Origin: Macrostomum lignano
Lineage: Eukaryota
Length of the DNA stretch: 64,000 bases
Reading direction: 5' to 3'
Assembly (NCBI GenBank): GCA_002269645.1
Contig: NIVC01000755.1
Location: 186,001-250,000 of the forward strand
The position numbers were made by a program, and so were the translations under genes. Below are positions 1 through 64,000 of this stretch, one piece after another; the first letter of the stretch is position 1, and every line of letters starts with the position of its first letter. The notes below the pieces were generated by a model. The model had not been told where the DNA came from. It saw only the letters and a list, made by a program, of their open reading frames with translations, and ran no database searches.

Positions 1-376
1 GGTTACGCAATATAAATTGAGTACTGTGCTATGCTTTCACACTCAACGCTGTGACGCAATTCAATTGAGTGTCTTGTGTATTGTGATGCAATCTATTTCA
101 GAATCAGAATTCAACCAGTCAGTTTTTCTGCTAGCATTCTTACGATGCATTTCAAGTCGAAAGAGCTGCTTGACCTTTGCAAAAAAGCATGTTTTTCGAA
201 TATTTAATCCCTTTAGCATCAAGCAATTTCTTAGCCACGATGCATGTACTGTCACGGGAAAATTTCTGATCGAACAGTGCAAGTTCGAAGAAAATCGGTT
301 GAGCCGTTTTTGCTAAAATCGATCACACACACACACATACACACACACATACCGACAGACCATTTTTAGTATATGG
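1..376 (+). mobile_element. 3' part of a Helentron/DINE-1-like non-autonomous element (shared ~400-bp 3' module)
   Basis: The same module recurs at ~5095-5520 and ~10270-10630. It ends AAAATCGGTTGAGCCGTTTTT (hairpin), a (CA)n/ACAGAC microsatellite and CATTTTTAGTATAT. The superfamily call is from architecture only. Confidence 0.55.
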
Positions 377-514
377 ACTAGCAATCTTCGCCCCCCGTTG
401 GGGGACATCTGTATAGAATCTCTGTTCTCTACATGTAATAAGAAAATAGCCAAAAAAAGCTTTTACAAAGAAAACAGACAAACTACTCAAATGAAGTGCA
501 ATGCAAAAAGAAAT

Positions 515-870
515 CATCCCAAGACAGCAAGCATCACCCAGAGAGAAAGCATCCCCCAGATAGCAAGCATCACCCAGATAGCAAGCATCCCCCAGATAGC
601 AAGCATCCCCCAGATTGCAAGCATCCCCCGGATAGCAAGCATCCCCAGATAGCAAGCATCCCCAGATAGCAAGCATCACCCAAATAGCAAGCATCCCCAG
701 ATAGCAAGCATCCCCCAGATAGCAAGCATCACCCAAATAGCAAGCATCCCCAGATAGCAAGCATCCCCCAGATAGCAAGCATCCCCCAGATAGCAAGCAT
801 CCCCAAGATACAAGCTAGCAAGCATCCCCCAGATAGATAGCATCCCCAAATAGCAAGCATCCACCAGACA
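515..870. repeat. 17-18-bp minisatellite (CCCCAGATAGCAAGCAT)n
   Basis: Direct reading of tandem units. Confidence 0.95.
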
Positions 871-949
871 ATAAGTAGCTAGTGCGACAATTTCCTTAGC
901 ATTATAGTGGCTCCTTTAAAATTCGCTCACTTTTACGTTTGAAATTGTG

Positions 950-3900
950 TATCTTTTATGTTTGACATGGTGGCTCTTTTATGTTTGAAATGAAGTCACT
1001 TATATGTTTGACATGGTGAATCTTTTAAATGTTTTACAGGTTGGCTCTTTAAGTTTCAACATGGTGGCTCTTTTATGTTCGACATAGTGGCTCCTTTATG
1101 TTCGACATGGTGGCTCTTTTATATTAGAAATGGTGGCTCTTTTATGTTCGACATGGTGGTTCTTTCATGTTCGAAATGGTTGGCTCTTTTATGTTTGAAA
1201 TAAAGTCTCTTATATGTTCGACATGGTGGCTCTTTAATGTTCGACACGATGGAACTTTAATGTTTGATATGGTGGCTCTTTAATGTTTGACATGGTAGCT
1301 CTTTAATGTTCAACATGGTGGCTCTTTTATGTTTGAAATAAAGTCTCTTATATGTTTGACATGGTGGCTCTTTAATGTTCTACATGGTGGCTCTTTAATG
1401 TTAGACATGGAGTCACATATATGCTTTACATGGTGGTTCTTTTATGTTTGACATGGTGGCTCTTTAATATTTGACATGGTGGCTCTTTAATGTTTGGCAT
1501 GGTGGCTCTTTAATGTTTGACATGGTGGCTCTTTTATGTTTGACATGGTGGCTCTTTAATGTTTGGCATGGTGGCTCTTTAATGTTTGACATGGTGGCTC
1601 TTTTATGTTTGACATGGTGGCTCTTTAATGTTTGGCATGGTGGCTCTTTTATGTTTGACATGGTAACTTTTTAATGTTTGATATGTAGGCTCTTTAATTT
1701 TTGAAATGGTGGCTCCTTAATGTTCCACATGGTGGCTCTTTAATGTTGCACATGGAGTCATATATGCTTGACATGGTGGCTCTTCTATGTTTGATATGGT
1801 GGCTCTTTAATGTTCGACATGGTGGCTCTTTTATGTTTGACATGGTGGCTCTTTAATGTTCAACATGGTGGCTCTAATATTTGACATGCTGGCTCTTTAA
1901 TGTTTGACATGGTGGCTCTTTTATGTTTGACATGGTGGCTCTTTAATGTTTGACATGGTGGCTCTTTAATGTTTGGCATGGTGGCTCTTTTATGTTCAAC
2001 ATGGTGGCTCTAATGTTTGACATGGTGGCTCTTTTATGTTTAACATGGTGGCTCTTTTATGTTTGACATGGTGGCTCTTTAATGTTTGGCATGGTGGATC
2101 TTTAATGTTTGACATGGAGTAATGTATATGCTTGACGTGGTGGTTCTTTTATGGTTGACATGGTGGCTTTTTTATGTTTGACATGGCGGCTCTTTTATGT
2201 TTGGCATGGTGGATCTTTAATGTTTGACATGGAGTAATGTATATGCTTGACGTGGTGGTTCTTTTATGGTTGACATGGTGGCTTTTTTATGTTTGACATG
2301 GCGGCTCTTTTATGTTTGGCATGGTGGCTCTTTGATGTTCGACATGGTGGCTCAATAATGTTCGACATGGTGGCTCTTTAATGTTTGACATGGTAGTTCT
2401 TTTATGTTTGATATGGTGGCTCTTTTATGTTTGGCATGGTGGCTCTTTAATGTCTGACATGGTGGCTCAATAATGTTCAACATGGTGGCTCTTTAATGTT
2501 TGACATGGTAACTTTTTAATGTTTGATATGTAGGCTCTTTAATGTTTGACATGGTGGCTCTTTAATGTTCCACATGGTGGCTCTTCTATGTTCGATATGG
2601 GGGCTCTTTAATTTTTGACATGGTGGCTCCTTAATGTTCCACATGGTGGCTCTTTAATGTTGGACATGGAGTCATATATGCTTGACATTGTGGCTCTTCT
2701 ATGTTTGATATGGTGGCTCTTTAATGTTCGACATGGTGGCTCTTTTATGTTTGACATGGTGGCTCTTTAATGTTCAACATGGTGGCTCTAATGTTTGACA
2801 TGGTGGCTCTTTTATGTTTAACATGGTGGCTCTTTTATGTTTGACATGGTGGATGTTTAATGTTTGACATGGAGTAATGTATATGCTTGACGTGGTGGTT
2901 CTTTTATGGTTGACATGGTGGCTTTTTTATGTTTGACATGGCGGCTCTTTTATGTTTGGCATGGTGGCTCTTTGATGTTCGACATGGTGGCTCAATAATG
3001 TTCGACATGGTGGCTCTTTAATGTTTGACATGGTAGTTCTTTTATGTTTGATATGGTGGCTCTTTTATGTTTGGCATGATGGCTCTTTAATGTCTGACAT
3101 GGTGGCTCAATAATGTTCGACATAGTGGCTCTTTTATGTTTGACATGCTGGCTCTTTAATGTTTGACATGGTGGCTCTTTAATGTTTGGCATGGTGGCTC
3201 TTTAATGTTTGACATGGTGGCTCTTTTATGTTTGACATGGAGTAATGTATATGCTTGACGTGGTGGTTCTTTTATGGTTGACATGGTGGCTCTTTTATGT
3301 TCGACATGGTGGCTCTTTTTGTTTGGCATGGTGGCTCTTTAATGTTTGGCATGGTGGCTCTTTAATGTTTGACATGGTGGCTCTTTAATATTTGACATGG
3401 TGGCCCTTTTATGTTCGACATGGTGGCTCTTTAATGTTTGACATGGTGGCTCTTTACTTTTCGAAATGGTGGCTCTGTTTTATGTTTGACATGGTGGCTC
3501 TTTAATGTTTGACATGGTGGCTCTTTAATGTTCGACATGGTGGCTCTTTAATGTTTTTATTTGTGTCTGTTTTATGTTTGACATGTTGGCTCTTTAATGT
3601 TCGACATGGTGGCTCTTTAATGTTTGACATGGTAGTTCTTTTATGTTTGATATGGTGGCTCTTTTATGTTCGACATGGTGGCTCTTTTATGTTCGACATG
3701 ATGGCTCTTTAATGTTCGACATGGTGGCTTTTTAAGGTTTGAAATGGTGGCTCTTTTGTGTTTGACATTGTGGCTCTTTAATGTTTGACATGGTGGCTTT
3801 CTATGTTTGACATGGTAGCACTTTAATCTTCGACATGGTGGCTCTTTAATTTTTGACATTGTGGCTCTTTAATGTTTGATATGGTGGTTCTTTTATGTTT

Positions 3901-4860
3901 GACATGGTGGCTCTTTAATGTTCGACATGGTGTCTGTTTTATGTTTGACATGGTGGCTCTTTAATGTTCGACATGGTGGCTCTTTAATGTTTGACATGGT
4001 AGTTCTATTATGTTTGATATGGTGGCTCTTTTATGTTCGACATGGTGGCTCTTTAATGTTCGACATGGTGGCTCTTTAAGGTTTGAAATGGTGGCTCTTT
4101 TGTGTTTGACATTGTGGCTCTTTAATTTTTGACATTGTGGCTCTTTAATGTTTGATATGGTGGCTCTTTTATGTTTGGCATGGTGGCTCTTTAATGTTTC
4201 GACATGGTGGCTCTTTAATGTTCTTAATGGTGTCTGTTTTATGTTTGACATTGTGGCTCTTTAATGTTTGATATGGTGGCTCTTTTATGTTTGGCATGGT
4301 GGCTCTTTAATGTTTCGACATGGTGGCTCTTTAATGTTCTTAATAGTGTCTGTTTTATGTTTGACATGGTGGCTTTTTAATGTTCGACATGGTGGCTCTT
4401 TAATGTTCTTAATGGTAACTCTTTTTGTTTGAAATGGTGGCTCTTTTGTTTGACATGGTGGCTCTTTAATGTTTTACATGGTGGCTCTTTAATGTTTGAC
4501 ATGGTGACTCTTTTATGTTCTACATGGTAGATCTTTTATGTTCGACATGGTGGCTCTTTAATGTTTGATAAGGTGGCTCTTTAATGTTCGACATGGTGGC
4601 TCTTTTAGGTTTGAAATGGTGGCTCTTTAATGTTTGACATGGTGGTTTTTTAATGTTCGACATGGTGGCTCTTTAATGTTCTTAATGGTGTCTGTTTTAT
4701 GTTTGACATTGTGGCTCTTTAATGTTTCGACATGGTGGCTCTTTAATGTTCGACATGGTGGCTCTTTAATGTTCTTAATGGTAACTCTTTTTTGTTCGAA
4801 ATGGTGGCTCTTTTATGTTTGACATGGTGGCTCTTGTATGTTTGACATTGCGCTTCTTTT
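950..4860. repeat. 22-23-bp minisatellite (ATGTTTGACATGGTGGCTCTTT[T/A])n
   Basis: About 3.9 kb of tandem units with variant blocks. Confidence 0.97.
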
Positions 4861-4909
4861 ATGTTTAGCAGTTTTTTGTTTTTAAGGTGTTTTAATAAAA
4901 AAATCATTT

Positions 4910-4977
4910 TGCGCTACCAAGATTCGAACCCAGGTCGCTACATTAGCAGTCCAGTCTGTTCGCATCTAGGCTATCTT
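4910..4977 (-). pseudogene. Degenerate tRNA-derived sequence (SINE-head-like, Ser-GCT-like loop)
   Basis: Minus strand reads TAGCCTAGATG (A-box-like), CTGCTAA (anticodon-loop-like) and GGTTCGAATC (B box). The acceptor stem is not intact. Confidence 0.5.
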
Positions 4978-5746
4978 TTTACAATTGGAGCACATGAATT
5001 GTGGCCCTTATAATTCAATTCTTACAGCAAGTCGGTTAGAGTAAAATTTTATGACATAATGAATTTCTCAGTCAGCCAGTATCAGTCTTAATTTAAGTTA
5101 GCAATATTGTTACGCAATTTTAATCAAGTCTTGTGTGCGTTTCTGTGGCACTGTTTTCACCTTGTTGTGATGCAATCTTTATCACAATTGAAATTCATCC
5201 AGTCAGTTTTTTCTCTAGCATTCTTACAATGCATTTCAAGTCGAAAATTTTGCTTGACCTTTGCAAAAAAGCATGTTTTTCGAATATTTAATCCCTTTAA
5301 AATTGAGCAATTTCTTAGCCAAGATGCATGTACCGTCCCAGGAAATTTTCTGATCGAATGGTGCAAGTTTGAAGAAAATCGGTTGAGCCATTTTTTCCGA
5401 AATCTATCGCATACCTACCCACATACAGACAACTCATTTTTAGTATATAGGATTTTCTCTAATCGATCACATAGATAGATAGATAGATAGACACAGACAG
5501 ACCATTTTTAGTATATAGGACTAGCAATCTACGCCCCCCGTTGGGGAGCCAAAGAAATGCAATCGCTACACGTTTTTTTAATAAGCTACATGTATCCTTG
5601 AAATCTTAAAAAATCTCCTGTCAAACCTTGTAAGCCTTGACATGTCAGTAATTCCCCACCACAAGCTTTAACATATCAACTCCCCCCTTGACATCTCAGC
5701 AATGCCCCCAATAAGCCTTGGAAATCTAAAAATATCTGTCAACCTT

Positions 5747-5814
5747 CTAACCCTAACCCTAGCCTAACCCTAACCCTAACCCTAACCCTAACCCTAACCC
5801 TAACCTAACCCTAA
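5747..5814. repeat. Interstitial telomere-type repeat (CCCTAA)n
   Basis: About 11 near-perfect units. Homologous tract at 15271-15361. Confidence 0.9.
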
Positions 5815-6729
5815 AGCATTGACATTTCAGTAATTCTCTCTAAGAGTCATTATAGCACTGCTACAGCATTATAGCGATTTCCTGCAAGCCTCGACATCGT
5901 AGGGATTCCCAAATGAATCTCTTAACTTCGACATGAAGCTTCTTTTATTTTTTACATTACGCTTTTTTATCAGCGATCCCTCCCCTGAGGAGGCATCAAA
6001 TAATGTAATAAAAAGTTTTCAATAAACTTTACATGATTGTTTACATGTAGCTTCTGACTTTAGCTTTGAAATCTCATTTATACCCCGTGAGCCTTGACAT
6101 CTCAGCTATTCCCCCCGTAAGCCTTGACATGTCAGCGATGGCCTCCATAAACCTTGAAATCTGAAAAATCCCCGTTAACCTTGAAACCCGATAAAATATA
6201 ACCCTCAACCCACACCTGACCTAAACCTAACTTTAACCCAACCTAAAGCCTTGAATCTCAGCAATTCTTCTCCCCTAAGCCTTGACATTTTAGTGATTCC
6301 TTCTTTAAGAATCACAGCACTGTAACGATTCCCTCCAAGCTTTGACATCATAGCAATTCCCAAATGAATCTTTTAACTTCGACATGACTTTTCTTTTATG
6401 TATACATAGTGCTACTTTTATTTTTTACATGACTCTTCTTCTATCAGCGACCCCCCCCGTGGCGAGCCAACAAAGAATGTAATAAAAAAATTGAGTAAAG
6501 TACATGAACTTTGAAGTAGCTTCTGACTTTTGCTTTGACATCTCAGCAACCCCCCCCCGTAATCTCAGTTATTCTCTGAGAGCCTTAACGTCTCAGTTTT
6601 TCTCCCCAGCACAGCATTATAGCTGCATTTATTTTTACATGACACCCTTCATGTCTGACATGACGCTTCTTTTATTCTACCATGATGCTTCTTAATTTTT
6701 TAAATGACACTTTCCTTAGTTTTTAAATG

Positions 6730-9700
6730 AGGCTTCTATGATTTTTTCATGACGCTTCTATGATTTTAACATGACGCTTCTATGACTTTTTTTACATGAC
6801 GCTTCTATGATTTTTTCTTGACGCTTCTATAATTTTTACATGACGCTTCTATGATTTTTTACATGACGCTTCTATGATTGTTTACATGACGCTTCTCTGA
6901 TTGTTTACATGACGCTTCTATGATTTTTTATAATAACGCTTTCTATGATTTTTAAATGACGCTTCTACGATTTTTTACATGACGCTTCTATGATTGTTTA
7001 CATGACGCTTCTATGATTGTTTACATGACGCTTCTATGATTTTTACATGACGCTTCTATGATTGTTTACATGACGCTTCTATGATTGTTTACATGACGCT
7101 TCTATGATTCATTACATGACGCTTCTATGATTTTTTACATGACGCTTCTATGATTGTTTACATGACGCTTCTATGATTGTTTACATGACGCTTCTATGAT
7201 TGTTTACATGACGCATCTATGATTTTTATGACGCTCTATGATTTTATATGACGCTTCTATGATTTTTACATGACGCTTCTATGATTGTTTACATGACGCT
7301 TCTATGATTTTTTACATGGCGCTTCTATGATTGTTTACATGACGCTTCTATGATTGTTTCATGACGCTTCTATGATTGTTTACATGACGCTTCTATGATT
7401 GTTTCATGACGCTTCTATGATTGTTTACATGACGCTTCTATGATTTTTATATGACGCTTCTATGATTGTTTACATGACGCTTCTATGATTTTTATATGAC
7501 GCTTCTATCATTTTTACATAACGCTTCTATGATTTTTATATGACGCTTCTATGATTGTTTACATGATGCTTCTATGATTTTTACATGGCGCTTCTATGAT
7601 TGTTTACATGACGCTTCTATGATTGTTTACATGACGCTTCTAGATTGTTTACATGACGCTTCTATGATTGTTTACATGACGCTTCTAGATTGTTTACATA
7701 ACGCTTCTAGGATTGTTTACATGACGCTTCTATGATTGTTTACATGACGCTTCTATGATTGTTTCATGACGCTTCTATGATTGTTTACATGACGCTTCTA
7801 TGATTGTTTACATGACGCTTCTACGATTTTGGCAGGATGATTCTATGATTTTACATGACGCTTCTATGATTTTTACATGACGCTTCTATGATTGTTTACA
7901 TGACGCTTCTATGATTCATTACATGACGCTTCTATGATTTTTTACATGACGCTTCTATGATTGTTTACATGACGCTTCTATGATTGTTTACATGACGCTT
8001 CTATGATTGTTTACATGACGCTTCTATGATTTTTATATGACGCTTCTATGATTTTTATATGACGCTTCTATGATTTTTACATGACGCTTCTATGATTGTT
8101 TACATGACGCTTCTATGATTTTTTACATGACGCTTCTATGATTGTTTACATGACGCTTCTATGATTGTTTCATGACGCTTCTATGATTGTTTACATGACG
8201 CTTCTATGATTGTTTCATGACGCTTCTATGATTGTTTACATGACGCTTCTATGATTTTTATATGACGCTTCTATGATTGTTTACATGACCCTACTATGAT
8301 TTTTTATATGACGCTTCTATCATTTTTACATACGCTTCTATGATTTTTATATGACGCTTCTATGATTGTTTACATGATGCTTCTATGATTTTTACATGGC
8401 GCTTCTATGATTGTTTACATGACGCTTCTATGATTGTTTACATGACGCTTCTAGATTGTTTACATGACGCTTCTATGATTGTTTACATGACGCTTCTAGG
8501 ATTGTTTACATAACGCTTCTAGATTGTTTACATGACGCTTCTATGACTGTTTACATGACGCTTCTATGATTGTTTCATGACGCTTCTATGATTGTTTACA
8601 TGACGCTTTAAGGATTTTTTACATGACGCTTCTACGATTTTGGCAGGATGATTCTATGATTTTACATGACGCTTCTATGATTTTTACATGACGCTTCTAT
8701 GATTTTTTACATGACGCTTCTACGATTTTGGCAGGACGATTCTACGATTTTACATGACGCTTCTATGATTTTTACATGACGCTTCTATGATTTTACATGA
8801 CGCTTCTATGATTTTTACATGACGCTTCTACGATTTTTACATGACGCTTCTATGATTTTTTACATGACGCTTCTATGATTGTTTCATGACGCTTCTATGA
8901 TTTTTACATGACGCTTCTATGATTGTTTACATTCTTCTGTGCTTGTTTACATGACGCTTCTATGATTGTTTAAATGACGCTTGAATGATTGTTTACATGA
9001 CGCTTTTATGATTTTTACATGGCGCTTCTATGATTGTTTACATGACGCTTCTATGATTGTTTACATGACGCTTCTATGATTGTTTACATGACGCTTCTAT
9101 GATTGTTTACATGACGCTTCTATGATTTTTACATGACGTTTCTATGATTGTTTCATGACGCTTCTATGATTGTTTACATGACGCTTCTATGATTTTTACA
9201 TGACGCTTCTATGATTGTTTACATGGCGCTTCTAAGATTGTTTACATGACGCTTCTATGATTGTTTCATGACGCTTCTATGATTGTTTACATGACGCTTC
9301 TATGATTTTGACATGACGCTTCTATGATTGTTTACATGACGCTTCTATGATTTTTACATGACGCTTCTATGCTTGTTTACATGACGCTTCTATGATTGTT
9401 TACATGACGCTTCTATGATTTTTACATGACGCTTCTATGATTGTTTAAATGACGCTTGAATGATTGTTTACATGACGCTTCTATGATTGTTTAAATGACG
9501 CTTGAATGATTGTTTACATGACGCTTTTATGATTTTTACTTGGCGCTTCTATGATTGTTTACATGACGCTTCTATGATTGTTTACATGACGCTTCTAGGA
9601 TTGTTTACATGACGCTTCTATGATTGTTTACATGACGCTTCTAGGATTGTTTACATGACGCTTCTAGATTGTTTACATGACGCTTCTATGATTGTTTACA

Positions 9701-10070
9701 TGACGCTTCTATGATTGTTTCATGACGCTTCTATGATTGTTTACATGACGCTTCTATGATTTTTACATGACGCTTCTATGATTGTTTATATGACGCTTCT
9801 ATGATTGTTTACATGACGCTTCTATGATTGTTTCATGACGCTTCTATGATTGTTTCATGACGCTTCTATGATTGTTTACATGACGCTTCTATGATTTTGA
9901 CATGACGCTTCTATGATTGTTTACATGACGCTTCTATGATTGTTTACATGACGCTTCTATGATTTTTACATGGCGCTTCTATGATTGTTTACATGCTTCT
10001 ATGATTTTTTAAATGACGCATCTATGATTTTTATATGACGCTTCTATGATTTTTACATGACGCTTCTTTT
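6730..10070. repeat. 22-23-bp minisatellite (ACATGACGCTTCTATGATTGTTT)n
   Basis: Direct reading. Same family as 16270-18472. Confidence 0.97.
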
Positions 10071-10629
10071 TAAAAAGTCTTTTAGTTTTCCTGACGTTGA
10101 AAAGCTTTAATTGAAAAAATTATATTCTATGAAAATTCGAACCATCGTCGCTGCATTTATCAAATTTTGCACATATATATATAATTCAACAGTTTAAAAT
10201 CCAAGCATAGAGTAAATCACACGAAGCAGTTATGACATAATCAGTTTCTCAGTCAGTCAGTATCAGTTAACAATATGGTTACGCAATTTAAATCAAGTCT
10301 GGTGCTACGCTTCCACACTGCATTTTCAATTCAAGTCGGAGTTACAATTCAGTTATGATGCAATATATTTCAGAGTCAGAATTCAACCAGTCAGTTTTTT
10401 CTCTAGCATTCTTACAATGCATTTCAAGTCGAAAAGTTTGCTTGACCTTTGCAAAAAAGCATGTTTTTCGTATATTTAATGCCTTTAGCATCGAGCAATT
10501 TCTTAGCCACGATGCATGTACCGTCACGGGAAAATTTCTGATCGAACAGTGCAAGTTCGAACAAAATCGGTCCAGCCATTTTTTCTCTAATCTATCACAT
10601 ATATATAGACATCACATTTTTAGTATATA

Positions 10630-13408
10630 CGAGGCCAACTCCTCCTCTGGAGGAGAAAGGGGAAGAATTCCCATCACCGGAACTCCATTCCCTGAAATGC
10701 TATTCCCTGAATCCCATCATCCAACTCCTCTCCGCGAAACTGAACATCATCGAAATCCTCTCCGTAAAAGAGAACTCCATCAAACACCTCTCCGTGAAAC
10801 TGACATTCATCAAAATCCTCTCCGAGAAACAGAAATCCTTTCCGTGAAACTGGACTCCATGGAAATCCTCTGCGTGAAACTGACATCCATCAAAATCGTC
10901 TCCGCGAAACAGAAATTCTCTCCATAAAACTGGACTGAATTGAAATTTTCTCCGTCAAAAAGAATCAACTCTCAGGATTTAGTGGTTAGGGTTAGGGTTA
11001 GGGTTAGAGCTACAACGCAGCAGCGTGTTGAAAGGCGCCGATAAAAAATTGAACCAATTGAATTCATTGAATGCGCAACCGATTTCACAGTCAGTCAGTA
11101 TCAGTCTCGGTAAAAGTTAACAAAAAGATTGCGCAAACTAAATCAACCCTCCAATACACAGCGACTGACCCCCTTCCAATACGCAGTGGCAATTAAAAGT
11201 TGAACCCCCCCCCCTCCCACCAACTGTTGGGGGGGTTGGTCGAACCCCCATTGAACTCCAGAATGAGTACACTGCAGAAAGTTAAAAGTATGGAAATCGT
11301 TTTTTAAATGCTGTGCTTTTTTGTTTGCACATTTAAAGCAAACAACTTATATCCCCGAACTGAGTATTGCAAGATCTTTCCAGCAATATAAGTCTCTCCT
11401 CTGAAAGTTTAAAACTCGAGGAACAGTTAGCGTTTGAAATTTCCTGATTTAAAGCATTGAAGTATCGAGTGTACGTTCACTGCCTGCTAAAGAGGCTCGC
11501 AAGTTTATTCATTGAATTTTACTGCCCAGCAAATACACATGGCTGCCTATTGAATGTCGCCGATAATAAAACCAATTAAATCTCGACACAGTCCTAGCTA
11601 TCTCCTTACACTGTACAACTGCTATGTACACTCAGCCCAAGCCCAACTCCCCATTTCGGGGGGAATCGTTAAATTTAATTGAACCCCGCGGGGGAGGGTT
11701 ATTTGCATTGAACGCGGAACACGCGCACCCACCACCCCTCAATACACAGCGGCCCGCGGGCGGAGGTTGGGGTGGCTATTTTTACAAACTGGCTGCAGCC
11801 CCAGGCAGAGTGGCCAAAGAAGGTTATTGAGGGTTAAAAAAAAAACAGTTTTCTGCTTTTTAGGGATCTTAAAATGTAAAAATGAAAGATTAAAATAGCT
11901 ATAAACCCAATCCGGAAAATTTGCAGTTTTCCCAAATAAGTTTCAACGCTGACTTGCCAGTAGTCTAGGAGAAAAATTGCAACACACAAACAAACATCGC
12001 ACCAGTTTTAGTATTAACGAGGCCAACTCCTCCTCTGGAGGAGAAAGGGGAAGAATTCCCATCACCGGAACTCCATTCCCTGAAATGCCATTCCCTGAAT
12101 CCCATCATCCAACTCCTCTCCGCGAAACTGAACATCATCGAAATCCTCTCCGTAAAAGATAACTCCATCAAACACCTCTCCGTGAAACTGACATTCATCA
12201 AAATCCTCTCCGAGAAACAGAAATCCTCTCCGTTAAACTGGACTTCATGGAAATCCTCTGCGTGAAACTGACATCCATCAAAATCGTCTCCGCGAAACAG
12301 AAATTCTCTCCTTAAAACTGGACTGAATCGAAATTTTCTCCGTCAAAAAGAATCAACTCTCAGGATTTAGTGGTTAGGGTTAGGGTTAGGGTTAGAGCTA
12401 CAACGCAGCAGCGTGTTGAAAGGCGCCGATAAAAAATTGAACCAATTAAATTCATTGAATGCGCAACCGATTTCACAGTCAGTCAGTATCAGTCTCGGTA
12501 AAAGTTAACAAAAAGATTGCGCAAACTAAATCAACCCTTCAATACACAGCGACTGACCCCCTTCCGCAGTGGCAATTAAAAGTTGAACCGCCCCTCCCCT
12601 CCCACCAACTGTTCGGGGGTTGGTCGAACCCCCATTGAACTCCAAAATGAGTAACACTGCAGAAAGTTAAAAGTATGGAAATCGTTTTTTAAATGCTGTG
12701 CTTTTTGTTTTCACATTTAAAGCAAACAACTTATATCCCGAACTCAGCGTTGCAAGATCTTTCCAGCAATGTAAGTCTCTCCTCTGAAAGTGTAAAACTT
12801 GAGGAACAGTTAGCGTTTGAAATTTCCTGATTTAAAGCATTGAAGTATCGAGTGTACGTTCACTGCCTGCTAAAGAGGCTCGCAAGTTTATTCAATGAAT
12901 TTTACTGCCCAGCAAATACACATGGCTGCCTATTGAATGGCGCCGATAATAAAACCAATTAAATCTCGACACAGTCCTAGCTATCTCCTTACACTGTACA
13001 ACTTCTATGTACACTCAGCCCAAGCCCAACCCCCCATTCCGGGGGGAATCGTTAAATTTAATTGAACCCCTAACACGCGGGGGGGGGTTTGCATTGAACG
13101 CGGAACACGCGCACTCACCCCCCCCCCAAAAACACAGCGACCCGCGGGCGGAGGTTGGGGTGGCTATTTTTACAAACTGGCTGCAGCCCCAGGCAGAGTG
13201 GCCAAAGAAGGTTATTGAGGGTTAAAAAAACAGTTTTCTGCTTTTTTAGGGATCTTAAAATGTAAAAATGAAAGAGTAAAATAGCTATAAACCCAATCCG
13301 GAAAATTTGCAGTTTTCCCATATAAGTTTCAACGCTGACTTGCCAGTAGTCTAGGAGAAAAATTGCAACACACAAACAAACATCGCACCACTTTTAGTAT
13401 TAAGAGAG
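10630..13408 (+). mobile_element. Tandem pair (period ~1388 bp) of a second Helentron-like element type
   Basis: 10630-12017 and 12018-13408 are near-identical. Each starts with a CTCCTCC-TCT-GGAGGAG hairpin, has 22-bp degenerate repeats and (TTAGGG)3-4 (10985-11007; 12373-12395), and ends CACAAACAAACATCGCACCA..TTTTAGTATT. Confidence 0.55.
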
Positions 13409-13486
13409 GATTTGCAGTCAAGTCAAAGTCAACCTAACTAGCTCAACGCAAACAGTAACGCGTACAGTCCAGCTTGACTCTATATA

Positions 13487-13762
13487 CTCAGCAACATTGA
13501 AAAGTCGCCACTCTATGCGCCAGTGATCAATTTCTCTTGGACTATTCTGAAATAAAAGATGCCAGAAAAACTGATCGGGGTAGCTTTAATCCGTCCAAAC
13601 CTCGCACACCGCTCCCCCACTCCATTCCTCAACTCAAGTCTGCCGGTGGCGTAGCTGAGTTGCGTCACTCGCAAATATTGAGAAAGACTTTACCTGCACT
13701 CTCTCAAAAGTGGCGACCACAGACGGAATCTTCTGTGATGCCGACTTTTCAATGTTGCTGAG
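13487..13762. mobile_element. 276-bp MITE-like element (24-bp TIR, TA flanks) in the 5S-SL spacer
   Basis: CTCAGCAACATTGAAAAGTCG(C/G)CA inverted at both ends, flanked by TA. Confidence 0.75.
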
Positions 13763-14068
13763 TATAATTAATTCATTGTTGGCGCCATCAACAAAGTTGT
13801 ACATGTACATATGCACATCCGCACGCATAGAGCGATCTAAGAAATTACATTTGATTATTGCAACTCGAAGAGATCTAGTATAGCCTGCACTCTGTACACG
13901 GCGATGCATATGCGCGCTATATCATGCTATGCTATGCTATGGTGCAACAACTAATTTACAACTTGCGGGTAAATAGAATATGTTTAAAATAATAGTAGGA
14001 CACGCTAAATCCAGAATTGCAATCAACCAACTATAATTAATTAATGTTTGTCTTTAGCTTTGTTAGGC

Positions 14069-14179
14069 AGCCGCGGTAGCGCGGCTTGTCAAAAATTGAG
14101 TAGACCGCTCAATTGGATCCACGCGGTGTCTTACCATGCAAAATTAAGAGTCTTCGCAGTAAGAGACCGTCGATACGGC
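14069..14179 (-). ncRNA. Spliced-leader RNA gene (leader variant ...TCTTAATTTTGCATG)
   Basis: 45-nt exon ending ATG, GTAAG donor, Sm site AATTTTTGA, terminal hairpin AGCCGCG-CTAC-CGCGGCT. Confidence 0.88.
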
Positions 14180-14747
14180 AAAGAGACGAGCTGGAACCAG
14201 CTCTCACTGATTGCACAGCTCTCCGTTTGAGCCTCGAGCCCTAGGGCAAATTATTTTGTTGAACTTTATCTACTCCAAGTAAGTTTTGACGACTAGTGCA
14301 GCATTATTTTGCACTACAGCTTGAAAAGAGCTGCGCGAAAAAGTATTTCTTTCTTTTAGCCGACATGTTTAGAAAGTGTGCACACAAACGCGCCGCCTAA
14401 TTGATTGATTAATTGATTGCTGCTATAAATCAAGTAAAATTGCCATGTGAGAGATGGAGATACTCGTAAAACTATTAATACACAGTTCATAAGTGCATTA
14501 GCGTTGCCGCGTGCTAATGCAAAGTGCGCATACAAAATATGAAACGCGAATCGAATCCCTTGACTTGATGGAGTGAGTGGAGTGGAACTCGAAAGGAATC
14601 AGCAGACCTATGCCGTATGGTAAAAATTCAAGCAGCATCCGGTTGGCGGGCGCGGGCGGATTGGTGGGCCTGGGCCTAAGTATTAATGCAGTAGCAGCAG
14701 CTGGAGTTAGTTGATGAGCGCGCGGCATGCAGTTAAAGAGGCAAAAA

Positions 14748-14866
14748 AGACAACAGCATTTGGTATTCCCAGGCGGTCACCCATCCAAGTACTAACCAAA
14801 CCCAACGTTGCTTAACTTCGGTGATCAGACGAGAACCGGTGTTTTCAACGTGGTATGGCCGTTGCC
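14748..14866 (-). rRNA. 5S rRNA gene
   Basis: 119 nt, GGCAACGGCCATACC...AGTACTTGGATGGGTGACCGCCTGGGAATACC..., followed by an oligo-T terminator. Confidence 0.97.
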
Positions 14867-15047
14867 ACTGGCTGATAGGAGCTGAGCTCATAATTAACCT
14901 GAACCTGCAGCTACATGTATATACGGACCATACGGTACGGATCAATTGTGGGCCGCCTCTCGTCTATACTCTAATAAATATATAATTAGTAATGCGGACG
15001 GATTTACCGCGCTCGTATAGTATATAGTAAACTATAGTGGTGATTAG

Positions 15048-18000
15048 ACTAGCAATCTACGCCCCCCGTTGGGGAGCCAAAGAAATGCAATACACGTTTT
15101 TTTAATAAGCTACATGTATCCTTGAAATCTTAAAAAATCTCCTGTCAAACCTTGTAAGCCTTGACACGTCAGTAATTCCCCCCACAAGCTTTAACATATC
15201 AACTCCCCCCCCTGACATCTCAGCAATGCCCCCAATAAGCCTTGAAAATCTAAAAATATCTGTCAACCTTCTAACCCTAATCCAAACCTAACCCTAACCC
15301 TAACCCTAGCCTAACCCTAGCCCTAACCCTAACCCTAACCCTAACCCTAACCTAACCCTAAAGCATTGAAATTTCAGTAATTCTCTCTAAGAGTCATTAT
15401 AGCACTACTACAGCATTATTGCGATTCCCTGCAAGCCTCGACATCGTAGGGATTCCCAAATGAATCTCTTAACTTCGACATGAAGCTTCTTTTATTTTTT
15501 ACATTACGCTTTTTTTATCAGCGATCCCTCCCCTGAGGAGGCATCAAATAATGTAATAAAAAGTTTTCAATAAACTACATGTAGCTTCTGGCTTTAGCCT
15601 TGAAATCTCATTTATACCCCAGTGAGCCTTGACATCTCAGCTATTCCCCCCGTAAGCCTTGACATGTCAGCGATGGCCCCCATAAACCTTGAAATCTAAA
15701 AAATCCCCTGTTAACCTTGAAACCCGATAAAATATAACCCTCAACCCACACCTGACCTAAACCTAACTTTAACCCAACCTAAAGCCTTGAAATCTCAGCA
15801 ATTCTTCTCCCCTAAGCCTTGACATTTTAGTGATTCCTTCTTTAAGAATCACAGCACTATAACGATTTCCACCAAGCTTTGACATCGTAGCAATTCCCAA
15901 ATGAATCTTTTAACTTCGACATGACCTTTCTTTTATGTATACTTAGTGCTACTTTTATTTTTTACATGACTCTTCTTCTATCAGCGCCTCCCCCCGTGGC
16001 GAGCCAACAAAGAATGCAATAAAAAATTGAGTAAAGTACATGAACTTTGAAGTAGCTTCTGACTTTTGCTTTGACATCTCAGAACCACCCCCCCCCCCGT
16101 AATCTCAGTTATTCTCTGAGAGCCTTGACGTCTCAGTTTTTCTCCCCAGCACAGCATTATAGCTGCATTTAATTTTTACATGACACCTTCATGTCTGACA
16201 TGACGCTTCTTTTATTCTACCATGATGCTTCTTAATTTTTTAAATGACACTTTCATTAGTCTTTAAATGAGGCTTCTATGATTTTTCATGACGCTTCTAT
16301 GATTTTTACATGATGCTTCTATGATGTTTATATGACGCTTCTATGATTTTTACATGACGCTTCTATGATTTTTTACATGACGCTTCTTTGATTTTTACAT
16401 GACGCTTCTATGATTGTTTACATGACGCTTCTATGATTGTTTGCACGACGCTTCTATGATTGTTTACATGACGCTTCTATGGTTTTTACATGACGCTTAT
16501 ATTTTTTACATGACGCTTCTATGATTGTTTAGATGACGCTTCTATGATTTTTTCATGACGCTTCTATGATTTTTACATGACGCTTCTATGATTGTTTACA
16601 TGACGCTTCTATGGCTTTTACATGACGCTTATATTTTTTACATGACGCTTCTATGATTGTTTACATGACGCTTCTATGATTGTTTACATGACGCTTCCAT
16701 GATGTTTATATGACGCTTCGATGATTTTTTACATGACGCTTCTATGATTGTTTACATGACGCTTCTATGATGTTTATATGACGCTTCTATGATTTTTTAC
16801 ATGACGCTTCAATGATTTTTACGTGACGCTTCTATGATTTTTTACATGACGCTTCTATGCTTTTTATATGACGCTTCTATGATTGTTTATATGACGTTTC
16901 TATAGTTTTTACATGACGCTTATATTTTTTACATGACGCTTCTATGATTGTTTACATGACGCTTCTATGATTTTTTCATGACGCTTCTATGATTTTTTAC
17001 ATGACGCTTCTATGATTGTTTACATGACGCTTCTATGGTTTTTACATGGCGCTTATATTTTTACATAACGCTTTTATGATTGTTTACATGACGCTTCTAT
17101 GATTTTTTACATGACGCTTCTATGATTGTTTACATGACGCTTCTATGATTTTTTACATGACGCTTCTATGATTGTTTACATGACGCTTCTATGATTTTTT
17201 ACATGACGCTTCTATGATTGTTTACATGACGCTTCTATGATGTTTACATGACGCTTCTATGATTTTTACATGACGCTTCTATGATTGTTTACATGACGCT
17301 TCTATGATTTTTACGTGATGCTTCTATGATGGTTTACATGATGCTTCTATGATTGTTTACATGACGCTTCTATGATTGTTTACATGACGCTTATATGATT
17401 TTTTCATGACGCTTCTATGATTTTTTACATGACGCTTCTATGATTGTTTACATGACGCTTCTATGGTTTTTACATGACGCTTATATTTTTACATGACGCT
17501 TCTATGATTGTTTACATGACGCTTCTATGATTGTTTACATGACGCTTCTATGATGTTTATATGACGCTTCTATGATTTTTTACATGACGCTTCTATGCTT
17601 TTTACATGACGCTTCTATGATTATTTCATGACGCTTCTACGATTTCTGCAGGACGCTTCTATGATTTTTACATGACGCTTCTATGATTTTTACATGACGC
17701 TTCTATGATTGTTTACATGACGCTTCTATGATTGTTTACATGACGCTTCTATGATTGTTTATATGACGCTTCTATTATTTTTACATGACGCTTCTAAGAT
17801 TTTTTACATGACGCTTCTATGATTGTTTACATGACGCTTCGATGATTGTTTACATGACGCTTCTATGATTTTTACATGACGCTTCTATGACTATTTACAT
17901 GACGCTTCTATGATTTTTACATAACGCTTTTATGATTTTTTACATGACGCTTTTATGATTTTTTACATGACGCTTCTATGATTGTTTACATGACGCTTCT

Positions 18001-18472
18001 ATGATTGTTTACATGACGCTTCTATGATTTTTTACATGACGCTTCTATGATTTTTACATGACGCTTCTATGACTATTTACATGACGCTTCTATGATTTTT
18101 ACATAACGCTTTTATGATTTTTTACATGACGCTTCTAGGATTGTTTACATGACGCTTCTATGATTGTTTACATGACGCTTCTATGATTGTTTACATGACG
18201 CTTCTATGATTTTTTACATGACGCTTCTATGATTTTTACATGACGCTTCTATGATTGTTTACATGACGCTTCTATGATTGTTTAAATGACGCTTCTATGA
18301 TTGTTTACATGATGCTTCTATGATTTTTTACATGACGCTTCTATGATTTTTACATGACGCTTCTATGATTGTTTACATGACGCTTCTATGATTGTTTACA
18401 TGACGCTTCTATGATTGTTTACATGACGCTTCTATGATTTTTACATAACGCTTTTATGATTTTTTACATGAC
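15048..18472 (+). mobile_element. Helentron-like element, near-copy of element C, truncated by the 5S-SL array
   Basis: Same ACTAGCAATCTACGCCCCCCGTTGGGGAGCC start, (CCCTAA)n at 15271-15361 and same minisatellite. The 3' module is missing. Confidence 0.55.
16270..18472. repeat. 22-23-bp minisatellite (ACATGACGCTTCTATGATTGTTT)n
   Basis: Direct reading. Joins abruptly to 5S-SL spacer sequence at 18473. Confidence 0.97.
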
Positions 18473-18719
18473 ATAGCAGCAATCAATTAATCAATCAATT
18501 AGGCGGCGCGTTTGTGTGCACACTTTCTAAACATGTCGGCTAAAAGAAAGAAATACTTTTTCGCGCAGCTCTTTTCAAGCTGTAGTGCAAAATAATGCTG
18601 CACTAGTCGTCAAAACTTACTTGGAGTAGATAAAGTTCAACAAAATAATTTGCCCTAGGGCTCGAGGCTCAAACGGAGAGCTGTGCACTCAGTGAGAGCT
18701 GGTTCCAGCTCGTCTCTTT

Positions 18720-18830
18720 GCCGTATCGACGGTCTCTTACTGCGAAGACTCTTAATTTTGCATGGTAAGACACCGCGTGGATCCAATTGAGCGATCTACT
18801 CAATTTTTGACAAGCCGCGCTACCGCGGCT
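18720..18830 (+). ncRNA. Spliced-leader RNA gene (variant ...TCTTAATTTTGCATG)
   Basis: Exon 18720-18764, GT donor, AATTGAG/CTCAATT hairpin, Sm site AATTTTTGA, 3' hairpin. Confidence 0.88.
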
Positions 18831-18896
18831 GCCTAACAAAGCTAAAAACAAACATTAATTAATTATAGTTGGTTGATTGCCGTATCGACGGTCTCT

Positions 18897-20156
18897 GACT
18901 GTTTTTACCCTGGTTGCCTTCTGGTAGCTTGTCTAAGGGTTGTGCGCAATCCGATTGGCTATGCCAATTTCAAAGGGTCCGCCCCGGAGGGGCTGTGCCT
19001 GTTCTAAAAATAAACCCTATTCTTTTTTCTAATTTCGGCCCTCGGCCTTGGTTTAGGGGGGGTGGTGCCCGGAGTGAGTAGGTTCTCTGGACTGCAGTGT
19101 GGCTAGGACGGGACTGAGCCCCCCGGTCGAACCCGCCCTGCAGGAAAGAACGACCAATTCACAAAGGTGTACGGTAGACCCAGTAGCATGCCAGCCCTGA
19201 GGCTGAGCACCCGGGCTGCAGGCCGGCAAGCTGCCTGCTTTAGGGCTATGGTGCTCCTCCCCACTGCCATTCTTTTTTTCTGGGCTGGCATCCCAGCGCT
19301 GTTTTATCCCTAGCTTTGTGCCTTTGTGGCTTTTTATTCTTTTATTCTTTTATCTGGCCAATAGAAGCCTTCCAATTCTTGGAGTTATGAGCTCTGCCCT
19401 TGCCCGGTCCATCTTGCCCTGTCCTCGGGTCCATCTCCTGGCTCCTGCTGTAAGGTCCCTGCTTGCGTGTCTCTGGCTCTCATCCTGACAGTGGATTGGT
19501 GTCCTGGGAAGGATGTTCGTCCCGTACCGGGGACAACCGGCTGAGTCCGGAGTCCTCTTGCCCTGGGTGCCTCTTCTCCCGACCCCTTGGCCTGGCCCCC
19601 AATAATGAGCTGGATAGGCGATGCCCTTGGGTTGGTAGCAATAGAGGTGGACCTGGACGCCTGGAGTCTCCCCCTCGGATACAAGCCTTCCAGACTCACT
19701 CCAAAATAGAGCTGGGTAGTGAAAAGCCTTGAGGCTCGAGGCCTGCAGTTACCGAGTGCTGTATAGGATCGCTCTTGGTTAATAGCTGCCCAGACTCTCT
19801 CCAATAGTTAGCCCCTTTCCAAGACTTCTGGGTTTCCCCGCTCTTGGACGGCTTTTTCAGTAATTCCAATTCTGTTTTTTTCGCGCACTCCCGAGGACCT
19901 GTCTGCTGGGGGGTGGCCTGGGTGGACTCGGTCCTAGCACCGTCCCTGATTCCACTGTTTGGGTTGGCGGTGTCTTGTACCGTAGGTTTGGGTCAAATTC
20001 GCCCCCCCCGCGCTTTGAGCCGGGTCCAATCCAATCCATGGGGTATCTCGGGCCCTGGACAGATACTGCCTTGGCCCCTGGAAGTGCCCCTCGCGGCAGA
20101 GCCCACCCCAGGGCTGATCCGCGGGTCCCCCTAGGACCCTTTCGTTTAACAACAAC
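18897..20156 (+). mobile_element. 1260-bp non-autonomous non-LTR-retrotransposon-like insertion inside an SL exon
   Basis: ATCGACGGTCTCT duplicated at 18884-18896 and 20157-20169. The 3' end is hairpin GGGTCC-CCCTA-GGACCC plus TTTAACAACAAC. No RT ORF seen. Confidence 0.78.
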
Positions 20157-20262
20157 ATCGACGGTCTCTTACTGCGAAGACTCAATATTTTGCATGGTAA
20201 GACACCGCGTGGATCCAATTGAGCGATCTACTCAATTTTTGACAAGCCGCGCTACCGCGGCT
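20157..20262 (+). pseudogene. Disrupted SL RNA gene (nt 6-111; nt 1-18 lie at 18879-18896)
   Basis: SL sequence resumes at ATCGACGG directly after the AAC tail and lacks its first 5 nt and upstream flank. Confidence 0.85.
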
Positions 20263-20568
20263 GCCTAACAAAGCTAAAGACAAACATTAATTAATTATAG
20301 TTGGTTGATTGCAATTCTGGATTTAGCGTGTCCTACTATTATTTTAAACATATTCTATTTACCCGCAAGTTGTAAATTAGTTGTTGCACCATAGCATAGC
20401 ATAGCATGATATAGCGCGCATATGCATCGCCGTGTACAGAGTGCAGGCTATACTAGATCTCTTCGAGTTGCAATAATCAAATGTAATTTCTTAGATCGCT
20501 CTATGCGTGCGGATGTGCATATGTACATGTACAACTTTGTTGATGGCGCCAACAATGAATTAATTATA

Positions 20569-20844
20569 CTCAGCAACATTGAAAAGTCGGCATCACAGAA
20601 GATTCCGTCTGTGGTCGCCACTTTTGAGAGAGTGCAGGTAAAGTCTTTCTCAATATTTGCGAGTGACGCAACTCAGCTACGCCACCGGCAGACTTGAGTT
20701 GAGGAATGGAGTGGGGGAGCGGTGTGCGAGGTTTGGACGGATTAAAGCTACCCCGATCAGTTTTTCTGGCATCTTTTATTTCAGAATAGTCCAAGAGAAA
20801 TTGATCACTGGCGCATAGAGTGGCGACTTTTCAATGTTGCTGAG
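20569..20844. mobile_element. 276-bp MITE-like element in spacer (also 22202-22477, 23835-24109, 25467-25742)
   Basis: 24-bp TIR with 1 mismatch and TA on both sides, present in every unit. Confidence 0.75.
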
Positions 20845-21097
20845 TATATAGAGTCAAGCTGGACTGTACGCGTTACTGTTTGCGTTGAGCTAGTTAGGTT
20901 GACTTTGACTTGACTGCAAATCACCACTATAGTTTACTATATACTATACGAGCGCGGTAAATCCGTCCGCATTACTAATTATATATTTATTAGAGTATAG
21001 ACGAGAGGCGGCCCACAATTGATCCGTACCGTATGGTCCGTATATACATGTAGCTGCAGGTTCAGGTTAATTATGAGCTCAGCTCCTATCAGCCAGT

Positions 21098-21216
21098 GGC
21101 AACGGCCATACCACGTTGAAAACACCGGTTCTCGTCTGATCACCGAAGTTAAGCAACGTTGGGTTTGGTTAGTACTTGGATGGGTGACCGCCTGGGAATA
21201 CCAAATGCTGTTGTCT
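21098..21216 (+). rRNA. 5S rRNA gene
   Basis: 119 nt; helix I pairs GGCAACGGC with GCTGTTGTC; boxes A and C present; TTTTTT terminator. Confidence 0.98.
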
Positions 21217-21784
21217 TTTTTGCCTCTTTAACTGCATGCCGCGCGCTCATCAACTAACTCCAGCTGCTGCTACTGCATTAATACTTAGGCCCAGGCCCAC
21301 CAATCCGCCCGCGCCCGCCAACCGGATGCTGCTTGAATTTTTACCATACGGCATAGGTCTGCTGATTCCTTTCGAGTTCCACTCCACTCACTCCATCAAG
21401 TCAAGGGATTCGATTCGCGTTTCATATTTTGTATGCGCACTTTGCATTAGCACGCGGCAACGCTAATGCACTTATGAACTGTGTATTAATAGTTTTACGA
21501 GTATCTCCATCTCTCACATGGCAATTTTACTTGATTTATAGCAGCAATCAATTAATCAATCAATTAGGCGGCGCGTTTGTGTGCACACTTTCTAAACATG
21601 TCGGCTAAAAGAAAGAAATACTTTTTCGCGCAGCTCTTTTCAAGCTGTAGTGCAAAATAATGCTGCACTAGTCGTCAAAACTTACTTGGAGTAGATAAAG
21701 TTCAACAAAATAATTTGCCCTAGGGCTCGAGGCTCAAACGGAGAGCTGTGCACTCAGTGAGAGCTGGTTCCAGCTCGTCTCTTT

Positions 21785-21895
21785 GCCGTATCGACGGTCT
21801 CTTACTGCGAAGACTCAATATTTTGCATGGTAAGACACCGCGTGGATCCAATTGAGCGATCTACTCAATTTTTGACAAGCCGCGCTACCGCGGCT
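21785..21895 (+). ncRNA. Spliced-leader RNA gene (variant ...TCAATATTTTGCATG)
   Basis: GCCGTATCGACGGTCTCTTACTGCGAAGACTCAATATTTTGCATG|GTAAG, Sm site, 3' hairpin. Confidence 0.9.
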
Positions 21896-22730
21896 GCCTA
21901 ACAAAGCTAAAGACAAACATTAATTAATTATAGTTGGTTGATTGCAATTCTGGATTTAGCGTGTCCTACTATTATTTTAAACATATTCTATTTACCCGCA
22001 AGTTGTAAATTAGTTGTTGCACCATAGCATAGCATAGCATGATATAGCGCGCATATGCATCGCCGTGTACAGAGTGCAGGCTATACTAGATCTCTTCGAG
22101 TTGCAATAATCAAATGTAATTTCTTAGATCGCTCTATGCGTGCGGATGTGCATATGTACATGTACAACTTTGTTGATGGCGCCAACAATGAATTAATTAT
22201 ACTCAGCAACATTGAAAAGTCGGCATCACAGAAGATTCCGTCTGTGGTCGCCACTTTTGAGAGAGTGCAGGTAAAGTCTTTCTCAATATTTGCGAGTGAC
22301 GCAACTCAGCTACGCCACCGGCAGACTTGAGTTGAGGAATGGAGTGGGGGAGCGGTGTGCGAGGTTTGGACGGATTAAAGCTACCCCGATCAGTTTTTCT
22401 GGCATCTTTTATTTCAGAATAGTCCAAGAGAAATTGATCACTGGCGCATAGAGTGGCGACTTTTCAATGTTGCTGAGTATATAGAGTCAAGCTGGACTGT
22501 ACGCGTTACTGTTTGCGTTGAGCTAGTTAGGTTGACTTTGACTTGACTGCAAATCACCACTATAGTTTACTATATACTATACGAGCGCGGTAAATCCGTC
22601 CGCATTACTAATTATATATTTATTAGAGTATAGACGAGAGGCGGCCCACAATTGATCCGTACCGTATGGTCCGTATATACATGTAGCTGCAGGTTCAGGT
22701 TAATTATGAGCTCAGCTCCTATCAGCCAGT

Positions 22731-22849
22731 GGCAACGGCCATACCACGTTGAAAACACCGGTTCTCGTCTGATCACCGAAGTTAAGCAACGTTGGGTTTG
22801 GTTAGTACTTGGATGGGTGACCGCCTGGGAATACCAAATGCTGTTGTCT
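22731..22849 (+). rRNA. 5S rRNA gene
   Basis: Same sequence as 21098-21216. Confidence 0.98.
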
Positions 22850-23417
22850 TTTTTGCCTCTTTAACTGCATGCCGCGCGCTCATCAACTAACTCCAGCTGC
22901 TGCTACTGCATTAATACTTAGGCCCAGGCCCACCAATCCGCCCGCGCCCGCCAACCGGATGCTGCTTGAATTTTTACCATACGGCATAGGTCTGCTGATT
23001 CCTTTCGAGTTCCACTCCACTCACTCCATCAAGTCAAGGGATTCGATTCGCGTTTCATATTTTGTATGCGCACTTTGCATTAGCACGCGGCAACGCTAAT
23101 GCACTTATGAACTGTGTATTAATAGTTTTACGAGTATCTCCATCTCTCACATGGCAATTTTACTTGATTTATAGCAGCAATCAATTAATCAATCAATTAG
23201 GCGGCGCGTTTGTGTGCACACTTTCTAAACATGTCGGCTAAAAGAAAGAAATACTTTTTCGCGCAGCTCTTTTCAAGCTGTAGTGCAAAATAATGCTGCA
23301 CTAGTCGTCAAAACTTACTTGGAGTAGATAAAGTTCAACAAAATAATTTGCCCTAGGGCTCGAGGCTCAAACGGAGAGCTGTGCACTCAGTGAGAGCTGG
23401 TTCCAGCTCGTCTCTTT

Positions 23418-23528
23418 GCCGTATCGACGGTCTCTTACTGCGAAGACTCTTAATTTTACATGGTAAGACACCGCGTGGATCCAATTGAGCGATCTACTCA
23501 ATTTTTGACAAGCCGCGCTACCGCGGCT
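23418..23528 (+). ncRNA. Spliced-leader RNA gene (variant ...TCTTAATTTTACATG)
   Basis: Same architecture; third leader variant. Confidence 0.88.
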
Positions 23529-24362
23529 GCCTAACAAAGCTAAAGACAAACATTAATTAATTATAGTTGGTTGATTGCAATTCTGGATTTAGCGTGTCCT
23601 ACTATTATTTTAAACATATTCTATTTACCCGCAAGTTGTAAATTAGTTGTTGCACCATAGCATAGCATAGCATGATATAGCGCGCATATGCATCGCCGTG
23701 TACAGAGTGCAGGCTATACTAGATCTCTTCGAGTTGCAATAATCAAATGTAATTTCTTAGATCGCTCTATGCGTGCGGATGTGCATATGTACATGTACAA
23801 CTTTGTTGATGGCGCCAACAATGAATTAATTATACTCAGCAACATTGAAAAGTCGGCATCACAGAAGATTCCGTCTGTGGTCGCCACTTTTGAGAGAGTG
23901 CAGGTAAAGTCTTTCTCAATATTTGCGAGTGACGCAACTCAGCTACGCCACCGGCAGACTTGAGTTGAGGAATGGAGTGGGGAGCGGTGTGCGAGGTTTG
24001 GACGGATTAAAGCTACCCCGATCAGTTTTTCTGGCATCTTTTATTTCAGAATAGTCCAAGAGAAATTGATCACTGGCGCATAGAGTGGCGACTTTTCAAT
24101 GTTGCTGAGTATATAGAGTCAAGCTGGACTGTACGCGTTACTGTTTGCGTTGAGCTAGTTAGGTTGACTTTGACTTGACTGCAAATCACCACTATAGTTT
24201 ACTATATACTATACGAGCGCGGTAAATCCGTCCGCATTACTAATTATATATTTATTAGAGTATAGACGAGAGGCGGCCCACAATTGATCCGTACCGTATG
24301 GTCCGTATATACATGTAGCTGCAGGTTCAGGTTAATTATGAGCTCAGCTCCTATCAGCCAGT

Positions 24363-24481
24363 GGCAACGGCCATACCACGTTGAAAACACCGGTTCTCGT
24401 CTGATCACCGAAGTTAAGCAACGTTGGGTTTGGTTAGTACTTGGATGGGTGACCGCCTGGGAATACCAAATGCTGTTGTCT
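24363..24481 (+). rRNA. 5S rRNA gene
   Basis: Same sequence as 21098-21216. Confidence 0.98.
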
Positions 24482-25049
24482 TTTTTGCCTCTTTAACTGC
24501 ATGCCGCGCGCTCATCAACTAACTCCAGCTGCTGCTACTGCATTAATACTTAGGCCCAGGCCCACCAATCCGCCCGCGCCCGCCAACCGGATGCTGCTTG
24601 AATTTTTACCATACGGCATAGGTCTGCTGATTCCTTTCGAGTTCCACTCCACTCACTCCATCAAGTCAAGGGATTCGATTCGCGTTTCATATTTTGTATG
24701 CGCACTTTGCATTAGCACGCGGCAACGCTAATGCACTTATGAACTGTGTATTAATAGTTTTACGAGTATCTCCATCTCTCACATGGCAATTTTACTTGAT
24801 TTATAGCAGCAATCAATTAATCAATCAATTAGGCGGCGCGTTTGTGTGCACACTTTCTAAACATGTCGGCTAAAAGAAAGAAATACTTTTTCGCGCAGCT
24901 CTTTTCAAGCTGTAGTGCAAAATAATGCTGCACTAGTCGTCAAAACTTACTTGGAGTAGATAAAGTTCAACAAAATAATTTGCCCTAGGGCTCGAGGCTC
25001 AAACGGAGAGCTGTGCACTCAGTGAGAGCTGGTTCCAGCTCGTCTCTTT

Positions 25050-25160
25050 GCCGTATCGACGGTCTCTTACTGCGAAGACTCAATATTTTGCATGGTAAGA
25101 CACCGCGTGGATCCAATTGAGCGATCTACTCAATTTTTGACAAGCCGCGCTACCGCGGCT
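25050..25160 (+). ncRNA. Spliced-leader RNA gene (variant ...TCAATATTTTGCATG)
   Basis: Same sequence as 21785-21895. Confidence 0.9.
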
Positions 25161-25995
25161 GCCTAACAAAGCTAAAGACAAACATTAATTAATTATAGTT
25201 GGTTGATTGCAATTCTGGATTTAGCGTGTCCTACTATTATTTTAAACATATTCTATTTACCCGCAAGTTGTAAATTAGTTGTTGCACCATAGCATAGCAT
25301 AGCATGATATAGCGCGCATATGCATCGCCGTGTACAGAGTGCAGGCTATACTAGATCTCTTCGAGTTGCAATAATCAAATGTAATTTCTTAGATCGCTCT
25401 ATGCGTGCGGATGTGCATATGTACATGTACAACTTTGTTGATGGCGCCAACAATGAATTAATTATACTCAGCAACATTGAAAAGTCGGCATCACAGAAGA
25501 TTCCGTCTGTGGTCGCCACTTTTGAGAGAGTGCAGGTAAAGTCTTTCTCAATATTTGCGAGTGACGCAACTCAGCTACGCCACCGGCAGACTTGAGTTGA
25601 GGAATGGAGTGGGGGAGCGGTGTGCGAGGTTTGGACGGATTAAAGCTACCCCGATCAGTTTTTCTGGCATCTTTTATTTCAGAATAGTCCAAGAGAAATT
25701 GATCACTGGCGCATAGAGTGGCGACTTTTCAATGTTGCTGAGTATATAGAGTCAAGCTGGACTGTACGCGTTACTGTTTGCGTTGAGCTAGTTAGGTTGA
25801 CTTTGACTTGACTGCAAATCACCACTATAGTTTACTATATACTATACGAGCGCGGTAAATCCGTCCGCATTACTAATTATATATTTATTAGAGTATAGAC
25901 GAGAGGCGGCCCACAATTGATCCGTACCGTATGGTCCGTATATACATGTAGCTGCAGGTTCAGGTTAATTATGAGCTCAGCTCCTATCAGCCAGT

Positions 25996-26114
25996 GGCAA
26001 CGGCCATACCACGTTGAAAACACCGGTTCTCGTCTGATCACCGAAGTTAAGCAACGTTGGGTTTGGTTAGTACTTGGATGGGTGACCGCCTGGGAATACC
26101 AAATGCTGTTGTCT
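25996..26114 (+). rRNA. 5S rRNA gene
   Basis: Same sequence as 21098-21216. Confidence 0.98.
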
Positions 26115-26605
26115 TTTTTGCCTCTTTAACTGCATGCCGCGCGCTCATCAACTAACTCCAGCTGCTGCTACTGCATTAATACTTAGGCCCAGGCCCACCA
26201 ATCCGCCCGCGCCCGCCAACCGGATGCTGCTTGAATTTTTACCATACGGCATAGGTCTGCTGATTCCTTTCGAGTTCCACTCCACTCACTCCATCAAGTC
26301 AAGGGATTCGATTCGCGTTTCATATTTTGTATGCGCACTTTGCATTAGCACGCGGCAACGCTAATGCACTTATGAACTGTGTATTAATAGTTTTACGAGT
26401 ATCTCCATCTCTCACATGGCAATTTTACTTGATTTATAGCAGCAATCAATTAATCAATCAATTAGGCGGCGCGTTTGTGTGCACACTTTCTAAACATGTC
26501 GGCTAAAAGAAAGAAATACTTTTTCGCGCAGCTCTTTTCAAGCTTTAGTGCACAATAGTGCACAACAACTGGTTCCAGCATGCGAACTGTTTGCTTTGCC
26601 TTATC

Positions 26606-27092
26606 TTCTTGTTGTTAAACCGGGGACGGGAAGCTGTGGCTGCCGCTGGATGACGGGGGCCTATCTTCGAGGGGCATAAATCCCGAGCGGCTCAGGTTTG
26701 GACCAGGATTCATGGCCTGGAAAAGTACTCTTTTGGGCGCTACTAACTCAATATCCATGGACTAAGACGCCGCCGACCCATAGTGGAATCAGGAACGGTG
26801 CTAGGACCGAGTCTACCCAAGCCAGGTGATTTTTTTACGGGGGGATACACCAAGTTAAAAGTGCTATGTCAGAGTCACATGGTAGCATGTATAGCAACAA
26901 AGGGCAACAAAAAAGTTTTGGTCAGGCTCTTCGGGGGGATATTCCCCCTATCCCCCGCCCTCCCTACGCCCCTGGAAAATACCCGAGTGTGCGCGCGAAA
27001 AAATTTAGAAAAATTTTGGAAAAGCGGTCCGAGAGTGGGATTACCAAAGGTCTACGGAATGAGTGGAGAGTCTGGGCAAACTTATTCACCAA
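26606..27092 (-). mobile_element. Diverged relative of the SL-inserted element (3' portion)
   Basis: Shares the GTTTAACAACAA end and internal blocks, e.g. GTGGAATCAGG(G/A)ACGGTGCTAGGACCGAGTC and GGAGAGTCTGGGCA, with the reverse complement of 19780-20156. Confidence 0.75.
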
Positions 27093-28866
27093 GTCAAATG
27101 TTTTATATGGGTTTCCCCTCTCTCTCTCTGACAATGTCTACAATCGTCGATGCTTCTGGTGAATTAAATAAGTCGAAGGTTCGGTAGGTTTCTTTCGATC
27201 CAACCCTTAACAAAGATGTTTATTTCTTTCTGCGAGCGTAGTTTCTGATGGTTGCAATTTCTGACAGGATATTGATCACGCAAATTTGTTAAGCAATTCA
27301 GTGAAAATGCGGCCACAGGTTAGTTATCGATACTGTTGCGCGAATTGACGTTTGTCCAGATTTATCTTATCTTTTTGCTATCTATTAGAGAGATAGAAAT
27401 CTCTCTTTGTTAGATCGGAATATTAGAGTTCAGGCTCGATTGTTGAGGCAAGCTAGCGGAGCAGTTGAGGAGGCGAAGAGGCGGAGAGCCGAGGGCGGCG
27501 AGGGGAGGGGACAATGGGAACCGGCTTCATTCTCACTGAATGCTAGTATATATATGATTTCTATAACACATTTCATTGGTGTTCGCTTCACGCAATAGCA
27601 TCTTTACTACCGGACCGCACAAGCATGTGCTGTACTTTCCTGATAGAAAAACCTTCTGAAGTTCGCATTAGACTAAAAAATAACATTGGGCATAACATGC
27701 TTTAAAGATCACTTCACTCACTTGTGAGAAGTGTGATGATGGGATCTTCATCTAACTCCCTAACGCTGTCGAGACATAGCACATCACGAGTCAGATGCGC
27801 TGCAGGTTTCTGTGAATCAACTCAGATTTGTAAGGCTGCAAATCTCCGGAAGCATTCACATGAAAAGTAGGTGATTCCTGCTGAGTAGGCTTGTCTATCA
27901 TTAAAATGGCACTGTCGCTCTGGCAGTTTTGAAGCTTTGACGGGCAACCAAGCAGTTTGGTTCACAGCCAACGAGCGAAATGCTGCAACAGCATCCCAGT
28001 ATTCGGGGCAGTCATTGAATCCTCTGCGACATCGAATGCAGGAAAAACCGTTTTCGACATGGTCTTGTGTGAAGCTCATGAAGAGGACCGTGTCGTGCAC
28101 GCCTGTTCTGATCAGACTCTGAAACAGGCTTCAAGGATTGCAGGCTGACTTGTCAGCCCTCGTGAAAGCTCAGTCCGTTGAAAACTTTGCCATCGCGTTT
28201 AAGGAACTTTAACTTTCCAAGCCAATCAATCCATCCGTCGATTTCCTTCAGTCTGTCATTCAAATTATCAGCAGCAATGGAATTGTATTATGTCGAATCG
28301 TTGGTAAGGTCAAATAATTGATCAGCCATCTTACAAAATTAAGCCGTTCCTAGCACGGTTGGAGATGCCTATATGAACTGCATAGAATGCTGTCATATTT
28401 GCGTAGGGCGTCTGTCTAAATTTGTTCTGTGTAGCCTATAAGAATTATCGTTCCCACGCGAATGATCTTTAGTGTTTAAATAAAAGGACAGACAGTGGAG
28501 GCGCTCGCTTCACATTTCTCTCGCCCGCCTCTGAACCGAGGAATGAGACGGCTCAACACCCAACGCTCGCTGACACTTCCATTGAGTTGGCTCCTGGTCG
28601 CAAACGATTGCAGCCACGTTCAATCCCTCCTTTCAGGATGCCAGACATTCTCCCAGCATTTTCCCAAGCCGCCATGCACCGGCCAGGTGAATGGTGAACC
28701 AGAAAATGTCCAATAGGCTGTATCCATTTCGAAAAACACCCTTTAGTCACACTGCAACGAATTCATTTGCCACGAAATGAGTTTTGCCACCGGAATCGGT
28801 GCCACAGTCCTCAAAGCCAACAATCGAATCCCAATAATGCAAAGCAGCAGAGGCCACGATGCCATC

Positions 28867-30567
28867 GGGTCTACGACAATTGACTGCCACTATTTGACTG
28901 CCGACAAAATGACTGCCGACAATTTGACTGCCGGCAATTTGACTGCCAACAATTTGACTGCTGCAAAATGCAAAATGAATGCGGAAGGCCTTTTAATTTC
29001 AATAGATGGAATGGCAGCGAAGAGTTTTGTGCTGCTTTGCGCATATATTTATATTTACAACGAACTGCGCGAGATTCATGAGGGGCCAGGGGAGGTGCGA
29101 ACAGGTGGTGTGGCGTGATAGGTTACGCCAACCCCCTTGGCTTAGCGAGCCGGCTAACTTGGTGCGCAACCACCCCACCTCAGCTAGACAGAGGTTGGGG
29201 GGTTTCCAGTGCGGCTGCACTGGTGCTGCCGGTCGCGTAGTCTGGCCGCCACACTGCCGACAAAATGACTGCCGACAATTTAACTGCCGACAATTTGACT
29301 GCCAACAATTTGACTGCTGACAAAATGATTGCGGCAATTTGACTGCCAGCAAAATGACTGCCAGCAAAATGACTGCCAGCAAAATGACTGCCAAAATGAC
29401 TGCCTAAAAAACTCTCCAGTCTCTTTATTCATGATCGTATTTATGCAAGGCTAGCAAGGCTTTTTACAATGAACAAAAATGCAAGCTACATTTGGCTTTC
29501 AACAATACTTGCATGTATATCTACTAATGTTCAAACGGATCCTCCACATGTACCAGCGTAGCTGTGTTCAATGAATGCTGCTTATAGAGCTAGCCGTGCG
29601 CTAGCGTATCACTAACTTTAGCTTTGATTAGGCCTAATAAAGCTTTTCTGATAGGAGGAGTATGTGGCATTTTTTTAATTTGAAAGAATCAATAAGATTA
29701 AAATATGAGATTAATATGACATGGGAGAAAGAAAACCCTATAAACAGCATTGATTGAACACAGCTACATGTAAAAGATCAGTTTGACCATTAGTATAGCA
29801 ATCTTGCGACCCCTTCGGGGCGGCCAATAAGCAAGAGACGAAAATTATAAATGTGTATCCTATTTGTCTTGACATCTCAGAAATTTCCCGTTGTAAGCCT
29901 TGTCATCTTAGCAATTCCCCAGTAAGCATTGAGATCTCAGCAATTCCCCCAGTAAGCCTCAAAATCACAGCAATCGCCCCCGTAAGCCTTAACATCCCAA
30001 GACGTAAACATTTTTAAATGACGCTTCCTTTATATTTTAGGTTACGTTTCTTATATGTGCAACCTTACGCTGCTTTTATGTTTGATGAATTTTCTTTTGT
30101 TTTACATGACGGCTTTTATGTTTGACATGACTTTGCTTCTCTTTTTTGATATGACGCTTCTTTTACTAGTAGATAAACATGCACGTATTGTTGAAAGCCA
30201 ATGTAGCTTCCATTTTTGCTCATGTAAAAAGCCTTGCTAGCCTTGCATAAATACGATCATTAATAAAGAGACTGGAGTGTTTTTAGGCAGTCATTTTGCT
30301 GGCAGTCAAGTTGCCGCAGTCATTTTTTCGGCAGTAAAATTGTCGGCAGTCAAATTCACCGCAGTCATTTTGTCCGCAGTTATTTTGTGTGCAGTCATTT
30401 TGTCCGCAGTCAAATTGCTCGGCAGTCAAATTGCTCGGCAGTCAAATTGCTCGGCAGTCAAATTGCTCGGCAGTCAAATTGCTCGGCAGTCAAATTGCTC
30501 GGCAGTCAAATTGTCCGCAGTTAAAATTGACCGCAGTCAAATTGTGGCAGTCAATTGTCGTGCACCC
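28867..30567. mobile_element. Foldback (Mutator-like) non-autonomous element with minisatellite-built inverted arms
   Basis: Termini GGGT(CT/GC)ACGACAATTGACTGCCAC are inverted. ATGCCATC is duplicated at 28859-28866 and 30569-30576 (9 bp with 1 mismatch). Inner inverted arms are 29390-29526 and 30167-30298. Confidence 0.8.
29796..30165 (+). mobile_element. 5' fragment of a Helentron-like element nested in the foldback loop
   Basis: TAGCAATCTTGCGACCCCTTCGGGG start and CCTTGACATCTCAG-type repeats resembling 5520-6350. Confidence 0.45.
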
Positions 30568-32048
30568 CATGCCATCGATACTAAGTGTGCAAGTTTTTTC
30601 CGCTGGCGTCATTGACCTCGCGATGGAAGTAGCATGCTGAGCTGATTCTATCACAGGAAAACACCCGGCTGTCGCATACAGTTTCCGATGCTTCTGTGTA
30701 CTGTCGATCTAGACGGCAAGCAAAATCCCATGCTCCGCAGGTAGCAGTGGCATCGAGGACTGTAGTGAATTATCTCAGTGGCAAATTAAATGAAATTACA
30801 CGTCCTGCAGACAGGTCTAAGTCTCTTTAAATAATTCAAAATTAGATCTTGAATAACAGCACGAGCAGTTGGATTCAGTTTTTTTCAGGAAATTACAAAA
30901 GCATTTTGATGCGAAGCGGCTGCAGCGAAAAGCTGCTTCCAATGTTGAATTCTTAGACTTGACAGAAATTATCTGGCGTTTCAGCCTCGCCACTTGACTT
31001 CTAAGCACCATCCAGCTTCCGATTCAGTTCTTGCCTTGTTGCAGCTTTCTTCCTCTTGGTTGAGGATCGTGAAGATCAGAAGCAGGACTGCAAGGATCTG
31101 GCTGTGCCTCAGTCGACACGCTTCAAACTAACAGTGGCTTTCGGTGTCGTTCAGCAGGAACGTCCAATGTAAAGGTTCACTGTAGGATATGCACTGTTTC
31201 AAAGGCGCGTTCCCGGCTCGTGACGTTGATTTTGACAGGGTGTACATCTCATCCCTGATGCATGTGTAAGCTGCCACAACCGCTCTACCATTAGTGTTTG
31301 TTTGATTTTCCCAGAAGGTCAGCTCGAAACAATCGGCAAGCCCTGCAGTCTTCGCACCTGGAAGATGTCAGAGAGATTGAACACTGAAACGATTTCAAAA
31401 TCGAATAAGAAAAATCACACCACGAGACATTAACTTAACGATGTACTGTTCTGATCTGAAACTACATACCTCGTACTGTCTCCAGAAGGAAATGCATAGA
31501 AGCACGCCAAAGGCGGTCACTTGTAAGGCTTAGGAATTGCAGCCGTAAGCTGCGTACTGGGCTTGTGATTTTGTCAATTATTACTGCTTGCACTGCTTTT
31601 CGCCGTGAATAAAAGAATGTGCATGGCTCTTTGCTGATCTATGATTAACTCAAAAACACAAAGTAAAAATCAAAAGCCCATGCGAGTGATATAGTTTATG
31701 GTGATTATTCTACTCCCTACTGCTTTCCCACAGTTTCACAGAAATAGTAGCTTTCTACTCAGAAATACAGAAATAATTTTGCGTTGAGATTTGTTTTGCT
31801 TCAGTGGCTGAATGTAGGATTCATACATCGATTTTGCGTGCTTAAATGGTCTATGCACGAGTGCGCGCAGCGCACGAGTGCCATAGACCATTTAAGCACA
31901 AAAAATCGATGTATGAGTTGCATTGTATTACGTTGGCTTAATACTTTAGATGGCGCGTTAGATGCACGCTCAGTAAATTTGTCTTAACTATAGACAAAAA
32001 TGCGTGAAAGGCACGCAAGTTGATTGAGTGTTGCGAAGAAGGGAATAA

Positions 32049-32348
32049 GATATCTGCAAAGTCACTGGCCATAAGCAGACGCGAACTGTAGAACGCTACT
32101 TACGCATTGGCTCCAGAAGGGACGGCGAAATGCGAGACATGTCGGTCAGCTTGGCTTCTGCACTACACAAGGATGATTCCATGCAAGACGTGATTATGAA
32201 AGACTCTTCTACCGTCATGAGCCAGTCACTGATTATTTCTGACACGTCGGACGTTGCTGGTGGGACGCCAAGTGATGACGCCAAGAAGAAACCAACTGTG
32301 GTTTATAACTTCTACAACACTGTCAACAACTGCACGTTCAATTCTTAG
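32049..32348 (+). pseudogene. C-terminal fragment of a Crypton-like tyrosine recombinase
   Basis: Open frame DICKVTGHKQTRTVERYLR...MS..L...VNNCTFNS. TGH followed 9 residues later by Y fits the YR catalytic H/Y. The N-terminal part is absent. Confidence 0.6.
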
Positions 32349-35300
32349 AGTGAGTAATAACAATGAGTAATAATTTTCCCACACTGAACTTCCAAATGCT
32401 GAACGCCTTCATTCTCATTACCTTTCCCTGTCAATGATAGGTAATCGTCTACGCAGTCTACCTTGTTTACACAGTTCCCTGTTATTCGTTCGTTGTACTT
32501 GTAGCAGAAGTATACTTATTAAAATATACTCACTTTCCGTGCATTACACGCACGCGTTAGACGCACGCTTGTTGCTTTTACTCAGATAGAAAATTGCCAT
32601 AGACACCTACATTAGACGCACAGTAAATCGTGCATCTAACGCGCGCCAGCGTGATACAATGAGCATTCTGTGGTATTCTTTGGAAATAATTGCCATGCAA
32701 ATATAAGAAGAAAGCCGAAATAATGTTCCTATATGTCCCATATACCTCTTAAGTGGGTAGCGTCGTTGATAATGCCTACGCACGCTCGTGCTTTGGCCAT
32801 TATCAAGTTAAACTCAAACACTTGTAATTTTCCAGTTTACTAAGTTTTCAATGTTATTGTTGAATTGATTCTTTATATTGACTGTGTGGGTAAAATTAAA
32901 TATAATTATGCAATCAATTGGACAGGTCTGCACTTTTGCGCCAAGTGCTTGTTAAAGACAACTAAATTGTTTTATCGCTTTCAATATTATCGTGGTTAGG
33001 TTTAAATTTTTGCTTTATCGAGTCTAGTTAATTAGCACTTAATTAGTATTTAATTAGTTTCCTATCTAATACCTATTTAAATCGTCGTCATTCGCTTAAC
33101 GTAAAGTCCCTTCGAAGTTCGTTTTTGTTCATTTTTCTTTCGTTTTTACTTTTATTAACTGCAATACTTTTTTTAACTCCTTGCTTTTTCTTTCGCTTCG
33201 TTAGTCGTCCAAGTATCGTTAATAACTTTTCCGCGTTCTTTCAAATACCATTTTGCAAAACTCGTACTAATCATAATTAAATAACTAGTGCTAAAATATT
33301 GTCTCCTATTCCTGAAGCAATCTTAAATACATAGAAATATATTGGCCAAACAGGCTTCTTGCCTGAGCCAACTTACTACTACTACTAGTACCTAGAGATT
33401 CGTCCTCCTCCCTCGTCCCTCCCTCGAACTGTCAACTGTGTACTGATGGAACAGAAACTTAGGCGTTTAGTATCTAAAGAGATTTTTTGTGATGCTTAGT
33501 ATATGTGGAATGTGGACATTTGTGCATATTCTGTTAGGAGTATTCAACCTTTGAGCTTTTTTACATAGGTGTAGGAATTGGAGTCAGTATTACTGGCCGA
33601 ATACTAGACAATGCCCCTCCCCCCAATCGCTAAGAAGATACAATATTTTTACTGTAGGCTATACTGAAAACATAGCTTTGATATTTGCCTTTGACGTATT
33701 CTTTCAAGCATTACCACTTTTTTGAAAGGTTCCTTTGTCCATGCTTGTTTTATTTCAATAGAATTCAAAAAAATAATTTTTATTTTTTAAAAGATCTGCT
33801 AACTCCAATATAAACTATAGATTTTTATGTATAGCACATTGTACCAATTGACTAGATATTTAAAATCTAGCTGATCAGCTAATGTAATATAATCATTAAA
33901 GACAAGTACATTAAATTCATTTTTGACTCGATCCCATTTGCAACACTAATAATATAGCATAAGTACATCTTAAAATTATAAATGATAAAAATATTTTAAT
34001 GCATATATAGTCAGAAAGTTTTATAATATAAAATACAATTTAAACAGTTTTTTACATTCATATTTGTACTTTAATACTAAATGCCATACAAATGCCAAAT
34101 ATTAAGATTAAGAAGGCTTAACTCTGCATTGTTTTAGTTCACCCAGATGTAAAATGGGTGCCAGCATCAGCTGGGGTAATTGAGGGTGTTTGTGGCGACT
34201 CCCCAGTCTTTGGACTGAACAGCCTTTAGATATGCCACACAAATAGCTGTAGCTAAGCTGTTGGTTGCACATCTCCCTAATTAGGTCAGGTATAATCAAT
34301 TATATAATTATATAATATATAATATTAAATATATATCATTAATACTAAAGTACCAAAAGTATACATAGTGTTTCCCAAAAGTTTAATTGAGAATTTTCTA
34401 GAATTAATAATAGTATATTATTATAGTCATTTTTTACTTTTTTATTATTTTATATGATGATAGACCAAGGTGGCCACAGACCAACGTGGCTACAATGGCT
34501 ACAAAGCAAACCCATTTCTTTTTTGGTTTAGAAAGATGAGAAGGATAGGATATAGGAATGGAAGCTCTCTTATTAATCCCCTCTACCTCAATCTCCCTAC
34601 CTTATTTGCCAAAATATCTAGTATTAGATAGCTTTTGAATGGTAACTAATATATAACTGGCTATTTAGCTATATATATAACTGGCAATTATAATTAATTA
34701 TAGTCAAAATTATAGTTGAGACCAAAGAGATATACACAATGGTCTTCTCTATATCCTAGTAGCTAGAAATAGCCAATAGCAATTAAAAGAAGTTCAAATC
34801 TATTTCTCATTGCACAAGCCAATTAGAGCTATGGCCACCTTTAGTATGTGGCCACTTTAGACATGCATTTTTTATTGCTAGTACTTTTGAAGGCTTAATG
34901 CTGCTCAAGTAAATTAAAATTTTGGAAATATATACCTATTTATAAAATTTTTATTGATTGCCTATGCAAGTGTAATGTACTCATTTATTTAAGATTTAGT
35001 ATTTGAATTGTCTAGAATCTTTTTGTATAATTAGACAAATGTTTTTATGTCAGAGGTTGGCAAAGAAATTGGCATACTTTGTGTATATAAAAAATTAGCT
35101 ATATGCTGTTTATATTAGCAAAATTATGTTAATTGTATTTTAAATTAAAAGTTCATATTGACATGTTTTTATAGGCTAGTATAGAGAAAATTCTTATCTA
35201 TGAATTATAGCAAGTGTATGTATACACTTGTCTTTAAGAATTATTTCTTTTATAAGTTCTCTGATTTCTTTGTTTGTATGAATAGTAGGCATAAATTTTA

Positions 35301-35596
35301 AGTTGGCATATGTGGCATAAAGTTCAGGAGTGCTAAAACTTCTACCAATCAGCATAATCTGGACTATGGTTAGTTTTCGCATTTAAGCATTATTAATACC
35401 CTTGGTGCAATTCCTAAATTCTATATAGTTTTATATCAAAGTCTGTTAATAAGCCTTCAAATATCATTTTGAATTGAACTTTTTGTATCTTGGATTTCTT
35501 TCTGAAATTTTTTATGCAACAGCCAAATGGTTTATGGACCACTGACCATGGCCACGACTGGAAATTTTCAGGCCAGCACAACAAATCTGACATCGC

Positions 35597-35937
35597 ATGC
35601 GCGCTGAAGTGGACCAGCAGCAGCCGCGCCTGCCGCACATCAATGGCAACGGAGTTGGCGCCCGAGCTGTCACATTTCCTGTCCAGGCATCACGGGGTGG
35701 CTCTAAGGAACAGATGGCGCTGACACTGCCCCCCGTGTCGACCTCTGCTGGTGGCAGTGGCAGCGGCGGTGGCCGAGCATCAAGCAGTGCATCTGCTAAT
35801 GGCAAAGGCGGCGGGGGCAGCGCCAATGGCATCCTGGGTGCTTTCGCCGCCAAAGCGGGCCAGTCTGTGAGCCCAGAGACAGCAATGAAGCTCTACATGC
35901 ACCGGCTCAGCGACTATGAACACCAGGAGATTCTCGA
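35597..35937 (+). CDS. DYRK2: DYRK2/3-type kinase, coding exon 1
   Basis: [22 protein letters not shown] matches the DYRK2 N-terminal region; GT donor at 35938. The whole CDS (5 exons, 1533 nt, 510 aa) is phase-consistent. Confidence 0.85.
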
Positions 35938-35939
35938 GT

Positions 35940-36200
35940 GAGATACCTCACTCCCCACCCACCTCACGCCCCACCCATTTCACTCACCACCCACCTCACT
36001 CCCCACCCACCTCACTCCCCACCCACCTCACTCCCCACCCACTCCACTCCTCACCCACCTCACTCCCCACCCACTTCACTTCCCACCCACTCCACTTCCC
36101 ACCCACTTCACTCCCCACCCACCTCACCCCCACCCACCTCACTCCCCACCCACCTCACTCCCCACCCACCTCACTTCCCACCCACCTCACTCCCCGGCCC
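35940..36200. repeat. C/A-rich ~16-bp minisatellite in DYRK intron 1
   Basis: (CCCCACCCACCTCACT)n. Confidence 0.9.
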
Positions 36201-36275
36201 ACATAACTTTCTTTTTACTCTGCTACTCCACATCGCGCCCCAAACCGCAATCCCGCACATCTGTCCACCACGCAG

Positions 36276-36430
36276 CTACCCAGAGATCTACTTTGTCGGG
36301 CCGAACGTGAAAAAGCGGCAGGCGATGCCCGGCGGGCCGAACAACTGCGGCTTCGACGACGAGCAGGGCTCCTACCAGCACGTTGCGCACGACCACATCG
36401 CATATCGGTACGAGGTGCTCAAAATCATAG
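36276..36430 (+). CDS. DYRK2: DYRK2/3-type kinase, exon 2 (DH-box region)
   Basis: YPEIYFVG...[27 protein letters not shown]; CAG acceptor and GTGAG donor. Confidence 0.95.
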
Positions 36431-37749
36431 GTGAGTCCGGCTTAGATTGATTCAAATCCACTGCAATCTGAATCTATTCTCACTCCAATCCACTACGATA
36501 TGAATCTAATCTCACCCTAATTCACAGCAATTGGAATCTAATCTCACCACAAACCAAAACTGAATCCAATTACATGCAATCCATTGTAAAAAATCTAATC
36601 TTGTTACGACTGAAACACAGAGACGGAGTCTGGGTTTTCCACTGAGTTTTGGCATACTTTACGTATCTCGTGATAGACGAGTGCACGTCTTTTACCTTTT
36701 TATAATTTTCTCTTTCTGCCCGAGCTACTTTATAAAAATAACGCGAGACTGAGGCGCTTCCAGTTGTCTGTGTTAGCCTGAACAGATCCACACCACCTTC
36801 CCCCTTACAATGGGTAAAGTTCAGGCAAATCCTCAAGAGCAGAAGCAGAACTCAGGAGCTTGTTGGCTTCGGTTCAGTCGAAACACTGCGCAGAGATTTC
36901 GAAGCGATCCATCCAGTGGTCAAGGTTGCTGCTCTCGTCAAGTCGCTCCATTTCAGCCATATACCTAATGCAACAAAATCGTGTGTGCTGTCCGGATCAA
37001 ATCTCACCCAATGCAACACAATCGTGTGTGCTGTCCGGATCAAATCTCACCACAATGCACTCCAAGAGTCAAACACAAACTTCAAATCCTTAAATTTTTC
37101 CTTTGTATCGGGTTCGCCGAGTTGCCTAATGAATGTCGATCTCGCCCTCCCTCTGTCCCGCCGTTGCGAGCAGCCGCAAGCAAAGTACCGACTTTGCAGT
37201 CCCATTATTTCTTTTGATCTAAGTTGCCGAGCTCGCTAATGCGGTTGCCATGCGCTAATGACTCGAGCACAGGATTTCTTTCATTATCTTACTCATCTTC
37301 CACTCACCATATATGTACTTTTGAATACTACGTATTAGTTGCTAGTTGCCTTGACTACTGCTTTGCAAATGAGATCTCAGGTTTTGTTTTCCTCTTTGCT
37401 AGTAGGCAAGAAATACGCTGGTAGGAACTACTGTGAGCCTATTAACATTGGGATTAGTTTCCAGTCTCCCCAGCTGAGCTGCTCTGAGCCCACCATGCGG
37501 TCCCAGCCGGCCCTCGCGTGCACTTCTCTCGACTGAACCATCCGTCTACCCCCCCCCCCCCAGCTCTGTTGAATCTGAACTGCAAAGTGCTTTTATGAGC
37601 GTGAGTTCCGGGGCACCAGGCGGTCTCCGGGGCGTCTAGAGGAGTCTTATAAGCTCAGTTTGTTTTTTCGGTGCACTTTGTAAATATTTTTAATAAAAAT
37701 TATCTTTACAACTGTATAACTGCATGATCTGTCTTGAATGATTGGAATC

Positions 37750-40135
37750 GAGATCCCTGCACTCTGAACCTCCGATTCTCCATCCCTGAGTCACTGGGAT
37801 CCCTGCACTCTGAACCTCCGATTCTCCATCCCTGAGTCACTGGGAGATCCTGATCCCATCACTCCGATTCTTCATCCCTGAGTCACTGGGATCCCTGCCC
37901 TCTGAACCTCCGATTCTCCATCCCTGAGTCACTGGGAGATTCTGATCCCATCACTCCGATTCTTCATCCCTGAGTCACTGGGAGATTCTGATCCCATCAC
38001 TCCGATTCTCCATCCCTGAGTCACTGGGAGATTCTGATCCCATCACTCCGATTCTTCATCCCTGAGTCACTGGGATCCCTGTCCTCTGAACCTCCGATTC
38101 TCCATCCCTGAGTCACTGGGAGATTCTGATCCCATCACTCCGATTCTCCATCCCTGAGTCACTGGGAGATTCTGATCCCATCACTCCGATTCTCCATCCC
38201 TGAGTCACTGGGAGATTCTGATCCCATCACTCCGATTCTCCATCCCTGAGTCACTGGGAGATTCTGATCCCATCACTCCGATTCTCCATCCCTGAGTCAC
38301 TGGGATCCCTGTACTCTGAACCTCCGATTCTCCATCCCGGAGTCACTGGGATCCCGATCCCATCACTCCGATTCCCCATCCCTGAGTCACTGGGAGATTC
38401 TGATCCCATCACTCTGATTCCCCATCCCTGAGTCACTGGGATCCCGATCCCATCACTCCGATTCTCCATCCCTGAGTCACTGGGATCCCGATCCCATCAC
38501 TCCGATTCTCCATCCCTGAGTCACTGGGATCCCGATCCCATCACTCCGATTCTCCATCCCTGAGTCACTGAGATCCCGATCCCATCACTCCGATTCTCCA
38601 TCCCTGAGTCGGGGGGCCGTAGCCCAGCGGTAGCGCAGCTGCTCTGGTGTGCCGCGACCCAGGCTCGATTCCAAGTGCAGCCACATTAATTTGGGGCTGA
38701 ATTGGAATTTCGGCTTGGCTCGCCTGTGCAATTAACGGCCTTGAGAGCCAACCCCCCCCCCAAGGCGCAGTGAAGTGTACATGCCTAACGATATTATAAA
38801 GTTAGGGCCGCTGTACACTCCTGTGTGAGTGTGTGCCTGCGTACGTATCCGCGCGCTTGTATGCCTGCTCAGGGGAGTCTTCGGAATGGGCAGTAATGCC
38901 TCTCGCCGGTTGTGTGCCTATGTCGCCTAAAGTGCGCCAGGGTGCACACAACCCCCCTGCCTCTAATAAAAATCCCTGAGTCACTGGGATCCCGATCCCA
39001 TCACTCCGATTCTCCATCCCTGAGTCACTGGAAGATTCTGATCCCATCACTCCGATTCTCCATCCCTGAGTCACTGGGATCCCGATCCCATCACTCCGAT
39101 TCTTCATCCCTGAGTCACTGGGATCCCGATCCCATCACTCCGATTCTCCATCCCTGAGTCACTGGGAGATTCTGATCCCATCACTCCGATTCTCCATCCC
39201 TGAGTCACTGGGATCCCTGCCCTCTGAACCTCCGATTCTCCATCCCTGAGTCACTGGGATCCCTGCCCTCTGAACCTCCGATTCTCCATCCCTGAGTCAC
39301 TGGGAGATTCTGATCCCATCACTCCGATTCTTCATCCCTGAGTCACTGGGAGATTCTGATCCCATCACTCTGATTCTTCATCCCTGAGTCACTGGGAGAT
39401 TCTGATCCCATCACTCCGATTCTCCATCCCTGAGTCACTGGGAGATTCTGATCCCATCACTCCGATTCTTCATCCCTGAGTCACTGGGAGATCCTGATCC
39501 CATCACTCCGATTCTCCATCCCTGAGTCACATGAATCCTGATCCCGTCATTCCGATTCTCCATCCCTGAGTCACATGAATCCTGATCCCGTCATTCCGAT
39601 TCTCCATCCCTGAGTCACTGGGAGATTCTGATCCCATCACTCCGCTTCCCCATCCCTTAGTCACTGAAATCCTGATCCCATCACTGCGCTTCCCTATCCC
39701 TGAGTCACTGGGATCCTGATCCCACTCTGATTCCCCATCCCTTAGTCACTGGGATCCTGATCCCATCACTTCGCTTCCCTATCCCTGAGTCACTGGGATC
39801 CTGATCCCATCACTCCGATTCTCCATCCCTGAGTCACTGGGAGATCCTGATCCCATCACTCCGATTCCCCATCCCTTAGTCTCTGGGATCCTGATCCCAT
39901 CACTCCGCTTCCCTATCCCTGAGTCACTGGGATCCTGATCCCACTCTGATTCCCCATCCCTTAGTCACTGGGATCCTGATCCCATCACTCCGCTTCCCTA
40001 TCCCTGAGTCACTGGGATCCCGATCCTATCACTCCGCTTCCCCATCCCTGAGTCACATGAATTCTGATCCCATCATTCCGATTCCCCATCCTCTATCACA
40101 TGAATCCTGATCCCATCACTCTGATTTCCACCCCT
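37750..40135. repeat. ~42-46-bp minisatellite in DYRK intron 2
   Basis: (GATCCCATCACTCCGATTCTCCATCCCTGAGTCACTGGGAGATTCT)n with variants, interrupted at 38611-38971. Confidence 0.95.
38611..38971 (+). mobile_element. tRNA-derived SINE with 11-bp TSD
   Basis: Head GGGGGGCCGTAGCCCAGCGGTA (A box)...GCTCGATTCC (B box), AATAAAA tail, ATCCCTGAGTC at 38600-38610 and 38972-38982. Confidence 0.85.
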
Positions 40136-40180
40136 GAGCGACAGGGATCTCACGGCAATCCTCATTCTGAACCTGCGCAG

Positions 40181-40524
40181 GCAAGGGCAGCTTCGGTCAG
40201 GTGCTGAAGTGCTTCGACCACAAGACGGGGCAGCACGTGGCCCTGAAGATGGTCCGCAACGAGAAGCGGTTCAGTCGACAAGCTGCCGAAGAGGTCCGCA
40301 TCCTGGAGCTGCTGAAACGTCAGGACCGGGAGGGCTGCAGCAATGTAGTGCACATTTTGGAGACCTTCAGCTTCCGCAATCACGTGTGCATCGTGTTCGA
40401 GCTGCTGTCAATGAACCTCTACGAGCTGGTGCGGAAGAATCGCTTCCAGGGATTTTCGCTGCAGCTGGTGCGCAAGTTCGCCCACTCCATCCTGCAGTGC
40501 CTTGAGCTGCTGCACCGGAACAAA
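40181..40524 (+). CDS. DYRK2: DYRK2/3-type kinase, exon 3
   Basis: GKGSFGQV...[12 protein letters not shown]...[11 protein letters not shown]...[12 protein letters not shown]. Confidence 0.97.
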
Positions 40525-40586
40525 GTGAGGAACGGCGTCTTATGTGTGATTTGATAGTTAAAGAAGTTCTTTGGGAGCCCGACAAT

Positions 40587-40979
40587 TTAGGTTAGTGTTT
40601 AGGTTAGGGTTTGGGTTTGGGTTTAGGTTTGGGTTTAGGTCTCGGTTTGGGTTTCGGTTTTGTTTTGGGTTTGGGTTTGGGTTTGGCTTAGGGTTTGGGT
40701 TTGGGTGGGGGTTTGGGTTTGGCTTAGGTTTTGGGTTTGGGTCTGGGTTTGGGTTTGGCTTAGGGTTTGGGTTTGGGTCTGGGTTTGGGTTTGGCTTAGG
40801 GTTTGGGTTTGGGTGGGGGTTTGGGTTTGGGTTTGGGTTTGGCTTGGGTTTTGGATTTGGGTCTGGGTTTGGCTTTGGCTTTGGCTTGGGGTTTGGGTTT
40901 GGGTGGGGGTTTGGGTTTGTGTCTGGATTTGGGTTTGGCTTAGTGTTTGGGTCTGGGTTAGGCTCAGGGTTAGGGTTTG
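40587..40979. repeat. Telomere-like (TTTGGG/TTAGGG)n tract in DYRK intron 3
   Basis: Direct reading. Confidence 0.9.
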
Positions 40980-41592
40980 TGCACCCTGACCTTTGTCATT
41001 CTGCACCCGGTCCAGGTAACACTGGAGACATTTTGAATTTATCGAGAATTTTCCTGCGATTTTCGTCGCCCATCCTTCCCAAACTACCTGCGGCGGAGCG
41101 TCACTTTATATTTACCGGGTTCCTTACCTTGCCTTTCTTTTCTTGGCCGATTTGCATCAATGTGCATGTAGTTTAGATAATCGTTTTTCGATACATATCG
41201 GAGCTCCGACCCAATCGTAGTAGCACTCTTTTGTCCCTTTTAATCCTTCTATCAATCTGCCTGTTTTCAAACTCAAGCTCAAATAGCCTCTACCTCAAAC
41301 TAGAAGCGCTCGGTCCCATACTGATAACGTTTCTATGAGTAAAAGCCGGCCAGAGGAAAAAGACGAAGTACTAGTTGCCTAGGCAACCATTGTCACCCTG
41401 TACTAACCTCCCACAAGGCATCCAAGATGAAGTTTTTAAGTTTCCTTTGCTCAGTCAGCGGACAGGATGAATTACAGGGCCGGGCCTCGAAAGCGCTGAG
41501 CTCTGCAGCTTCTGCAGCTAGTTTGCTTGAGCCCGTATTCGCCCTAATTATGAGCTGATGAGCAACTGGGACGGCGGTTTTCTTCGCGATAA

Positions 41593-42825
<1,233 letters not shown>

Positions 42826-43078
42826 TGAAGTTTAGCTGCCAAGGTTGAATATTCACTAATCAGTTTTTAATCCTTAGCCATGCACCAAACCATGCTGCCC
42901 CAGTGCCTGCCTTCTGTCCCCTGATCTCAGCCTAGCTGTATCATTTCGAACCCACCTGCTCCGCGCTGCACCTGCCTCGCGCTTGACCGCCCCTGCGATT
43001 ACCTTTTTTCCCGCATTTCTTTGCCCTTCCTTCCTTTGCGCGTCCCCCGCTAATTGGCACCCCACAATGCCCGCGCAG

Positions 43079-43548
43079 GCTACCCGCTGTTCCCCGGCGA
43101 GGACGAAGGCGACCAGCTGGCCTGCATCATGGAGCTGTGCGGCACGCCGCCGCAGGCCCTCCTTGACGCCTGCCGGCGCACCAAGGTGTTCTTCTCGTCC
43201 CGCGGCCTGCCCCGCTACTCCTCCGTGGACGCCGGCCCCGACGGCTCGCCGCAGCTGAAGGGCGGCCGGTCGAGGCGCGGCAAATTCCGCGGGCCTCCGG
43301 GTAGCCGCGACCTGCCGACCGCCCTCAAAGGCACCGGCGCTGCGGCGGATCCGCTGTTCCTCGACTTCCTGCGCCGTTGCCTGCTCTGGCTGCCCGAGGA
43401 GAGGATGACCCCGCGCGAAGCTCTGCGCCACGACTGGCTTAAGCGGCGCCTGCCCCGGCCGCCGGTCCCAGCGGGTGCTGCGGCCGCCATCGGCGGAGCA
43501 ACGGGGCTGCAGCTGCAGAGCGACTGCGCGGCCGGCTCGGCTGGCTGA
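43079..43548 (+). CDS. DYRK2: DYRK2/3-type kinase, exon 5 to stop
   Basis: [19 protein letters not shown]...[13 protein letters not shown]...DPLFLDFL...[12 protein letters not shown]; TGA at 43546-43548. Confidence 0.92.
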
Positions 43549-43552
43549 GTTT

Positions 43553-44030
43553 CCCATTCACCAATCTGATGCCCATTCACTAATCTGATGCCCATTCACC
43601 AATCTGATGCCCATTCACCAATCTGATGGCCATTCACCAATCTGATGCCCATTCACCAATCTGATGCCCATTCACCAATCTGATGCCCATTCACCAACCC
43701 GATGCCCATTCACCAATCTGATGCCCATTCACCAATCTGATGCCCATTCACGAATCTGATGCCCATTCACCAACTCGATGCCCATGCACCAATCTGATGC
43801 CCATTCACCAATCTGATGCCCATTCACCAACCCGATGCCCATTCACCAATCTGATGCCCATTCACGAATCTGATGCCCATTCACCAATCTGATGCCCATT
43901 CACCAATCTGATGCCCATTCACCAATCTGATGCCCATTCACCAATCTGATACCCATTCACCAATTTGATGCCCATTCACCAATCTGATACCCATTCACCA
44001 ATCTGATGCCCATTCACCAATCTGATACCC
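43553..44030. repeat. 19-bp minisatellite immediately after the DYRK stop
   Basis: (CCCATTCACCAATCTGATG)n. Confidence 0.95.
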
Positions 44031-44670
44031 CTATCATAACCATTCTGCCCGTACCATTCCGCCCTCTGTACCATTCCGCTCCCTATCCTGTTTTCAGGAT
44101 CAAACTCAAAATTCTAATTTTTGCAGAAATTTTTTCAGCTGTTTGCTTCGCTTTGTTTATGCTAGATGACTTCAATGTATTATTTAAGGATTTCTGCCCC
44201 TAGCAGACGCAGCTGTTATTGCAGCAAAGCTTGTTCAATTTCCGTTGCTCTTCCACAGATCTATCCAACCCCCGTTCAATGCGTATTTTACTAAGATTGC
44301 TAATTATCTGTATCTGGTTTTGTTTTGCACCGCCTGATGCTAGTCTGGCTACTTGTCGGCAGTAGTGCTAATCGCATTGTATGCGCCGTTATTATTTGTT
44401 TTTCATACAATTTTATGCACTGTTAGATTCCATAGTACGTCTAAAGCTATTTAGTCAGTGTTAGGTTGTGATATTATGTGTGCGCAATAATTATTTCAGA
44501 CTCGTGTAAAGCAAGTACCCCGCATTCATTTGCTACCATGGTAAGCGCATTTTGTGATCATTTTGTGATTGTCTGTGCGCGCTTTGATTCTGGTAACTCC
44601 GAATCACCCAACCCCTGTTGGAGTCTGCCCGTCTGCGTGAACGGCTTGCCATCTGTTGGACAAATCCCTG

Positions 44671-46612
44671 TTCTGCTTCTGCTGCTCTGCTTCTGTTCTG
44701 CTTCTGCTGCTCTGCTTCTGTTCTGCTTCTGCTGCTCTACTTCTGTTCTGCTTCTGCTGTTCTGCTTCTGCTGTTCTGCTTCTGCTGCTCTGCTTCTGTT
44801 CTGCTTCTGCTGTTCTTGTGCTGTTCTGCTTCTGCTGTTCTGCTGTTCTTCTGCTGTTCTGCTGTTCTTCTGCTGTTCTGCTTCCGCTGTTCTTCTGCTG
44901 TTCTTCTGCTGTTCTGCTTCTGCTGCTCTGCTTCTGTTCTGCTTCTGCTGTTCTTCTGCTGTTCTGCTGTTCTGCTTCTGCTGCTCTGCTTCTGTTCTGC
45001 TTGTGCTGTTCTGCTGTTCTGCTTGTGCTGTTCTTCTGCTGTTCTGCTTCTGCTGTTCTTCTGCTGTTCTGCTTCTGCTGCTCTGCTTCTGTTCTGCTTG
45101 TGCTGCTCTTCTGCTGTTCTGCTTCTGCTGTTCTTCTGCTGTTCTGCTTCTGCTGTTCTTCTGCTGTTCTGCTTGTGCTGTTCTTCTGCTGTTCTGCTTC
45201 TGCTGTTCTGCTGTTCTTCTGCTGCTCTGCTTCTGTTCTGCTTCTGTTCTGCTTCTGCTGTTCTGCTTCTGCTGTTCTGCTTCTGCTGCTCTGCTTCTGT
45301 TCTGCTTCTGCTGTTCTTCTGCTGTTCTGCTTCTGCTGTTCTGCTGTTCTTCTGCTGTTCTGCTTGTGCTGTTCTTCTGCTGTTCTGCTTCTGCTGTTCT
45401 TCTGCTGTTCTGCTTCTGCTGCTCTGCTTCTGTTCTGCTTGTGCTGCTCTTCTGCTGTTCTGCTTCTGCTGTTCTTCTGCTGTTCTGCTTCTGCTGTTCT
45501 TCTGCTGTTCTGCTTGTGCTGTTCTTCTGCTGTTCTGCTTCTGTTTCTTCTGCTGTTCTGCTTCTGCTGCTCTGCTTCTGTTCTGCTTGTGCTGTTCTTC
45601 TGCTGTTCTGCTTCTGCTGTTCTTCTGCTGTTCTGCTTCTGCTGTTCTTCTGCTGTTCTGCTTGTGCTGTTCTTCTGCTGTTCTGCTTCTGCTGTTCTGC
45701 TGTTCTTCTGCTGCTCTGCTTCTGTTTCTGCTTCTGCTGTTCTGCTTCTGCTGTTCTGCTTCTGCTGTTCTGCTTCTGCTGCTCTGCTTCTGTTCTGCTT
45801 CTGCTGTTCTTCTGCTGTTCTGCTTCCGCTGTTCTTCTGCTGTTCTTCTGCTGTTCTGCTTCTGCTGTTCTGCTTCTGCTGTTCTGCTGTTCTGCTTCTG
45901 CTACTCTGCTTCTGTTCTGCTTGTGCTGTTCTGCTGTTCTGCTGTTCTTCTGCTGTTCTGCTTCTGCTGTTCTGCTTCCGCTGTTCTTCTGCTGTTCTTC
46001 TGCTGTTCTGCTTCTGCTGTTCTGCTTCTGCTGTTCTGCTGTTCTGCTTCTGCTACTCTGCTTCTGTTCTGCTTGTGCTGTTCTGCTGTTCTGCTTGTGC
46101 TGTTCTTCTGCTGTTCTGCTTCTGCTGTTCTTCTGCTGTTCTGCTTCTGCTGTTCTTCTGCTGTTCTGCTTCTGCTGCTCTGCTTCTGTTCTGCTTGTGC
46201 TTTTCTTCTGCTTGTGCTGTTCTTCTGCTGTTCTGCTTCTGCTGTTCTTCTGCTGTTCTGCTTCTGCTGTTCTGCTTCCGCTGTTCTTCTGCTGTTCTGC
46301 TTCTGCTGCTCTGCTTCTGTTCTGCTTGTGCTGTTCTTCTGCTGTTCTGCTTCTGCTGTTCTTCTGCTGTTCTGCTTCTGCTGTTCTTCTGCTGTTCTGC
46401 TTCTGCTGTTCTTCTGCTGTTCTGCTTCTGCTGTTCTGCTGTTCTTCTGCTGTTCTGCTTCTGCTGATCTGCTTCTGTTCTGTTTGTGCTGTTCTTCTGC
46501 TGTTCTGCTTGTGCTGTTCTTCTGCTGTTCTGCTTCTGCTGTTCTGCTGTTCTGCTCTGCTGTTCTGCTTCTGCTGTTCTGCTTCCGCTGTTCTTCTGCT
46601 GTTCCGCTTCTG
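44671..46612. repeat. Cryptic CTG/TTCTG low-complexity repeat
   Basis: Almost A-free tract, which explains three spurious 600-700-aa ORFs. Confidence 0.95.
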
Positions 46613-47479
46613 TTGTCTCTCTCTTCGACTCTGTCTCCCTCTTTAGGTTCTGTGTCCCTCCTCGCAGCCCGTCAGTTATTTCGCCTTCCTATCACTCCCC
46701 TTATCTCACGTTAGCTCCTCTTTCATTCCAATAGCTCAGCCTCCCTGCATCCCCTGCATCACTACCTGTGCATCGGCACCGGTCTCTACTTAAAGTCTCC
46801 ACAGTTGAGTGTTTCGAGCTGTTTTGTGCAATAATTATTTCCTGTTTACAAAGCAGTATAATTTTGCTTGGTCTGCTTCTCTCCGATTGCCCTGCGTATT
46901 TTTCCCCAGGGAATGCGATACAGCTTCCAGCAATAGGCAGTGCACTTTGTACTTTAGCAAATGTGTTTATGTTTTTACCAGCGTCCATCGATTTTTTATA
47001 TTTAAAATATTTCTGATTTCGATTTCCCAATTTTGTCTAATTGAAATTCCCAAAACGCAGTTTTTGCTGAGCAAATTGCCCCTACAAGCTGGCCGGAGCC
47101 TCCGATTTGGCTCAATATTGCAGTATTTCTTACAGCGGCTTCTTGCTGCACTCTATGCTGCCGTCTTGTTTAGAGAGCCACAGCAGTGCTTTATTGTGAT
47201 CCCGTCTGCTTGCATTAGCTGCTAGTCTCGCGCTTCTGCTCATCGCGCAATCGCAAAATTCAGCCATGCTGATAAATATACCTATGCTTTATGCACTACT
47301 CGAGTAACAGTTCCCGTGAGTAGCTGCGGGTAAATACTAGCGTATCTCTGCTAAAGAAAATGTGGCTTAGTCATCACAATTGCCTTGTTAATTTGCATTG
47401 GGGCACGTTAGAAATATTCATGCAAGCCTGATACCTGCAGCTCATCTTAGCGAACCTAGCAGCTTAACTATATATGAGT

Positions 47480-47552
47480 ACCTACCTGCCTGCCTACCTG
47501 CCTGCTTGCCTACCTACCTGCCTGCCTGCCTGCCTGCCTGCCTACCTACCTA

Positions 47553-47591
<39 letters not shown>

Positions 47592-47592
47592 A

Positions 47593-47647
<55 letters not shown>

Positions 47648-48086
47648 ACCTACCTGCCTACCTGCCTACCTACCTACCTACCTACCTACCCACCTAAAAC
47701 TTTTGTTCTGTTGCCTCTATGCTTCTATCTCTCTCCCCTCTGACCCTCTTTCTTGAATCTCCCTTGGTATCTCAGTCTCTCTATCTCCCTCTTATTCTCT
47801 CAGTCTCTCTATCTCCCTCTTATTCTCTCAGTCTCTCTATCTCCCTCTTATTCTCTCAGTCTCTCTATCTCCCTCTTATTCTCTCAGTCTCTCTATCTCC
47901 CTCTTATTCTCTCAGTCTCTCTATCTCCCTCTTATTCTCTCAGTCTCTCTATCTCCCTCTTATTCTCTCAGTCTCTCTATCTCCCTCTTATTCTCTCAGT
48001 CTCTCTATCTCCCTCTTATTCTCTCAGTCTCTCTATCTCCCTCTTATTCTCTCAGTCTCTCTATCTCCCTCTTATTCTCTCAGTCT
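47480..48086. repeat. (CCTG/CCTA)n microsatellite (47480-47693) and 28-bp minisatellite (47760-48086)
   Basis: (CTCTTATTCTCTCAGTCTCTCTATCTCC)n. Confidence 0.93.
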
Positions 48087-48664
48087 GATCCCTTTCGATC
48101 TATCTGTCTCCATTTCAATCTCTGTGTCCCTCTCAGCCCACCCACCTATCTACCCTCTTACAATAAGCTGCGTGCGCTTGCTAGTCCTGTCGGTCAGCAG
48201 GTTACTACAAAGGCTGCGTGCGCCAGAAACAATTCAGCAGGCAGAGTGGAGTGGAGTTGGCACAAAGGCCAAGAGAGCCTGCTGGCTATTCATAGCCCAG
48301 AGCTCCCCAATGGCTTCTTCTGCTACTTTTCAGGGCTTGCGAAGTTCGCGCCAGATCGACTGAAGTATTTTTGTTCGGCTTCAAAAATATTTGCGAGTTC
48401 AATTTTTAGAACGAGCACTTGTCCTGCTTTGCTTAACTTGCGTCAGACTGGGGCAAAGTGCTGCTCCAAATTCATCACCGCGGTCTTTAATGATGCAACC
48501 CTAAAGTCACTGCTCATGCCGACTCTTGGTGAGGTATATTTCTGAGACTGTTCTCACCTCCCGATATGTTACGCCAATAACATTATCACAACATAAAATT
48601 TTAGTGAAGAGTTTCTTGTAAACAACCTGAGAGTGCATGTAAGCCGAGTGAGATTGAATCAAGG

Positions 48665-49562
48665 GTAGTGAGGGAGAGTGAATGAGATATGGTCAATGAG
48701 GGAGTGAGTGAGATATGGTCAATGAGGGAGTGAGTGAGATATGGTCAATGAGGGAGAGTGAATGAGATATGGTCAATGAGGGAGTGAGTGAGATATGGTC
48801 AATGAGGGAGAGTGAATGAGATATGGTCAATGAGGGAGTGAATGAGATATGGTCAATGAGGGAGTGAGTGAGATATGGTCAATGAGGGAGTGAATGAGAT
48901 ATGGTCAATGAGGGAGTGAGTGAGATATGGTCAATGAGGGAGAGTGAATGATATGGTCAATGAGGGAGTGAGTGAGAGATGGTCAATGAGGGAGTGAGTG
49001 AGATATGGTCAATGAGGGAGAGTGAATGAGATATGGTCAATGAGGGAGTGAATGAGATATGGTCAATGAGGGAGTGAGTGAGATATGGTCGATGAGGGAG
49101 TGAATGAGATATGGTCGATGAGGGAGTGAATGAGATATGGTCGATGAGGGAGTGAATGAGATATGGTCAATGAGGGAGATTGAATGAGATATGGTCAATG
49201 AGGGAGTGAGCGAGATATGGTCAATGAGGGAGTGAGTGAGATATGGTCAATGAGGGAGTGTGAATGAGGGAGAGTGAATGAGGTATGGTCAATGAGGGAG
49301 TGAGTGAGATATGGTCAATGAGGGAGAGTGAGTTAGGGAGAGTCAGTGAGGGAGAGTGAATGAGGGAGCGTTAATGAGGGAGAGTGAATGAGGGAGAGTG
49401 AATGAGGGAGAGTGAATGAGGTAGAGTGAATGATGGAGCGTGAATGAGGGAGAGTGAATGAGGGAGAGTGAATGAGGTAGAGTGAATGAGGGAGAGTGAA
49501 TGAGGGAGAGTGAATGAGGTAGAGTGAATGAGGGAGCGTGAATGAGGGAGAGTGAATGAGGG
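48665..49562. repeat. 26-28-bp purine-rich minisatellite grading into a 15-bp repeat
   Basis: (GAGATATGGTCAATGAGGGAGTGAGT)n then (GAGTGAATGAGGGAG)n. Confidence 0.92.
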
Positions 49563-50659
49563 AGTTAAGGCGATCAATGGGTGAATGGAGAAGAGTTGAA
49601 GACGCGAGTCAGCTCAAAGTTGCCACACAAGTAAAAAGGGCTTTACTCGTTACCAGTTTACTAAACGAGCAACCCGCAAATAACTTTTCAGCTCATTAAC
49701 TAGCTCTTGAACCTGTGCCGGTGGAGATCGCATGGTCCATTGTGAAAGATAGCAATGCTCCCAGCTCACCTGAGTCAGGCACTGGTTTGTAATGAAGAAT
49801 AAGCGCCAGAATTCTGTCTCAAGCAAGCCTTAGTTAAATCTCTTTGGCTCTTTGGCTCGGATCTACTCCAATTAGAAGATTAGGCATCAGTTTCACTGGG
49901 TCGGCCTTAATGGGCGATCAATTAATGAGCGATAATATCATTGTTGCAAAGCCTGCAGCCGCCCACGCGCATGAGTTAAGAAGGATGCCTTGGTGGAGCA
50001 GGCATTCTCCTGAATACTGGGCCGAGACGGACGATTGGCTGAAGAGGGCGGGGCAACCCATCTGTAGCTAAAAATAGCTCAGCGGACTGAAGGTCGCGGC
50101 CCTGTGATTGGCTGGGGCGAGAAAACTAGCGTGCAAGGGCGAGATAAGGCAGGGAGTGAATAAAAGGCCTTGTGGGAAAGCTGCCCGTCTGCTGCTGCGC
50201 GATTCCCCCTGGGAAGCTGGAAATCTGCCGCTCTCACGCCACCGTCTCTTCTGTCTGAGCTGCAGGCAATCGACTGCAAGGAGAGCGCGGGCATCGCATC
50301 GAGGCCACCAACCAGTACAGGGTAAGGCGGCTGCACTGCCGGCTACTGGCCTGCTCCATCACGCCACTCAAATCCCCAAGACTGCCAGGTCCCAGTTTTT
50401 TCATTAGTTTATTTCATTTCCTCCGACATGTGTGTTTCAAGACAAACCTGTCCATCCATTAATTCCGTCAGCGGCCTACCTGTCCGCCTCCTTGGATTCA
50501 TGCTCCCCCGTCCAATGTGTTGGGAGCACATCCACGCCAGCCAGTATGGACCTCTGATTTTTTGCGATAATCTTGATTTTCTTCATAGTTCAAAGTCTCC
50601 TGCCCGCCGATTTTGTTTTCGATCTCCTTCCAGACTTGTCTGCTTATCTCCTCTCGGTT

Positions 50660-51143
50660 ATCTCCCCTAGCTTCCTTATCAGCCCTCCGATCTCCCTTAT
50701 CTTCCCTATCTTCCCTCCCAGCCTCCCCGATCTCCCTTATCTCCCCCTATCTTCCCTCCCAGCCTCCCCGATCTCCCTTATCTCCCCCTATCTTCCTTAT
50801 CAGCCCTCCGATCTCCCTTATCTCCCCCTATCTTCCCTCCCAGCCTCCCCGATCTCCCTTATCTCCCCCTATCTTCCCTCCCAGCCTCCCCGATCTCCCT
50901 TATCTCCCCCTATCTTCCCTCCCAGCCTCCCCGATCTCCCTTATCTCCCCCTATCTTCCCTCCCAGCCTCCCCGATCTCCCTTATCTCCCCCTATCTTCC
51001 TTATCAGCCCTCCGATCTCCCTTATCTCCCCTATCTTCCCTCCCAGCCTCCCCGATCTCCCTTATCTCCCCTATCTTCCCTCCCAGCCTCCCCGATCTCC
51101 CCTTATCTCCCCTATCTTCCCTCCCAGCCTCCCCGATCTCCCT
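50660..51143. repeat. ~41-bp pyrimidine-rich minisatellite
   Basis: (CCTCCCCGATCTCCCTTATCTCCCCCTATCTTCCCTCCCAG)n. Confidence 0.92.
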
Positions 51144-52130
51144 CTGTAACTCCTTGTCTATCGCTCTGTTTCCCTCTTCCTACAATCCAACTGTTCCCAT
51201 CCACCCACTGCTTCCCCAATACTACCTGCATTCAACAGGTACTCAGACAGCCGTGCGCATCTCCCCATCCTGTCCTATTGATTCTTTGAAATATGACAGC
51301 GGCAGTGCAAAAACACGCCTCATATGCAGTTCTGAGAGTCGGGGTTCCTCAAGAAGAAGGGAAAAGAAGTGTTTTGCAGCGCACCTGCCGCTTATTTCTT
51401 TAGCCTCAGCCTCACTCTCTGTCCCGCCATCTCCCGCCAGCTAAGGCGCTTTTCATTACACGGGGTTCGCTGCCGTGCCGGGCCGCATTATGAGTAATTC
51501 TGGGCTCGTGCTCAAAAATAAATGCGTTGCACCTTCAGCTTATCCTTGGCCAGTTAAAGTACATTCTGACATTTGACAGCCTGATTGCCAAGCATGCAGC
51601 GCAGAGATGAAGGAATCCCAGCCAGCCTCATCCCGAGACACCCTGGGAGCACCGGGGTGTCAAATTTCATGTCTTGCCTGCTCCGCGCTCCCTCTATCGC
51701 TCCTCTCTGCTCCAGAGATTCTCCCATTCACTCGTGCCAATATCCCATCCCATCTTTGTTAGCCCACTTCTAGAAGCAATGTCTACAAGCAGAAAAATCA
51801 TTAAAGCAAATATCTGTCCCTCTGCTTGAAGACTATCGCAGTGATTTACATGAATTTGCAATGCACCGATTGCATTAGTCACAAAATTAAGTGGCAACGG
51901 GCCTTAAAACGGAAAGCAGTTTGCGCAACTCAAGCAAATCAATTAATTATTAATTAATCTAAAAGTGCGACTGTTGGCCCCGATGGGAAACTGGAAAAAA
52001 GCCGTCACTCAAAGGCCATCTGCCTGTCCTTCGAAGGCCAGCTGGTCCGGTTTTCAGGCTTGACAAATTCCAATTGAAAGTGAAAATGAAGCTGGGGAGT
52101 TCAGCCCCCCTGGCGCCTCCTGCACTGCGC

Positions 52131-53700
52131 ATTGTCTCTCTCTGTTGGTTGCTGTCTTCCCCTCTCCCTCTCCACCCCCTCTACTCCTCGATCCTTTTCC
52201 CCTGTCTCCCTCTCGCCCTGTCTCCCTCTCCCCCCTGTCTCTCTCTGTTGGTTGCTGTCTTCCCCTCTCCCTCTCCACCCCTCTACTCCTCGATCCTTTT
52301 CCCCTGTCTCCCTCTCGCCCTGTCTCCCTCTCCCCCCTGTCTCTCTCTGTTCTCCCCCCTGTCTCTCTCTGTTGGTTGCTGTCTTCCCCTCTCCCTCTCC
52401 ACCCCCTCTACTCCTCGATCCTTTTCCCCTGTCTCCCTCTCGCCCTGTCTCCCTCTCCCCCCTGTCTCTCTCTGTTGGTTGCTGTCTTCCCCTCTCCCTC
52501 TCCACCCCCTCTACTCCTCGATCCTTTTCCCCTGTCTCCCTCTCGCCCTGTCTCCCTCTCCCCCCTGTCTCTCTCTGTTCTCCCCCCTGTCTCTCTCTGT
52601 TGGTTGCTGTCTTCCCCTCTCCCTCTCCACCCCCTCTACTCCTCGATCCTTTTCCCCTGTCTCCCTCTCGCCCTGTCTCCCTCTCCCCCTGTCTCTCTCT
52701 GTTGGTTGCTGTCTTCCCCTCTCCCTCTCCACCCCCTCTACTCCTCGATCCTTTTCCCCTGTCTCCCTCTCGCCCTGTCTCCCTCTCCCCCTGTCTCTCT
52801 CTGTTGGTTGCTGTCTTCCCCTCTCCCTCTCCAACCCCTCTACTCCTCGATCCTTTTCCCCTGTCTCCCTCTCGCCCTGTCTCCCTCTCCCCCTGTCTCT
52901 CTCTGTTGGTTGCTGTCTTCCCCTCTCCCTCTCCACCCCCTCTACTCCTCGATCCTTTTCCCCTGTCTCCCTCTCGCCCTGTCTCCCTCTCCCCCTGTCT
53001 CTCTCTGTTGGTTGCTGTCTTCCCCTCTCCCTCTCCACCCCCTCTACTCCTCGATCCTTTTCCCCTGTCTCCCTCTCGCCCTGTCTCCCTCTCCCCCCTG
53101 TCTCTCTCTGTTGGTTGCTGTCTTCCCCTCTCCCTCTCCACCCCCTCTACTCCTCGATCCTTTTCCCCTGTCTCCCTCTCGCCCTGTCTCCCTCTCCCCC
53201 CTGTCTCTCTCTGTTGGTTGCTGTCTTCCCCTCTCCCTCTCCACCCCCTCTACTCCTCGATCCTTTTCCCCTGTCTCCCTCTCCCCCTGTCTCTCTCTGT
53301 TCTCCCCCCTGTCTCTCTCTGTTCTCCCCCCTGTCTCTCTCTGTTGGTTGCTGTCTTCCCCTCTCCCTCTCCACCCCCTCTACTCCTCGATCCTTTTCCC
53401 CTGTCTCCCTCTCGCCCTGTTTCCCTCTCCCCCTGTCTCCCTCTCCCTCTGTCTCCCTCTCCCCTGTCTCCCTCCCCCTGTCTCCCTCTCCCTCTGTCTC
53501 CCTCCCCCCTGTCTCCCTCTCCCCTGTCTCCCTCTCCCCTGTCTCCCTCTCCCTCTGTCTCCCTCCCCCCTGTCTCCCTCTCCCTCTGTCTCCCTCCCCC
53601 CTGTCTCCCTCTCCCTCTGTCTCCCTCCCCCCTGTCTCCCTCTCCCCCTGTCTCCCTCTCCCCTGTCTCCCTCTCCCTCTGTCTCCCTCTCCATCTCCCC
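52131..53700. repeat. ~90-bp pyrimidine-rich satellite degrading into (CTCCCCTGT)-type repeats
   Basis: Recurring CTGTTGGTTGCTGTCTTCCCC...CCTCGATCCTTTTCCCC units. Confidence 0.92.
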
Positions 53701-54714
53701 TCTACTCTTCTCCTTCTCCTCCTACTCTTCACCTCCGCACTATTCCTCTCACTGCTCTCCCTCTCTTCAGTGTTTCTCCCTCTCGCCTTCATCTTCCAAC
53801 TCTCCTCTTCTCTCTTCCTCATCTCCGTCTCTCCCCGAAGCTGCAGCCGGCAATGGCTTGCTTCTCCGCCCACGCCCTACCACACCAGATAGCTGGCAGA
53901 AATAAGTCAGGCTGAAATTATCGCTTCGAAATAGTGCACCCGTGCCCACCGATCCCAGCCTCTCCCCTCGAACTTCATCGCCGCTGACGAGCAGAAGCAG
54001 GCGGCTGGAATGATCGCTGGGCTTTTCTCAGCCGACGCAAATCAGCTCGCTGGCTGGTGGCGGGGTCGCAGCCCCCCCTGCCCCCCCCCCTGTGTTGGCA
54101 AGTTTTCGCCAAAGCCGCTCTCTGGGATGAAGCAGCTCCGTAACTCCAATAACCTCCCCCATCCTGAGCTGCCAGCATCCGCGCCAGTGAAGGCCTGAGG
54201 CAATCAGCTCAGTTCCCAGCTCTGAAATATGGCCCTGCTCACCCACACCAACAGTCCCCGCCCCGATACCACTTCTGCCCTTCTCCCTCACTTTCTCTCC
54301 ACTTTCCTTTTCCAATCGAATACTCCAACGAACCGCGACCTGGAAATCGCGACTTTCTTTCTTATGTCGAAGCGTCCTGTGAAGGTGCTGCGGAAACTTC
54401 AGACCGACCGAGAGAGGGGGGGTCGATATCCAGGATAGGGCGGCGGGGGCGGCTGCGCCACTTAAGGTGCACAGCGCTGAGCCCCCGTCTCTTTTCTGAA
54501 TCTTCTTCCTGTGGAAGCATCGCTGAACTCAGATAAGCAGACAGAATGCAGGGCCTGGGCGGATCAATGCCAAGTGTGCCGGGCTGGCAGCCACTGTGCC
54601 ACTCTCAGTTTCTGTGCGCCTCCAGCTGGACATCTCCGCAGCTCCTGCCTGCTCTCCTCCTCCGCTCCCTGCCTCTTCTCGCCTCCCTGTGCCCGCCTCT
54701 CTCTCTTTTCACCT

Positions 54715-54784
54715 TCCCTCTCTCCTCTCCTCTCTCCTCTCCTCTCCTCTCCCCTCTCCTCTCCTCTCTCCTCTCCCCTCTCTC

Positions 54785-54815
<31 letters not shown>

Positions 54816-54961
54816 CCCTCTCCTCTCCCCTCTCTTCTCTCCCCTCTCCTCTCCCCTTTCTCCTCTCCCCTCTCCTCTCCCCTCTCCTCTCCCTCTCCTC
54901 TCCCCTCTCTCCTCTCCCCTCTCTCCTCTCCTCTCTCCTCTCCCCTCTCCTCTCCCCTCTC

Positions 54962-54992
<31 letters not shown>

Positions 54993-55023
54993 CTCTCTCC
55001 TCTCCCCTCTCCTCTCCCCTCTC

Positions 55024-55054
<31 letters not shown>

Positions 55055-55150
55055 CCCTCTCCTCTCCCCTCTCATCTCCCCTCTCTCCTCTCCTCTCTCC
55101 TCTCCCCTCTCTCCTCTCCTCTCTCCTCTCCCCTCTCTCCTCTCTTCTCT
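54715..55150. repeat. CT-only low-complexity tract
   Basis: (CTCTCC)-type units. Confidence 0.92.
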
Positions 55151-55883
55151 GCCCTTTCCCCTTTCTCCTCTTTCCTCTCTCCTTTTTTTCCGGTCTTCTC
55201 GGTCTTCCGTCTCTGAATAGGCATTTCAGACACACTGAAACCCTTGGCAGCTTCAACCAATCAATGATGCACTCGTGCACTGCTCTTGCAGGCTGATTTC
55301 GCACTCCACCGAATTTCAGTGCGCCTCAACCCCTTCTATCTTGGCTTGGGATGACACTGTGGAATGCTATATGCTGTAATTTAAATTGTAAAGCTGCGGC
55401 CAACCGGGGCGGGCGACACAAAACTTCCATTTCCTAGCGGGCACCGATTCCATCTTGGCAGACAGTAAGCAATGCATCCTGGGCCAACGACCACTGCACT
55501 CGGCTAGTCAAGCCTGATTGAAGCGACACCCCGCAGCTGGGCCACATGGTTCTGGCCATGGAGCTCTAGGCTAGGTATCTGGAGAGGAGGCAGTCCCAGC
55601 CAAGCATGCGCTTTTTCAGTTATTTTTTTCAATTAAAATCGTTGGATTTCAGCTGCTGTCCAGATTTTAGGTCGGGCACTCTGCATGGCTTTTCAGACTT
55701 TTCTGACAGGTCTGGGAGCCCCGGACCTGTGCTGCTTGATGGAGTGAGTTCATATTAGCCGTGTGCACTTTGCTGGATGAACCTGAATGTGGGGAGGCTG
55801 GAATTGAAATCGAATGTTTCGCCACTTTAGAGAATCTTTCATGCACTTTTGTGTTCATGTCGCTTACATGTCATGCATCAACA

Positions 55884-56826
55884 CATCACATGTCATACAC
55901 CATGCACATTACATGTCATACACCATGCACATTACATGTCATACACCATGCACATTACATGTCATACACCATGCACATTACATGTCATACACCATGCACA
56001 TTACATGTCATACACCATGCACATTACATGTCATACACCATGCACATTACATGTCATACACCATGCACATTACATGTCATACACCATGCACATTACATGT
56101 CATACACCATGCACATTACATGTCATACACCATGCACATTACATGTCATACACCATGCACATTACATGTCATACACCATGCACATTACATGTCATACACC
56201 ATGCACATTACATGTCATACACCATGCACATTACAATAAATTCACATATCACATAAAATCACCTCACAGACTTATTTATACTCACTCAGACTGACTCAGT
56301 CTCACTCAGATTTACTCAGACTCACTCAGACCCACTCAGACTCACTCAGATTTACTCAGACTCACTCAGACTCACTCAGACTCATTCAGACTCACTCAGA
56401 CTCACTCAGACCCACTCAGACTCACTCAGACCCACTCAGACTCACTCAGACTCACTCAGACTCACTCAGACTCACTCAGACTCACTCAGACTCACTCAGA
56501 CTCACTCAGACTCACTCAGATTTACTCAAACTCACTCAGACCCACTCAGACTCACTCAGATTTACTCAGACTCACTCAGACCCACTCAGACTCACTCAGA
56601 TTTACTCAGACTCACTCAGACCCACTCAGACTCACTCAGACCCACTCAGACTCACTCAGACTCACTCAGACTCACTCAGACTCACTCAGGCTCACTCAGA
56701 CTCACTCATACTCACTCAGACTCACTCAGACTCACTCAGACTCACTCAGACTCACTCAGACTCACTCAGACTCACTCAGACTCACTCAGATTTACTCAGA
56801 CTCACTCAGACCCACTCAGACTCACT
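55884..56826. repeat. 23-bp minisatellite (55884-56233) and 10-bp minisatellite (56275-56826)
   Basis: (ACACCATGCACATTACATGTCAT)n and (ACTCACTCAG)n. Confidence 0.95.
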
Positions 56827-57889
56827 TCAGATAAATGATCACATATTGCTGATTAAATATTACATATCCTTAATCATAGACAGAAAGTACTAAATGCCCG
56901 ATGACCGGGAAATTCTTTTTAAAAAGCCACGCTTCAGTCAAACGCTGCCAATGCTCTGCAAGGCGTATTCAGCTTCCGGCTTGCAAGGCACTCCTTGGGT
57001 TGAGAGGCACGCAAGTCCCAGAACCGACAGCCTCTCTCCGGTACGTCCTCGAAATTCCTCTCTGTTGGCCCTGCGGTCCTCAGTTTCGGCCTGGGCAGCA
57101 GCACCCGGTGACATTGGAATTCCCTGTTAACTGCCTGTCATTCAGACCAGCCCTGGCCAGGCCGACAGGCCCACCCCCTCCTGTTCGAGCTATACCAATA
57201 AGCCGAACTTGTTGCGATGCGCACCAACTGACGCTCCCGCGTATTGGTTGGCCCATTGATGGAGCAATTCCGCCTGGATGGGTCATAAATCTATCTGAAA
57301 TATCTGGCCAGGAAAATAAGGCGGGAAAGGACCAACAACAGGCCAAGAAAATGCTTTCTGAATTGGGGAAGTGGGAAGGGGGGACATGCGGAGTTGGGGA
57401 CGCAAATGAAGTGCGCGCGCGTCTTCATCAGGGAAGCTGAGGGTCGGCACACGCCCCTCCCCCCTGTCCTCACTTGACGCCTCCAGCTGGGGTGAGTTTT
57501 GTTTCAACCCAAATGAACGCATTGGGAAGGGAGGAAACAAAGGAGGGCATGGGGAAATATCCCCTTGGCTGGACTTTTCGCATCCAGCAGTGGCCTCGGC
57601 GCTAACGAGGGTGAATCCGAAGGCTCGCCCGTTCTCAAGTTTGCCTTCAAGCCTCGAGAGTCGCTTTGATCAGCCCAGTTACTCGACTGCTCAGATCTCA
57701 CGAACGGGGATGGACAGAGAGAAGTCGCGGCACCGGCTCATTAGCCCCCCCCCCCCCCCCCCGGAGAACAGAGCAACTCTTGCGTACTTTCCGAATAGCT
57801 TTTCAAGTTTTAATCCTCTTGAACCCATGCCACCCCTTCCGGAATCCCCGCCGTGAACTTGTTCGGGCGGTACAGCCTGTTTTAGATGC

Positions 57890-58292
57890 TGTCAGCCAGT
57901 CTGTCAATGCTGTCTGTCAACTTCCAGTCAGTGCTGTCAATGCTGTCAATTCTGTCTGTTGACTGGCTGTCAGTGCTGTCAATGCTGTCAATTCTGTCTG
58001 TTGACTGGCTGTCAGTGCTGTCTGTCAACTGCCAGACAGTGCTGTCAATGCTGTCTGTCAACTGCCAGTCAGTGCTGTCAATGATGTCTGTCAACTGCCA
58101 GTCAGTGCTGTCAATGCTGTCTGTCAACTGCCAGTCAGTGCTGTCAATGATGTCTGTCAACTGCCAGTCAGTGCTGTCAATGCTGTCTGTCAACTGCCAG
58201 TCAGTGCTGTCAATGCTGTCTGTCAACTGCCAGTCAGTGCTGTCAATGCTGTCTGTCAACTGCCAGTCAGTGCTGTCAATGCTGTCTGTCAA
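57890..58292. repeat. 33-bp minisatellite
   Basis: (GTCAGTGCTGTCAATGCTGTCTGTCAACTGCCA)n. Confidence 0.93.
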
Positions 58293-58321
58293 TTATCAAC
58301 CAATCGCCCTCTTCAGCGCAA

Positions 58322-61300
58322 ATGTCGTCAGGCAGCGGGCAGCCGCTCACCGAGACCGAGGATGTTCGCTTCGCCCAGTTCAGCATCTCGCCCAGCTCCA
58401 CCCTGACTCGACGAGAAGCAGTAGTGGCCGCAGTGGAGGCAGCAGCGGCGACAGCAGCGGCGCCGGGCTCGCAGACGCAGCCAATGGTTTTCATGGCAAC
58501 CAATCGAGTCAGCCGCGGCATCGAGCTCGGCGATGAGGAAAGCGGCTTGGGCGCCGTCGGAGGCTCGCCGGAAAGGTGAGTGGGAGTTTGAATCCTGATC
58601 CCCTGACCCACTGATACCCTAACCCACTGATAAACTGACCCACTGATCCCCTGACCCACTGATCCCCTGACCCACTGATCCCCTGACCCACTGATCCCCT
58701 GACCCACTGATCCCCTGACCCACTGATCCCCTGACCCACTGATCCCCTGACCCACTGATCCCCTGACCCACTGATCCCCTGACCCACTGATCCCCTGACC
58801 CACTGATCCCCTGACCCACTGATCCCCTGACCCACTGATCCCCTGACCCACTGATCCCCTGACCTACTGATCCCCTGACCCACTGATCCCCTGACCTACT
58901 GATCCCCTGACCCACTGATCCCCTGACCCACTGATCCCCTGACCCACTGATCCCCTGACCCACTGATCCCCTGACCCACTGATCCCCTGACCCACTGATC
59001 CCCTGACCCACTGATCCCCTGACCCACTGATCCCCTGACCCACTGATCCCCTGACCCACTGATCCCCTGACCCACTGATCCCCTGACCCACTGATCCCCT
59101 GACCCACTGATCCCCTGACCCACTGATCCCCTGACCCACTGATCCCCTGACCCACTGATCCCCTGACCCACTGATCCCCTGACCCACTGATCCCCTGACC
59201 CACTGATCCCCTGACCCACTGATCCCCTGACCCACTGATCCCCTGACCTACTGATCCCCTGACCCACTGATCCCCTGACCCACTGATCCCCTGACCCACT
59301 GATCCCCTGACCCACTGATCCCCTGACCCACTGATCCCCTGACCCACTGATCCCCTGACCCACTGATCCCCTGACCCACTGATCTCCTGACCCACTGATC
59401 CCCTGACCCACTGATCTCCTGACCCACTGATCCCCTGACCCACTGATCCCCTGACCCACTGATCCATTGACCCACTGAAAAACCCACAAACCCGATCCCC
59501 TTCTGAACCATTCAGCGCACGCAACCCAAACTTCTTCAGAAGCCCTCAGCTCAGCCAGTCAATCGGCGAAGAGGTTCGTCTTCGATTTCAGCGGCGCAAT
59601 CAGTTCCGGCTGTCAAGGAAAACGGCGGTGAGTTGTCGATGAGCGGTGCACTCAGCCCGGAATGTGTAAAAGAAAGGCATCCCACACAGCAGTCACAGAT
59701 CCCCCAGTCACAGATCCCCCAGTCACAGATCCCACAGTCACAGATCCCACAGTCACAGATCCAACAGTCACAGATCCCACAGTCACAGATCCCACAGTCA
59801 CAGATCCCACAGTCACAGATCCCACAGTCACAGATCCCACAGTCACAGATCCCACAGTCGCGGACCCCACAGTCAGTCGGCCTGCACTCTCCCCCAGATG
59901 TCCATGGACCAGTGCCACGTGTGGGGCACGATGCCCGCCCTGCCGCTGCACGCCCACTCGGGCTCGGACACCGGTCTGACGGGCCACGCCGCCGCCGCGC
60001 CGCTCTCCACCGTCGCCGCCGCAACCGCCGTCTCTTCCGCCACCTCGACTGGCAGCAGCCATGACAGCTGCGCCGCGGCGCACAAGCGGCAGTCGGTGAC
60101 GGAGTCGCCGCATCTCCGAGTTCTGCACGACAGCCTGACGAGCCTGACGAGTCGCATCGCCGGCAGTCAGGAGAGCCTGCCGTCCGGGGAGACGGCATCC
60201 GCCGCGGCCGCCGCCATCTTCGGCAAGGGCTCGCGCAGTCGGCGGAAAATGAAGGCAGGTTTGAATAATGAATTTTTTAATTCCGTTTCTTGCAAATCCG
60301 CAAGCTTTCCATCGCTGTCGCGTGCGCTCCTACTTGTAGTAGCAATGCACTCATTTTACACGCTGTATTTTCATGTGTTTTCACAGCAAAACCAATCTGA
60401 TGACTGATAATTGTAAAAATCATACTCATAATATTCCAATAGGATGAATAGAATAGAATAGAGTAGAATAGAATAGAATAGAGTAGAATAGAGTAGAATA
60501 GAGTAGAATAGAGTAGAATAGAGTAGAATAGAGTAGAATAGAATAGAATAGAATAGAATAGAATAGAATAGAATAGAATAGAATAGAATAGAATAGAAAA
60601 CCCAATGGGATTCAGGTTGCCTCATTACGAGGTCAAAGACTTCTGAAGTGAACCGACTCAGCGCGTGAAACCATGCTTGGTCCAAAAACAAAGGACCCCT
60701 AATTACACAACTTTCGGAATAAGCAGTCCGCAATACTTTCCGAATTTCTACGCAGCCAGCTCCCCAGCTGGCTGGGAAAAATTCCCTATTTTGTCCCCCC
60801 CCCGAACAACAAGACGAAGATGCGTTGGAATTCAGCCACTCTCGACCGACAGCCAATCAGCGCTTGCGGAGGTTGGGGTGGCTGCCGGCCGGTCCCCCTT
60901 ACTTGTACCGAATGGCCCACCCGAGCGCACTGACTCCGCGCCTCAGCCCGCAAGCAGCGCCCAGAAGCCCATGAACACTCCAACTGGCTCCAGGCGCCTC
61001 GCCACCCTGGCGTCCGCCTCCAGCGACGGCGGCGCCGATGTCTCCGTCGCCGAGTCGCCGTCGGTTTCTTCCTCGCTGTCTACGTCATCGTCAATCAGCG
61101 GTCGGGCGGCGGCGGCCGGAGTGGTCGGGCCCGGAGTGCTGACCGGCAACCTGGCTGGCATCTTCGCGCAGCAGTTCTTCCACAAACCGCTGGACACCGA
61201 GCTCATCTCTGGTGCGTCTCTGGGTTGCTGGGGACCACTCACTCTCCTTAGTGTCTCCAGGTCACTCTCCTAAGTGTCTCCAGGTCACCTCCCCTTAGTG

Positions 61301-63892
61301 TCTCCAGGTCACTCTCCTAAGTGTCTCCAGGTCACCTCCCCCCTTAGTGTCTCCAAGTCACTCCCCTCAGTGTCTCCATGTCACTCCCCTTAGTGTCTCC
61401 AAGTCACTCCCCCCTTAGTGTCTCCAGGTCACCTCCCCCCTTAGTGTCTCCAGGTCACTTCCCCCCTTAGTGTCTCCAGGTCACTTCCCTTAGTGTCTCC
61501 AGGTCACCTCCCCTTAGTGTCTCCAGGTCACCTCCCCTTAGTGTCTCCAGGTCACCTCCCCTTAGTGTCTCCAGGTCACTCTCCTAAGTGTCTCCAGGTC
61601 ACCTCCCCCTTAGTGTCTCCAGGTCACCTCCCCCTTAGTGTCTCCAGGTCACTCTCCTAAGTGTCTCCAGGTCACCTCCCCCCTTAGTGTCTCCAGGTCA
61701 CTTCCCTTAGTGTCTCCAGGTCACTCCCCTTAGTGTCTCCAGGTCACTCTCCTAAGTGTCTCCAGGTCACTCTCCTAAGTGTCTCCAGGTCACCTCCCCC
61801 CTTAGTGTCTCCAGGTCACTCCCCTTAGTGTCTCCAGGTCACTCTCCTAAGTGTCTCCAGGTCACTCCCCTTAGTGTCTCCAGGTCACTCCCCTTAGTGT
61901 CTCCAGGTCACTTCCCCCCTTAGTGTCTCCAGGTCACTTCCCTTAGTGTCTCCAGGTCACTCCCCTAAGTGTCTCCATGTCACTCCCCTAAGTGTCTCCA
62001 TGTCACTCCCCTTTGTGTCTCCAGGTCACTCCCCTTAGTGTCTCCAAGTCACTCCCCTAGAGTCTCAGGTCACTCTCCTTGGTGTCCCCAGGTCACTGTC
62101 CTTTGTGGTCTCAGGTCACTCTCCTTTGTGGTCTCACTCTCAGGTCACTCCCCTTAGAGTCCCAGGTCGCTCTCCTTAGAGTCCTAGGTCACTCTCTTTA
62201 GTCTCACTATGTCACTATGTCAATTTCACTCCATTGAGTTCCCCAGTTCGCACTCAATGTCACTCCAAGTGCCTCCAAATTCCAAATCCAAGGCGCAGTC
62301 CAGAAATTCAAGGCGCGAGCTCGTTGACTCTCCAGCTTTCTAAGAAATAAATCCAGCCCGGATTTGGCGGGATCACATAGAAAAGCGACATCGAGAACTT
62401 CTTGCTGGCTGGAATAGAAGAAGAAAAACGAGAAGAGAGACGGAAAGAAAAAGAAGTGCGGTCGGTGGTCATTTATTTCACCGCGGGCTGGCACTACACT
62501 CTCTTCTTAGCCTGTCAATGCTTGGCCGGGGCTGTCAGGTCCCAGAGGAGAGACTTGTGGAAATTTCCAATTTTTCTCATTTGAATAGGCTGCGCCGAAA
62601 CGGGGAACCTTTTCTTTGCTTACTCGTGCACCCCTGTCTGTGCGCGAGTTTAAAGTTCGGCTGTCTGGGCTGGGCAAACTGGACTTTAGGGGCATTGCTA
62701 AGTTCAAATAGGCCTGGTCGAGTGGCTTAATGTACGCACTAGCGATCGATACTGACGCGCCAAAGGAATGTACACTTAAAATGTACGGATCTCGACCCCC
62801 CCCCTAAGATTTTTATTGTACACGCAAATCCAATTGGTTTGACGAGTTGCTATTTTTAGTAACATTTTTGGCGGGACACCCTTCCACCTTGCCAGCTTGT
62901 TTATACTTTGACCGAGGTTCACCCACAACTTTATCTGACTACTCTATAAAGTGTTCCAATGTCTTTAGTATCTGTTTCTAAATGGAATCTTTACAACAGA
63001 GTTTCGTTTATGGTAGGACCCATTCGAATCATTGCGAAACCCAAACGTCAAACGAGAAAAAACAGACACCCCAAGTTGAGAGCCGACAGAATAAAAACGG
63101 GGTTGGGCCATGGACAACACGCAACTTTCTGACTTAACTGAGAGTCAAACACACTTAGCTCCAATTGCAATTTCGCGAGTACAGCGGCGTCCTTCTGCTT
63201 TAAGGGTCAATGAATGATTTAATGGGCACAAGTGTCTCGGATGCTGTCAAGTCAAATCATGATAAAAATCTCATGGCTCTCCTTTGTTCCCGCCGACTCT
63301 CTTTCCTCATGTCGCAGCCCCCTCCGGCTGCACAAAATAGCTTGGCAACTGAAGTGAAGCATTCCCCATCTTCCAACCCCCGCTCTGACGCCTCGCCCCA
63401 TCTTTCAGACCGGAGCCGGGAGAGGCGCAACGAGAAGCGGATGTCGGCAGGCGTGAGTTGCCCGCGACCGGCTCTGCTGTTGACGAGAAATCAATTACAA
63501 TCACTGGGCTGCTCTGCCTGACCCCTCATCGTCTGCTTCCCCCTGTTGCTCAAGACCTCATCCACTCCGAAGCATCGATCGGCAGAGCGTCCCCAGGCCT
63601 GAGCATCCGCATGGCAACGCAAACGATTTCCCCAACTCGCCAATTTTCGCTCCAGGTGATCGCCAGTCTCCGGCCGCCAAACTCTGGCAGGCGAAACTCC
63701 TTCAGTCTGATGTTTCCCGGAATGCGGGACGCCGACTGCGACTCGGAGGTTCGCGCTGACGTCCATGGAGGTCCCGCGTCCTCCCCGAGGGACACCGACC
63801 ATCCCCCTGATAAAAGCAAACAATTTCTTAGAAACAGCGCTGCTCCCCCATTGTGGAGGGAAAAATGGACTTATACAACTCCGTCACTTTAA
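58322..63892 (+). CDS. Predicted 5-exon gene, ~506-aa Ser/Ala/Pro-rich protein with no recognised domain (exons 58322-58575, 59516-59627, 59898-60258, 60756-61211, 63555-63892)
   Basis: GC-rich open blocks separated by minisatellite-filled GT-AG introns; phases 2, 0, 1, 1 join into 1521 nt without stops. Exon 4 and 5 acceptors and the true start are less certain. Confidence 0.6.
58594..59477. repeat. 16-bp minisatellite (intron)
   Basis: (CTGATCCCCTGACCCA)n. Confidence 0.96.
59692..59862. repeat. 15-bp minisatellite (intron)
   Basis: (CAGTCACAGATCCCA)n. Confidence 0.95.
60447..60597. repeat. (AATAG)n/(AGTAG) microsatellite (intron)
   Basis: Direct reading. Confidence 0.95.
61238..62200. 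repeat. 23-26-bp minisatellite (intron)
   Basis: (TAGTGTCTCCAGGTCACTCCCCT)n with a variable C-run. Confidence 0.93.
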
Positions 63893-63894
63893 CA

Positions 63895-64000
63895 TCATCA
63901 TGTCACTGCATAATGCCACTTTGCGTCATGTCACTTTGCATCATGTCACTTTGCATCATGCCACTGTGCATCATGTCACTTTGCATCATGTCACTTTGCA
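63895..64000. repeat. 15-bp minisatellite running off the window
   Basis: (CATCATGTCACTTTG)n. Confidence 0.85.

Follow-up and report, generated by a model that had tools for sequence, protein, structure and literature searches.

A complete, apparently functional 5S rRNA-SL RNA repeat unit lies inverted and by itself 3.4 kb from a tandem array of such units in the window (the whole 64,000-nucleotide stretch of Macrostomum lignano DNA analysed here), inserted between the 3' terminus of one repeat and the 5' terminus of another. Its exact one-unit length suggests arrival as a free monomer, probably a circle, and reintegration of a circle is the most economical reading of this single locus (n=1), though one that we hold only tentatively, at somewhat less than an even chance. 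The relevant features are the following:

376-5517, + strand: repeat A', head to tail with the next copy, containing a long 23-bp satellite
5519-10629, + strand: repeat A, containing a long 23-bp satellite
10631-12017, + strand: repeat B1
12019-13403, + strand: repeat B2, forming with B1 a head-to-tail pair (95.6% identical)
13392-13403, + strand: 3' terminal motif TTTTAGTATTAA of B2
13404-13408, + strand: left-junction orphan nucleotides GAGAG
13409-15045, - strand: lone 5S-SL unit of 1633 bp with 4 nt of terminal redundancy, in the opposite orientation to the array
13409-13412, + strand: left GATT copy of the redundancy
14068-14179, - strand: SL RNA gene of the monomer (45-nt exon 14179-14135, GT donor 14134-14133)
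14748-14866, - strand: 5S rRNA gene of the monomer (RF00001, 116.5 bits, full length)
15042-15045, + strand: right GATT copy of the redundancy
15046, + strand: right-junction orphan nucleotide A
15047-18472, + strand: right copy of repeat A, with 5' terminus GACTAGCAATCTACGCCCCCCGTTGGGG, a (CCCTAA)n tract and the 23-bp satellite
18473-26561, + strand: parent-type 5S-SL tandem array, starting at unit position 620 against the A satellite

The solitary unit and its parent array

The first-pass annotation had described an exact copy of one unit in inverse orientation with a 4-nt terminal redundancy. The orientation, the length (1637 nt, the period being 1632-1633) and the GATT at both ends all hold, whereas "exact" slightly overstates the case, as 13409-15045 aligns with the reverse complement of 20919-22555 without gaps but with 5 mismatches. 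Individual array copies differ from the monomer at 4-5 positions, and BLAST against three successive array registers gave 99.70-99.76% identity. A 7-copy alignment of the 5S-SL units contained 10 variable columns; two substitutions in 1637 nt are private to the monomer (unit positions 835 and 941), with no indels, and its first 834 nt and last 696 nt are free of private changes. A 3-nt variant of the SL exon, TTA (positions 899-901), is common to the monomer, array copy c and the fragment 18473-18880.

An Rfam search (gathering score for RF00001, 38) located the array 5S genes at 21098, 22731, 24363 and 25996, all on the forward strand and scoring 116.5 bits each. Their spacing of 1633, 1632 and 1633 sets the unit period, from which it follows that the insert is one unit plus 4 nt. 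The array counterpart of the redundancy, ...GGTGATT|TGCAG..., occurs once per unit, and both monomer ends fall on this one spacer position, 179 nt upstream of the 5S gene. If the breakpoints are taken as independent, the chance of both lying within 4 nt of one unit position is 9/1633, or ~0.55%.

Both genes of the monomer had been described as looking intact, and our analysis agrees, the sequence upstream of each being intact as well. Its 5S gene is identical to all array copies, with no variable column inside the gene, and keeps 179 nt of native upstream spacer. The second gene of the unit, on the same strand of the 1.6-kb repeat, is recognizable by its sequence features as a Macrostomum-type flatworm SL RNA gene, bearing out the earlier "5S-SL" label. 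The exon form of most array copies (AATAT) matches the published Macrostomum SL at 41/45 positions, thus differing at 4/45, and the TTAAT form of the monomer at 38/45; a GT donor follows, then an Sm-like site (AAUUUUUGA in the monomer) and a 3' hairpin, and the SL RNA folds into three hairpins (z = -3.0). The monomer copy may be expressed.

The array is short, with about 5 units and arbitrary end phases; it has lost ~1.47 kb to a deletion, has acquired the Y1 insertion and is degenerate beyond 26545. It carries two SL-exon variants against just one in the monomer. The other two array/non-array junctions in the window are at unit positions 620 and about 745, unrelated to the monomer breakpoint site; ordinary rearrangement here has no preference for that site. 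None of the other four copies of that site (20919, 22552, 24184 and 25817) carries an insertion. Two retroelement-like insertions of the Y family (Y1 and Y2) were also observed within ~2 nt of one and the same position in the SL exon, in opposite orientations.

Junctions and flanking repeats

The left flank reads TTTTAGTATTAAGAGAG (13392-13408) and the right flank ACTAGCAATCTACG (at 15048), the right side of the insert being met by the 5' terminus GACTAGCAATCT of another repeat. The 5' motif GACTAGCAATCT.CGCCCCCCGTTGGGG also begins at 376 and 5519, each time right after a TTTTAGTATAT.. 3' motif. The ATATA/TTAA variant of the latter motif follows the upstream element, which identifies it as that element's 3' terminus. 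The insert had been placed at a boundary between 3' and 5' termini, and this location stands, but the element ends do not meet it cleanly, with 5 + 1 = 6 orphan nt around it as against 1 at ordinary element boundaries. Likewise, the motifs said to abut directly at 376 and 5519 are present there, but with 1 nt between them. A random insertion would fall within 5 nt of one of the 5 element boundaries in the ~17-kb chain with a chance of ~0.3%.

Neither the left nor the right junction showed microhomology on inspection. GAGAG together with the adjoining GATTT equals the reverse complement of AAATCCTCTC in the 80-bp repeats of B. This 10-nt stretch is possibly templated filler, at a significance of only ~0.01-0.1, and with about one such 10-mer match expected by chance in the whole window the resemblance is a weak hint. 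GATT is absent between the chained elements at the boundaries in the window.

A and B are non-coding, satellite-bearing repeats of otherwise different families that have only their termini in common. The chain that they form extends past the left edge of the window. B1 and B2 have diverged by 4.4%, and the right copy of A, which is cut off inside its own satellite where the array begins, is 93.4% identical to 5519-6657 (6.6% divergence). We do not retain the earlier description of these repeats as Helentron-like: subterminal inverted repeats and a 3'-proximal palindrome were looked for in the A/B elements and not found, the Rep, helicase and endonuclease families were not matched by any of the ORFs scanned, and ORFs outside the satellite arrays are at most 190 aa long. 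Given these results, a role for a Rep protein would be pure inference.

Origin of the solitary unit

In the favored scenario, recombination between neighboring units would have looped a monomeric circle out of the tandem array. A single cut in the spacer, 179 nt upstream of the 5S gene and staggered by 4 nt, would have opened it, and fill-in of both ends would account for GATT at each terminus. The outcome would be indistinguishable if identical staggered cuts in two neighboring units had set free a linear monomer instead. The free unit would then have been end-joined, inverted, into a chromosomal break with the B2 3' terminus on one side and the 5' terminus of A on the other. The existence of a free monomer or circle, a break at this boundary and its cause, and transfer from array to monomer are what we infer from the locus. 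Unit length and the shared, improbable spacer position of both ends support capture of a free monomer. A long-isolated unit should show edge decay, and the presence of just two private substitutions without such decay suggests that the monomer is young, next to flanking repeats diverged by 4.4% and 6.6% and an array whose right edge is degenerate. With no microhomology and 5 + 1 orphan nt the junctions resemble end joining rather than transposition, and the four unoccupied sibling sites argue against a strongly site-specific element. Unit-multiple 5S rDNA circles have been documented, and their reintegration has been proposed as a means of dispersal (PMC5437419, PMC10946416, citing Cohen et al. 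2003, 2010). On the other hand, capture does not by itself explain why the insert should sit a few nt from an element boundary, for which a fragile or enzymatically nicked site might be invoked; gene conversion by the array, 3.4 kb distant, could also account for the high identity, and the filler match is marginal.

The main rival, which we regard as possible but rather unlikely, explains the geometry nearly as well as circle reintegration. It supposes a former 5S-SL array of opposite orientation, in which the chain ending in B2, and A, inserted at the same spacer site of adjacent units, each with a 4-bp target-site duplication GATT, leaving one unit plus 4 nt between them; the rest of the inverted array would later have been lost and the A satellite joined to the present array by rearrangement. 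The position at element termini then comes free and the redundancy is read as a target-site duplication, matching the geometry exactly. 5S-SL DNA does lie on both sides of A, and the Y-family pair in the SL exon shows target-specific elements in the array. The best match of the unit to the 14-nt 3' terminus of A (11/14, with TAGTATATAG, in chain orientation) stops 18 nt before the breakpoint and is equalled by two matches on the opposite strand (p ~0.03). However, this history takes at least four events, as the same site must be hit by two insertions, the array inverted or arranged head to head, and sequence deleted, whereas with the chain beside the array capture needs one, and parsimony favors the latter. 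Furthermore, the window's four remaining copies of the site are empty, the absence of GATT between chained elements indicates that such a duplication is not their general habit, the 5 orphan nt behind B2 are left unexplained, and the unit lacks edge decay although B1 and B2 are 4.4% apart. An inversion also predicts a forward array ending at the same site beside an inverted A 3' end, which is not what we see. Since either reading leaves a unit with 4 extra nt flanked by a 3' end and a 5' end, our preference for capture at this single locus is slight.

Rolling-circle copying, raised as an option in the first-pass annotation, would account for unit length and target with one enzyme: a Rep-type transposase of the A/B families, if these are kin of Helitrons or Helentrons, would have nicked a pseudo-terminus in the 5S-SL spacer, displaced one unit up to the recurrence of the site in the next, and integrated the strand at a genuine 3'|5' terminus junction. 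The polarity of the insert places the 3'-terminus-like TAGTATATAG near its right end, and the head-to-tail chain has near-precise 3'|5' boundaries between otherwise different families with common termini. We nonetheless consider this improbable, as the Helentron hallmarks, matching ORFs among those scanned and any long ORF outside the satellite arrays are missing, the pseudo-terminus lies 18 nt inside the breakpoint, the other end has no 5'-like motif, and clean junctions would be expected instead of 6 orphan nt and a 4-nt overshoot. Very doubtful, too, is the reverse direction, with the solitary unit as progenitor of a circle that formed via the GATT direct repeat, was amplified and seeded the nearby array. 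Short flanking direct repeats are the usual substrate of microhomology-mediated circles and de novo tandem duplication, and the local array is short with arbitrary end phases; but tandem 5S-SL linkage reportedly goes far back and is found widely among flatworms and nematodes, there are two SL-exon variants in the array against one in the monomer, and the array edges look older. Template switching of the MMBIR/FoSTeS type, from a fork stalled at the element boundary to the inverted array and back, would have had a template that is close (5-12 kb) and inverted, as is typical of such events, and the 10 nt possibly templated from B, with GATTT as microhomology, would be in line with it. It would copy an arbitrary length, however (exactly one unit by chance in ~0.5%), and the right junction has no microhomology; we deem it highly unlikely. 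Equally small is the likelihood that chimeric joins in this region, dense in satellites and near-identical repeats, created the structure during assembly, as the sequence at both junctions is unique and offers no shared repeat for a mis-join, two independent chimeras bounding exactly one unit are improbable, and the copy has two private substitutions.

Comparison with known systems

Tandem 5S-SL linkage, said to have been described by Drouin and de Sa in 1995 and Brehm et al. in 2000, is reportedly old and widespread, occurring in nematodes, Echinococcus and others. It is also mentioned in a review (PMC10946416), and as in linked repeats elsewhere the two genes here share one strand of a single 1.6-kb tandem unit. 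On a Macrostomum-like metagenome contig (L002) an SL gene occurs without a 5S gene within 3 kb.

Target-specific elements inhabit several tandem arrays: R1/R2 in 28S genes, NeSL-1 in nematode SL1 genes and SLACS/CZAR in trypanosome SL genes. In such arrays, as here, the 3' end of one element and the 5' end of the next, in the same orientation, enclose one unit with a short duplication, and as with NeSL-1 and SLACS/CZAR this array has SL-exon insertions (Y1, Y2). R1/R2-type elements differ from A and B, for which the window offers no second insertion at this spacer site. The A and B repeats also lack coding capacity, carry satellites and follow one another head to tail with no target sequence in between, and the outer array context is missing or rearranged. 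Helentron/HINE elements such as DINE-1 and Cg_HINE are non-autonomous and move by a rolling-circle mode (PMC4067079, PMC7492417). A and B resemble them in several respects: they are non-coding, a satellite array occupies their center, a microsatellite-like tract lies close to one end and a short hairpin close to the 5' end, target duplications are not visible, and copies stand in tandem, head to tail. They differ in having no 11-15-bp subterminal inverted repeats common to both ends; the ~35 bp next to the 3' terminus contain no palindrome, a Rep partner is not visible, and the termini (GACTAGC... / ...TTTTAGTATATA) do not look like those described.

The locus resembles 5S rDNA extrachromosomal circles (PMC5437419, model iii, Esox; PMC10946416) in its tandem-array source, one-unit size, circularly permuted ends and dispersal of intact genes. 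Whereas those studies showed circles, or inferred mobility from cytogenetics or read classes, here we have an integrated product with junctions at base resolution. End joining can capture ectopic or extrachromosomal DNA at double-strand breaks and add filler nucleotides. The blunt junctions without microhomology, and the few orphan nt, possibly templated nearby, are in keeping with such events; what sets the locus apart is that precisely one unit, a whole two-gene cassette with the potential to function, would have been captured.

The solitary unit and its two genes

Direct comparison of 13409-15045 with the reverse complement of 20919-22555 gave a match of 1637 nt with 5 mismatches and 0 gaps, and by BLAST this inverted solitary copy (the monomer) was 99.70-99.76% identical to the plus-strand 5S-SL array in three successive registers. 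Given the gapless match and the array period of 1633/1632/1633 nt, the monomer amounts to one unit plus 4 nt (1633 + 4 nt), as the first-pass annotation had claimed. Both of its ends lie at unit position 1, and GATT is found at its start as well as its end, while in the array it is found once per unit (...GGTGATT followed by TGCAG...). An Rfam search detected five full-length 5S rRNA genes in the window, at 116.5 bits each, and the SL exon copies were located alongside them:

14748-14866 (-): 5S rRNA gene of the monomer, RF00001, 116.5 bits against a gathering score of 38, model positions 1-120
21098, 22731, 24363, 25996 (+): 5S rRNA genes of the array (Rfam), spacing 1633/1632/1633 nt
14148 (-): SL exon copy of the monomer
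18730, 20162, 21795, 23428, 25060: SL exon copies of the array, with exon variants

The 5S gene of the monomer is a member of RF00001 and has the same sequence as the four array copies. An alignment that took in the monomer, four-plus array copies and the fragment 18473-18880 contained only 10 variable columns. Two substitutions are private to the monomer, namely a C>A at 835 of the unit, which precedes the SL exon by ~30 nt, and an A>G at 941, which falls in the loop of SL hairpin II; in this alignment no difference from the array copies was seen in the 5S gene, the first 834 nt or the last 696 nt. A three-base exon variant, TTA, is common to the monomer, one array unit (copy c) and the fragment 18473-18880. 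The monomer 5S gene keeps 179 nt of its native upstream spacer and the upstream region of the SL gene is kept whole. The earlier description of both genes as intact is borne out by these retained regions and the unchanged 5S gene, and from their sequence both look functional.

No Rfam model matches the second gene of the unit, which reads GCCGTATCGACGGTCTCTTACTGCGAAGACTC(AATAT/TTAAT)TTTGCATG followed by GTAAGACACC...AATTTTTGA...GCCGCGCTACCGCGGC. The commoner exon form in the array, GCCGTATCGACGGTCTCTTACTGCGAAGACTCAATATTTTGCATG, is followed by GTAAG, providing the exon and GT donor expected of a flatworm SL RNA gene. The 45-nt exon of the AATAT form matches the SL assembled for Macrostomum cliftonense / M. 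hystrix at 41/45 positions and the M. lignano SL at 33/35; the TTAAT form, carried by the monomer, shows 38/45 identity. An Sm-like site, AAUUUUUGA, lies between the last two of three hairpins in the predicted SL RNA fold (MFE -37.3 kcal/mol, z = -3.0), and the gene is alignable to, and has the same layout as, an SL gene carried by a metagenome contig of Macrostomum-like origin (L002). By exon identity, GT donor, Sm site and predicted three-hairpin fold, the second gene is a flatworm spliced-leader RNA gene, and the label '5S-SL' used in the first-pass annotation is correct.

We also noted that this single short array holds two SL exon variants, ...GACTCAATATTTTGCATG and ...GACTCTTAATTTTGCATG, and that the copy at 23428 additionally has GCATG>ACATG at the exon 3' end. 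The published Macrostomum SL (GTAAAGAC / AATTTATTGC) differs from all exon variants of the window, and a literature search found none of these exact variants. By its SL, the DNA would belong to a macrostomid-type flatworm other than the three species whose leader has been published. A metagenome scan with the conserved SL core recovered one trans-spliced transcript and one SL locus, from a different Macrostomum-like species. The transcript (L001, Ga0316592_1034293) has the canonical Macrostomum SL at its start, joined to a zinc-knuckle (CNBP-like) coding sequence; it is a flatworm mRNA with a trans-spliced leader, found among environmental data. In each unit a ~280-bp segment (22198-22482; 13482-13766 in the monomer) lies downstream of the SL gene; its ends are inverted repeats adjoined on the outside by TA (TACTCAGCAA...TTGCTGAGTA), with AGTATATAG contained in one arm. 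A segment with matching inverted-repeat termini, likewise downstream of an SL gene, is present at 1137-1428 of L002. The segment could be a MITE with a TA duplication or a conserved functional element. A search with a unit ORF found no homologue, and five ORFs of the window had no exact product on record.

Flanking repeats and the state of the array

The left 27 kb of the window are a mosaic of satellite-bearing repeats and the short 5S-SL array. To the left of the monomer, repeats of two kinds, A and B, are chained head to tail, and a further A copy follows it:

376-5517: A', first of the chain
5519-10629: A, second in the chain
10631-12017: B1, third in the chain
12019-13403: B2, last in the chain, adjoining the left side of the monomer
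15047-18472: A-right, the A copy after the monomer

The A copies start with GACTAGCAATCT.CGCCCCCCGTTGGGG and the B copies with GAGGCCAACTCCTCCTCTGGAGGAG, a short hairpin being present at each 5' end; all copies have at their 3' end a microsatellite-like tract and then TTTTAGTAT(ATA/TAA). The form of this motif goes with the upstream element, ATATA following the A 3' region even before a B, and TTAA following B, and it is therefore the genuine 3' terminus. Satellites of 23 bp, spanning 2.3-3.9 kb, are found in A', A and A-right and 80-bp repeats in B, and (ACAC/ATAG)-like tracts precede the 3' terminus, so that the central tandem repeats and microsatellite of Helentrons are both present. Telomere-type (CCCTAA)n runs were noted ~250 nt from the A 5' end (5762-5803 and 15286-15350, +) and (TTAGGG)n runs ~360 nt from the B 5' end (10986-11009 and 12374-12397, -). 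In A' the 3' tail is duplicated (5438-5518), the full terminal motif TTTTAGTATATAG at 5438-5450 being succeeded by a second tail copy of ~68 nt (microsatellite plus TTTTAGTATATAG), which suggests slippage or re-initiation at the terminus.

Non-autonomous Helentrons are recognised by subterminal inverted repeats of 11-15 bp near both ends and a palindrome ~8-35 bp from the 3' terminus, usually with a central tandem array and microsatellite, and by T-rich or TT targets without duplication. When the first ~140 nt of A, A', B1 and B2 were compared with their last ~340 nt, no shared inverted 8-mer or longer was detected beyond chance AT-rich words. A by-eye reading of the terminal 60 nt at the 3' ends of A and B, made without a palindrome-finding tool, revealed no 3' palindrome, and the hairpins nearest to the 3' termini lie at least 75 nt inside. 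The 5' end of A-right comes after ...GATT, and the remaining visible A/B boundaries are element-to-element only. None of the scanned ORFs matched a Rep, helicase or endonuclease family, and the ORFs outside the satellites do not exceed 190 aa. The central arrays and microsatellite-like tracts agree with the earlier description of the flanks as Helentron-like, but no subterminal inverted repeats, 3' palindrome or Rep match came to light in these comparisons; judged on these sequence features, the name 'Helentron' is better used as a lead than as a class. The bodies of A and B are otherwise unrelated, and the sharing of termini alone, together with the head-to-tail chaining, points to a mobile family targeting element ends. 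Rolling-circle, tyrosine-recombinase and non-LTR-type mechanisms are all compatible with these elements. Ribozyme or other RNA-based element classes were rejected for A, B and the Y insertions described below, as Rfam, searched permissively across the full window (E up to 0.1), returned only the five 5S genes.

The array itself is damaged. A-right is truncated and meets it at unit position 620, in opposite orientation. The 408-bp 'fragment' 18473-18880 is the array start, leading into an SL exon after a ~1.47-kb deletion; this deletion (18873-18885) left unit position 1027 fused to the beginning of the following SL exon at a 4-nt microhomology, TTGC. The SL exon past the deletion is split by a 1.25-kb insertion, Y1, and the 156-bp 'duplication' (18725-18880 = 20157-20312) is a by-product of the deletion and the Y1 insertion. 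Towards its right end the array decays, leaving a diverged SL promoter and the start of an exon that is broken by a second insertion, Y2:

~18897-20156 (+): Y1, terminating in GTTTAACAACAACA, flanked by a 12-bp direct repeat TCGACGGTCTCT
~26612-26830 (-): Y2, reverse complement of a Y-type 3' end, colinear with the last ~245 nt of Y1

Taken with their surroundings, Y1 (18877-20172) and Y2 (26560-26830) are retroelement-like and represent one family in opposite orientations that interrupts SL exons, and their exon positions are within ~2 nt of each other (between GCCGTA and TCGACGG). No ORF with a Pfam match was seen in the Y insertions. Target-specific elements are known in rDNA and SL arrays, and Y looks like a flatworm element of the NeSL/SLACS type, specific for SL genes. 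Apart from a 21-nt SL-exon piece at the left end of Y1, no older 5S-SL relics were found elsewhere in the window.

Just beyond the array, at 27822-28100 (-), lies a transposase remnant, an ORF fragment matching PF21789 (RNase H C-terminal domain of TNP-like/P-element transposases) at E = 7e-5, slightly below the curated cut-off. At 35597-36450 two ORFs, recognised by eye, read like what we take to be consecutive DYRK-type kinase exons; these short ORF pieces gave no Pfam hit. They are followed, at 36-62 kb, by dozens of CT-rich, strongly strand-biased minisatellites, which are presumably intronic.

Origin of the solitary unit

Where chain elements ordinarily meet, their 3' and 5' termini are one nucleotide apart. 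The monomer has five orphan nucleotides at its left side (GAGAG, 13404-13408) and one at its right (A, 15046); its placement between a 3' end and a 5' end in the earlier description is correct to within a few nt. Microhomology with the would-be continuing array sequence is absent at both junctions. Two independent breakpoints would fall within 4 nt of one phase in 9/1633 cases (~0.55%), and a random insertion would fall within 5 nt of any of the chain's five boundaries in ~0.3%; both coincidences need a cause. The phases of the other two array/non-array junctions in the window, 620 and ~745, are unrelated. We noted that AAATCCTCTC, present three times in B2 ~1.2 kb upstream, is the reverse complement of GAGAG joined to GATTT. 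We estimate the chance of such a match at ~0.01 if the 5 + 5 split is taken as given and at ~0.1 if every junction-spanning 10-mer within 3 kb is counted, and a chance 10-mer hit also turns up once elsewhere in the window; the match is a weak hint that GAGAG may be templated filler. The similarity of the spacer breakpoint to the element termini is only marginal. A structure-prone breakpoint was rejected, as the DNA within ±40 nt of the spacer site, or of either junction, folded no more stably than shuffles (z -0.2 to +0.75).

We tentatively favor, at somewhat less than an even chance, the insertion of a free unit-length 5S-SL copy at a repeat boundary. A monomeric circle opened once, or a monomer freed by identical cuts in adjacent units, would have exact unit length; a 4-nt staggered cut with both ends filled in would yield GATT...GATT, and blunt joining with a few orphan nucleotides would produce the observed junctions. 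Derivation from a circle calls for an integer unit multiple with ends permuted to one site, and 1633 + 4 nt with both ends at one position is what was found. Insertion of a free copy is favored because a single event suffices, starting from a chain next to an array; because the monomer is pristine to its edges despite 4-7% divergence between B1 and B2 and among the A copies and the decay of the array's own edge; because the spacer site is uninterrupted in the four other copies of the window; and because of the weak hint of templated filler. The fuller reading, that the locus is a germline record at base resolution of a monomeric 5S-SL circle (or excised monomer) re-entering a nick-prone boundary between two rolling-circle-type repeats, is possible and a little more doubtful still. 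The interpretation put forward in the first-pass annotation is partly supported, by unit length, permuted ends and boundary position; the Helentron class and a Rep protein gain no support. The case is clean and testable, but it rests on one example with a strong rival.

That rival, in which the monomer is a unit of a former inverted array trapped between two same-site spacer insertions in adjacent units, each with a 4-bp duplication, is on balance somewhat less likely than the insertion of a free copy. It reproduces the geometry exactly and explains the position between element termini for free, and the Y insertions at one SL-exon position, which indicate that the array attracts target-specific elements, are relevant to it. 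Furthermore, in chain orientation the stretch of the unit that best matches the A 3' terminus (11/14, containing TAGTATATAG) ends 18 nt before the breakpoint, with p ~0.03 since two equally good matches exist on the other strand. However, trapping needs more events: one site must be hit twice, there must have been an inversion or else a head-to-head array, and a deletion is required as well. It gives no account of the orphan nucleotides, GATT is absent between chained elements, and none of the four other window copies is occupied at the spacer site. Of the outer flanks of the two insertions the window covers the right one, where the truncated A-right meets the array in opposite orientation; on the other side the chain runs on past the window's left edge. 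Rep-mediated rolling-circle mobilisation, the second idea of the first-pass annotation, would tie both coincidences to one enzyme, but lacks protein support and predicts clean junctions, and we regard it as improbable. The reverse direction, with the monomer as progenitor of the array, is unlikely, as are replicative template switching and an assembly artefact. Retroposition of a read-through transcript was rejected since there is no A-rich or simple-repeat tail, the ends are not at the Pol III terminator and non-transcribed spacer is included. A single inversion was likewise rejected, as in working by hand no breakpoint pair gave the present order without extra events, and the inverted A 3' end predicted after the array is absent.

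Comparison with known 5S mobility and implications

Circles of tandem repeats are well documented, and the chromosomal position and linkage partners of 5S rDNA and SL genes shift repeatedly in evolution. To our knowledge, integrated products with the circle signature of exact unit length and permuted ends have rarely been shown at the sequence level. For 5S rDNA, circles in unit multiples are an established finding, and it has been proposed that 5S loci spread when such circles reintegrate (PMC5437419, PMC10946416), and the linkage of 5S and SL genes is known (PMC10946416). Compared with the proposed eccDNA dispersal of 5S rDNA, the contribution of this locus is one integrated product of circle-type geometry, resolved to the base and lying at a repeat boundary; it joins a known, mostly hypothesised kind, provided that the reading as a free copy is right.

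If true, such re-entry of a monomeric circle or excised monomer at a repeat boundary would be a working route for intact Pol III/SL cassettes to leave the array and seed new loci, and would be direct evidence, at the sequence level, of the eccDNA route that has long been proposed for 5S rDNA mobility, with a link to transposon termini. If the origin from a circle holds, the locus would be a concrete, testable example in a flatworm lineage that serves as a regeneration model, and would suggest that boundaries of chained repeats are preferred entry points. If instead the unit was trapped, there would be a repeat family with a target preference for the 5S-SL spacer, a different and also useful result. 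On either reading, the copy contributes a 5S gene and an SL gene, one of each and apparently functional, outside the array.

Follow-up and report, generated by a model that had tools for sequence, protein, structure and literature searches.

An SL (spliced leader) gene at the left edge of an SL RNA and 5S rRNA gene array in Macrostomum lignano is interrupted by a 1,260-bp non-coding insert, which we call E1. We give about an even chance to the reading that E1 is a non-autonomous retroposon, inserted through target-primed reverse transcription (TPRT) and probably copied from an antisense transcript of an SL locus that bears the tail of the element. A second fragment at the other end of the array suggests, without proving it, that a small retroposon family homes to the SL gene. 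The present evidence consists of two non-coding copies in one window (the whole 64-kb stretch of DNA that was analyzed), and it is a lead, not a finding.

The SL and 5S gene array

The array is made of tandem units with a period of 1,633 bp, each with one SL RNA gene and one 5S rRNA gene, and its interior units are 99.7%–100% identical in pairwise comparisons. With Rfam at the gathering threshold, 5S genes were detected on the forward strand at 21098, 22731, 24363, and 25996 and on the reverse strand at 14748–14866, and no family other than 5S was found. The SL motif occurs at 18725, 18884, 20157, 21790, 23423, and 25055 on the forward strand and at 14162 on the reverse strand. A solitary inverted array unit lies at 13409–15045, and the window is mostly occupied by satellites and by array units that are 100% identical. 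When the ORFs of the SL-5S unit were compared with a protein collection that does not contain the host genome, the matches were to foreign 5S-derived ORFs only.

The sequence of the SL exon is GCCGTATCGACGGTCTCTTACTGCGAAGACTC(AAT/TTA)ATTTTGCATG|GTAAG, and it is identical to the published M. lignano SL at 40 of 44 positions (PMC5173321). The two exon variants (AAT and TTA) alternate along the array. The fold predicted for the 118-nt SL RNA (z = −3.3) has stem-loops, a single-stranded Sm site (AAUUUUUGA), and a 3′ hairpin, and leaves SL nt 1–10 unpaired. As DNA, the 5′ region of the SL is a quasi-palindrome with TCGA at nt 7–10, in which a CCGT/ACGG inverted repeat is present. An earlier note on this DNA had placed the 3′ junction of the insert at the boundary of the first SL hairpin, formed by CCGT and ACGG; this proposal is not supported for the RNA, as the 4-bp hairpin is absent from the predicted fold.

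Normal unit junctions read ...ctcgtctcttt|GCCG...gttggttgattg|caattctgg. Next to a 23-mer satellite, where the array begins on the left, the SL upstream or promoter region (array unit positions 1–245; 18475–18719, + strand) is 99%–100% identical to that of the other units.

Structure of the insert and duplication of its target

In the interrupted gene, SL nt 1–18 (GCCGTATCGACGGTCTCT; 18879–18896, +) are followed by E1 (18897–20156, +) and then by the SL from nt 6 onward. The coordinates and the sequence of this arrangement were as the earlier note had claimed. The resumed copy, SLb (SL nt 6–160; 20157–20311, +), runs into the 100% homogeneous array. SL nt 6–18 (ATCGACGGTCTCT) are present twice, at 18884–18896 and at 20157–20169, as an exact 13-bp repeat. 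With one mismatch the repeat around E1 lengthens to 18 nt (17/18), the left target-site duplication copy being at 18884–18901 (+) and the right one at 20157–20174. Both lengths had been reported before and are confirmed by our comparison.

E1 was examined for its sequence, ORFs, Pfam and Rfam matches, and composition. It is GC-rich, as had been noticed, with 56.6% GC versus 44.1% in the array unit, and its observed/expected CpG ratio is 0.50 versus 1.05. The statement that the insert has no ORF for a reverse transcriptase (RT) or an endonuclease also proved right: the longest ORF of E1 has 139 aa, and no Pfam domain was found in any of the six frames, including RT, CCHC, PD-(D/E)xK endonuclease, and transposase domains. 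Rfam at E ≤ 10 gave nothing credible on the E1 locus. The search for terminal or sub-terminal inverted repeats between the first and last 80 nt of E1 stayed at chance level (score 13 vs. 12.7 ± 2.1).

Near the 3′ end there is a 6-bp hairpin, GGGTCC-CCCTA-GGACCC (20123–20139, +; arms at 20123–20128 and 20134–20139), and the 3′ terminus is TTTCGTTTAACAACAAC, in which the simple-repeat tail is just (AAC)3. Hairpin and terminal sequence are both where they had been described. The terminus GTTTAACAACAA(C) (20144–20156, +) is common to E1 and to a related locus at the right edge of the array (E2), and it has two occurrences only in the 64-kb window. We found no conserved RNA structure in the 3′ module (z = −1.6 and +1.0). 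No HDV-like ribozyme was found at the 5′ junction of E1, where the matches of our own descriptor were confined to 19025 and did not rise above shuffle noise, and where Rfam at E ≤ 10 gave no hit.

Two other identities were tried for E1 or its end and rejected. The last ~60 nt are not a diverged SL promoter (z = −1.2 and 1.4). Nor is E1 a processed retrocopy of a trans-spliced mRNA: only SL nt 1–18(23) stand before the insert, not the full 45-nt exon, and there is neither poly(A) nor coding sequence.

The anatomy of E1 is compatible with TPRT: the SL target is duplicated over 13–18 bp, the 3′ terminus is defined, and inverted termini are absent, as is any coding capacity.

A third junction at the SL transcription start

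Upstream of the interrupted copy lies a complete SL RNA gene segment, SLa, of 160 nt, which runs from SL +1 to “gattg” and has the TTA exon variant (18720–18879, +). Where “caattctgg” would normally follow, a second SL begins: after “gattg” the sequence restarts exactly at SL +1 (18879). The two sequences are linked by a GC overlap, in which the first two bases of the interrupted copy coincide with the downstream “gattgc” of SLa (junction J1, at SL +1). The order of the locus is promoter–SLa(1–160)–SL(1–18)–E1–SL(6–160)–downstream, and the novel junctions are three, not two. SLa and the resumed SL copy show four differences, three of which are the alternating exon variants of the array.

The interrupted SL copy is not an ordinary member of the array. 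A breakpoint at the transcription start is the outcome expected from an RNA intermediate made from the SL promoter, and it suggests such an intermediate on the evidence of one junction. From this single junction we also infer that a duplication at the DNA level would meet the SL +1 base by chance only.

A relative of the insert at the right edge of the array

The last piece of the array on this side consists of unit positions 1–124 (26438–26561), and it is followed by a diverged, partly deleted SL promoter. This promoter remnant, together with SL-like nt 1–11 (GCCTTATCTTC; 26598–26608), spans 26562–26608 (+), with an alignment score of 24 versus 14.1 ± 2.3 (2/500 shuffles). It adjoins T2 (26609–26658, −), a 50-nt fragment that ends in GTTTAACAACAA and is antisense to the SL. 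T2 is flanked by GCCTTATCTTC on one side and GCCTATCTTC (26659–26668) on the other, an 11-nt SL-derived direct repeat with one indel; such a repeat was obtained in 10 of 2,000 shuffles. Further to the right, at 26729–26838 (+), there is a diverged SL-like sequence that covers about SL nt 14–95 and includes an Sm-like GATTTTTTTAC (scores of 26 vs. 17.5 ± 2.1, 0/300 shuffles, and 45.5 vs. 22.5 ± 4.8, 0/200 shuffles). Within it, SL nt 28–57 are collinear at 26746–26773. The simplest reading of the right edge is an old SL gene that escaped homogenization and bears an antisense, 5′-truncated tail of 50 nt with an 11-bp duplication of SL nt 1–11. Both duplication copies of this old target read TCTT, not the canonical TCGA.

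BLAST of E1 against the window showed that the homology with the E1 3′ module is collinear and extends in full over 26609–27093 (−), the E2 locus. In E1, the homologous stretch is 19774–20156 (+), E2 being inverted relative to it. The homology is clear in the ~140 nt upstream of a conserved core (z = 5.8) and weak in the last ~150 nt (z = 3.2); it ends after ~380–480 nt, and the 5′ parts differ. The core is a 63-nt block (19914–19976, +) that is 87% identical to 26824–26764 and antisense to SL-intron-like sequence. A 31-nt core motif has two occurrences in the window and none in shuffles.

Both sites of GTTTAACAACAA in the 64 kb adjoin an SL 5′ end, so that the copies abutting an SL 5′ end are 2/2 within the window. 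The flanks of the two copies differ, with sense SL from nt 6 onward beside E1 and antisense SL from nt 11 to nt 1 plus promoter beside E2, and E1 and E2 accordingly represent two separate junctions. Relative to the SL, E1 is in sense and T2 in antisense orientation. The occurrence of a second junction with an identical 12-nt terminus at a degenerate SL gene argues for homing to SL genes, not for chance. The SL-specific homing proposed in the earlier note gains from this second SL-abutting junction with the same terminus and loses from the opposite orientations, which are unlike those of known SL-specific elements.

Beyond E2, at 27050–28900, there is no remainder of the target SL, and a candidate 12-nt repeat at 27366 was not significant. 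A six-frame Pfam search of 26600–29000 returned weak remnants of a P/THAP9-like transposase to the right of E2, with matches to TNP-like RNase H N/C on the strand of E2 at 28004–28827.

SL-like content of the insert

What is left of the old SL gene, the SL-like sequence at 26729–26838, corresponds on the opposite strand to the conserved core. In E1, the reverse complement of 19960–19976 is GGTACAAGACACCGCC, compared with GGTAAGACACCGCG in the SL, and it contains AAGACACCGC, which is SL nt 47–56. Judged by these alignments, the best-conserved block of E1 and E2 appears to be a piece of a diverged SL gene, from its intron-like part, which is antisense in E1 and is significant only through the homology with E2, not alone. 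The last ~380 nt of E1 would then be the antisense of the whole old SL locus that bears the tail, comprising the SL gene together with the tail and ~250 bp of flanking sequence.

Since the conserved core is an antisense piece of an SL gene, E1 is not wholly unrelated to the array. The lack of relation that had been asserted fails for the core. The proposal of a non-autonomous or internally deleted member of an SL-specific family keeps the TPRT anatomy and the absence of coding sequence in its favor, but E1 looks like a composite with an antisense SL gene remnant, not like an internally deleted autonomous element.

Proposed origin of the insert

Under the retroposon reading, an RT and an endonuclease would be supplied by a mobile element elsewhere in the genome, and the short tail would be what is recognized. 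The true mobile-element part of E1 would be only this tail of ~50–60 nt, and the rest of E1 would be flanking sequence that was carried along. The enzyme would nick the SL 5′ end and then prime reverse transcription there. For E1, the cut in the bottom strand would have separated SL nt 5 from nt 6, and that in the top strand would have been made 13 (or 18) nt farther downstream, which would leave SL nt 6–18 duplicated. T2 would be a heavily 5′-truncated copy, inserted behind nt 11 of the old SL gene and pointing the other way.

A truncated tail lying antisense in an SL gene would make substrates of the transcripts that read into it. E1 would be a retro-copy of such an antisense read-in transcript, directed by its tail into a canonical SL gene in sense orientation. 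This is how E1 may best be read, because its last ~380 nt are antisense to the tail-bearing old SL gene and the ~250 bp beyond it. As to the restart at SL +1, the RNA may have begun at the SL transcription start as a co-transcript of SL(1–18) and E1 made from the SL promoter and joined by the 2-nt GC microhomology; alternatively, there may have been template switching or jumping onto an SL precursor.

The priming nicks would have been made in the bottom strand at nt 5/6 for E1 and in the top strand at nt 11/12 for the right-edge copy, with similar staggers of 13 and 11 nt. In the canonical SL these two nicks would mirror each other, each lying one base past TCGA on its strand; the symmetry may be a coincidence, because the old target has TCTT instead.

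Homogenization of tandem arrays is expected to be weaker at their edges, and the survival of insertions at the edges of this array is compatible with that. More tentatively, and we think it rather unlikely that all of it is right, there could be an SL-gene-homing system whose endonuclease opens the quasi-palindromic SL 5′ end at mirror positions and allows insertion in either orientation, with non-autonomous members that are born by read-in and contain an antisense SL segment, the sense copies being expressed from the SL promoter.

Several observations count against a retroposon. The copies are two, and both are within one window. The 3′-terminal ~150 nt are less conserved (z = 3.2) than the internal core (87%), which is the reverse of what is usual for a tail recognized by an RT. 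The repeat tail amounts to no more than (AAC)3, and neither an HDV-like ribozyme nor another processing signal was seen at the 5′ junction. Insertion in two orientations would be unusual in comparison with the known SL-specific elements, and both copies lie at array edges, where rearrangements at the DNA level accumulate. The search for an RT or endonuclease in the 64-kb window (six-frame Pfam of E1 and of 26600–29000, and window ORFs of at least 120 aa) found none. A six-frame concatenate of E1 had no match in a collection of 5.8 billion proteins from which the host genome is absent, and an exact-protein look-up, also in a collection without the host genome, returned nothing. When contigs of metagenomes and prokaryote genomes were scanned with a 19-mer from the conserved core, three matches of 22 nt appeared, which lie in actinobacterial contigs and are attributable to chance.

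Alternative explanations

The main alternative, which we consider unlikely, is a rearrangement at the DNA level without any retroelement. While a staggered break in the quasi-palindromic 5′ region of the SL was being repaired, or through template switching in replication there, an E2-like fragment, with the old SL gene and its flank, would have been picked up in inverted form. The TCGA and the CCGT/ACGG inverted repeat at the SL 5′ end would suit such a break. End joining does not usually leave a clean duplication of 13–18 bp around 1.26 kb. That the right-edge locus, diverged SL gene included, has an inverted paralogue in the 3′ module of E1 is accounted for by such a capture; the identical 12-nt terminus exactly at both junctions, despite their different flanks, and the presence of a T2 tail fragment with an 11-bp duplication of its own are not. 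Both copies are at array edges, the solitary inverted unit at 13409–15045 shows that pieces of the array have been shuffled here at the DNA level, and no RT was found in the 64-kb window. Against these points stands the extra SL copy, which starts exactly at the transcription start.

It is also possible, though we hold it improbable, that E1 and E2 are 5′-truncated copies of a long autonomous SL-specific non-LTR element with a 3′ UTR of more than 1.2 kb, of which the antisense SL-like core would be a part. Truncation at the 5′ end is typical of TPRT, and the two copies are indeed alike at the 3′ end and unlike at the 5′ end, as such truncation would leave them, and the target duplication is present. 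However, a 3′ UTR of this length has to be reconciled with a homology between the copies that ends after ~380–480 nt, with a right-edge insertion whose own duplication confines it to 50 nt, and with 1,260 nt in which none of the frames shows a remnant of an ORF or a domain.

A DNA transposon that targets small RNA genes, of Dada-like or P-like type, seems very improbable. E1 would be its non-autonomous derivative and the P/THAP9-like remnant to the right of E2 its autonomous copy, as might be supposed from the weak TNP-like RNase H N/C matches at 28004–28827 on the strand of E2. The inverted termini of P elements measure 31 bp and their duplications 8 bp, and E1 has neither termini nor a duplication of this type; moreover, nothing near the transposase remnant corresponds to its 5′ end. 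Small RNA genes are indeed the targets of Dada elements, which are also without terminal inverted repeats, but these elements make duplications of 6–7(8) bp and have sub-terminal inverted repeats, versus duplications of 13–18 and 11 bp and no such repeats here (PMC3706591).

An assembly artefact, that is, a chimeric join in a repetitive, satellite-rich region, can be given very little weight: the window is full of satellites and 100% identical array units, and the head-to-tail SL–SL junction is odd, but a chimeric join would yield neither a precise 13-bp target duplication nor, at the opposite edge of the array, another junction related to the first.

Comparison with known systems

The elements SLACS, CZAR, and CRE1-2 of the CRE clade in trypanosomatids lie, like E1, inside the SL exon of tandem SL genes and have a target duplication. 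CZAR and SLACS are inserted between nt 11 and 12 of the mini-exon (PMC5814959); T2 likewise lies after SL nt 11 but in antisense, whereas E1 is at nt 5/6 in sense. SLACS, CZAR, and CRE are autonomous, with an RT and a restriction-like endonuclease, and E1 and E2 are non-coding. The known SL-specific elements are in sense orientation, in contrast to the opposite orientations of the two copies described here, and SLACS, CZAR, and CRE have trypanosomatid hosts, whereas the host here is a flatworm.

In nematodes, NeSL-1 targets SL1 exons. The R5/LIN lineage of the NeSL clade in planarians, which is of the RLE type, has diversified its target specificity to 28S, tRNA-Arg, and tRNA-Glu (PMC4640811), and it would be a plausible source of an SL-specific partner for E1. 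NeSL-1 and R5/LIN are placed in their clade by the RT; E1 and E2 have no linked RT, so that kinship with them, or with SLACS and CZAR, is conjecture, as is the RLE-type partner proposed in the earlier note. The earlier note named no SL-specific element from flatworms, and we found no report of one in the literature searched. Partial SL sequences beside LTR and LINE elements in parasitic flatworms have been read as trans-spliced TE transcripts that were re-integrated (PMC12582326). This is a different phenomenon from E1.

SINE-like non-autonomous retroposons have only the 3′ tail in common with a “stringent” partner LINE. The copies described here resemble them in that they share only a short 3′ tail, with its stem-loop and brief terminal repeat, and in that the body is unrelated to a coding element. 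They differ in that E1 has no Pol III head and its body is apparently transduced flanking DNA, including an antisense SL gene.

R2-type elements are co-transcribed from the promoter of the host gene, and L1-mediated chimeric retrocopies arise by template switching. The extra SL copy that begins at the transcription start is in keeping with an RNA transcribed from the host promoter as well as with end-to-end template jumping, a likeness that concerns a single junction. R2-like elements have an HDV-like ribozyme at the 5′ junction, and E1 is without one. Dada DNA transposons, like E1, are without terminal inverted repeats, and multicopy small RNA genes are their targets, but they show a 6–7-bp duplication, sub-terminal inverted repeats that match the target, and a DDE transposase, none of which is present in E1 (PMC3706591).

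If the retroposon reading is correct, this system has unusual features, being non-autonomous, present in both orientations, and equipped with an antisense SL remnant. It would show the birth of a non-autonomous family from a truncated tail and transduced flanking DNA, and its insertions, surviving at the array edges, would be a natural marker for the turnover of the SL-5S array. SL-gene-homing elements are known from trypanosomatids and nematodes, and the flatworm case would represent a further, probably independent, origin of SL homing, in a phylum with target-switching elements of the NeSL clade.

The SL-5S array and its left edge

The array (18475-26561, forward strand) is composed of tandem repeats of a 1,633-bp unit, which holds both the spliced-leader (SL) RNA gene and the 5S rRNA gene. 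Identity among the interior units was 99.7-100%. Two variants of the SL exon, AAT and TTA at nt 33-35, alternate along the array, and one unit additionally carries G41A. At 18879-18880, a complete SL segment, whose end reads 'gattgc', is joined head-to-tail to SL +1 with a 2-nt overlap (GC); the breakpoint of this SL-SL junction is the SL transcription start.

The 1,260-bp non-coding insert that splits an SL copy at this edge (18897-20156) was depleted in CpG (observed/expected 0.50), whereas the surrounding array unit was not (1.05). This contrast suggests that the two have had differing mutational or epigenetic histories.

The right edge of the array

The locus of E2, a diverged inverted relative of the last ~380 nt of the insert (26609-27093, reverse strand), includes an old, diverged SL gene. 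At 26669-26744 in this gene, SL-like nt 11 is separated from nt 14 by ~55 additional nt, which are absent from the canonical SL; they may represent an even older insertion at the same site. Just past the end of the E2 homology is a degraded DNA transposon (28004-28827, reverse strand), with weak matches to the RNase H-like domains of P-element/THAP9-type transposases at 28004-28070 (E = 0.002) and 28557-28827 (E = 0.02). This transposon may have truncated the E2 locus.

The solitary unit and its repetitive surroundings

A solitary, inverted SL-5S unit occurs at 13409-15045 (reverse strand); its 1,637 bp equal exactly one period plus 4 bp. It is hosted by a duplicated segment whose second copy is uninterrupted, with the empty site at ~5505-5530. 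The unit looks like a single excised or circular unit that was re-integrated. Segments 5519-8932 and 15047-18469 are duplicates, ~92% identical.

The satellite load is very high (930-4866, 6658-10067, 16198-18472, and 37770-62216), and therefore the majority of long ORFs in the window are repeat artefacts. Among the satellites are 23-mer families and numerous C/T-rich minisatellites. Telomere-type repeats, both (CCCTAA)n and TTAGGG-like variants, occur interstitially beside satellites at 5747-5814, 15271-15361, and 40586-40979.

What the first reader, a model, noticed from the sequence alone, without database searches (positions are those of the whole stretch)
26560..27092. Second, diverged family member at an SL-like site, in the opposite orientation
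Seen: the reverse complement of 26606-27092 ends GTTTAACAACAAG and shares several 15-35-nt blocks with 19780-20156, with an extra ~150-bp internal segment. Its 3' flank on the minus strand, GATAAGGCAAAG...CTGGAACCAG, matches the antisense of the SL start and upstream flank (GATACGGCAAAG...CTGGAACCAG). The SL target is quasi-palindromic (CCGTATCGACGG vs CCGTCGATACGG). Inference: two independent insertions of related elements at nearly symmetric positions of the same SL hairpin. That would support sequence specificity and an old family, and the shared blocks would mark the RNA signals the RT recognises. The SL-like flank is degenerate and no second TSD copy is visible.
Basis: partly seen in the sequence, partly recalled or inferred. 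Interest (0 to 1): 0.72.

Follow-up and report, generated by a model that had tools for sequence, protein, structure and literature searches.

The report
Old backwards retroelement in spliced-leader gene
At the right-hand edge of a flatworm 5S rRNA/spliced-leader gene array lies an old, non-coding relic of a mobile element, inserted backwards at almost the same spot of the spliced-leader gene where a younger relative sits forwards; this supports site-specific targeting but is a single decayed copy.

Summary
On the minus strand, 27093..26608 (E2) is homologous to the last ~380 nt of the element at 18897-20156 (E1). Smith-Waterman z is 26 against shuffles. The core is a 63-nt block at 87% identity (E=2e-15), both end in GTTTAACAACAA, and E2 has ~150 extra internal nt.

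The window is a macrostomid-type flatworm 5S rRNA + SL RNA tandem array with a ~1633-bp unit. E2 sits where the next SL gene is due. Positions 26562-26605 are a relic SL promoter plus SL nt 1-7. That promoter carries a GCGAACT motif shared with an M. lignano-type SL gene, which the homogenised array has lost.

- E1's 3' end joins SL nt 5.
- E2's 3' end joins the opposite strand at nt 7-9 of the same CCGT-ATCG-ACGG hairpin.

Neither element codes for protein, and the window holds no reverse transcriptase. The best reading is an old, 5'-truncated copy of a non-autonomous SL-specific non-LTR retroelement that primed on the other strand.

Independent antisense insertion is the most economical explanation but is unproven. 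There is no 5' junction, no target-site duplication and no SL remainder, and no further copies could be retrieved. The idea that the shared blocks are RNA signals has only uneven conservation behind it, not folding or covariation.

The parts
26115..26561 (+). Last homogenised stretch of the 5S rRNA / SL RNA tandem array, running from after the last 5S gene (25996-26114) up to the point where identity to the other units stops
   Evidence: Self-BLAST gives 99.7% identity of 20157-24928 to 21790-26561, ending abruptly at 26561. The 5S genes were found by Rfam.
26562..26598 (+). Relic, ancestral-type SL gene promoter: GTGCAC..CTGGTTCCAGC ATGCGAACTGTTTG CTTTG. It is about 99 bp shorter than the canonical upstream region.
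   Evidence: The alignment with canonical units and with metagenome contig L002 (M. lignano-type SL gene) shows three things. CTGGTTCCAGC and CTTTGCC are shared with the canonical units. GCGAACT(G/T)TT is shared only with L002. z = 4-4.5 against shuffles.
26599..26605 (+). SL exon nt 1-7 of the interrupted gene: CCTTATC against canonical CCGTATC. The G3>T change breaks the hairpin stem.
   Evidence: Direct reading. The canonical SL start is defined against the M. lignano SL consensus quoted in PMC5173321.
26606..26607 (.). Two junction bases (TT on +, AA on -) that cannot be assigned. They may be mutated SL nt 8-9, the element tail, or untemplated bases.
   Evidence: Direct reading. The canonical SL has GA at these positions.
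26608..26620 (-). E2 3' terminus GTTTAACAACAAG. E1 ends GTTTAACAACAAC.
   Evidence: Only two matches to GTTTAACAACAA in the window, each abutting the SL hairpin.
26621..26763 (-). E2 3' third, only weakly alignable with E1 19977-20143
   Evidence: z = 3.0 without the main block. About 60% identity under a gap-lenient alignment.
26764..26824 (-). Most conserved block: TGGCTTGGGTAGACTCGGTCCTAGCACCGTTCCTGATTCCACT..GGGTCGGCGGCGTCTT
   Evidence: 87% over 63 nt against E1 19914-19976, E = 2e-15. It includes a 19-nt exact run. It shows no excess folding stability.
26838..26985 (-). E2-specific internal segment of about 150 nt, absent from E1. It includes a G5-AATAT-C6 near-palindrome.
   Evidence: Global alignment. 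It has no other copy in the window.
26986..27093 (-). E2 5' third, homologous to E1 19774-19890. Shared pieces are CTTGGT.AATA..TGCCCAGACTCTC, CTCGGACCGCTTTT and TTTTTTCGCGC. Similarity to E1 ends at about 27093-27098.
   Evidence: z = 8.9; alignment; the nhmmer envelope is 27097-26607. GC falls from about 51% to about 38% beyond 27100.
18884..20156 (+). E1, the comparison element: a non-coding 1.26-kb sense insertion in a canonical SL gene, with the 3' end joined to SL nt 5. The direct repeat ATCGACGGTCTCT is at 18884-18896 and 20157-20169. It extends to 18 nt with one mismatch.
   Evidence: family D4. No terminal inverted repeats. No Pfam domain in any forward frame.

Best explanation
E2 (26608-27093, minus strand) is an old, 5'-truncated and now decayed copy of a non-coding retroelement family. 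[quoted passage not shown]

**Shown**
- E2 is homologous to E1.
- It lies in the terminal, relic SL gene of the 5S-SL array.
- Its orientation is opposite to E1's.
- E1's 3' end is joined to SL nt 5, so the bottom strand ...CCGTCGAT-3' acted as primer. E2's 3' end is joined to the top strand ending ...CCTTATC(TT)-3', that is after nt 7-9.
- Neither element codes for protein.

**Inferred**
- Both are non-autonomous passengers, or 3' modules, of an SL-specific non-LTR retrotransposon encoded elsewhere in the genome.
- The shared terminal GTTTAACAACAA and the conserved internal blocks are what that enzyme needs in the RNA.
- The two-fold symmetric stems let the endonuclease occasionally, or in one lineage regularly, engage the site the other way round and nick the top strand.
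- E1 begins with SL nt 1-17(22). This suggests that sense copies are transcribed from the SL promoter. If so, an antisense copy such as E2 would be dead on arrival.
- Once interrupted, this edge gene dropped out of array homogenisation. That would explain why its promoter kept an ancestral form and why E2 has drifted.
For: - **Homology:** z = 26, and E = 2e-15 for the core block.
- **Termini:** both elements end in the same 12-mer exactly at the junction with the SL hairpin.
- **Position in the array:** 5S and SL genes recur every ~1633 bp. E2 interrupts the next expected SL gene.
- **Relic promoter:** it shares motifs with canonical units and, uniquely, GCGAACT with an M. lignano-type SL gene.
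- **Non-LTR hallmarks in E1:** a 13/18-bp direct repeat, no terminal inverted repeats and a short (AAC)n tail.
- **No coding capacity:**
- **Uneven conservation along the module:** p about 0.001.
- **5' truncation:** there is no homology of 27099-28000 to E1's 5' 880 nt (z = -0.1), and GC content drops there.
- **Junction detail:** the junction keeps top-strand loop bases ATC. This is what direct priming from the top strand predicts. Annealing of a read-through RNA tail would instead give CGAT (direct reading).
- **Precedents:** SLACS and CZAR insert at a fixed position in SL genes (PMC5814959). TRAS and SART insert into one target in opposite directions (PMC7265360).
Against: - There is only one antisense copy.
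- Its 5' junction leads into unrelated AT-richer DNA.
- There is no target-site duplication and no remainder of the SL unit within 9 kb. A clean insertion therefore cannot be reconstructed.
- No reverse transcriptase or endonuclease was seen, so the retroelement nature rests on structure alone.
- The two junction bases are ambiguous, so the nick position is only known to within nt 6-9.
- No structural or covariation support exists for RNA signals.
- No further copies could be retrieved from any collection.
Confidence: 0.6

Rival explanations
1. E2 was inserted in the usual sense orientation into an SL gene and was later turned round or re-joined by a rearrangement at the array edge. The rearrangement could be an inversion, a fold-back or template switch at the palindromic SL hairpin, or a junction between oppositely oriented array blocks. 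The antisense configuration would then be secondary.
For: - The locus is rearrangement-prone. A complete unit is inverted at 13409-15045, the satellite block is segmentally duplicated, and about 1.48 kb of a unit is missing next to E1.
- E2 lies exactly at the end of the array. Everything downstream of the SL hairpin is missing.
- The hairpin stems are palindromic.
Against: - One breakpoint would have to coincide to the base with the element's 3' terminus.
- A switch inside the shared ACGG stem would give tail-ATCGACGG-CAAAG. The observed junction reads tail-AAGATAAGG-CAAAG, which keeps antisense loop bases GAT.
- No inverted SL remainder lies nearby.
Confidence: 0.2
2. E2 is an accidental by-product of a strictly sense-specific enzyme. 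Reverse transcription was primed from the second-strand (top-strand) break of an attempted sense integration, after some resection. There would then be no symmetric recognition of the hairpin and no antisense lineage.
For: - E1's direct repeat places the top-strand break for sense integration at nt 17/18 or 22/23. That gives a free top-strand 3' end close by.
- If the family depends on the SL promoter, as E1's 5' SL nt 1-17(22) suggest, an antisense copy could not propagate. That fits a one-off event.
Against: - The E2 primer end is at nt 7-9, so 8-15 nt of resection would be needed.
- E2 differs from E1 by large indels and about 150 extra nt. This fits a separate old lineage as well as it fits decay.
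Confidence: 0.15
3. The resemblance is chance, or E1 and E2 are not retroelements. They could be a DNA transposon of the kind that targets small-RNA genes, or an SL tag acquired by trans-splicing of a retrotransposon transcript.
For: - No reverse transcriptase is seen in the window.
- Partial SL sequences next to mobile elements in parasitic flatworms have been explained by trans-spliced transcripts (PMC12582326).
Against: - Alignment z = 26.
- No terminal inverted repeats.
- The flanks carry the SL promoter (E2) and the SL intron plus the array (E1), not merely a leader tag.
- Only SL nt 1-17/22 precede E1, not the full 44-nt leader.
Confidence: 0.04

Closest known systems
SLACS / CZAR / CRE1-2 (trypanosomatid SL-gene-specific non-LTR retrotransposons)
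   Same: They insert at one fixed position near the 5' end of the SL exon in tandem SL gene arrays. SLACS and CZAR insert between nt 11 and 12 (PMC5814959). A sense copy sits just downstream of the SL promoter.
   Different: - Those elements are autonomous, with a reverse transcriptase and a restriction-like endonuclease, and have one orientation.
- Here no ORF is present, the host is a flatworm, the site is nt 4/5 (E1) or nt 7-9 on the other strand (E2), and orientation differs between the two copies.
- Clade membership cannot be tested without a reverse transcriptase.
NeSL-1 (nematode SL1-specific element, Utopia/NeSL group)
   Same: It is an SL-exon-specific non-LTR retrotransposon in an animal (PMC4640811).
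   Different: It is autonomous and belongs to a different phylum and a different SL. No sequence relation could be tested.
TRAS and SART of Bombyx mori
   Same: These are related site-specific elements that use the same short target in opposite directions, each nicking a different strand (PMC7265360).
   Different: - Their target is a telomeric repeat, not a hairpin-coding palindrome.
- Both are well-populated autonomous families with characterised endonucleases.
- Here there is one copy of each orientation and no enzyme.
R2 SIDEs and LINE-dependent SINEs (non-autonomous elements sharing a LINE 3' end)
   Same: They are non-coding and share the site specificity of a presumed partner, with a conserved 3' module and terminus. 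This comparison rests on established knowledge, not on anything tested here.
   Different: The partner LINE was not found, so sharing of the 3' module is an inference.

Membership tests
SL-gene-specific non-LTR retrotransposons (SLACS/CZAR/CRE, NeSL) | 3' junction at a fixed position inside the SL exon of an SL RNA gene | tested here: met
   E1 joins at SL nt 4/5. E2 joins after nt 7-9 of a relic SL gene, on the opposite strand. There are only two copies.
SL-gene-specific non-LTR retrotransposons (SLACS/CZAR/CRE, NeSL) | Encodes a reverse transcriptase and an endonuclease | tested here: not met
   - No ORF of 150 aa or more lies in or next to E1 or E2.
- Pfam finds nothing in the three sense frames of E1 or of E2 plus 1.9 kb upstream.
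- Protein database searches were empty.
- None of the long ORFs tested has a reverse transcriptase domain.

The copies are therefore non-autonomous or truncated.
SL-gene-specific non-LTR retrotransposons (SLACS/CZAR/CRE, NeSL) | Target-site duplication or defined target alteration at both junctions | tested here: inconclusive
   E1 has a 13-bp perfect, or 18-bp with one mismatch, direct repeat. E2 has no recognisable 5' junction or SL remnant.
SL-gene-specific non-LTR retrotransposons (SLACS/CZAR/CRE, NeSL) | Constant orientation relative to the SL gene | tested here: not met
   E1 is sense and E2 is antisense.
SL-gene-specific non-LTR retrotransposons (SLACS/CZAR/CRE, NeSL) | Reverse transcriptase phylogeny places it in the CRE or NeSL clade | not testable with these tools
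   No reverse transcriptase sequence is available, and no eukaryotic genome collection is searchable by DNA.
Non-autonomous passenger of a LINE (SIDE/SINE-like) | Non-coding, with a 3' module shared among copies and with the autonomous partner | tested here: inconclusive
   The elements are non-coding and share a 3' module with each other. The partner was not found, so sharing with a LINE is untested.
Opposite-orientation sister families on one target (TRAS/SART type) | Each family consistently uses one strand, shown by many copies or by enzyme specificity | not testable with these tools
   There is one copy of each orientation in the window. Searches for more copies returned nothing.
DNA transposons targeting small-RNA genes (Dada-like) | Terminal inverted repeats and a short fixed target-site duplication | tested here: not met
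   No terminal inverted repeats in E1, and the direct repeat is 13-18 bp.
SL tag acquired by trans-splicing of a retrotransposon transcript | Full leader at the element's 5' end, with flanks lacking the SL promoter and intron | tested here: not met
   The E2 flank is SL promoter. E1's 3' flank is the SL gene with its intron part and the array. Only leader nt 1-17/22 precede E1.

The most novel reading that the evidence does not exclude
Flatworms harbour a so far undescribed lineage of SL-gene-specific retroelements. Its endonuclease would recognise the two-fold symmetric stem of the SL 5' hairpin as DNA, and so could integrate in either orientation within the 4-nt loop. Old sublineages would be specialised for each strand, and non-coding passengers would be transcribed from the SL promoter. 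The conserved 63-nt block and the GTTTAACAACAA tail would be the RNA recognition module.
Probability: 0.2. Interest if true: 0.7.

Novelty: new member of a known kind. Interest (0 to 1): 0.42.

Why it matters
Site-specific retroelements in multicopy RNA genes are model systems for target-primed reverse transcription and are being developed as gene-insertion tools.

SL-gene specialists are known from trypanosomatids and nematodes. My literature searches found none described for flatworms.

Two independent hits inside one 12-nt hairpin, on opposite strands, would be a natural experiment on how symmetric targets are read. It would show whether specificity lies in the stems and whether orientation is set by the loop.

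The copy also illustrates how an interrupted edge gene escapes concerted evolution and preserves an ancestral promoter form.

The evidence is one decayed copy, so the value is as a lead for a genome-wide census, not as a result.

Tried and rejected
**Fetching more copies through spurious ORFs.** All attempts were empty, so this genome's non-coding ORFs are not in the protein collection.
- I searched the protein collection with the E2 antisense ORF.
- I searched it with a concatenate of all 20 stop-free stretches of E1.
- I ran exact look-ups of two ORFs.

**DNA scans.**
- Scans for the conserved block found nothing in metagenome contigs or viral contigs.
- A scan for the SL itself gave one M. 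lignano-type SL gene contig (L002) and one trans-spliced mRNA (L001). Neither carries an element. A viral scan for the SL was empty.

**Rfam.** The E-value scan of both elements gave only chance-level hits. No tRNA was found, so there is no sign of a SINE head derived from a small RNA.

**SL remnant at the E2 5' side.** The 7-mer ATCGACG at 27151-27145 (-) looked like an SL nt 5-11 remnant. Local alignment of the SL and of E1's 5' end against 27093-27800 is at or below shuffle level, so I rejected it.

**Conserved 3'-terminal RNA architecture.**
- Both ends fold as two hairpins plus a single-stranded tail.
- E1 gives z = -3.2, but E2 gives only z = -1.2.
- Homologous bases take different roles in the two folds.
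- I do not count this as evidence.

**RNAalifold on two sequences.** It reports 10 'compensatory' pairs. These lie in the poorly aligned parts and cannot be assessed statistically.

**Read-through RNA tail annealing to the palindromic stem.** This model predicts CGAT at the junction, and ATC is observed.

Full report
**Context**

The window is eukaryotic.
- Rfam finds five 5S rRNA genes.
- A 25-nt SL probe finds six SL genes.
- Together they form a tandem array with a unit of about 1633 bp.
- The leader reads CCGTATCGACGGTCTCTTACTGCGAAGACTCAATATTTTGCATG. By my count from the two strings, that is 40 of 44 identical to the Macrostomum lignano leader quoted in PMC5173321. The source is therefore a macrostomid-type flatworm, but not M. 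lignano itself.

The layout from self-BLAST is:
- one complete inverted unit at 13409-15045;
- a 23-bp satellite up to 18472;
- a partial unit at 18462-18880;
- element E1 at 18884/18897-20156;
- 3.9 units at 99.7% identity from 20157 to 26561;
- then the region of the finding.

Yes.
- GTTTAACAACAA occurs twice in 64 kb, at 20144-20155 (+) and 26609-26620 (-).
- The last 387 nt of E1 against the reverse complement of 26606-27110 score 85, against 20.3 +/- 2.4 for dinucleotide shuffles (z = 26). The wrong strand gives z = 0.7.
- The core is a 63-nt block at 87% identity, E = 2e-15.
- Without it, the 5' third is still significant (z = 8.9). The 3' third is marginal (z = 3.0) and owes that to the terminal 12-mer.
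- A global alignment runs from E1 19774 / E2 27093 to the termini. It shows about 150 nt present only in E2.
- A profile built from the pair finds no third copy in the window.

**The flank**

It is better than that.
- Array identity of 99.7% continues to 26561 and then stops abruptly.
- The next 44 nt sit where the next SL promoter is due. They read ...CTGGTTCCAGC ATGCGAACTGTTTG CTTTG CCTTATC, against canonical ...CTGGTTCCAGC TCGTCT CTTTG CCGTATC GACGG.
- The extra GCGAACT(G/T)TT is absent from every homogenised unit. It is present in the M. lignano-type SL gene on metagenome contig L002.

The flank is therefore a genuine SL gene of an older promoter type. It sits at the array edge and is frozen outside concerted evolution. 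SL nt 1-7 are 26599-26605, and G3>T breaks the stem. Positions 26606-26607 are two unassignable bases, and the element terminus is 26608-26620.

**Junction geometry**

- E1...AACAAC|ATCGACGG. The bottom strand ending ...CCGTCGAT-3' primed, which is a nick between SL nt 4 and 5. The direct repeat ATCGACGGTCTCT is 13 bp perfect, or 18 bp with one mismatch.
- E2: the top strand ending ...CCTTATC(TT)-3' is joined to the complement of the same tail, which is a nick after nt 7-9.
- Both fall in the 4-nt loop of CCGT-ATCG-ACGG. Only the stems are palindromic.
- 'Nearly symmetric' is therefore a fair description.

**What the elements are**

- E1 has no terminal inverted repeats. It has a target duplication and a short (AAC)3 tail.
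- Neither element has an ORF or a Pfam domain.
- A six-frame concatenate of E1 finds nothing among 5.8 billion proteins.
- Rfam and ARAGORN find no small-RNA-derived head.
- None of the ten long ORFs tested with Pfam has a reverse transcriptase domain; one carries a protein-kinase domain.
- There are weak, sub-threshold traces of a P-element-type transposase at about 28005-28830 (-).

Both are best read as non-autonomous passengers, or bare 3' modules, of an SL-specific non-LTR retrotransposon encoded elsewhere.

E1 starts with SL nt 1-17(22). This is what a transcript from the SL promoter of a sense copy would carry. An antisense copy could not be expressed that way.

**E2's 5' side**

- Similarity to E1 ends at 27093-27098.
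- The next 900 nt have no relation to E1's 5' 880 nt (z = -0.1).
- GC falls from about 51% to about 38%.
- No SL or array remnant exists in 26562-36000 on either strand.

E2 is therefore 5'-truncated and coincides exactly with the end of the array. The downstream part of its target is gone. This is the main weakness of the 'independent antisense insertion' reading, because a clean empty site cannot be rebuilt.

**Weighing the readings**

- *Inversion or fold-back.* This needs a breakpoint exactly at the element terminus. A switch within the shared ACGG stem would give tail-ATCGACGG-CAAAG. The observed tail-AAGATAAGG-CAAAG keeps the antisense loop bases.
- *Read-through RNA tail annealing to the palindromic stem.* This would give CGAT at the junction, and ATC is seen.
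- *Direct priming from a top-strand 3' end at nt 7-9.* This is the simplest account.

The data cannot say whether that end came from symmetric recognition by the endonuclease or from resection of the second-strand break of a sense attempt. E1's repeat places that break at nt 17/18 or 22/23.

**RNA signals**

- Conservation along the module is uneven. The best 60-nt window has 55 of 60 identical, reached in 19 of 20,000 permutations. This fits constraint in the active lineages.
- The 63-nt block folds no better than shuffles (z +0.76 and +1.67).
- The whole modules give z -1.0 and +0.96.
- The two-sequence consensus fold cannot be tested.
- The 3'-terminal 72-75 nt fold as two hairpins plus a free tail in both elements, but with different homologous bases in the stems.

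The inference is reasonable but unsupported.

**Comparison with known systems**

- SLACS and CZAR insert between nt 11 and 12 of trypanosome SL genes (PMC5814959).
- NeSL targets nematode SL1 (PMC4640811).
- TRAS and SART use one telomeric target in opposite directions (PMC7265360).
- In parasitic flatworms, partial leaders next to mobile elements have been attributed to trans-spliced transcripts (PMC12582326). That does not fit here, because the flanks carry the SL promoter and intron.
- I found no description of SL-gene-specific elements in flatworms.

**Verdict**

- The SL-site claim is strengthened.
- Opposite orientation is confirmed.
- Independent antisense integration is the most economical reading (about 0.6) but rests on a single, old, one-sided junction.
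- The finding is a new member of a known kind (site-specific retroelements of SL genes), with an unusual orientation that deserves a genome-wide census.

Noticed in passing
window 18868-18901: E1's left junction is not a simple insertion. The preceding unit breaks off at ...GTTGGTTGATTG and is joined directly to CCGTATCGACGGTCTCTgACTG, which is SL nt 1-22 with one mismatch at nt 18. The SL promoter and about 1.48 kb of a unit are missing. This fits a full-length cDNA of an SL-promoter-driven transcript joined upstream by TTG microhomology with target deletion, or a later unequal exchange.
   Followed up: partly
window 13409-15045: Exactly one complete array unit (1637 bp, with 5S at 14748-14866 and an intact SL gene) lies in inverted orientation to the main array. 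It is separated from the array by the satellite block. Both ends map to the same unit coordinate (about 20919/22555).
   Followed up: partly
window 14145-14169(-), 18730-18754, 23428-23452 vs 20162, 21795, 25060: Two leader variants are interleaved in the otherwise 99.7%-identical array: ...GAAGACTCTTAATTTTGCATG and ...GAAGACTCAATATTTTGCATG.
   Followed up: no
window 5519-10067 and 15047-18472; also 29925-30165: A segmental duplication at 91.5% identity pairs a unique stretch with a 23-bp satellite (ACATGACGCTTCTATGATTTTTT). A short copy at about 70% identity, in the same order, lies 2.9 kb right of E2. The 5S-SL array is thus embedded between copies of this block.
   Followed up: no
window ~28005-28830 (-), ORF 27822-28100 (-): Weak, sub-threshold Pfam matches to TNP-like RNase H N- and C-terminal domains (P-element/THAP9-type transposase). 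The motif is ...ENGFSCIRCRRGFNDCP. This is a probable decayed DNA-transposon relic just beyond E2.
   Followed up: partly
window 35597-42828 (+): This looks like a host protein-kinase gene. A Pkinase domain lies at 41602-41850 (E = 1e-22). ORFs at 35597-36450 may be further exons; I did not test them, and calling them DYRK-like rests only on my reading of the translation. They flank a proline/histidine-rich repeat. The whole 36-64 kb part is GC-rich with strong negative GC skew and many overlapping stop-free frames.
   Followed up: no
window 10615-13403: A 1.4-kb tandem duplication at 95.6% identity contains 80-bp internal repeats. It lies immediately left of the inverted array unit.
   Followed up: no
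window 19599-19804: E1 contains two to three degenerate internal repeats of about 100 nt (for example 19669-19704 against 19769-19804, 72%). The module shared with E2 begins inside the last one.
   Followed up: no
L002 601-660: A soil or wetland metagenome contig (Ga0302322_100095745) carries an M. lignano-type SL RNA gene next to what looks like a protein-coding ORF. It shows that flatworm DNA is present in that metagenome. Its promoter helped to polarise the relic promoter beside E2.
   Followed up: partly
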